Assembly (NCBI GenBank): GCA_035575475.1
Contig: DATLXT010000027.1
Location: forward strand, 1-37,609
Source of the DNA: Gemmatimonadales bacterium
GTDB taxonomy: Bacteria > Gemmatimonadota > Gemmatimonadetes > Gemmatimonadales > GWC2-71-9
DNA length: 37,609 nt
Direction of reading: 5' to 3'
Shown here: piece after piece, positions 1 to 37,609 of the stretch
Layout: each line of letters opens with the position of its first letter
Numbering within the stretch: position 1 is the stretch's first letter
Made by a program: the position numbers and the translations under genes
Notes under the pieces: model-generated
Database searches by the model: none
What the model saw: only the letters and a program-made list of their open reading frames with translations
Told to the model about the DNA's origin: nothing

Positions 1-49
1 CCGCCGCGATCTTGCAAAAGATGCACTCAGCCACGGCGCGGCCTCGCGG

Positions 50-1213
50 TCATCCCCCCAGCACCTCTTTCAAGTGCTTCCAGAATCGCCGGCTCCCCTC
101 CTCCGAGGGCGGCGCGCTCTCCACCTTGGCCAGCTCGCGCAGCAGGCGTTCCTGCTGCGGGGTGAGCCGGGTGGGCGTCCAGACGTGCACCCGCACGTGA
201 AGATCCCCGCGTCCCGCGCTCCCCAGCCGGGGGAGTCCTTTCCCGCGCAGCCGGAACACCGTCCCGGTCTGCGTCCCCGCCGGCACCTTGAGGGTGGTCG
301 GGCCCTGGGGCGTGGGGACCTCGATCTCGGCGCCCAGCGCGGCCTGCGTGAAGGACAGCGCCAGGTCGTAGATCAGGTCGTCGCCCCGACGCTCGAACCG
401 CGGATCTTCCGCGATCTCGAGCACCGCGATCAGGTCACCCGGGGGCCCGTTGCGGGGACCGGGCACCCCGGCCCCGCGCACCGTGAGGTAGTGGTGGTCG
501 TCCACGCCCGCCGGCACGTCGATCTGGACCGTCTTCTCGGCCCGCACCCGTCCATCCCCCCGGCAGGTGGGGCAGGGGTCGAGCACCACCACCCCGTCGC
601 CCGCGCAACTGGGGCACGGGGAGACCGAGAGGAACTGGCCGAACAGCGACTGGGTGTGCCGCCGCAGCTCGCCCGAGCCGCGGCAGGTGCCGCAGGTGGT
701 GGGGCCGGTGCCCGGGCGCGCTCCGCTGCCGCCGCATTTGGCACAGCGCTCGAGCGTCCGCACCCGGACCGTCTTGGTGGTCCCTGTGGCGACCTCGGAC
801 AGGGTGAGCTTCAGCGTCACCTTCAGGTCCTGGCCGCGGCGCCGCTCGCGCCGGGCCCGCTCGCCCCCGCCGAAGAAGGCGTCGAACCCGCCCAGCCCGC
901 CGAAGTCCCGCATGAATACGTTGAGCGCTTCGGCCAGGTCGAAGTGAACGCCCGCGAAGCCCCCGGCCCCGCCCGCGCCCCCGCCCCGCAGGCCGGCCAT
1001 GCCGTACCGGTCGTAGGCGGCGCGTTTCTCGGGATCGCGCAGCACCTCGTACGCCTCGGTGATCTGCTTGAACTTCTCTTCCGCCGCCTTGTCGCCGTTG
1101 TTGCGGTCGGGGTGGTACTCCATGGCCAGCTTGCGGTAGGCCTTCTTGATGTCGGCCTCCGACGCATCGCGCGGCACGCCCAGCACGGCGTAGTAATCCA
1201 CGGCCGCGCTCAC
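50..1213 (-). CDS. dnaJ: Molecular chaperone DnaJ
   Basis: 387-aa ORF. J-domain [32 protein letters not shown] with HPD, a G/F-rich linker, and four CxxCxGxG zinc-finger repeats ([32 protein letters not shown]). The GTG start overlaps the hrcA stop (GTGA). Confidence 0.95.
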
Positions 1214-2253
1214 CGGAGCAGCTCTCCCACCAGCCGGCTGGTGTGGTCCACCAGGGCCACGACCTTGTCATACGGCATCCGGGTGGGCCCCAGGATCCCG
1301 ATCACGCCCGAGAGCGGTCCGGAGCGATAGGACGACGTCACCAGAGTGAAGGCCGCGAGGCGGGGGTCCGAGTGCTCCGCCCCGATCGTGATCGTGATCC
1401 CCTCGCGCCGGCGGGCCTGGAGGGCCTGACGCAGGAGATCGCGCCGCTCGGTCACCGCCATGAGCCCCTGCAACCCCTCCTTGGTGGAGAACTCGGGTTG
1501 GGCGGCCAGGGGCTCCGTGCTGCCCAGCAACACGCCGCTCGCCTCCGGCCCCACGCTGCGCGGCACGTCGAACAGCTCGTCGGCTTCCTGAACGAAGATG
1601 TTGATCAGCTCGCTCGAGCCCGGCACCGACGCGGCGTCCCGCAGCCGCTCGGGAAGGCTCTGGCGGATCTCGCGCAAGGTGAGCCCCGCCAGGCGCTCGT
1701 TCAGCACCACCGCCACCTGCACCACCGCCTCGGACGCCATCTGCGACGGCACCTCGACGAAGATGGTCCGCACCACCCCGCTCTTCAGCGTCAGCACCAG
1801 CAGCAGGCGCTCGCTCGACACCTGCACCAGGTCGAGCCGCTCGAGCACGGCGTCGTCGAACGACGGGCTCGCCGCCACCCCCAGCTCGTGCGTGAGCACC
1901 CCCAACACCTTGGCCGCGCGGGCCAGAACCGCTTCCACCGCCGCCCGCTCTCCCTCCAGCTCCTCGCGGATCTGATCGGCCTCGGCCGGCGCCACCGGCG
2001 AGGGACGCATGAGGCCGTCCACATAGGCCCGGTAGGCGCGATCGGTGGGAATGCGACCCGCGGAGGTGTGGGGGTGGTAGAGGTACCCCTTCTCCTCCAG
2101 GTCGCTCATGGTGTTCCGAATGGTGGCGGCCGAGAGCCCCAGCCCCGAGCGCCGAGCAATGGTTCGGCTGGCCGCCGGCTCGGCGGTCTGCACGTAGGTC
2201 TCGACCACCGCGCCGAGCACCTGCCGCTCCCGCTCGGTCAAGGACTCGTCCAT
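1210..2253 (-). CDS. hrcA: Heat-inducible transcription repressor HrcA
   Basis: The N-terminal winged-helix region [67 protein letters not shown] is typical of HrcA. I prefer the ATG at 2253 (MDESL..., AAGAGG 9 nt upstream) over the TTG at 2280 given in the ORF track. Confidence 0.9.
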
Positions 2254-2281
2254 ATCATTTAACCTCTTTGCCGCAAACAAT

Positions 2282-3415
2282 TTAGGCGCTCACCGGGGAG
2301 CCGGTCAAGTCGGCCACCAGGGCGTCGAGGCGGAGCCAGCCCTCGGGCGTCGAGCGCAACCTGCCGTCTGACACCCGCACCCAGCCCGCCGAGACCCAGG
2401 CGGATAGCGCCGGACCGAGACGCGTCGGCGCGGGCAGGGGGAGGCCCGCCGACGTCCGGAGCCCGAGATACACCCGCTCGAGCTCCTGTTGCTCCGCGGT
2501 GAGGATCTCCGCCGATGCGACCGGCGAGCGACCCTCGACGACCGCGCGGCGATAGGCTTCCCAGGCGGCGAGGTTCCAGCGTCGGACGCGGCCGTCGAAG
2601 GAGTGGGCGGCCGGACCCAAGCCCGCGTACGCGCGTCCCGACCAGTAGGCCGAGTTGTGCCGCGAGCGGAAGCCCGGGCGGGCCGCGTTCGACACTTCGT
2701 AGAACTCGTAGCCGGCCGCGCTCAGCCGCTGGTGAGCGCGGAGGTACTCGGCGGCGTAGCGCTCGTCGCTCGGGGGGCGGGTGGCGCCGCGCGAGACCCA
2801 GCGCGCCAGGGGGGTGCGTTCCTCGACCGTGAGGCCGTAGAGCGAGAGGTGCTCCGGGGCGAGCGCCAGGGCGCGATCGAGGTCGCGGTCCCAGTCGCGC
2901 TCCAGCGCGTCGGGCAGGGCGAAGATCAGGTCGAGCGAGACGTTGGCGAACCCGGCGCCGCGCAGGTGGCGCACCGCCTCGGCGATCCGCGCCGCGTCGT
3001 GCGAGCGGTGCATCCATCGCAAGACCCGGTCGTCGAACGACTGGGCCCCGAGCGACACCCGGTTGATCCCGGCGGCGCGCCAGGCGCGGGCCGAGTCCGG
3101 CGTGACGTCTTCGGGGTTGGCTTCGAGCGTGATTTCGGCGTCGTCGCGCCACCGCGGGTCCGCCGGCTCGAGCAGAGCGCCGAGGAGCGCCGTGATCGCG
3201 TCGGGCGGGAGGAGCGAAGGCGTGCCCCCGCCAAAATAGACGGTCTCGAACGCCGGGCCCAATTCGGCGCGGCGCCCATCCCGCTCCGCCCGAACCGCTT
3301 CGACGTACTCGCGCACCGGGATGCGCCGGCGAATCGCGATGGCGAAGTCGCAATAGGTGCAGCGGCGCACACAGAACGGCACGTGCACGTAGAGATGAGG
3401 CGCGGTCACCAGCAC
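2282..3415 (-). CDS. hemW: Radical SAM HemN/HemW-like protein (oxygen-independent coproporphyrinogen oxidase-like / heme chaperone)
   Basis: Radical-SAM motif HLYVHVPFCVRRCTYCDF (CxxxCxxC) plus a HemN-type C-terminal region. The ORF-track start at 3547 overlaps dprA. A GTG at 3415 (VLVTAPHLYVHVPFC) fits the usual N-terminus better. The start is uncertain. Confidence 0.82.
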   Translation of the reverse strand: MLVTAPHLYVHVPFCVRRCTYCDFAIAIRRRIPVREYVEAVRAERDGRRAELGPAFETVYFGGGTPSLLPPDAITALLGALLEPADPRWRDDAEITLEANPEDVTPDSARAWRAAGINRVSLGAQSFDDRVLRWMHRSHDAARIAEAVRHLRGAGFANVSLDLIFALPDALERDWDRDLDRALALAPEHLSLYGLTVEERTPLARWVSRGATRPPSDERYAAEYLRAHQRLSAAGYEFYEVSNAARPGFRSRHNSAYWSGRAYAGLGPAAHSFDGRVRRWNLAAWEAYRRAVVEGRSPVASAEILTAEQQELERVYLGLRTSAGLPLPAPTRLGPALSAWVSAGWVRVSDGRLRSTPEGWLRLDALVADLTGSPVSA

Positions 3416-3452
3416 GTACTTACCCGGACCGGCCGGAGATGGCAACGACCCG

Positions 3453-5941
<2,489 letters not shown>

Positions 5942-5951
<10 letters not shown>

Positions 5952-6022
5952 TCCGCATTCCCCATTCCCCATTCCCCATTCCCCATTCCCCATTCCGCAT
6001 TCCCCATTCCGCATTCCGCATT
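5942..6022. repeat. Tandem 7-nt repeat array, about 11 units of CATTCC[C/G] on the + strand, the exact reverse complement of the 5534-5590 array
   Basis: Read directly: tattccc, then 10 perfect units at 5949-6018 (cattccg, cattccc x5, cattccg, cattccc, cattccg x2), then a partial unit cattg. It ends at the lpdA Shine-Dalgarno sequence. Confidence 0.95.
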
Positions 6023-6033
6023 GAGGAGGCTGA

Positions 6034-7425
6034 TTGGCGACCGCATTTGACGTGATCATTGTGGGCGGCGGCCCCGCAGGGTACGTGGCGGCGATCCGCT
6101 CGGCCCAACTCGGGATGAGCACCGCGGTGGTGGAGCGGGAGAAGCTGGGCGGGGTGTGCGTCAATATCGGCTGCATCCCCACCAAGGCCTTGCTCCATTC
6201 CGCCTACCTGGCCCGGGCCGTCCGGGAGGCGGCCGAGTTCGGCGTCGAGGTGGGGACCGTCAAGACCGACTACGGCGTGGCCATGAAGCGCTCGCGCAAG
6301 GTGAGCGACCAGAACTCGAAGGGCGTCGAGTTCCTGATGAAAAAGCACAAGGTCACCGTGACGAAGGGGACCGCCGTGCTCCAGCCGGGCCGCAGGGTGA
6401 AGGTGGGCGGGGAGACCTACGAGGCCAAGAGGGGCGTGATCATCGCCACGGGCTCGCGGGTCAAGGGGCTCCCCCAGATCGGCCTGGAGATCAACAAGAC
6501 CACGGTGATCTCGTCGGACGAGGCCCTGTTCCTGGAGAAGGTTCCTGCCACCCTGGCGATCATCGGCGCGGGCGCCGTCGGGATGGAGTTCGCCGACATC
6601 TTCGACGCCTTCGGCGTGAAGGTGACCCTCATCGAGGCCCTGTCCCGGATTCTGCCGCTCGAGGATCACGAGGCCTCGGACGCCCTCACCAAGAGTTACC
6701 GCAAGCGCGGCATCGAGGTCATCGCCGGAGCCAAGGTGACCAAGGCGTCGGTCGGGAAGGACGCCGTCAAGCTGGACGTGGAGACGGAGGGCGGGAAGAA
6801 GAAGGTCGAGGCCGACGTGGTGCTCATGGCCGCCGGGCGCGCCGTCAATACCGAGAACCTCGGTCTCGAGGGGTGCGGCATCCAGCTCACGGAACAGGGG
6901 TTCATCAAGGTGGACCGGCGGCTCCAGACCACCGCGCCGGGCTACTACGCCATCGGTGACGTGGCCGGGCCCCCGATGCTGGCGCACAAGGGAAGCCGCG
7001 AGGGAGTGTTCGTGGCGGAGCTGCTGGCGGGCCACCAGCCGCCCGCCATCAAGTACGACAACGTCCCCAGCGTGACGTACTGTCACCCCGAAGTCGCCAG
7101 CATCGGCCTCACCGAAGAGCAGTGCAAGGAGCGGAAGCTCGACTACACCGTGGGCCGGTTCCCCTTCTCGGCCAACGGGCGGGCCCGGGGATCGGGGGAG
7201 ACCGAGGGCTTCGTGAAGATCCTCCGCGACAAGCGGTACGGCGAGATCCTGGGGGCGCACATCGTGGGCGCCCACGCCTCCGAACTGATCCACGAGCTGG
7301 CCGTGGCGCGGGAGAACGAGTACACGGTGGAGGAAGTGGAGCTGGCCATCCACGCCCACCCCACTCTCTCCGAAGCCGTCGCCGAGGCCGCGCTCGATTC
7401 CCTGGGGCGGGTGATGCACATCTGA
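6034..7425 (+). CDS. lpdA: Dihydrolipoyl dehydrogenase (E3 component)
   Basis: FAD motif DVIIVGGGPAGYVAAIRSAQLG, redox-active disulfide GGVCVNIGCIPTKALL, NAD motif IIGAGAVGMEFA and C-terminal HAHPTLSEA. TTG start 4 nt after GAGGAGG. Confidence 0.95.
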   Translation: MATAFDVIIVGGGPAGYVAAIRSAQLGMSTAVVEREKLGGVCVNIGCIPTKALLHSAYLARAVREAAEFGVEVGTVKTDYGVAMKRSRKVSDQNSKGVEFLMKKHKVTVTKGTAVLQPGRRVKVGGETYEAKRGVIIATGSRVKGLPQIGLEINKTTVISSDEALFLEKVPATLAIIGAGAVGMEFADIFDAFGVKVTLIEALSRILPLEDHEASDALTKSYRKRGIEVIAGAKVTKASVGKDAVKLDVETEGGKKKVEADVVLMAAGRAVNTENLGLEGCGIQLTEQGFIKVDRRLQTTAPGYYAIGDVAGPPMLAHKGSREGVFVAELLAGHQPPAIKYDNVPSVTYCHPEVASIGLTEEQCKERKLDYTVGRFPFSANGRARGSGETEGFVKILRDKRYGEILGAHIVGAHASELIHELAVARENEYTVEEVELAIHAHPTLSEAVAEAALDSLGRVMHI

Positions 7426-7871
7426 ACCAGAAGGACCCTCTCGCCATCGGCCTCGGTGCCCTGGCCTGCGGCGTGGGCCTCGGCGGCGGGACGATCACCC
7501 TCACGCTGGTCGCGGTGCGAGCCCTGCAATACCTGGACCTCGCCCGCTACGGGGAGCCCGTTGCCGACCTGTCGCTCGACCTGATCGCGGGCCTGGGAGC
7601 CGGCATCGTGGTCGCCGCGTTCTTCGGATGGCGGCGGAGCCGGCCGCTCGACAACGTGTGGCAGCAGGGGGTGATCGCCGTGTTGGCTCCCGTTGGGGCT
7701 CTCCTCATCGCGTTCATCCTCGCGGTGCCGGCGGAGCACTTTCTGCACCTGCCGGGCCTCGTAGGGCTCACGGTGGCCAGCGTCGCGTTCGGGATCATGG
7801 GAAGTCGCTGGGCGGTGAAAGGCGCGGGCGGCGAGGCGCAAGCGCCGGGTAGCGAGGGCTCCGGCCCATGA
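7422..7871 (+). CDS. Small hypothetical integral membrane protein (about 3-4 TM segments)
   Basis: Hydrophobic segments PLAIGLGALACGVGLGGGTITLTLVAV, LIAGLGAGIVVAAFFGW, VIAVLAPVGALLIAFILAV and LVGLTVASVAFGIMG. Its stop overlaps the lipB ATG (ATGA), which argues that it is translated. There is no ATG, GTG or TTG between the lpdA stop and the first TM segment. The start is either CTG at 7422 or GTG at 7473. Confidence 0.55.
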   Translation: MNQKDPLAIGLGALACGVGLGGGTITLTLVAVRALQYLDLARYGEPVADLSLDLIAGLGAGIVVAAFFGWRRSRPLDNVWQQGVIAVLAPVGALLIAFILAVPAEHFLHLPGLVGLTVASVAFGIMGSRWAVKGAGGEAQAPGSEGSGP

Positions 7872-8524
7872 CCTCCCCTCCGGTGCTGGCCGTCATCGAG
7901 GCCGGGCGAGTGCCCTATCGCGAGGCCCTCGAGTGGCAGCGGGCGCTCGCCCGCGAACGGATCGAGGGACGCCTGGAGCACGACGTCCTACTCTTGCTCG
8001 AGCACCCGCCGGTCATCACTCTGGGGCGGGGCGCCCGGGCGGAGCACGTGGTGCGGCCCGCCGGCGTGGAGGTGGTGGAAATCGAGCGCGGCGGCGACGT
8101 CACCTTCCATGGCCCGGGACAGCTGGTGGGCTATCCCATCCTGGACCTCCGCCGGCACCGGCCCGACCTCCACTGGTACCTGCGCCAGCTCGAAGCCGCG
8201 CTGATCCGGAGCCTGGCTTGCCTCGGCATTCCGGCGGAGCGGCGAGCGGGATACACCGGGGTGTGGACCCGGGGGCGGAAGATCGCGAGCATCGGGATCC
8301 ACGTGAAGCAGTGGGTGACCTGGCACGGCTTCGCCCTGAACGTCACGACCGATCTCTCGCATTTCGACCGGATCGTGCCCTGCGGGATCCCGGGGGTCGA
8401 GATGACGTCGGTCGAACGGGAGGCGGGAGCCGGGCGGTCCGAGACGCTGTGGCGCGACGCGGTGGAGGCGGTGGTGCGCGGGTTCGAGACCGCGTTCGGC
8501 ATCACGGCCGGCGCGCTTCCGTGA
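7868..8524 (+). CDS. lipB: Octanoyltransferase LipB (lipoyl(octanoyl) transferase)
   Basis: LipB motifs GGDVTFHGPGQLVGYPILDL, KIASIGIHV, HGFALNV and VPCGI. Confidence 0.93.
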   Translation: MTSPPVLAVIEAGRVPYREALEWQRALARERIEGRLEHDVLLLLEHPPVITLGRGARAEHVVRPAGVEVVEIERGGDVTFHGPGQLVGYPILDLRRHRPDLHWYLRQLEAALIRSLACLGIPAERRAGYTGVWTRGRKIASIGIHVKQWVTWHGFALNVTTDLSHFDRIVPCGIPGVEMTSVEREAGAGRSETLWRDAVEAVVRGFETAFGITAGALP

Positions 8525-9135
8525 AGGACCGGATCCCCCCCGGCCAGGTGCCGACGCGGAAATGGCCGGTGCTCCATTACGGCGACGTGCCCCGGGTGGA
8601 CACCCGGACCTGGCGGTTCGAGGTCTCGGGGCTGGTCGAGCGCCCGTTCACCCTCACCTACGAGGAGCTGCTGGCTCTGCCGCGACAGACCGTCCGCTGT
8701 GACATCCACTGTGTGACGCGCTGGAGCCGGCTGGACAACGACTTCGAGGGCGTACCGGTCCGGCTGCTCCTGGAGCGGGCCGGGGTCGCGCCCGAGGCCC
8801 GGCACGTGCTGGTGTTCGCCGAGCAGGGCTTCACCACCAACCTTCCGCTCGAGGATTTCGACCGGCCGGAGAACCTGATCGCCCTGAAGCACAACGGCGA
8901 GTGGCTCACACCCGAGCACGGCTGGCCGGCGCGACTGCTGGTGCCCCATCTCTATTTCTGGAAGAGCGCCAAGTGGGTGCGGGGGTGCGCCCTGCTCGAC
9001 CGCGACATTCCCGGCTTCTGGGAGCAGAACGGCTACCACCTGCGCGGGGATCCCTGGAGGGAAGAGCGGTACGGGGGGCGGGGATTGACCCAGCACGATA
9101 TCAACCGGCTGCGGAATCTGAGCAAGCACCCGTAG
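8521..9135 (+). CDS. Sulfite-oxidase-family molybdopterin-binding oxidoreductase (small, YedY/MsrP-like fold)
   Basis: RCDIHCVTRWSRLDNDFEGVPVRLLLERAGV and GWPARLLVPHLYFWKSAKWVRG match the Mo-cofactor oxidoreductase domain. GTG at 8521 overlaps the lipB stop (GTGA). The upstream part of the 400-aa track ORF overlaps lipB out of frame and looks non-coding. No signal peptide is visible. Confidence 0.8.
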   Translation: MKDRIPPGQVPTRKWPVLHYGDVPRVDTRTWRFEVSGLVERPFTLTYEELLALPRQTVRCDIHCVTRWSRLDNDFEGVPVRLLLERAGVAPEARHVLVFAEQGFTTNLPLEDFDRPENLIALKHNGEWLTPEHGWPARLLVPHLYFWKSAKWVRGCALLDRDIPGFWEQNGYHLRGDPWREERYGGRGLTQHDINRLRNLSKHP

Positions 9136-9157
9136 CGCCGACCGTGTCGCGCTCGGG

Positions 9158-10495
9158 CTACCGCTTTCGCATCCCTCCCACCAGCTCGAAGAATCGCCGG
9201 AAGACGGCCATGCCGTCCCACAACTGCTTCAAGTCCAGCTTTTCATCCGGCGCGTGCAGGCGGTCGTCGGGGAGGCCGATGCCGGTGAGGACCAGGGGAG
9301 CGCCGCCCCGGGCCAGGGCCGGCACCACGGGGATCGAGCCGCCCGCGCGCACCGGGACGGTGCCGCGTCCCACGACCTCGCGGAACGCCTGGTCCAGCAG
9401 GCGGAAGACGGGGTGGTCGAGCCGGATCACGGCGGGATCCGCTCCGTGCAGGAAGCGTACGGCGACCGTGGCGTACGGAGGCGCGGCCCGCCGCACCGCC
9501 CGCTCGAGCTGTCGCTCCACCGTCTTCACCCGCTGGTCGGGAACCAGCCGGAGGCTCACCTTGGCCGTGGCCTCGGCGGGGATGACGGTCTTGGCCCCGT
9601 CCCCCGTGAAGCCGCCCCGGATGCCGTGGATCTCGAAGGTCGGCAGCGCCCAGAGCCGCTCGAGTACCGAATAGCGGGCCATCCCCGTCAGCGCCTTGGC
9701 CCCGACCCGCCGGATACGGAACTCGCGCTCGTCGAACGGGAGCTCTTGCCAGGCCTTGAGCTCCGCCCGGCTGGGCCGCCTGACCGCGGCGTAGAGCCCG
9801 GGGATGCGGATCCGGCCGTCCTCGCCCTTGAGCCGAGCCAGGAGGCGGATCAGGGCCTCGTGCGCGTTGGGCGCCGCCCCGCCGTACTCGCCCGAATGGA
9901 GGTCGGTGCGGGCGGTGCGCACCGTGATCTCGGCATAGCAGAGTCCGCGCAACGCGGTGTACACGGCGGGCCAGCCCGGCGCCACGTACGCCATGTCCGC
10001 CACCAGGACCGCGTCGGCCCGGGTCCGTCGGGGCTCGCGCCGCAGCAGGTCGAAGAGCACCTTGCTGCCCGACTCCTCCTGCCCTTCGATGAGGAACCGG
10101 AAGTTCACCGGCGGGCGCCCGAGTGCGGCGACGGCCTGGAGGACGCAGAACACCTGTCCCTTGTCGTCGGCCGCGCCCCGAGCGAAGATCCGGCCGTCGC
10201 GCACCGTCGGCTCGAAGGGCGGGGAGGTCCACTGGTCGAGCGGATCGGGCGGCTGCACGTCGTAATGTCCGTAGACGAGCAGAACCGGCGCGCCCGGCAC
10301 CTCGGGGCCCACCCCCCAGACGACCGGATGGGTGTCGCTGCCCAGCAACTCCACCTCCCGGCAGCCCAGCCGACGCAACTCCGCCGCCACCCACTCGGCC
10401 GCGCGACGGCAGTCGGCGTCGTGCGCCGGGTCCGTCGAGACCGACGGGATGCGGAGGAACTCGCCGAGCTGGTCGAGCACGCGGTCGCGATTCAC
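9158..10495 (-). CDS. M20-family dipeptidase / metallopeptidase
   Basis: LLVYGHYDVQPPDPLDQWTSPPFEPTVRDGRIFARGAADDKG and FLIEGQEESGS are metal-ligand motifs of the M20 (ArgE/DapE/ACY1/CPG2) family. GTG start. Confidence 0.9.
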   Translation of the reverse strand: MNRDRVLDQLGEFLRIPSVSTDPAHDADCRRAAEWVAAELRRLGCREVELLGSDTHPVVWGVGPEVPGAPVLLVYGHYDVQPPDPLDQWTSPPFEPTVRDGRIFARGAADDKGQVFCVLQAVAALGRPPVNFRFLIEGQEESGSKVLFDLLRREPRRTRADAVLVADMAYVAPGWPAVYTALRGLCYAEITVRTARTDLHSGEYGGAAPNAHEALIRLLARLKGEDGRIRIPGLYAAVRRPSRAELKAWQELPFDEREFRIRRVGAKALTGMARYSVLERLWALPTFEIHGIRGGFTGDGAKTVIPAEATAKVSLRLVPDQRVKTVERQLERAVRRAAPPYATVAVRFLHGADPAVIRLDHPVFRLLDQAFREVVGRGTVPVRAGGSIPVVPALARGGAPLVLTGIGLPDDRLHAPDEKLDLKQLWDGMAVFRRFFELVGGMRKR

Positions 10496-10563
10496 GGCGC
10501 GGCAAATGTAGATGGGCGATGCTCGGCTAGCCAGCGGGTCGAGCGCGGGTAGATTTACGCCGC

Positions 10564-11682
10564 ATGCGCACCACCGCGTCGTTCAATCTCTTCCCCGACG
10601 CGCCCAGCGAGCGGGCGATGGCCCGCGCCCGCTGGCTGGCTCGCGAGGGACGATTGGGCGACGCCGAGGCCGCCTACCGGGACGTGCTCGACCAGCATCC
10701 CGACATGAAAGCCGGCTGGGCCGAGTACTTCGAGCTGCTCCGCGGTCAGGGCCGCACGGCCGACGCGCTGCGGGTGGCCCAGCAGGCGCAGGCGCGGTTC
10801 CCCGAGGCGGCCTTCCCGCTGGCCCTGGTGGGTGCGGCCCTCATGGAGTTGGATCGCCCGCGCGACGCGCTCACGGTCCTGGAGCGCGCGGTCGAGCGCG
10901 ATCCCGACCTGGGGCTGGTGTGGCACGAGCTGGGGTACGCCGCGTACCGCCTGGGCGACAAGAACCGCGCGCTCCTGGCGCTGGATCGGGCGTTCGCCCT
11001 CGACCCGCACACCGACACGCTCAAGCTGCGGGGCCGCATCCTGCGCGAGGCCGGCCGCTATGCGGCGGCCGAGGTGGCCTTCGAGGCCGCGGCCCAGGCC
11101 GCCGAGCACCGGGAACAGCGCGCCGAGGCCGAGCGCGAGATCGCGGCCACCCGGCGCTACGCGTTTTACGCGCCGCGCCGGCCCGATCAGCTGAACCCGG
11201 CGGAGCGCTGGTTCGGAGACACCGGGACCGTGGTCTTGAGCCCCCGCCCGGGGCCGGTCGCTCCCTCCGACGGTGTCCTGGTCGCGGCGTTTCTCGAGCT
11301 GGCCCACGACCGGGGGTGGCGCTTCGGCCAGGTGGTCGTGGCCGGCCCCACTCTGCCGTGTTGGACCGTGCTGGCCGAGGGGCTGAGCGCGCCCCTGGCG
11401 GGCCGGGGCGCGTTCGATCCCGGCGCGATCCCCCTGGTGGTGGCCCCCCGTCCGCTCCCCGCCGACGCGACCTGGGCCGCCTGCGCCGGTGCGGTACCGG
11501 CTCAGGGCAGTGGCCTGGTGTTCGTGCTGGAGCACCCGGCCGTGCTCCCGGCCGCGGCCGACGTGATCGGGGTGTTGACCGACGGAGGAGCCCGCCGGGG
11601 CCGGATGCCGGACGTGGCCCACGCGGTCTCGGAAGCGCAGCACCCCGCGGCGGCCCTGGCGGGTCGGCGGCTGGGCGCGTAG
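10564..11682 (+). CDS. TPR-repeat protein with an uncharacterised C-terminal domain
   Basis: The N-terminal half contains several 34-aa TPR-like repeats (for example GDAEAAYRDVLDQHPDMKAGW, RDALTVLERAVERDPDLGLVWHELGYAAYRLGDKNRALLALDRAFALDP). I do not recognise the C-terminal ~170 aa. Confidence 0.72.
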   Translation: MRTTASFNLFPDAPSERAMARARWLAREGRLGDAEAAYRDVLDQHPDMKAGWAEYFELLRGQGRTADALRVAQQAQARFPEAAFPLALVGAALMELDRPRDALTVLERAVERDPDLGLVWHELGYAAYRLGDKNRALLALDRAFALDPHTDTLKLRGRILREAGRYAAAEVAFEAAAQAAEHREQRAEAEREIAATRRYAFYAPRRPDQLNPAERWFGDTGTVVLSPRPGPVAPSDGVLVAAFLELAHDRGWRFGQVVVAGPTLPCWTVLAEGLSAPLAGRGAFDPGAIPLVVAPRPLPADATWAACAGAVPAQGSGLVFVLEHPAVLPAAADVIGVLTDGGARRGRMPDVAHAVSEAQHPAAALAGRRLGA

Positions 11683-11713
11683 AGGCAGCGGTCGGGGCGC
11701 CGGAACAGCGTTT

Positions 11714-12865
11714 CTACCGCGACGGCACGCCCGGCCGCGAGTAGAGCGCCCGGAAGGGATCCTGGTCCGGCTGGGTGAGCACCCGGATCTGGACAGCGCG
11801 GATGGTCTCGGCGAGGTCCGCGCCGTTCTGGATGAACACCTCCTCGAACAGGTTCAGATTCGACCGGTAGAGCCGCTGGGCGATCACCACCGCATTGTTG
11901 AGCGGCGCGGTGGCGAAGCGGCGCCAGTCGTAGGTCTCGAGCTGCTGCCCGATCGGCCCGGTGAGCTGCGCGCGGGCCCAGCCGAAGAGTTGCTCCCGGG
12001 CCCGCTCCAGCGCGGAACCGGCCGGGCTCTGCGCGTAGGCCGAATCCAGGCGGCGAGCCAGCTCCGCATAAAAGACGTCGAGGGATTGCTCGTCCCGCCA
12101 CCGGGCCGCCGCGCGGCGCGCGTCCGCCGTGTCACCCCGCGAGCGGAAGAACGCCTGGGCACCCCGGTACCCCACGAAGCTCGCAAAGCTCTCGTTGAAC
12201 GGCGTCTGTCCTTTGACGTAGAGCGTGTTGTGCGCCAGCTCGTGCAGTACCGTGGCGACCAGCTCCAGAGTATCCCGCGTCACCGCCGTGGAGAGCAGGG
12301 GATCGCTGAAGTACCCCAGCGTGGAGAACGCCGCCGCGGGCCGGAGATACACATCGTACCCCCGGGCCTCGAGCTCCCGCGCCGCGCGGCGCCCCCGCTC
12401 GGGATCGAAGAATCCCTTGTAGGGAACGGCCCCCACGATCGGGTACCGCCAGGTGTACTCCTGGAGCCGGTCGCGCCGGCTGGCCGTGAGCACCACCAGG
12501 AGCGTGTCGCGCCCCACGTCGGCGTAGGTGGTGTAGGTGTCGCCCACCGCGAGCCGGAGGGAGTCCGCCGCGTAGGCGCGGGCCTCGAGGACCAGGCGGA
12601 GGCGGCGACGCAGCTCCTCGGGGAGGGTGCTGTCGGCCGCCAGCCGGGAGATCGGTTGTCGCCGCAGGAGGATGCGGGCTTCCTCGATCCCGGCCCGGAG
12701 CAGGTAGCGCGCTTCGGCCGAGACCGCGAGCAGGAGGGCGATCAGCACCGGGACCGCCGCCGCGCCCCCGAAGAGCAGGCGGCGCAGCACGCGCCCCCAG
12801 CGGGGCCGCCGCCGCTCGACCAGCCCTTCGGGCCGCGCCCCGAGGCCCGAATCCCCGGAAGTCAC
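11714..12865 (-). CDS. Predicted zinc aminopeptidase (DUF2265-like), membrane-anchored
   Basis: [30 protein letters not shown] (HExxH ... NES) as in the 'predicted aminopeptidase' family. N-terminal TM segment [14 protein letters not shown]. The GTG start lies 1 nt after the upstream stop. Confidence 0.78.
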
Positions 12866-12866
12866 G

Positions 12867-14609
12867 TCAGCGGATCCGGACGACGTTCAGGCGGGGCATC
12901 AGATCGGCCGGCAGGAGTCCGCCGTTGGAGTGCCGAAAGGTGAGCAGGAAGCCCGCGCCGCCCGCGGGCTGGAGGGCGCGGTGGTAGACGCCCGAGCCCG
13001 CTCGGAGCGTCCCGGAGAGATCCACGGCCGCGGCCGGGCTCACCGTGGGCACCAGCGGGAACGCTCGCTGGAAGGTGGCCGGCCGCTGGGCGTTGAGGTG
13101 CCGGAAGACCGCCCGCAGGTTCCAGGAGACATACTGGAGCTCGGCGGGGGCCGCGAACCCCGGCACGGTATCCAGATCGTCGAGCAGATTGGCCAGCGCC
13201 CAGCGCGTGACCGGCGTCACCAGCGGCTGGCCGGTGGCGGCCGCCACGTTGGCCTCGCCCGTCTTGTCGGTCTGGACCAGGCGACGGGTGAACGTATCCC
13301 AGTCGCCCTGGGTGGCGCCGCCCGCGAAGTGATCGACCAGGTATCGCACGAAGAGCCAGGCGGAGCCCCGCTCGGCCAGCGACCCGATCCCTTCCCCCGG
13401 CACCAGGAAGTGCGCGCCGGGATCTCTCAGGTACTCGTACGCGTTGAACAGGTTCCCGACCAGGAACCGGCACGGGCTGGTTCCGATGGTGCAGGTTGCC
13501 ACGCTGCTCGCGGGGTCGGTCAGATACGATCGCCCTCCCAGCTCCTCGGCATAGTGCGAGAGCCCCTCGTTGAGCCACAACAGCTCCCCCGATCCGCCCC
13601 GGACCAGCACGTGCTGGTTGTAGCTGATCATGTGCTGGAATTCGTGGACGAAGGTCACGGGCACCAGCGCCTTCACCTGATCCCGGGTGTGCGCGCAGCT
13701 CAGCGTCGCGGCTTCGTCCGCCACGATGGAATAAAAGATCTCCGCGTGATTCACCCGGGAGTCGTTCCGAAACGCCGGATCGATGTCGGCGCCGAGAAAG
13801 AACCCGGCCACGAACCCTTTGTCCTGGCACTCCTGGGCCGTCACCAGCTTGTTCACCACGTTGGTCATGAGCACGATGACGACCGAGTCCTGATTGACGT
13901 CGGACTCGCGCCCGAACGCCGCGGTGTCGATGGGATAGAGCCGGGTGTCGAAGACGGCTCTCAGCTCGTCCAGACCGAGCGAATCGAGTTCGGGCTGGGG
14001 CGCGGCGGTGTCCACGAAGATGGCGATGTGTTGGCCCACCACCCGGGCCTCGGCCCAGACGTCGGTGAACTGGGGCGGGTTGGCGTTCAGCTTGGAGAAC
14101 ACGCTGAACTTGCGCAGCTCGCCGACCACGGGCCTGGCCGGGAAGACCGGCGGCGCCGCCCCCGGGCTCGGGGGAGTGCTGATCGGAGCGAGTCCCGGCC
14201 ACGCCCGGCGCTCCTCACCCAGCCGCAGGAACGCGTGGAACCGCTCCGCCGCCGAGAGGTCGAGCCAGGCCCCGAGCTGAGCCCCGACGGCCGGGGGAGC
14301 CGCCACCGGCTCGGCGGCGCCTCGCAGGGCGAACGTGACCGTCTTGCCAGGCGTGCCCGTGGCGGACTGCGGGACCACCACGAACTCGGCCTCGAGGCCG
14401 CCCGCGTTCGAGGGAAAGACCACGCACCCCGAGTCGGGAGCGGGATCCACGGCGGTGTACTGCCCCACGGCCAGCGACACCGGGGTCGCGCCCGCGGCCC
14501 GGCAGGCGGGGACCGGCCCGGCGCCGTCGCCGCTACACGCCACCCCCGCCGCCCCCGCCGCCAGGAGCAGACACCGCACCGGGTTCCACCGCAACCGATT
14601 CGGGAGCAT
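12867..14609 (-). CDS. Secreted/lipoprotein HExxH metallopeptidase-like protein (gluzincin-type motif, family not assignable by eye)
   Basis: Signal peptide with Cys ([14 protein letters not shown]). [14 protein letters not shown] followed by [14 protein letters not shown] (HExxH plus a downstream Glu). Confidence 0.68.
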
Positions 14610-15891
14610 GTCGTCCCTCCTTGATTTCCCCGGCCAGGCCGAGCGCGCGGCGGAACAGGACCGGGCCGACCAGCTCGTGGATACCGATCATGGTGACGAT
14701 GAGGGCCTCGAGCGAGACCCCCCACGCCGGGAAGGCCCGGCGGGTCACCGTGGCCAGGCCTAAGGCCAACCCCGCCTGCGATATAAGCCCGAGCCAGGCG
14801 TGCCGCGCCAGGGCGGGCGTCACAGCGGGGTCTCGCCCCGCCCAGCGGACCCCCGTCCGGAGGGCCCAGGCGCGCAACCCGACGATCACCAGAATCCAGG
14901 GCCACAGCTCGCGCAGGGCTTCGAGGTGGAGCCCCGCGCCGGCCAGCCCGAAGAACACCACGTACACCGGCAACGAGCCCCGCCGCAGCGCCTCGACCAG
15001 CCGCTCGCCCTCCACCGGGGAGACGTTCTCCAGGTAGAAGCCCGCCGCCAGCGCCATGAGCATTCCTTCGAGGCCGAGCAGGCGGGCCACCTCGGCGGTG
15101 AAGAAAGCGAGGGCGACGAGAAAGAGCGGCGTATCCCGCTTCACCAGCCGGAGGTACCGGTCCACCAGAACGCCCAGGGCCACCCCGGCCACGGCCGACA
15201 GGGGAACGTGGAGCAGGGCGCTCCACACGGTCCCCAGGTGGATGGCGCCCGCGCTCACCAGCGGCCGCCCGACCGCCAGGATCACGGTGAGCAGGACGAT
15301 CAGCACCACGTCTCCCACGATGGTCACGCCCAGCACGGCGCGGGCGAAGGGGCCGTGGGCATCGGCCTCCTCGATCACCGCCATGGTGACCGCCGGAGAG
15401 AACGCGGCGGCCACGGTCCCGAGCACCAGGGCCAGCACCACCCGATCTCCGATGCCGAGGCCGCTGGTGAGCGGGAACCAGGGGCTCACCGCCAGGAGGA
15501 CGAGCGCGATGGTGACGATGGGGAAGGCGATGGCTCCCAGGGAGACGCGCGCCAGCGCGCGGCCCTCGCGCCGCAGCGCGGCCCATTTCAGCTCCGCCCC
15601 CGCCGCGAACGCGATCAGCGCCACGGCCGCGTCGCCGATGAAGCGCAGTTCGCCCACCTCTTCCCGCCCCACCAGACCCAGCCAGGAGGGCCCGACCAGG
15701 AACCCGATGACCAGGTATCCGGTGATGCGCGGGAGGTGCGCGCGCTGCGCCAGCTGGCCGCCGATGTGGGCCGCGAGCAGGAGGAAGCCCAGCGCCAGCG
15801 TGGCTCGCGCTTCCAGCGGACCGCCCGCCGTGAGCCGAACAAAAAGGGCCATCATCAGGCCCAGCACCGCGAGACTGGCGACCCAGCGCAT
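14533..15891 (-). CDS. Cation:proton antiporter (CPA family, Na+/H+ or K+/H+ exchanger)
   Basis: About 12 hydrophobic segments. The N-terminal [22 protein letters not shown] is typical of Kef/NhaP-type exchangers. ATG start. The C-terminal tail ends in GGGGGGGGV and overlaps the next gene by 77 nt. Confidence 0.87.
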
Positions 15892-15898
15892 GGCGTGG

Positions 15899-15928
15899 AA
15901 CTTACGGCGCCGCCCGAGATTTTGACAA
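15899..15928 (-). promoter_or_regulatory. Putative sigma70-type promoter for the antiporter gene (TTGTCA-18 nt-TAAGTT)
   Basis: Minus-strand reading is cattGTCAAA...: -35 TTGTCA (15928-15923), an 18-nt spacer, then -10 TAAGTT (15904-15899). The -10 ends 7 nt before the ATG at 15891, which is leaderless geometry. Confidence 0.4.
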
Positions 15929-15950
15929 TGCGGAACGGGCCGGATATCTT
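15922..15950 (+). promoter_or_regulatory. Putative sigma70-type promoter for hisIE-dnaE-accA-PSP1-metG (TTGACA-17 nt-TATCTT)
   Basis: -35 TTGACA (15922-15927), a 17-nt spacer, then -10 TATCTT (15945-15950). The -10 ends 6 nt before the GTG at 15957. Confidence 0.48.
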
Positions 15951-15956
15951 GCCCCC

Positions 15957-16559
15957 GTGCCCTCTGACAACTGGCTGGACGCGGTGCACTTCGGGGACGA
16001 CGGGCTCGTCCCCGTCGTCGCTCAGAGCGCCCTGTCGGGCGAAGTGCTGATGCTGGCTTACGCCGACCGGGAGGCGCTGGAGCGCACGCGGTCGAGCGGC
16101 GAGGCTCACTATCACAGTCGCACCCGCGGCGCGCTGTGGAAGAAGGGCGAGACCTCGGGCCACACCCAGGCGGTGCGCGACGTGCGGGTGGACTGCGACG
16201 GCGATGCCGTGCTCTACCTGGTGCGGCCGACCGGCCCCGCCTGCCACACGGGAGCCTCGAGCTGTTTCGGCGAGCCCGCGGGGGGAGTGCTGGCGCGACT
16301 GGCGCGGGTGATCGCCGATCGAGCGCGCAGCACCCCGCCCGGCTCCTACACCGCGGGCCTGCTCGCCGACGGGGTCGCGAAGATCGCCCAAAAGGTCGGT
16401 GAGGAAGCGGTCGAGACCGTGGTCGCGGCCACCACCCAGGATGCCGGCCGCCTCGCGGCGGAGGCGGCGGACCTGTTGTACCACCTGCTGGTGCTGCTCC
16501 AGGCCCGGGACCTTCCGCTCGAGCGCGTGCTCGAGGAGCTCGACCGGCGGGCGCGGTAG
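15957..16559 (+). CDS. hisIE: Bifunctional phosphoribosyl-AMP cyclohydrolase / phosphoribosyl-ATP pyrophosphatase HisIE
   Basis: HisI part [54 protein letters not shown]. HisE part [15 protein letters not shown]...[16 protein letters not shown] start. Confidence 0.92.
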
Positions 16560-16570
16560 CGGCGACGGCG

Positions 16571-19500
16571 ATGGCCTTCGTTCATCTCCACACCCACAGC
16601 GAATACTCTCTGCTCGACGGCGCCAACCGGATTCCCGACCTGCTGGACCGGGTGGCGGCGCTGGGGATGGACTCGCTGGCCATCACCGACCACGGCAATC
16701 TGCACGGCGCCTGGGCCTTCTACGAGGAAGCCAAGCAGCGCAAGCTCCGCCCCATTCTCGGCTTCGAGGCCTACCTGGCGTTCGGCCCCCGCCACGCCCG
16801 GGAGAAGCCTCCCGAGGCGCCGGCTCCCTACTCCCACCTCGTCCTTCTGGCGCGCAACCGCGCCGGCTACCGGAACCTGGTCAAGCTGTGCTCGATCGGC
16901 TGGCTCGAGGGGTATTACCGGCGGCCCCGCATTGACCGCGAGGTCCTGGCACAGCACGCCGAGGGCCTGATCGCGCTGGCCGCCTGCCTGTCGGGCGAGA
17001 TCGCCCTCTACCTGCGCCAGGGGAACTACGAGGCCGCGCGGGCCAGCGCCCAGTGGTTCGCCCGCACCTTCGGCCCCGACGGCTTCTGGCTCGAGGTGCA
17101 GGACCACGGTCTCGCCGACGAACGGGTGGTGCGCGAGGGGATGTTTCGCCTGGCCGCGGAACTCGGTCTCCCGGTGGTGGCGACCAACGACGCGCATTAT
17201 CTCCGCAAGGAAGACGCCGAGGCGCACGACGTCCTGCTCGCCATCGGCACGGGGAAGGACCTGGACGACCCCCGGCGGTTCCGGTTCTTCGGGCAAGAGA
17301 GCTACGTGAAGTCGGAGCGGGAGATGCACGCGCTGTTCCGCGACCATCCCGAGGTGCTGGCGGAGACGGCGCGGGTGGCGGAGCTGTGCGAGTTCGACTT
17401 CGAGAAGCGGTACTTCCTCCCCCAGTATCCCCGGCCCGCGGAGTTTGCCTCGGACCCCGACCTGCTGGTGCACCTGGCGCGCGAGGGCGCCCGAGCCCGC
17501 TACGGCGACCCCCTCCCCCCGGCGGTGGATGAGCGCCTGCGCTACGAGCTGGACGTCATCTCGCGCACCGGGTACGCCGGGTATTTCCTGATCGTGTACG
17601 ATCTGGTGAAGGCGGCCCGCGACCGCGGGATTCCGGTGGGGCCGGGGCGGGGCTCGGCCGCCGGGTCGCTCGTGGCGTACGCGCTCGGCATCACCAAGGT
17701 CGATCCGCTGCGGTTCGACCTGCTCTTCGAGCGCTTCCTGAACCCCGAGCGGATCTCGATGCCCGACATCGACCTCGACTTCTGCTTCGAGCGGCGGGGC
17801 GAGGTGCTGGAGTACGTCCGCGCCCGCTACGGGCGGGAGTCGGTGGGGCAGATCATCACCTTCGGGACCCTGAAGGCGCGGGCGGCGTTCCGCGACGTGG
17901 CCCGGACGCTGCGGGTCGAGATGGGGGAGGTGGACCGGCTCACCAAGGCCATTCCCTCCGGTCCGGCGCTGTCCTGGACCCTGCCCGAGGCCGCCGAGCG
18001 GGTGCCCGAGCTGCGCCAGGCCATGGAGCAGGACGAGCGCATCCGCAAGGTGGTGGACCTGGGCAGTCGGATCGAGGGCCTGGCGCGGCACGCGTCGGTG
18101 CACGCGGCGGGCGTGGTGATCGCCCCGGGACCGCTGACCGAGTACGTCCCGGTCTGCGTAGCGCCGCAGGATCAGCACACCATCATCACGCAGTACGACA
18201 TGGTGGGCCTGGAGAAGGTCGGGATGCTCAAGATCGACCTCCTCGGGCTCAAGACTCTCACCGTCATCCACGACGCGGTGGCGATGGTGCGCGAGCGGCA
18301 CGGCGTCACGGTGGACGTGGATCACCTCGACCTCGAGGACCCGGAGGTCTATGCGCTGTTGCGGTCCGGGCGGACCGCCGGCGTCTTCCAGTTCGAGTCG
18401 CCGCTCGCCACCGACTGCCTCCGGAACATGAAGTGCGACCGGTTCGACGACCTGGTCGCCACCAACGCCCTGCTCCGCCCCGGCCCGCTGGACACCGGGA
18501 TGCACCTGGTGTTCATCAATCGGAAGCTGGGGCGCGAGCCGGTGCGCTACCCCCACCCCGCGTTGCGCGAGGTGCTCGAGCCGACCTACGGCGTCATCAC
18601 CTACCAGGAACAGGTGATGCGCATCGCCAACATCCTGGCGGGATACTCGCTCGCGGAAGCGGACGTCCTGCGCAAGGCCGTAGGCAAGAAGATCAAAGAA
18701 CTGATCCAGGAGGAGTTGCAGCGCTTCGTGGAGCGGGCGGTGGCCCGGGGGCACGACCGCCGCGTGGTGGAGGACATCGCGGCCCAGATCGAGACCTTCG
18801 GCCGCTACGGGTTCAACAAGTCGCACGCGGTCGCGTATTCCCTGCTCTCCTACCAGACGGCATGGTTCAAGACCCACTACCCGGCCGAGTTCATGGCCGC
18901 CCTGCTGTCCTCGGAGATCGGCAACACCGAGAAGGTGGTCGAGTACATCAACGCGGCCCGGGAGCTGGGCCTCGAGGTGCTGCCGCCCGACGTCAACGAG
19001 TCGAGGTTCAAGTTCACGGTGGTGGGTGATCAGCGGATTCGGTTCGGCCTGGGGGCCGTCAAGAACGTCGGCGCCGGCGCCATCGCCTCCATCATCTCGG
19101 CTCGCGAACAGGGCGGCCGCTACCGGTCGCTGGTGGACCTGTGCGAGCGCATCGACCTGCGGCTCTGCAACAAGCGGGTCCTGGAGTCGTTGATCGACGC
19201 CGGCGCCTGCGATTCCCTGGGCGGGCACCGGGCCCAGCTCCGCGCGGCCCTGGAGGGGGCTTTCGCCGAGGCCCAGGTGCGCCAGCAGGAGCGCGATTCG
19301 GGTCAGGTCGCCCTGTTCGGCGAGGAGGCGCCGCTCCCCCGCCCCGCCGTCGGCCTCCCCGAGGTCGATCCCTGGAGCGAGCAGGAGCGGCTCCAGCGGG
19401 AAAAGGCCGTGCTCGGCTTCTTCATTTCCGGCCACCCCCTCGCCAAGTACCGCGCGGAGGTGGAGCTTTTCGGAACCCGGACGACCGCCACCCTGGGCCG

Positions 19501-20083
19501 CTGGAGCGACCAGAAGGTCGCGCTCGCGGCCGTGGTGACGGTGGTGAAGCGCCAGGTCTCGAAGAAGACCGGCGCCGAATACGCGCGGCTCGTGCTCGAG
19601 GATTTTCACGGCTCGGCGGAGGCGCTGGTGTTCCCCGAAGCCTGGGCGAGGTTGAGTCAGGTAATCCGCCCCGACGCCGCGCTGCTGCTCACCGGGGGGT
19701 ACAGCGCCCGGGATCGCCACGAGGAGCAGGCCCCCTTCATCGTGGAACGGGCCGAACCGCTCGACGATCTCCGAGCCCGGGGCGCCATCGGGGTCGCCCT
19801 GCGGTGGTCGGCCGCCGCCCCTCCCGAGCCCGAGACGGCGCGCGCCGTGGCGGCGCTGTGTGCCGCCCACCCCGGCCCCGCCCCGCTGGTGCTGGAATGG
19901 TCGGAGGAGGAGGAGAACGGGCGGCAGCGGCCGCCCCTGACGGCCCGGTTCCGCAGCCGATCGCTGCGGGTGGACGCGGCCGACGACCTGCTCGCGGCCC
20001 TGCGGGAGCTCCTGGGGCCCGAGCGGGTGCGTCTGGTGCGGGCCGGCGCTGTCGGATCCAACGGCTGGAACGGAGCGACCTGA
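16571..20083 (+). CDS. dnaE: DNA polymerase III alpha subunit
   Basis: 1170 aa. PHP domain [16 protein letters not shown], polymerase core [19 protein letters not shown] and PDIDLDF, and a C-terminal OB-fold region. Confidence 0.97.
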
Positions 20084-20087
20084 ACGC

Positions 20088-21047
20088 ATGGCCACGCATG
20101 TGCTCGATTTCGAGCGGCCGCTCCTCGAGCTGGAGCGCCAGATCGAGGAGTTGAAGCGGGTGACCGGCGACCGCGCCGCCGGTCTCGGCAAGGAGCTGAA
20201 GCCGCTCGAGGACAAGCTGGCGGACCTGCGGGCGGAGATCTACCGGAACCTCACGCCCATGCAGCGCGTGCAGGTGGCGCGGCACCCGCGGCGTCCCTAC
20301 ACCCTCGACTACATCCGGATGGTGTTCACGGATTTCGTCGAGCTCCACGGCGACCGGCTCTTCCGGGACGACCCCGCGATCGTGGGCGGGTGGGCCCGGC
20401 TCGACGGGGCCAGCGTGATGGTGATCGGCCACCAGAAGGGGCGGGACACCAAGGAGAATCTGCGGCGCAACTTCGGCATGGCGCACCCCGAGGGGTACCG
20501 CAAGGCCCTGCGCCTCATGCGGCTGGCCGAAAAGTTTCGGGCGCCGGTGATCACCCTGGTGGATACGCCCGGGGCCTATCCCGGCCTGGGGGCCGAGGAG
20601 CGGGGCCAGGCGGAGGCCATCGCCCGCAACCTGATCGAGATGGCCCAGCTCCGGACGCCGATCGTGACGGCGGTGATCGGCGAGGGCGGTTCGGGCGGCG
20701 CGCTGGCGGTGGGCGTGGCCGACCGGGTGATCATGCTGGAGAACTCGGTCTATTCCGTCATCTCGCCCGAGGGGTGCGCGGCGATCCTCTGGAAGGACGC
20801 CTCCCAGAAGGAGCGGGCGGCCGAGGCCCTGAAGCTCACCGCCCAGGACCTGCTGGACCTGAAGGTCATCGACGAGATCGTGCCCGAGCCGCTGGGGGGC
20901 GCGCACGCCGATCCCGAGGCTGCGGCCGACGCCCTGGGGAACGCCCTGCGGCGTCATCTTCGGGAGCTGCGGAAGATCCGTACCGTGAAGCTGCTGCGAT
21001 TGCGGGAGCGGAAGTACCTGGCGATGGGCGTGGTACAAGAGCGGTGA
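20088..21047 (+). CDS. accA: Acetyl-CoA carboxylase carboxyltransferase alpha subunit
   Basis: [49 protein letters not shown] and [10 protein letters not shown]. Confidence 0.95.
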
Positions 21048-21048
21048 C

Positions 21049-21921
21049 TTGAACCCGATCGTCGAAGTCCGGTTCAAAGGCAACCGGAAAGAATACTTCA
21101 CCTGGACGTCCGCCGACCCGCTCCGCCTCGACGAGGCCGTGATCGTGGAGGTGGAGCGGGGTCAGGATCTGGGGCGGGTGTCGGCTCTGGGAGCGCTGGC
21201 CGCCCGGAAGTGCACTCGCTGCGGGGCGTGCGGGCTCCCGCCGGAGGCCCCCCTTCCCCTCCCTCCCGGCGAGAGTCCCAAACTCCGCCGGATCCTGCGG
21301 CGGGCCACGCGGGAGGAGGTCCGCCAGGCCGAGGAGCTGCGGCGGAGCGAGGACGAGGTGCGGCGCAAGGTCCGCGAGCGGGTGTTCCAGCACGCCCTCC
21401 CGATGAAGGTGTCCGACGCCGAGTGGCAGTGGGACCGGAAGAAGCTGACGGTTTATTTCACCGCGGACCAGCGGGTGGATTTCCGGGCGCTGGTGCGGGA
21501 CCTGGCCGCCCAGTACCGGGCCCGGATCGAGCTGCGCCAGATCAGCGCGCGGGACGAGGCCCGGCGTCTGGACGGCATCGGGCGCTGTGGCCGCCAGCTC
21601 TGCATCTCGAGCTGGCTGCCCGAGGCACGCCCGGTGAGTCTGTCGCTCGCCAAGGACCAGCGCCTCTCGCTCAACCCGGCGCAGATCTCGGGTCCCTGCG
21701 GCCGCTTGCTCTGCTGTCTCCACTACGAGCACCAGTTCTATGTCGAGAGCCGGAAGCGCTTCCCCAAGGAAGGGAAGCTGCTGCGCACGACGGCGGGCTC
21801 GGAGCGGGTGGTGGCGGTGGACATTTTCCGCGATCGGGTGACCCTGCGGCACGAGCCGGAGGGCGCGGTCCGGGTGGTGCCGCTCGAGCGCCTGCAGCGG
21901 GAGATCGAGGCCGGTGCCTAA
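21049..21921 (+). CDS. PSP1 domain protein (YaaT/RicT-like)
   Basis: PSP1 C-terminal domain LTVYFTADQRVDFRALVRDLAAQYRARIELRQISARDEARRLDGIGRCGRQLC ... GPCGRLLCCLHYE. TTG start 1 nt after the accA stop. Confidence 0.85.
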   Translation: MNPIVEVRFKGNRKEYFTWTSADPLRLDEAVIVEVERGQDLGRVSALGALAARKCTRCGACGLPPEAPLPLPPGESPKLRRILRRATREEVRQAEELRRSEDEVRRKVRERVFQHALPMKVSDAEWQWDRKKLTVYFTADQRVDFRALVRDLAAQYRARIELRQISARDEARRLDGIGRCGRQLCISSWLPEARPVSLSLAKDQRLSLNPAQISGPCGRLLCCLHYEHQFYVESRKRFPKEGKLLRTTAGSERVVAVDIFRDRVTLRHEPEGAVRVVPLERLQREIEAGA

Positions 21922-23446
21922 GTTCTACCTCACGACGGCCATTGACTACTCGAACGGCGAGCCCCACCTGGGGCACGCACTCGAGAAGATCGGGGCCGAC
22001 TGCATCGCGCGCTACCGCCGTCTCGCGGGCGACGACGTCCATTTTCTCATGGGGATGGACGAGCACGGCCAGAAGGTGGCGCTCGCCGCCGAGCAGGCCG
22101 GGCTCCCGCCGCAAGCGTGGGTGGATCGGATCGCCGAGACCTTCGAGCGCACCTGGCGTCGCCTGGGGTGCTCCCACACCGATTGGATCCGGACCACGGA
22201 GCCCCGACACGTCCGCTCGGTCACCAGTTTCATCGAACGCATCCGGCAGCACCACCCCGAGGATCTGTACGAAGGCGAGTACGAGGGGCTCTACTGCGTG
22301 GGATGCGAGGAGTTCAAGACCGCGGCGCAGATCGCGAACGGCCGCTGCGTCGAGCACCCCACGCTCGACCTGGTCCCGACGCGCGAGCGCAACTATTTCT
22401 TTCGCCTGAGCCGCTACACCGCGGAACTGCGCCGCCGCATCGGATCGGGTGAGTTCCGGATCGAGCCCGAGATCCGGCGCAACGAGATCCTGAGCCTGCT
22501 GGAGCAGGGGCTCGAGGACGTGTCGGTCTCCCGGGCGCGGTTCCCCTGGGGGATCCCGTTCCCCGGGGCGCCGGACCATACGGTGTACGTCTGGTTCGAC
22601 GCCCTGATCAACTATCTCACCGCCACCGGCTTCCCCGCGCCGGGCTACGAGCGGCTGTGGCCCGCCGACCTGCACGTGATCGGCAAGGGGATCACGCGGC
22701 TGCACTGTTGTCTCTGGCCCGCCATGCTGCGGTCGGCCGAACTCCCGTGGCCCCGCATGGTGTACGCGCACGGCTACGTGCAGTGGGGGGGCGCCAAGGT
22801 GTCGAAGTCGGCGGGGGGCGCCCTGAGCGTGGATGAGGCCATCGAACGGCACGGCCCCGACGCCCTCCGGTATTTCCTGCTCCGCGAGGTGGGGTTCGAG
22901 CACGACGGCGACTTCACCTGGGAGCGGTTCGACGCCCGCTACACCGCCGACCTCGCGGACACGGTGGGCAATCTGGTCTCGCGCACGCTCGCCATGGTGC
23001 GGCGCTACCGCCGCGGGGCGGTGCCCCCCTCGGCGGAGACGCCGCTCGACCGGGCCGCCGGCGCCCGCATCGCCGAGTACCGCGCCGCGATGGACGCCTA
23101 CCGCCTGCACGAGGGCGCGGCCGCCGCGGTGGCGCTGGCCGCGCAGGCCAACCGCTACGTCCAGGAGAGCGCGCCCTGGACTCTGGCCAAAGAGGGCCGC
23201 GAGGCGGAGCTCGATCCGGTGCTGGGAAGCCTGGTCCGGACGGTGGCCCGGCTGGCCGTGCTCCTCGCGCCCTTCATGCCGGCCAAGGCGGAGGAGGTGT
23301 GGCAGGTGCTCGGAACCGGCCGGCCCCTCGCGGCCGTGCGGCTGGGGGACCTCGAAACTCCTCTACCCGAGGGCGCGCAAGTGGGCGAGCCGCCGATCCT
23401 TTTCCCCAAGCTCCAGCCCGCGCGCCGGCGGCCCGCGACCGCGTGA
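21914..23446 (+). CDS. metG: Methionine--tRNA ligase
   Basis: AIDYSNGEPHLGHALE (HIGH-type), KVSKS (KMSKS-type), and zinc knuckle CVGCEEF...GRCVEH. The GTG start overlaps the PSP1 3' end by 8 nt. Confidence 0.95.
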   Translation: MPKFYLTTAIDYSNGEPHLGHALEKIGADCIARYRRLAGDDVHFLMGMDEHGQKVALAAEQAGLPPQAWVDRIAETFERTWRRLGCSHTDWIRTTEPRHVRSVTSFIERIRQHHPEDLYEGEYEGLYCVGCEEFKTAAQIANGRCVEHPTLDLVPTRERNYFFRLSRYTAELRRRIGSGEFRIEPEIRRNEILSLLEQGLEDVSVSRARFPWGIPFPGAPDHTVYVWFDALINYLTATGFPAPGYERLWPADLHVIGKGITRLHCCLWPAMLRSAELPWPRMVYAHGYVQWGGAKVSKSAGGALSVDEAIERHGPDALRYFLLREVGFEHDGDFTWERFDARYTADLADTVGNLVSRTLAMVRRYRRGAVPPSAETPLDRAAGARIAEYRAAMDAYRLHEGAAAAVALAAQANRYVQESAPWTLAKEGREAELDPVLGSLVRTVARLAVLLAPFMPAKAEEVWQVLGTGRPLAAVRLGDLETPLPEGAQVGEPPILFPKLQPARRRPATA

Positions 23447-23467
23447 TTTGGGTCACCGCCCGCCTCG

Positions 23468-23496
23468 TTGACGCCTTCGGAGCCGGGGCGTATTAT
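23468..23496 (+). promoter_or_regulatory. Putative sigma70-type promoter for the M23 peptidase gene (TTGACG-17 nt-TATTAT)
   Basis: -35 TTGACG (23468-23473), a 17-nt spacer, then -10 TATTAT (23491-23496), 30 nt upstream of the ATG at 23527. Confidence 0.5.
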
Positions 23497-23526
23497 TGGG
23501 CTCCCAACTTCGCGCGAAACCGCTAG

Positions 23527-24465
23527 ATGCAGCGTAAGAACGACCGCCGCTGGACGGTCATGCTGGTGCCCCACGGCTCGGGGAGCTCGCGCGCCGTGGA
23601 GGTCTCGCAGACCGTCGTCAAGGCCCTGCTGGGCATGGGGAGCGTGGTGGCGCTCCTCCTGCTGGTGCTGGGCGGCGCGGCGATCGCGCGCGGAGTCAAC
23701 ATCACCAAGAGCCGGGCGCTGGAGCGCGAGAACCGGCTGCTGGCGAGCGAGATTCAGCGCATGCGCGAGCAGCTGGTGTCGCTGCGCGACACCCTCAACG
23801 AGTTCGGCGAGCGGGAGCAGGAGCTGCGGCTCCTGGCCGGGCTCACGCCCACCGATCCGGCGGTTCAGCAGGGCGGGATCGGCGGGCCTGCCGGGGCCTG
23901 GTCGGAGCGCGACAGTCTGAGCGCGGCGGGTCCGCTGGGGGCGGAGGTGTTGGCCGCGCGCCTCGACATGGAAGCGCTCACCCGCCGCGCCAGCATTCTG
24001 GTCCGTTCGATCGGGGAGGCCTACGATTCGCTGTCGCGCCACCAGGCGCGGCTCGCGGCGACGCCTTCGATCATGCCCACCAAGGGGTGGCTGACCAGCG
24101 CGTTCGCGCGGGAGCGGGTGCATCCCATTCTCCATCTGGCGCGGCCCCACGAGGGGATCGACGTCACCGCCCCGATGGGGGCGGAGATCGAGGCTCCGGC
24201 GGCCGGGGTGGTGACCGAGGTGCGCTGGGTGGAGGGGTATGGGAACATGCTCACCATCGACCACGGGTACGGCATCGTCACGCGCTACGCCCACTGCTCG
24301 AAGATTCTGGTGGGGCGAGGCACCCGGGTGAAGCGGGGGCAGGTGGTGGCGCTGGTGGGCTCGACCGGCCTTTCGACCGGGCCGCATCTGCATTATGAGG
24401 TGTGGGTGAACGGGAAGCCGGTGAATCCGCTGCGGTACGTGCTGCCGGACGCGATCGTGGACTGA
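23527..24465 (+). CDS. M23-family metallopeptidase (peptidoglycan DD-endopeptidase-like) with N-terminal TM and coiled-coil
   Basis: HEGIDVTAPMGAEIEAPAAGVV and STGLSTGPHLHYEVWVNGKPVNP (HxxxD / HxH). N-terminal membrane segment GMGSVVALLLLVLGGAAIA. Confidence 0.9.
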   Translation: MQRKNDRRWTVMLVPHGSGSSRAVEVSQTVVKALLGMGSVVALLLLVLGGAAIARGVNITKSRALERENRLLASEIQRMREQLVSLRDTLNEFGEREQELRLLAGLTPTDPAVQQGGIGGPAGAWSERDSLSAAGPLGAEVLAARLDMEALTRRASILVRSIGEAYDSLSRHQARLAATPSIMPTKGWLTSAFARERVHPILHLARPHEGIDVTAPMGAEIEAPAAGVVTEVRWVEGYGNMLTIDHGYGIVTRYAHCSKILVGRGTRVKRGQVVALVGSTGLSTGPHLHYEVWVNGKPVNPLRYVLPDAIVD

Positions 24466-24484
24466 GCCGCCCTGCCCGACGGCG

Positions 24485-24528
24485 AGAACGCCACGCCGCC
24501 CGAAGCGCGGCGTGGCGTTCTTCTTCCC
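24485..24528 (+). terminator. Rho-independent terminator between convergent genes
   Basis: Perfect 15-bp stem AGAACGCCACGCCGC / GCGGCGTGGCGTTCT (24485-24499 / 24507-24521) with a 7-nt loop, followed by a TCTTCC pyrimidine/T-rich tail. It lies 20 nt after the M23 stop. Confidence 0.7.
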
Positions 24529-24556
24529 CGGTGGAGCTTCGGCCTGGACCGACCGC

Positions 24557-25954
24557 CTACGGGTTCACGTCAATGCACTGGGTGAAGTTCGGATTGTTGG
24601 TTTCTTCGAACGGCACCGGCATGTTGACCGCCGACCCGAAGCTCCCTCCCTTGAAGTACGGCCCCACGGGGAAGACGTTATCCGGCGCGAACCCCAGCGA
24701 CCCGTACTGGCGAATCATCCGGCGCATGTCCCCCAACCGGTGCCCGGTGCTGAACATCCAGAACGCCCGCTCGCGGAAGTGGGTGTAGATGCGCGAGCGG
24801 TCGTCGGCGAAGGTATCGGCGATGGCGGCGAGCCTCGGGCCCCGCACGAAGGGCGGCTGGTTCGCCACCGCCTGCCCGCCCTCGATCGGCGGATACAGGG
24901 TGGTATCGGTCCGGAGGGCGTTCAGGGTATCGAGCCACGCCGTGCGGTCGCCGGCGTTGAAGAGCGCCTCGGCGATGATCAGCCGGGCCTCGAGGCCCGT
25001 GGCGATGGGCACGTCGCTCTCCTGTCCGTAGATCCCCTGACGCGTCACCAACAACGGCAGCGCGCTGTCGAAGATCCGATCGGGGCCGGTGACGTTGGGG
25101 AGGCGCGGATCGTTGGCGCTGATGAAGTCCAGACCGTTCCCGCCTTCGCGGTCCACCATGGTGTAGCGCTTGGGGTCGTTGTTGAGACCCCAAATCTCGT
25201 TGTCCACGGTCGTGATGGAGTGCTCGAGGGACCACTTGAAAGTCTTGGGGATACCGGCCACGGCGGCGGCCGCCGCCGCGTACTGCCCCAGGTCAACCAG
25301 GGCGCGTCCCTTGACGATGGAGGCGAAGGAGCGCACCGACGCCCCTTCCGCGCCCGCGGCCTGGGCGATGGCCGAATCCGCATGCGCCACGGCCCGCCGG
25401 AAGATCGAATCGTTGGTGATGGGGGCGCCGGTGACGATCTGGCCGCCCTCGTCCAGTCCGCTGAGCGGGTGCCCGTTGCAGTAGTGCTCACCGACCGCCG
25501 TCTCGACGTACGCCATGACGGCGAACATGAGCCCGATCAGGCGCGTGGAGTCGGGGGTGAAGGTCCGGAGCGCCCGAATGGCCGCCTCGGCCTGGACCCG
25601 CGGCCGGTTCACCGCCAGATACAGGTCGTCATTGAACGTGTTGTCCGGCTGGAAAATGCGCTGGTCCTGGTTGTTCCGCTGGACGAAGGTATCGCCTGAC
25701 CGCCACTCGTCGGCCAGGAGGCCGCCGAACATGAACAGGTTGTCGGCCCCTTCGATGCCGCTCATGGCCTGCGTGAGCCGGAAGATCGCGCCGTTCGCGA
25801 TGGCCAGCGCCGCGCCGGCCGAATTCGCCTCGAGGATGATGTCCGGATCGGTGACCTCCAGCACCCGGTCGCACGCTTGCAGGGGAACCCCTCCGAGGAG
25901 CACCGCGAGCCCGGTCCCCCGCAGCCACCGCCGAACGCCGTCACGTCGTTCCAT
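24557..25954 (-). CDS. SusD/RagB-family outer-membrane lipoprotein (module A)
   Basis: Lipoprotein signal LLGGVPLQAC. It lies directly (18 nt) downstream of a SusC gene. C-terminal FRERAFWMFSTGHRLGDMRR is typical of the SusD/RagB family. Confidence 0.85.
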   Translation of the reverse strand: MERRDGVRRWLRGTGLAVLLGGVPLQACDRVLEVTDPDIILEANSAGAALAIANGAIFRLTQAMSGIEGADNLFMFGGLLADEWRSGDTFVQRNNQDQRIFQPDNTFNDDLYLAVNRPRVQAEAAIRALRTFTPDSTRLIGLMFAVMAYVETAVGEHYCNGHPLSGLDEGGQIVTGAPITNDSIFRRAVAHADSAIAQAAGAEGASVRSFASIVKGRALVDLGQYAAAAAAVAGIPKTFKWSLEHSITTVDNEIWGLNNDPKRYTMVDREGGNGLDFISANDPRLPNVTGPDRIFDSALPLLVTRQGIYGQESDVPIATGLEARLIIAEALFNAGDRTAWLDTLNALRTDTTLYPPIEGGQAVANQPPFVRGPRLAAIADTFADDRSRIYTHFRERAFWMFSTGHRLGDMRRMIRQYGSLGFAPDNVFPVGPYFKGGSFGSAVNMPVPFEETNNPNFTQCIDVNP

Positions 25955-25972
25955 AGATCGAGTCCCCCGTGC

Positions 25973-28900
25973 TCAGAAGCTGGCGTTCAGGCGCAGCGTC
26001 CAGTAGGTGGGCGGCGGCTGCGTCTGGAAGTCGGTTTGCAGGCCGCCGGCGACGTAGCCGGTCTCGGGATCCATCCCCGAGTAACCCGTGGTGTGCCACA
26101 GGTTGCGGCCCGCGAGCGTCAGGCTCACGCGCTGGGACCGCATGGCAGCGGCCCAGGCGTCCGGCAAGGTGTAGCTCACCGAGAACTCCCGGAACCGCAA
26201 CATGTCCACCGGCTCGATGAAGCCCGCTTGAGTCCGGGCCGGGTGCTCCCGGAGCGCCACCACCCGCGCCTGCTTCCAGAGCGGGGCCTTCGGGTCGATG
26301 AGGCCGTCGCAGTTGAGCCGGGACTCGCACCGGATGCGCTCGGTGCCGTTGAGCTGGTACCGCCCGCCCTTGTAGTCGAACAGCCCGGAGATCCGCAGGC
26401 GGCGGTTGAACAGCTCGATCCCGGTCGAGAGGGCCAGCTCGTCCTCGGGGACGTTCGGGCCGAAGAAGACCGCGGTATCGCCCACGACGACCTCGGACGC
26501 CTCCAGGATACCGTCCCCGTTCACGTCGTTGTACCCCAGGATGGGCCGCTGCCAGTAGCTATCCACCGGGTAGCCCTCGCGCTGCTGGATGGTGGTGCCC
26601 ACGATCGGCGGCACGCCGAGTTCGAGGATGGTGTTGCGGTTGTGCGACCCCGAAAGGTTCACGTCCCAGGCGAGCGCCGGGGTGTTCACCACGATGGCGT
26701 TCAGCACCACCTCCACGCCCCGGTTCCGAAGGGACCCCAGGTTCTCGAACCGGCTCCCGGAGAGACCGGCGGAGGGCGGGAGCGGGCGCGAGATCAGGGC
26801 GTCCTTGGTGACCTTGTTGTAGTAGGTGAACTCCAGGTTGACGCGGCTGTCCAGGAAGGCGGCGTCGAATCCCACCTCGAGTTCGGTGGCCCGCTCGGGC
26901 TTGAGCGTCGGATCCCCCACGAGGCTGAAAACCAAGGCCGGCCGATCGGCACCCTCGAACTTCGCCGTGGTGGGCGCGAAGAACGTCAACGCATCGGTGG
27001 ATCCGGGTTGCCGCCCCGACGCCCCCAGCGCCATCCGCGCCCGCAGGTTGGAGAGCCAGGAGGGCGCGGGGAAGAACGGTTCCTGAGAGACCACCCACGA
27101 GGCGCTGAACTTGGGGTAGTACACCGCGCTGAAGTCCTTCCCGAACGCGCTGTTGTCGTCCATCCGGACCGCGCCCGTCAGGTACAGGCGATCGTTCCAG
27201 CTCACCTGCTGCTCGAGGAAGGCCCCCAGCGTCTTCGAGGCGGTGTAGGTCTCGTCCGCGAACAGTTCCGCGGCCGGGGTGATGGTCGAAGCCCCGGGGG
27301 CGAAGTTCTCGCCGTAGGCACCGTTCCGGGCGAACACGTTCTTGATGTACTGCAAGCCGCCCGTGGTCCGAGCCTGGGCTCCGAAGAGCTGGGGGAGCCC
27401 GTAACTGGCCGAGAGGTTGGCGTCCAGCGTGTAGTCGTGGAACGTGGTGCGGTTCTCCTCCTTGAACCCCTCCTTGAAATCGGAGAACGCCACGCACTCG
27501 TCGCGACGGCAGAGGTCCTCGTCCACGCGGCTGGTGAAGTCGATCCCGGCCACCACCCGGCCGCTGAGCCACGCCGTGGGACGATAGGTGATCGTCCCGC
27601 TTCCGATGAACCGGTTGATGTCCTGCCGAACGGTTTCCGAGAAGAACTCGTCCGGGGTGAAGAGGCGGTAGCCGTAGTTGGGGAGCCCGGTGATCCCCGA
27701 CACGTTGTCCTTGTGTCCGGGGCCGCCCAGGGCGTTGGAGAGCAGGCCGGTCGTGTTGTTGTCCGTCTGCGGCAACCGCTGGTTGCTCGAGATGAAGCTG
27801 GTGAACGCGGCCGCGTCCAGTTTGGGGCTGAGCGAGGCGTGGAGATTAGCCCGCAGGCTCACCCGCTCCCGGGCGTTGGGGCGATACTGCTCGTAGGGCA
27901 CCTCGGTCACGCCGCGGGTCTGGAGCACCCGCCCGTACGCGAAGTCCGGCATCCGCAGCACCCCGATTTCTTCTTCGTACTCGCTCGAGAGGAAGTAGCG
28001 GAGCGCATCCGAGCCGCCCGAGACCTGCGCCCCCACCTGCCCTCGCCAGCCGGTCCCGAGGGGCGAGGCGTCCGGGTCCTCGAACAGGTTGAAGGTCGTC
28101 ACGCTGTCCTGCACGCATTGCGCCCTCGCCACCTGGGTCAGGAGGCACTGTACGGCGTTAGTGGGGAGCGAATTGGTCGAGGACGTGGTCCCGGTCCGCC
28201 ATCCGCGATAGGCGATGGGCCAGTCGTTGTAGTCCTTGATCACCCCCAGCTCGGAGTACACGTTCCACTGCGCCGCCCCGGCGCGCCCGCGCTTGGTGCG
28301 GATCACGATCACGCCGTTGGCCGCGTCGGTCCCGTACAGCGTGGCCGCCGACGGGCCCCGCACGATCTCGACCGACTCGATCTCCTCGGGGTTGATGTCG
28401 TTGACCCGGCTGGGGTTGGTTCCGCCGATGCCGATGCTCGAGGAACCGGTGGCAGCCTCCATCCGAATCCCATCGATGTAATAGATGGGCTCGTTGGAGA
28501 GCGACAGGCTGCTGGTGCCCCGGATGCGCACTCGGGCTTCGGCACCGGTGATGTTGCCGGGAAGCACCTGAACCCCGGCGGCCTTCGTGACCAGCAGGTC
28601 CGCCATGTTGGCGATCGGCGCGGTCATCACCAGACTGTCCGCCTGGATGGTGGCGACAGAGGTGCCCAACTCCTTCTTGGCCTGATCTCCGGTGGCGGTC
28701 ACCACCACCTGATCGAGCGAATACGGCTGCCAGGAGAGCGTGACGTCCTCCGTGGTGACCGCGTCGGCCGCCACGGTGACCGTCCGGCTGGCGGCGCCGT
28801 AGCCGATGGCCGTCACCCGCACAGTCGCCTGCCCCGCAGGCACGTTGACCAGCGCGTAGCGGCCCTCGGCGTTGGTCAGGGTGACCAGGGTGGTTCCCAC

Positions 28901-29059
28901 GATGACCACGCGAGCGCCGGCGATCGGTTGGCCGCTGGCCTGGTCGGTCACCCGCCCTTCCACGCGTCCCTGCTGCGCCGTCGCCGCCGCGGGCCACGCC
29001 AGCACCACAGCGAGCACGCCGATGCCCGCGATGCTCGAACGGAAACGCCGTGTGTTCAT
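25973..29059 (-). CDS. SusC/RagA-family TonB-dependent outer-membrane transporter (module A)
   Basis: Signal peptide ...WPAAATAQQ. CarboxypepD_reg-like domain GRVTDQASGQPIAGARVVIVGT...AEGRYALVNVPAG. TonB box-like LDQVVVTA. Plug SVEIVRGPSAATLYGTDAANGVIVIRTK. Large barrel ending ...LRLNASF. Confidence 0.92.
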   Translation of the reverse strand: MNTRRFRSSIAGIGVLAVVLAWPAAATAQQGRVEGRVTDQASGQPIAGARVVIVGTTLVTLTNAEGRYALVNVPAGQATVRVTAIGYGAASRTVTVAADAVTTEDVTLSWQPYSLDQVVVTATGDQAKKELGTSVATIQADSLVMTAPIANMADLLVTKAAGVQVLPGNITGAEARVRIRGTSSLSLSNEPIYYIDGIRMEAATGSSSIGIGGTNPSRVNDINPEEIESVEIVRGPSAATLYGTDAANGVIVIRTKRGRAGAAQWNVYSELGVIKDYNDWPIAYRGWRTGTTSSTNSLPTNAVQCLLTQVARAQCVQDSVTTFNLFEDPDASPLGTGWRGQVGAQVSGGSDALRYFLSSEYEEEIGVLRMPDFAYGRVLQTRGVTEVPYEQYRPNARERVSLRANLHASLSPKLDAAAFTSFISSNQRLPQTDNNTTGLLSNALGGPGHKDNVSGITGLPNYGYRLFTPDEFFSETVRQDINRFIGSGTITYRPTAWLSGRVVAGIDFTSRVDEDLCRRDECVAFSDFKEGFKEENRTTFHDYTLDANLSASYGLPQLFGAQARTTGGLQYIKNVFARNGAYGENFAPGASTITPAAELFADETYTASKTLGAFLEQQVSWNDRLYLTGAVRMDDNSAFGKDFSAVYYPKFSASWVVSQEPFFPAPSWLSNLRARMALGASGRQPGSTDALTFFAPTTAKFEGADRPALVFSLVGDPTLKPERATELEVGFDAAFLDSRVNLEFTYYNKVTKDALISRPLPPSAGLSGSRFENLGSLRNRGVEVVLNAIVVNTPALAWDVNLSGSHNRNTILELGVPPIVGTTIQQREGYPVDSYWQRPILGYNDVNGDGILEASEVVVGDTAVFFGPNVPEDELALSTGIELFNRRLRISGLFDYKGGRYQLNGTERIRCESRLNCDGLIDPKAPLWKQARVVALREHPARTQAGFIEPVDMLRFREFSVSYTLPDAWAAAMRSQRVSLTLAGRNLWHTTGYSGMDPETGYVAGGLQTDFQTQPPPTYWTLRLNASF

Positions 29060-29104
29060 GGTTCAGCCTCGCACGCGAAGGTTCCCCGTGCCCCTGCGAC
29101 TCGG

Positions 29105-29614
29105 TTACCGGAGTTGGATCTGACCCCGGAGCTCACCTCCGGGGTTCCGTCTAGTGTGCACGTTCACGTACACGTTGCCGGCGCGCATCAGCGATAGCAG
29201 CGAATCGAACCGCGCGCGGGCGTCGGCGCCGAAGCCGGCCGGCAGCTGGGTCAGCTGAGCGGGTCGCAACTGGCCCACGCCCAGCGGCCCCGTGTAGCCC
29301 GCGGTGTTGCGGGTGGGGCCGCCGTACAACGTGACGATCACGGGACCGGGCGCGCCCGCGGCGCCCTGGTGGATGTGGGCCACCGTGGGCGTATCGATCC
29401 CGACGACATCGAGGCGATAGATGAGCAGCGAGTCGAACACGACGCTGAAGACAGCCGTGCCGCTGGCGGTGGTCGTGACCGCGGGAACCTCGTTCGCCCC
29501 TGAGAGCGTCGCCTGGAAGCCCTCGCCCCCGAGCACCGGGAAGGACACTTCATCACAGGCGGCAAGCCCCATCAGGCCCAAGACGAGGAGCCCCCGCGCG
29601 CGCGCAAGAGACAT
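29105..29614 (-). CDS. CHRD-domain lipoprotein
   Basis: Lipobox LMGLAAC. FQATLSGANEVPAVTTTASGTAVFSV ... VAHIHQGAAGAPGPVIV ... VYVNVHTRRNPGGELRGQI matches the CHRD consensus. I prefer the ATG at 29614 (GGAGG 6 nt upstream) over the GTG at 29638. Confidence 0.8.
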   Translation of the reverse strand: MSLARARGLLVLGLMGLAACDEVSFPVLGGEGFQATLSGANEVPAVTTTASGTAVFSVVFDSLLIYRLDVVGIDTPTVAHIHQGAAGAPGPVIVTLYGGPTRNTAGYTGPLGVGQLRPAQLTQLPAGFGADARARFDSLLSLMRAGNVYVNVHTRRNPGGELRGQIQLR

Positions 29615-29910
29615 CTTCCCCCTCCGTGAAAGGATCACGAGGTCACCCGCGACGCGGCGCGAGAGTCATGGCAGACCGGCTGAAACCCGAGCGGGCACCG
29701 AACGCCGAGCCCCACCCGCTCCTAGCTCACTCGTCGGCGCCTTACACGGACCCGGCCGGGCGTGAGCCAGTGAGCTCGAGCGAAGTGGCTGCCGACACGG
29801 TAGCGACCATGACCCCCTCCCGAAGCGCGAGTCTCCGCACCCGTTATCCTGCAGCCCAACCGGGAACCCCACAAGACCCCCCTGGCCCCCCCGAGCGGGC
29901 TCCGTGGGCC

Positions 29911-30321
29911 TCAGCGGGTCCGTACCAGGATCGCCCCTCCCGCATGGCCGGTGCCGAACCGGGTGGTCGCGTCGTTGCCGTCCAGGTATTCCATCTGGAG
30001 CACCATTTCGGCCCGGATGCTGGTGAGGGAACCTGGCCCTCCGTAGCGCACCCCGTCGAGGTAGACGACCACCTCCCCCGCGCTCGGGTCCTGGATGCTG
30101 ATCTGCCCCCGCCGTCGCAGCCACTCGGGGCGGAGCCGGGAGACGGCCTCGTACGCGGTGGTGGCCGAGACCGCCTGGATCTCCTCGGCCAGGAGCAGGG
30201 CGCGGGAGGGGGCGGCGCCGGTCGGGCGAGTGGCGGCGGAACACCCCCAAGCAACGGCCGCCAGGACCACCGGAGCCCAGAGACCGGCGCCACGGCTCCC
30301 GATGTGCGTTGGCAATGTCAT
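29911..30321 (-). CDS. Small secreted protein (possibly a lipoprotein) with a stand-alone TonB-receptor Plug-like domain (paralog P1)
   Basis: 136 aa from the ATG at 30321 (GGAGG 4 nt upstream). Signal peptide with Cys (VVLAAVAWGCS). LLLAEEIQAVSATTAYEAVSRLRPEWL ... VVVYLDGVRYGG ... MEYLDGNDATTRFGTGHAGGAILVRTR resembles the Plug of the neighbouring SusC proteins. GC3-rich codons. Confidence 0.7.
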   Translation of the reverse strand: MTLPTHIGSRGAGLWAPVVLAAVAWGCSAATRPTGAAPSRALLLAEEIQAVSATTAYEAVSRLRPEWLRRRGQISIQDPSAGEVVVYLDGVRYGGPGSLTSIRAEMVLQMEYLDGNDATTRFGTGHAGGAILVRTR

Positions 30322-30354
30322 GGCTCCTCCGGTACGAGTCCCGAGGGTCGAAAC

Positions 30355-30383
30355 TTGACGCCCCAGGCGCCGGGCGCAAGAAT
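30355..30383 (+). promoter_or_regulatory. Putative sigma70-type promoter for paralog P2 (TTGACG-17 nt-AAGAAT)
   Basis: -35 TTGACG (30355-30360), a 17-nt spacer, then -10 AAGAAT (30378-30383), about 30 nt upstream of the GTG at 30414. Confidence 0.4.
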
Positions 30384-30413
30384 AGAGGTGGCCACTGCGG
30401 CGAGGCCGGCACG

Positions 30414-30842
30414 GTGAAGCAGGTCGCGTTGGTTGCCTGCGTCTGGCTGGCGCTGGTGGCGTGCTCCACGCGGCGTCAGCCATCGAGTGTCCTGACCGGC
30501 CCATCGGGCGGGCGGCTGATCACGGCGGACATGATCGAGGCGAGCGGCGCTACGACGGCCTGGGACGCGCTCCGGCGGACCGTCCCGAACATCTCCTTTC
30601 GCGAGACCAGCCGCGGAACACCGGCGCGGGTGGTCCGCCGGGGCCGGTCAAGCATCTATCTGAACGACCAGCCCCGGGTGGTGCTGGATGGCGCCACGCT
30701 GTCGGACTTCCAGGTGTTGGACCAGATCCCCGCGCGAGACGTCTTCAGCATCGAGGTCCTGAGCGGTATCCACGGCACGACCTACTACGGCACGGGCGCC
30801 GCGAACGGGGTGATTCTCATTCGCACGCGTACGGCTCCGTAA
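30414..30842 (+). CDS. Small lipoprotein with a stand-alone TonB-receptor Plug-like domain (paralog P2)
   Basis: 142 aa from the GTG at 30414. Lipobox WLALVACS. ITADMIEASGATTAWDALRRTVPNISF ... VVLDGATL ... SIEVLSGIHGTTYYGTGAANGVILIRTR is close to the SusC Plug [28 protein letters not shown]. Confidence 0.76.
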   Translation: MKQVALVACVWLALVACSTRRQPSSVLTGPSGGRLITADMIEASGATTAWDALRRTVPNISFRETSRGTPARVVRRGRSSIYLNDQPRVVLDGATLSDFQVLDQIPARDVFSIEVLSGIHGTTYYGTGAANGVILIRTRTAP

Positions 30843-30868
30843 CCGACGGACTCCGGCGGCACAACGAC

Positions 30869-30906
30869 GACGGGGGAGCCCGGTGATCGGCTCCCCCGTC
30901 CCTTTT
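30869..30906 (+). terminator. Rho-independent terminator after P2 (between convergent genes)
   Basis: 12-bp stem GACGGGGGAGCC / GGCTCCCCCGTC with an 8-nt loop, followed by CCTTTT. Confidence 0.72.
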
Positions 30907-30919
30907 GCGCTCCTCCCTG

Positions 30920-32278
30920 TCAGGGCGTCGTGGTCGAGCACGCCCCAGTGTAGTTCGTGTTGTTTCGTTCCTCGAATGGGACCGGCAGGTTGACATCGTC
31001 CCCGTACGTCACGCCCTTGGGCGAGACCCCGGTGGGGAAGACCTCGTCCTCCGTCCGGCCGTACTGACGCATGAGGCGCCGCAGGTCACCCAGCCGATGG
31101 CCCGTGAGAAACAACCAGAACGCCCGCTCGCGGAACATCAAGTCTTCCCGCCCCCGGGCCGTGCCCGGATCAGCGAGCGGTCCCAGCCCGGCCACCGGCC
31201 CGTTCGCCCGGATGTAGTTCAGAGTGTCCAGCCACGCGCCGGCGTTCCCCGCCTGGAGCAGCGCCTCGGCGATGATGAGTTTGGCCTCGAGTCCGTCGGC
31301 GATGGGCACCGGAGTGGTCCGGGTCGGGTACTTGAGGGAGTTCCACTGTGGCGTGACCGCATCGAAGCCCACGCCGTCGGTGGGGTCCCGCACGACCTGC
31401 ACGCGCGGGTCGTTGGCACTCCGGAAATCGAGTCCCGTCCCGGCACTCCCGTCACGGTCGGCGACCGAGAAGCGTTCCGAGATCCAGTTGAACACGTGGA
31501 CCCCGTTCTGCTGGCGACCGGTGGTCACTGTGTGCGTGGTGCGGTATTGGAAGGTCAACGGCACCCCGGTGACGGTTGCCGCCGCGGCGGCAAACTGCCC
31601 GAGGTTCAGCTGCGCTCGGGCCTTCCCCACCCGCGCCAGATTCGCCCGGGCGACCGTCGCCGAATCGGTGGCGGTCAAATAGACGAGGGCGCTGTCGAAC
31701 CGCGCGATGGCGAGGTCGAAGATCTCGGTCGTGCTCTTGGGAGTTCCGAGGCCCGCCTCCAGGGAACTGAACGGCACGCCGGAGCAGTAGCTCTCGCCGA
31801 AGAACACGTAGGTGTAGCCGGCGAGCGCGAGGGCCTCTCCCACCCGCCGCTCGGGGGTGGGCGCGTACTGCTGCAACAGCCCCGCGGCGCTCTCCAGCGA
31901 CACCCGCGCGCGCTGAAGGTTGCGAAAGACCGCCGTGAGGGTGCCATTGCGCTCGTCGATGGATCGGTTCTCGTACTCCTGGCGCGTGGGGAACGTCTCG
32001 GAGTTCATGAGCTCGTCGCTCATCGAGCCGCCGACCAGAATCTGGCCCTCGGTACCGCCGGCGTCGCCGATGATGGCGAAGGAGAAGTCGCCGATCCCAC
32101 CGGCGAACGCGGCGGCTGCCCCGGCCGCGCTCTGGAGATCGCGGGGATTCACGATATCCGGGTCCGTGACTTCCAGGACCTCGTCCACGGAGCACGCGCC
32201 CAATGCCAGTGCCAGGCCGCCGGCCGCCAACAGGCGCAGGATACGCGGCATGGTCGCCTTCTTTGGAGTTCGGTTCAT
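30920..32278 (-). CDS. SusD/RagB-family outer-membrane lipoprotein (module B)
   Basis: Lipobox LALALGAC. 18 nt downstream of SusC. The N-terminal VLEVTDPDIV matches SusD of module A. C-terminal FRERAFWLFLTGHRLGDLRR. GGAGGA 8 nt upstream of the ATG. Confidence 0.85.
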   Translation of the reverse strand: MNRTPKKATMPRILRLLAAGGLALALGACSVDEVLEVTDPDIVNPRDLQSAAGAAAAFAGGIGDFSFAIIGDAGGTEGQILVGGSMSDELMNSETFPTRQEYENRSIDERNGTLTAVFRNLQRARVSLESAAGLLQQYAPTPERRVGEALALAGYTYVFFGESYCSGVPFSSLEAGLGTPKSTTEIFDLAIARFDSALVYLTATDSATVARANLARVGKARAQLNLGQFAAAAATVTGVPLTFQYRTTHTVTTGRQQNGVHVFNWISERFSVADRDGSAGTGLDFRSANDPRVQVVRDPTDGVGFDAVTPQWNSLKYPTRTTPVPIADGLEAKLIIAEALLQAGNAGAWLDTLNYIRANGPVAGLGPLADPGTARGREDLMFRERAFWLFLTGHRLGDLRRLMRQYGRTEDEVFPTGVSPKGVTYGDDVNLPVPFEERNNTNYTGACSTTTP

Positions 32279-32296
32279 GGTGTGGGTCCTCCGCCG

Positions 32297-35200
32297 TTAA
32301 AAGCCCAGGTTGACGCGGAAGATCCAGTACGTCACCGGGGGTTGGGTCAGGAAGTCGCGCACGAAGTCCGACTGCCCGATCTGGTTGATCTCCGGGTCTA
32401 CCCCGGTGTAGTCCGTGAACGTGGCGAGGTTGCGCCCGGTCACGGTGAAGCTCATCCGCTGCGCCCGCAGCGCCCGCGCCCAGGTGTCGGGCGCGTTGTA
32501 GGTGAGCGACAGCTCCCGCAACTTGAGGAACGTCGCATCCTCGATGTAAGGGCCCTGCGTCCGGCCGGTGGGGATGCTGCGGGCCGCGACCGCCCGCGCT
32601 TGGTCCCACAGCGGCGCCGAGGGATCGTTGATGGCTCGGCAGTTGTTCGCCGCCGACGAGGTGCAGCGGAAGTAGTCGGTCAGGTTGAACTGCTTGAAGT
32701 CTCCCCGGTAGTCCAGCTGGCCGCCCAGACGCAGCCGGTTGTTGAACAGCGACACCCCGCCGTTGAGGCTGAGCTCGGTACGCGGGATCGACGACCCCAG
32801 GAACTCCGCCGTGTCGCCCACGACGATTTCGCTCAGCTCGATGATCCCATCGCCGTCGGCGTCCGACCACGAGCGCAGCGGCCGCTCCCAGAAGCCGAAG
32901 AGGGGGTACCCGGGCACGTGCCGCTGCACCCCGGCGATGATCGGCTGCACGTTCTCACCCAGGGTGATGAGCTTGTTGATGTTGCGCGACCCGGCGAGGG
33001 TGAGGTCCACACCCACCGACGGCCCGATATTGAAGGTGGTCGTGATCAACCCCTCGACCCCCTTGTTCTCGACCGAGCCGATGTTCTCGAAGCGTGACGC
33101 CGCCGCCCCGAGCGATGGGGGCAGGATGCGCTGCACCAGTGCGTCGGTGGTCTTCTTGCGGTAATAGGTGAGCTCGAGATGCGCCTTCCCCTCCAGGAAG
33201 TCGGCATCGAAGCCGAGCTCGATCTCGGCCGACCGCTCCGGCTTGAGCGAGTCATTGCCTACGGCGGCGATGATCAGACCCGGCGTGTCGGTGCCGTTGA
33301 TCGTCGCTGTGACGTTCTGGAAGAACCGCTGGGCGTCGGTGCTCCCCGGCTGCACCCCGGACTGCCCATAGGCCGCGCGAAGCCGCAGGTTCGAGACCGG
33401 CGCCGCGGCCGGGAAGAAGGGTTCGTCAGAGACGACCCAGGATATCTGGGCCTTGGGGTAGGCCGCCGAGCGGAAGCTGGCGCCAAAGGCGCTGTTGTTG
33501 TCCACCCGCAGGCCGAGGTCCAGGAACAGCCGGTCCTTCCAACCAAACAACTGGTCCACGTAGAACCCGAGCGTGATGGTTTCCGTGGTGGTCTCGCCCG
33601 CGGTCTTGAGCGCACCCGCGCTGACCGTCTTGCCGCCAGGCGCGAACTCCGATCCGGTGGCCGTGACGCCGAAGAACCAGTCCCGGAGATACTGCGCGCC
33701 CGCCGACGTCTTGGAGGTCAGTTCCGGACGGAGCGTGAAGCTGGCGGTCCCGCTCACATCCACCGTGGTTTGGGCGATCTCGAAGCGGTTGTCGGACCGG
33801 CGGCCCCGCCGGAACGTGGCGAACGCCGGGCCCTCGTTCAGTCCCTGGAACTGGAGGTCCAGGCGGTTGGTGTAATCCAGCCCCACGGTCGCGCGGGCCG
33901 TGAGGTAGTCGGTCGGGCGCCAGTTGGCGTTGCCGCTACCCGTGAAACGGGTGATGTCCTGCTCGGTCAGAATGGCGAACACCTCGCCCGGCCGGAAAAA
34001 CCCCCACTCCTGGCCCGCGCGGGCCTTCCCGAAGTAGCCGCTGGGCAACATCCCCGTCACGTTGTTGTCGTTCTGCGGCAGACGCCCGTCGCTCTTGACG
34101 AGCCCGAGGTTCACCGAGACGTCCGCCCGGTTGGACAGCGTGGCCTGCACATTCGAGCGCACGCTGAACTTCTTCACGTCATTGGGACGGTACGTCTCGT
34201 ACGGCAGCTCCGACACCTGCCGTTCGGCCGCGATCCGCGCATACTCCCCCTCGGGCAGGCGGTAGTGGCCGAGTTCGTCCTCGTATTCGGCCGAGAAGAA
34301 GTACCGCGCCTGCTCGCTGCCCCCCGATACCTGCGCGCCCACCTGCCCCCGCCATCCGGTGCCCAGGAACGTGGTAGAATCGTTCATCAGGACGTTGAAG
34401 CTCGTCAGGCTATCGATCACGCACGTGCCGGCCGCAAAGGACGTCAGGAAGCATTGCGTGGCCGTGTTGCCCGGAACGGTCCGGCCCCAGCTGAAGTAGT
34501 TGGTGGGGTAGGTATTGTTGTCGTTCAGGACGCCGATCTCGGAGTAGACCAGCCAGGTCGGGCGCCCCGCCAAGCCGCGCTTGGTGGTGATGCGGATGAC
34601 GCCGTTGGCTGCCTGCGTCCCGTACAGCGTCGCCGCCGACGGCCCCTTGATAATCTCCACCGACTCGATGTCTTCGGGGTTGATGTCGTTGATGCGAGAG
34701 AACGACTGACCCCCGGTGCCGACCGACAGGGAGTTCGAGCCGCTCTCGATCCGGACACCATCCACGTAGTATACCGGTTCGTTGGACAGCGAGAGGCTCG
34801 ACAGCCCGCGAATCCGCACCCGGGCGCCGGCGCCCGTGGTGCCGCTGCTCTGGAGCACCTGGACGTTGGCGGCCCGACCGGACAGGAGGTCGGCGAAGTC
34901 GCTGATGGGCGCCGCCTGCGTGACCTGGTCAGCCTTGACGGTCGCCACCGCGTTCCCCAGCTCCCGCGCTCGGGCGGCCTCACCGGTCGCGGTGATCGTC
35001 ACAGCATCGAGGGAGACGACCGCCTGCCGCAACGCAAAGTCTGCCGTGGCCATGGCGCCCGCCTCGACCGTGACGGTCTGGATGGCGCTGGCGTACCCGA
35101 TCACCGACACGCGGACCTCGTGAGTCCCCACAGGGACACTCCGCAGGGTGTAACGACCTTCCACGGTGGTGACGGCCGCGATGTTGGTGTTACCCAACAG

Positions 35201-35356
35201 CACGCGCGCGCCCGCCACCGGCTGGCCCGTCACCTGATCGGTCACCGTCCCGGTGACCGTCCCCGTTTGCTGCGCCGCCGCCACGAGCGGCAGCGCCAGC
35301 ACCAGACCGACCAGGGCCGCCACCGAAACGATCGGACGAAACTTGTCGATGTTCAT
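32297..35356 (-). CDS. SusC/RagA-family TonB-dependent outer-membrane transporter (module B)
   Basis: I take the start as the ATG at 35356 ([36 protein letters not shown] upstream), parallel to the module A SusC. CarboxypepD_reg-like [21 protein letters not shown]. TonB box-like LDAVTITA. Plug [28 protein letters not shown]. Ends ...FRVNLGF. Confidence 0.92.
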   Translation of the reverse strand: [1019 protein letters not shown]

Positions 35357-35600
35357 CGCTAGTTCCTCTCCCAGATTGGGAAAACGATCCCTGCCCCACA
35401 ACGCGATCTCGCTCCGCTCCATCACCTCCTTGCAGGTAGGGCGACCTCGCTTCGAAAAGCGACAACTCGGCCGTCGCCGGGGCACGAGCCTCACTCCCAG
35501 CCTCCGTGGCGGGCAGGGCCGCGCTGAGGGCGCCCGGGCCCAGCCCACATAGGGATATCCCTGAGTTCCCCACTCGGCAAGCCCTGAGCCGGGATGGACG

Positions 35601-36401
35601 CTAAGGCACGACCGGAGGGACGGTATCGAAGGTGGCCAGCAGGAACAGCACCGTGTCTCCCATTTCCCGGCGCTGGGTCCGGTACCGCGAGACCTCGACC
35701 CGCTGGAGCTCGCTCAGGGCCCACGCCCCCAACAGCTCGGGGCGGATGGTCCCGTTGCCGTCGTCCCGCCAGTCGCAGACCACCTGCTCATTGAAGGCCG
35801 TCGATCCCTGACGCGCATAGATGAGCAGCACCTCGACCCGCGAGCTGTCATCCCCCACGGGCTCCCAGGTCACGCTCAGCGGCTGGTCGGTGGGCGGCCG
35901 CGCCGGGATCGGCGACAAGGCCTGGAGCGCCGGCGCGGTCAGCGAGGAAATGGTGGTGGCCGGAAAACCGCGGGGGGCGCCGGCAAGGCTGAAGGTCACT
36001 TCCGACCCGGGGACTATCGGCACATCGGGCGGGTTGGCGGCGTAGATGGTGACGCCAAAGCGGCGTATCGGCCGCAAGACCGCGGTGGTCGGTCCCGCCA
36101 CAAACAGGATGCTGTCCCCGGCGTCGACGTGGATGACGCTGACGTTGGTGGATTGCGGTACGAAGTCCCCTACCTGGCACGTATCCCCGGTCGAGCGCGA
36201 GTCACCAACCGGCGGGCGCCCCGCCAGGGCGAACAGCCCCTCGGGACGGGCCACGTAGCTCCCTTCGACAGACCGGGCGAAGAGCGTGAGCACGCCCACC
36301 GGGATCGTGGGTGCGGAGAACGTCGCTTCCCGGCAGGCGACCAGGGCCGCGCCCAGCGTGGCCCCGAGGAAGAGCCAGGGGATGGTTCGGGAGGCGCTCA
36401 G
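35601..36401 (-). CDS. Hypothetical lipoprotein (no recognisable domain), probable CTG start
   Basis: The ORF track starts at the GTG at 36299. The same frame is open upstream to 36446 and encodes a textbook lipoprotein signal SASRTIPWLFLGATLGAALVAC. The only start-like codon there is CTG at 36401-36399 (GGAG 7 nt upstream), 4 nt after the P3 stop. Confidence 0.6.
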   Translation of the reverse strand: MSASRTIPWLFLGATLGAALVACREATFSAPTIPVGVLTLFARSVEGSYVARPEGLFALAGRPPVGDSRSTGDTCQVGDFVPQSTNVSVIHVDAGDSILFVAGPTTAVLRPIRRFGVTIYAANPPDVPIVPGSEVTFSLAGAPRGFPATTISSLTAPALQALSPIPARPPTDQPLSVTWEPVGDDSSRVEVLLIYARQGSTAFNEQVVCDWRDDGNGTIRPELLGAWALSELQRVEVSRYRTQRREMGDTVLFLLATFDTVPPVVP

Positions 36402-36405
36402 CCTC

Positions 36406-36825
36406 TCACTCCGGTCTCGCGGGGGTGCCCCGAGTGTGCACGTGGATCACCCCGGCCAGGTTGTCGGACCCGAACCGCGCTTGGGCCTCGCTCGGGCTCA
36501 GGAACTCCACCCACAACGCCGAGCCCGCGGTCAGGCGCCGGAGCGACTCCGGCCCTCCCAAGCGCTGGCCGTCCAGGTATACCGTGACCTCGGCGGATGC
36601 CCGCGTCAGCGACGTCGGGCCCCTCGGCGTCGGCCGCAGCCAGCGGGGCCGGCGCATCCGGATCGCGTCGTACAGGGTCCCGGCCCCGGACTTCTCGATC
36701 TCTTCCTGAAGCAACACCCGGTCGGTCGAGGCTGCGGGCCCGGTATCGGATGTCCGGGCCGTTCCGCAGGCCGTGACCAGGAGCGCGACCCACAGCAGGA
36801 GAACCTTGCGCGACCACTGCATCAT
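36406..36825 (-). CDS. Small lipoprotein with a stand-alone TonB-receptor Plug-like domain (paralog P3)
   Basis: Start at ATG 36825 or 36822 (GGGAGG upstream). Lipobox ALLVTACG. It aligns almost without gaps to P1: VLLQEEIEKSGAGTLYDAIRMRRPRWL ... VTVYLDGQRLGG ... VEFLSPSEAQARFGSDNLAGVIHVHTR. Confidence 0.7.
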   Translation of the reverse strand: MMQWSRKVLLLWVALLVTACGTARTSDTGPAASTDRVLLQEEIEKSGAGTLYDAIRMRRPRWLRPTPRGPTSLTRASAEVTVYLDGQRLGGPESLRRLTAGSALWVEFLSPSEAQARFGSDNLAGVIHVHTRGTPARPE

Positions 36826-36910
36826 GCGCCTCCCGTACCGGCACGCCGCCAACAGCCTCGGCCTCCGCGCCCCCTCGGAGGCGGGGATTCCCCGACTTCC
36901 CTCGCCGGCG

Positions 36911-37609
36911 CTAGTTCGGCGGCCGCCGGTCGGTCAGGAATGCAAAGGCCGGAGTCGTGAAGGCCGGCGCCATGCTCCCGGGAACCGACGGGGGCAGGAC
37001 GACGATGGTGAGCACGGAACCCGCCATCCGCACGCCCGCGATCGGGCTCGAGGTCCCGGAGGCCGCGGCTCCCGGCGGCGCCGCCGTATTGGCCACGAGC
37101 AGGGGCGTCGTGGTGCCGGTTGCGGTGGTGGCCACCCGCAGGGCGGCCGTGTCCAGCTCGACGTATGGAGTGTATTGCCCATACGTGAGGTTGGTCCAGG
37201 TCGGCGTCGCGGACGGGGTTTGGCCCGCGGTGCTCGTGGTGCCCACGAAGACGTCCATGGCGCCCATGCCCGCGCCCAGGTGCAGGGCCCGAAGCGCGAC
37301 CTTCCCGGCCGCCGGGGCCGGGGCGTTGTCCTGCTGCACCACCACCGTAGCCGCGGGCGTGGACCCCGACCGCATGAACCCGGAGTGCACCACGGTGTAC
37401 AGCGCGTTCTCCGCGAAGGTGAAGTTCTGCTCGTGCACCACGGTCGAGGCGATCGCCGGATCCGTGCTGCTCAGGAACACCCGGAAGGTGTGCGTCCCGG
37501 CCCGGAGCGGCTGGTGGTGCACCTGGAGAGTCCGGAAGGCCGCGCCGAACATGCCGGCGTTGGTCACGAAGTCCACGAACCGGTAATCCATCGCCATGGT
37601 ATCGGGCAC
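36911..37609 (-). CDS. DUF4397-like secreted protein, 5'-truncated by the window edge
   Basis: The ORF is open to the window end. Repeated beta-rich units of the type KVALRALHLGAGMGAMDVFVG ... LTYGQYTPYVELDTAALRV resemble DUF4397 repeats. The family assignment is from memory only. Confidence 0.6.
   Translation of the reverse strand: MPDTMAMDYRFVDFVTNAGMFGAAFRTLQVHHQPLRAGTHTFRVFLSSTDPAIASTVVHEQNFTFAENALYTVVHSGFMRSGSTPAATVVVQQDNAPAPAAGKVALRALHLGAGMGAMDVFVGTTSTAGQTPSATPTWTNLTYGQYTPYVELDTAALRVATTATGTTTPLLVANTAAPPGAAASGTSSPIAGVRMAGSVLTIVVLPPSVPGSMAPAFTTPAFAFLTDRRPPN

Follow-up and report, generated by a model that had tools for sequence, protein, structure and literature searches.

What a TonB-receptor Plug domain does when it is made without a barrel is the question raised by two small genes, P1 and P2, which are read away from each other between two SusC–SusD gene pairs of a Gemmatimonadales bacterium. 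The original prediction had described them as ORFs for proteins of 136 and 142 residues separated by a 92-bp divergent spacer, and these coordinates and lengths were confirmed. The window, that is, the whole stretch of 37,609 nucleotides analyzed, has a G+C content of about 70%, and a profile search with a 13-sequence sub-alignment returned only MAGs of Gemmatimonadota. On the minus strand lie, in order, P3, a protein of at least 232 residues, SusC2, and SusD2; these are followed by P2 on the plus strand and then, again on the minus strand, by P1, a CHRD lipoprotein, SusC1, and SusD1, after which comes an M23–metG–PSP1–accA–dnaE block. The features are as follows.

24557–25954, minus strand: SusD1, SusD-like lipoprotein
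25973–29059, minus strand: SusC1, complete SusC-type transporter, downstream of P1 and the CHRD gene
29105–29638, minus strand: CHRD-domain lipoprotein between P1 and SusC1 (CHRD match, 113.5 bits)
29911–30321, minus strand: P1, predicted 136-residue barrel-less Plug-like lipoprotein of the P1-type; ATG start; lipobox AWGC, Cys27
30322–30413: divergent spacer, 92 bp between P1 and P2
30355–30383, plus strand: sigma-70-like site TTGACG-17-AAGAAT upstream of P2, a match to the consensus only
30414–30842, plus strand: P2, predicted 142-residue barrel-less Plug lipoprotein of the P2-type; GTG start; lipobox LVAC, Cys17
30869–30900: G+C-rich hairpin (12 bp) separating the 3' ends of the convergent genes P2 and SusD2
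30920–32278, minus strand: SusD2, SusD-like lid lipoprotein of the partner module of P2; acidic motif after the Cys, CSVDE
32297–35356, minus strand: SusC2, complete SusC-type TonB-dependent transporter
35601–36299, minus strand: protein of 232 residues or longer between P3 and SusC2, without a Pfam match
36406–36825, minus strand: P3, predicted 139-residue barrel-less Plug-like lipoprotein of the P1-type; lipobox VTAC

The ATG of P1 is preceded by a strong Shine–Dalgarno sequence (GGAGGA), and the start point of P2 is that of its homologues; SusC2 likely starts at Met65 of the ORF at 32297–35548. SusD2 matched the SusD_RagB model weakly (21.2 bits; cut-off, 23.1), and its orthologues adjoin SusC. 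The segment 30836–30925, which spans the hairpin between P2 and SusD2, has a folding energy of −43.3 kcal/mol (z, −2.7), and the hairpin, followed on the plus strand by CCCUUUUG, is likely a shared bidirectional terminator. P3, with 45% identity to P1, is a third copy in the window that the description of a pair had not included. Each of SusC1 and SusC2 has a CarboxypepD_reg domain, a Plug, and a barrel of its own; both are complete, as had been recognized, so that P1 and P2 are extra plugs.

Similarity of the region of about 110 residues to the Plug domain was supported by both profiles and structural models. Against the Pfam Plug model PF07715, the gathering cut-off of which is 23.9 bits, P2 scored 55.7 bits (E = 7.9e-15) and P1 scored 23.7 bits (E = 6.9e-5), the latter rising to 24.1 bits with the adjoining stretches in a whole-genome scan; the proposed check thus gave a clear match for P2 and a borderline one, just below the cut-off, for P1, and P3 (17.1 bits) also lay below it. 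P2 partially matched SusC/RagA models, with 29 bits to the signature TIGR04057, and P1 was matched by none of the curated NCBIfam models. AlphaFold2 models made from the family alignments had a mean pLDDT of 83.8 for P2 and 83.5 for P1 (core, >95), and their top PDB matches in Foldseek searches were all plugs of TonB-dependent transporters, in keeping with the predicted Plug-like nature of the region. The best match of the P2 model was SusC (8aa4_A; E = 2.7e-6; TM, 0.57), and the P1 model matched PfeA, FepA, and BtuB (E about 6e-4 to 1e-3; TM, 0.40–0.50), one beta-hairpin of the plug sheet that is present in the P2 model being missing from the P1-type. On BtuB, the P1-family profile covers residues 21–131, which comprise the whole plug from just past the Ton box. 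Both ORFs end 0–5 residues past the last plug strand, neither protein matched the 22-strand barrel (PF00593), and tblastn with both SusC proteins detected no barrel fragments in the flanks; P1 and P2 are indeed without a beta-barrel.

The Ton box is likewise absent, as claimed. In P1 and P2, the strand equivalent to the first plug strand of SusC begins 15–17 residues past the lipobox Cys, these intervening residues being unconserved, and the Ton boxes of the SusC proteins (QVVVTA and AVTITA) precede the aligned strand by about 15 residues. The Cys predicted to be lipidated thus occupies the place of the Ton box. The lipobox of P2 is canonical and that of P1 atypical, as had been remarked, that of P3 is canonical, and the Cys of the signal peptide shows a conservation of 90% or more in each family; from the lipobox and the conserved Cys, P1, P2, and P3 are predicted to be lipoproteins. 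The residue following this Cys in the plug lipoproteins is A, G, or S, never D, and the stretches after it are mostly basic. Asp or Glu at positions +2 to +6 after the lipid Cys occurs in 1 of 36 P2-family and 6 of 88 P1-family proteins, versus all of the 64 SusD-like neighbors. An acidic stretch after the Cys is a surface-export signal in Bacteroidota. If a similar sorting rule applies in Gemmatimonadota, the plug lipoproteins would stay on the periplasmic side. The rule, known from Bacteroidota, may not hold in Gemmatimonadota, and the acidic stretch of SusD may be part of its fold.

Relatives of nearly equal length with 40–84% identity were found for both P2 (n = 52) and P1 (n = 118). A full-library search with the P1-family profile gave 7,605 clusters at E ≤ 1e-3 and 4,814 at E ≤ 1e-10, nearly all of the best 150 consisting of 120–150 residues. 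P1-type genes are present in 100 of 201 Gemmatimonadota genomes (E ≤ 1e-15) at 1–7 copies each, and about 40 clearly orthologous P2-type matches (E < ~1e-27) were obtained in about 33 genomes. In a maximum-likelihood tree of the plug region, calculated from an alignment fitted to the P2 profile, the transporter plugs of the bacterium's own genome form one clade (99/98), outside which both families are placed; the P1-type is a single clade (99/97), and the P2-type lies between it and the in-barrel plugs. Because both families branch outside the in-barrel plug clade, P1 and P2 did not arise by truncation of the adjacent SusC genes. The only non-transporter matches to the P1 and P2 profiles in the genome were P1, P2, P3, and proteins on contigs C219 and C279; the one on C219, a fourth barrel-less plug lipoprotein, nests within the SusC plugs and looks like a case of independent origin. 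No Plug–TonB_C fusion was found in the genome. The P1- and P2-types are two related and ancient families of Gemmatimonadota, long separated from the in-barrel plugs.

High-GC DNA yields many long spurious ORFs, and the score of P1 slightly below the Pfam cut-off might also be taken to indicate that these genes are remnants of decayed receptors or chance ORFs. This explanation is exceedingly improbable, given the hundreds of equal-length relatives with conserved lipobox and motifs, the coding-type GC3, the strong Shine–Dalgarno sequence ahead of P1, the flanks without barrel fragments, and the separate clades in the tree; for practical purposes it is refuted, and the view that these are extra plug proteins, neither split nor decayed receptors, stands. 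P1, P2, and P3 are real, expressed-type genes, the products of which have a trimmed TonB-receptor Plug domain as their sole folded part. As the original prediction had also stated, no function is assigned to plug-only lipoproteins in Pfam, NCBIfam, or the literature searched, and in that literature no study was found on barrel-less or plug-only proteins or on a SusC–SusD–Plug trio.

To what extent these proteins still resemble corks was judged from the residues that lock a plug in its barrel. In FhuA, the basic plug residues R93 and R133 form salt bridges with conserved barrel glutamates (PMC11658791), and the lock residues considered here were mapped to FhuA by motif and spacing, as inferred from that paper. 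The first lock Arg is retained in 50 of 50 P2-family and 104 of 111 P1-family rows, whereas Lys or Arg at the second lock position was found in 0 of 50 and about 0 of 111 rows, respectively, versus 11 of the 12 transporter plugs of the same genome; S, T, D, N, or G takes its place in the P2 family. Moreover, in both families the apical loop past the DG motif has lost about 13 residues relative to SusC1 and SusC2. As counted from the P1-profile alignment, it corresponds to BtuB residues 85–96, a loop that presumably contacts the substrate. The positions conserved within the families are those of fold-core motifs, not of loops. Each barrel found in the genome, which is 88% complete, has its own plug; the sole candidate for a split receptor with a plug-less barrel elsewhere, on contig C344, proved to have a divergent plug of its own. 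Because the Ton box is absent, the apical loop short, the second lock lost, and every barrel supplied with a plug, we argue on these sequence grounds that the P1 and P2 proteins are no longer seated in a barrel in the canonical way. The two families are basic (median pI values, 8.9 and 9.8) and the SusC1 and SusC2 plugs have pI values of 4.8–5.4, but charge complementarity with the SusC plugs is not diagnostic, as other transporter plugs in the genome reach a pI of 9.6. According to PMC11658791, the isolated FepA plug is unfolded in solution, so that folding of a free plug is not guaranteed, whatever AlphaFold predicts.

The genomic setting differs between the two types. Among 46 P2-type genes gathered from whole genomes and metagenome contigs of Gemmatimonadota, 38 are direct tail-to-tail neighbors of the SusD gene in a SusC–SusD pair, and one further locus is cut by the contig end. 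This convergent arrangement, which answers for the P2-type the suggestion that plug-only genes be profiled for co-occurrence with SusC and SusD, is found outside the accA–PSP1–metG–M23 synteny in 20 of the 38 loci, with several families of the class covered, and likewise in the metagenome contigs L001, L037, and L038. The SusC–SusD–P2 trio is even duplicated in tandem as a unit (L042 and L045). Since the P2-type is fixed tail-to-tail to SusD, P2 belongs with SusC2 and SusD2, and the P1–P2 pair represents the junction of two modules. The idea of P1 and P2 as a functional divergent pair is thus not borne out: P1 heads the series P1–CHRD–SusC1–SusD1, and each type is found without the other in relatives. 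The P2-type is probably an accessory of a complete SusC/SusD importer, and it is not a general requirement of SusCD, because the gene is present at just one or two SusCD pairs per genome. Owing to its convergent orientation, P2 does not share a transcript with SusCD, as stoichiometric subunits usually would; this separate transcription is more in line with a regulator or a sub-stoichiometric factor than with a core subunit.

P1-type genes are less closely tied to transporters. Of 40 sampled loci, 14 have a TonB-dependent transporter within 6 kb, compared with a chance expectation of 12–20% roughly estimated from transporter density. The P1-type gene and SusCD are co-oriented in the window as well as in L002, L034, L060, L079, L083, L084, L087, L090, L095, and L096, the former lying upstream of SusC–SusD in the window, L060, L084, and L090 and downstream in the others (L002, L034, L079, L083, L087, L095, and L096). 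A CHRD gene is sometimes located between the P1-type gene and SusCD, and it adjoins the P1-type gene in L002 and L034. For about two thirds of the sampled genes, no transporter lies within 6 kb and the surroundings are unrelated housekeeping genes, the neighbors including an EttA-like ABC-F protein, an amidase, alanine racemase, and RimP; apart from the loci with SusCD, clustering the neighbors of 22 loci in search of conserved partners brought up nothing but such unrelated genes. Tandem copies of the P1-type domain exist as well, and the domain is further found flanked by glycine-zipper-like segments and C-terminally in barrel-less exported proteins of 500–650 residues. With about two thirds lacking a nearby transporter, the P1-type at least may have a transporter-independent role.

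We infer that the plug lipoproteins reside in the periplasm, make physical contact with SusC, and have a regulatory role. Specifically, they may be periplasm-facing accessory or regulatory modules that act at the inner face of SusC and not in-barrel corks, the best-supported reading, which we nevertheless consider an even call. With a lipidated Cys at the Ton-box position, the lipid tether would replace the Ton box, and the plug protein would consequently be anchored to the membrane and not pulled by TonB; most likely it would be directed to the periplasm and act without being seated in a barrel. The P2-type is the fixed third gene of one kind of SusC–SusD module, with a putative promoter of its own and reading towards the susD end, and, given this fixed place, it would most likely act on the neighboring SusCD from the periplasmic side. 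Candidate targets are the N-terminal region of SusC (the N-terminal extension, Ton box, and exposed plug face) or the barrel rim, and candidate effects are tuning of gating, energization, or plug re-seating. The N-terminal extension of SusC is essential for growth of Bacteroides on levan, with its role unknown (PMC7782687). The P1-type is a further reduced, multi-copy version, placed in SusCD operons as here, free-standing, or fused into larger exported proteins. A more specific version, which we put forward as no better than tentative, makes the plug lipoproteins trans-acting gatekeepers: a tethered plug under SusC would hold its Ton box or N-terminal extension, timing the access of TonB, or would replace or re-seat an ejected plug. 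The previously suggested role as a TonB decoy is unlikely, since there is no Ton box. A regulatory or an assembly role, which had been suggested as well, may be exerted at the periplasmic face of SusC.

The linkage with transporters might also be historical, the trimmed plug now serving more generally in the periplasm as a module for binding or scaffolding, of an envelope component for instance, and the adjacency of P2 and SusD being a stable neighborhood. The solitary P1-type genes beside unrelated genes, the occurrence of the domain in tandem, in glycine-zipper contexts, and in the large barrel-less exported proteins, and the promoter-like site and terminator that P2 has for itself agree with this explanation. 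It is nevertheless fairly unlikely, because the tail-to-tail order is kept in 20 loci with a different other flank and in several families, because the SusC–SusD–P2 trio is duplicated as a unit, and because transporters accompany 14 of 40 P1-type loci, against the rough chance estimate of 12–20%. The specific pairing with one SusCD type and the separate transcription, which permits sub-stoichiometric amounts, would suit a biogenesis factor, namely a plug-like chaperone for folding or inserting the plug of the neighboring SusC; as other SusC paralogues in the same genomes do without one and we know of no precedent for such a chaperone, this is quite improbable.

Two further alternatives keep to known properties of plugs. 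A free plug might catch the substrate leaving SusC and pass it on: the tether would be close to the transporter exit, and weak siderophore binding by the isolated FepA plug is described in PMC11658791. However, both families lack about 13 residues of the loop corresponding to BtuB 85–96, and conservation is concentrated in fold-core motifs, not in loops; the shortened apical, substrate-binding loop weakens the substrate hand-off role suggested earlier, and we regard the catcher as distinctly improbable. Alternatively, the lipoprotein might enter a 22-strand barrel from the periplasm, either a plug-less barrel encoded elsewhere or SusC after its plug has been pulled out, and seal or gate it. 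The entire plug core and first lock arginine are retained, and the N-terminal tether is situated where the plug chain exits the barrel to the periplasm. Separately made cork and barrel of FhuA reportedly can assemble in vivo, which would also favor such a trans-acting cork. In addition, SusC states without the plug have been observed in vitro (PMC7782687). The loss of the second lock residue in essentially all family members, the short apical loops, the P1-type's missing beta-hairpin of the plug sheet, and the presence of a plug in each barrel found in the 88%-complete genome make this alternative very improbable.

Compared with known systems, P1 and P2 have the same fold as the SusC/RagA-type Plug (SusC 8aa4/8a9y, Bt1763 6zlt, and RagA 6sml) and share with it the motifs RG(x)SS, P-x-x-V-DG, IE-V-L-x-G, and YG...NGVI-I-T(K/R). 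Unlike SusC/RagA, they have no 22-strand barrel, Ton box, or N-terminal extension and carry instead a signal peptide with a lipobox; they also differ from those plugs in the apical loop, shorter by about 13 residues, in the replaced second lock Lys/Arg, and in forming separate clades. The Plug domain itself and the annotation 'plug domain-containing protein' are already known. Proteins with PF07715 only, cataloged as 'TonB-dependent receptor plug domain-containing protein', represent the same uncharacterized architecture, and the relative P0154 bears this exact NCBI name, whereas most P1-type proteins fall below the Pfam threshold and are named 'hypothetical'. The N-domain of FepA (Usher et al. 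2001, as cited in PMC11658791) is likewise a plug without a barrel; it is artificial and largely unfolded, unlike the P1 and P2 families, which comprise thousands of proteins under selection with changed surface residues.

A precedent for the preferred mode of action, in which the plug lipoproteins would act on SusC from its periplasmic side, is offered by a phage protein. Phage T5 encodes Llp, a small lipoprotein of the outer membrane that binds FhuA on its periplasmic face; it is thus a small periplasm-facing lipoprotein that docks under a TonB-dependent transporter and changes its state. As a superinfection-exclusion protein, it has no sequence or fold kinship with P1 and P2, and the likeness would concern the mode of action only. 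Superinfection exclusion proteins are described in bioRxiv 10.1101/2022.06.28.497910 as modulating the host receptor.

The movement and control of the plug in TonB-dependent transporters are still debated, and work on SusCD has been confined almost entirely to Bacteroidota, in which the extra parts known are surface lipoproteins. Here, a large, conserved family of free plugs is tied to one SusCD type in another phylum, providing a natural experiment on what a plug does outside the barrel and on what acts on transporters from within the periplasm. Thousands of 'hypothetical' proteins of soil metagenomes would also receive a name. If the gatekeeper reading is true, Gemmatimonadota would possess a three-part SusC–SusD–Plug machine, the third part of which is separately regulated.

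A block of dnaE, accA, PSP1, metG and M23 peptidase genes adjoins the SusCD locus in the window, and is kept beside it also in the related loci L001, L002, L032, L033, L040–L049 and L066, a conservation that spans the taxonomic family. The SusCD pairs of the locus look like core transporters and not like a polysaccharide utilisation locus, because both glycoside hydrolases and sensor genes are absent from it. The genes bearing on its organization are as follows.

16571–24465, dnaE-accA-PSP1-metG-M23 peptidase block
29105–29638 (−), CHRD-domain lipoprotein; counterparts at L002 7173–7988 and L034 5417–5980
35601–36299 (−), unknown protein, ≥232 aa, between P3 and SusC2
36406–36825 (−), P3, third plug lipoprotein in the window, of P1-type
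L002 8408–8821 (−), small cupredoxin-like lipoprotein in place of P2

P3 is the first gene of a string continuing with the protein of at least 232 aa, which has no Pfam match and, read from the listed GTG start, no visible signal peptide, and then with SusC2-SusD2, thus mirroring the P1-CHRD-SusC1-SusD1 order in the window. The CHRD lipoprotein recurrently lies with SusD or SusC on one side and a P1-type gene on the other (window, L002 and L034); we know of no established bacterial function for this domain. In one relative, L002, the cupredoxin-like lipoprotein stands in the position of P2, flanked by the P1-type gene and M23.

Two further barrel-less proteins are encoded on other contigs of the source genome, and L002 encodes a protein similar to the second.

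C219:1174–1656 (−), fourth barrel-less plug lipoprotein, ~157 aa, lipobox AGGC
C279:4902–5762 (+), exported protein, ~245 aa
L002 665–1411, CarboxypepD_reg and Plug protein, 248 aa, resembling the C279 protein

The C219 lipoprotein matches Pfam Plug at 75 bits. Judged from the tree, barrel-less plugs have more than one origin, because this protein nests within the SusC plug clade (support 100/94). The C279 protein lacks a barrel, and its gene is divergent from that of a complete transporter. It contains a CarboxypepD_reg-like domain together with a Ton-box-like 'AQVVEA', and its C-terminal region is weakly plug-like.

P1-type domains also occur in larger proteins. In P0175 and P0176 they stand in tandem, and their alternation with glycine-zipper-like hydrophobic segments (GVAAAAVGAGLGFFAS...) suggests membrane-embedded tethers distinct from a lipid anchor. 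Moreover, a conserved family of 500–650-aa exported proteins, including P0173, carries them.

Family members: L154 1636–3660; L155 987–2516; L156 2038–3582
L157 237–1946; L164 1970–4339; L165 2005–4503

In these barrel-less proteins a CarboxypepD_reg domain is followed by a Ton-box-like 'EVVVAGE'. Next come an unknown ~250-aa domain that lacks a Pfam match and a Pro-rich linker, and one or two P1-type plug-like domains form the C-terminal part. This fusion architecture may be a clue to the working partner of the P1-type module.
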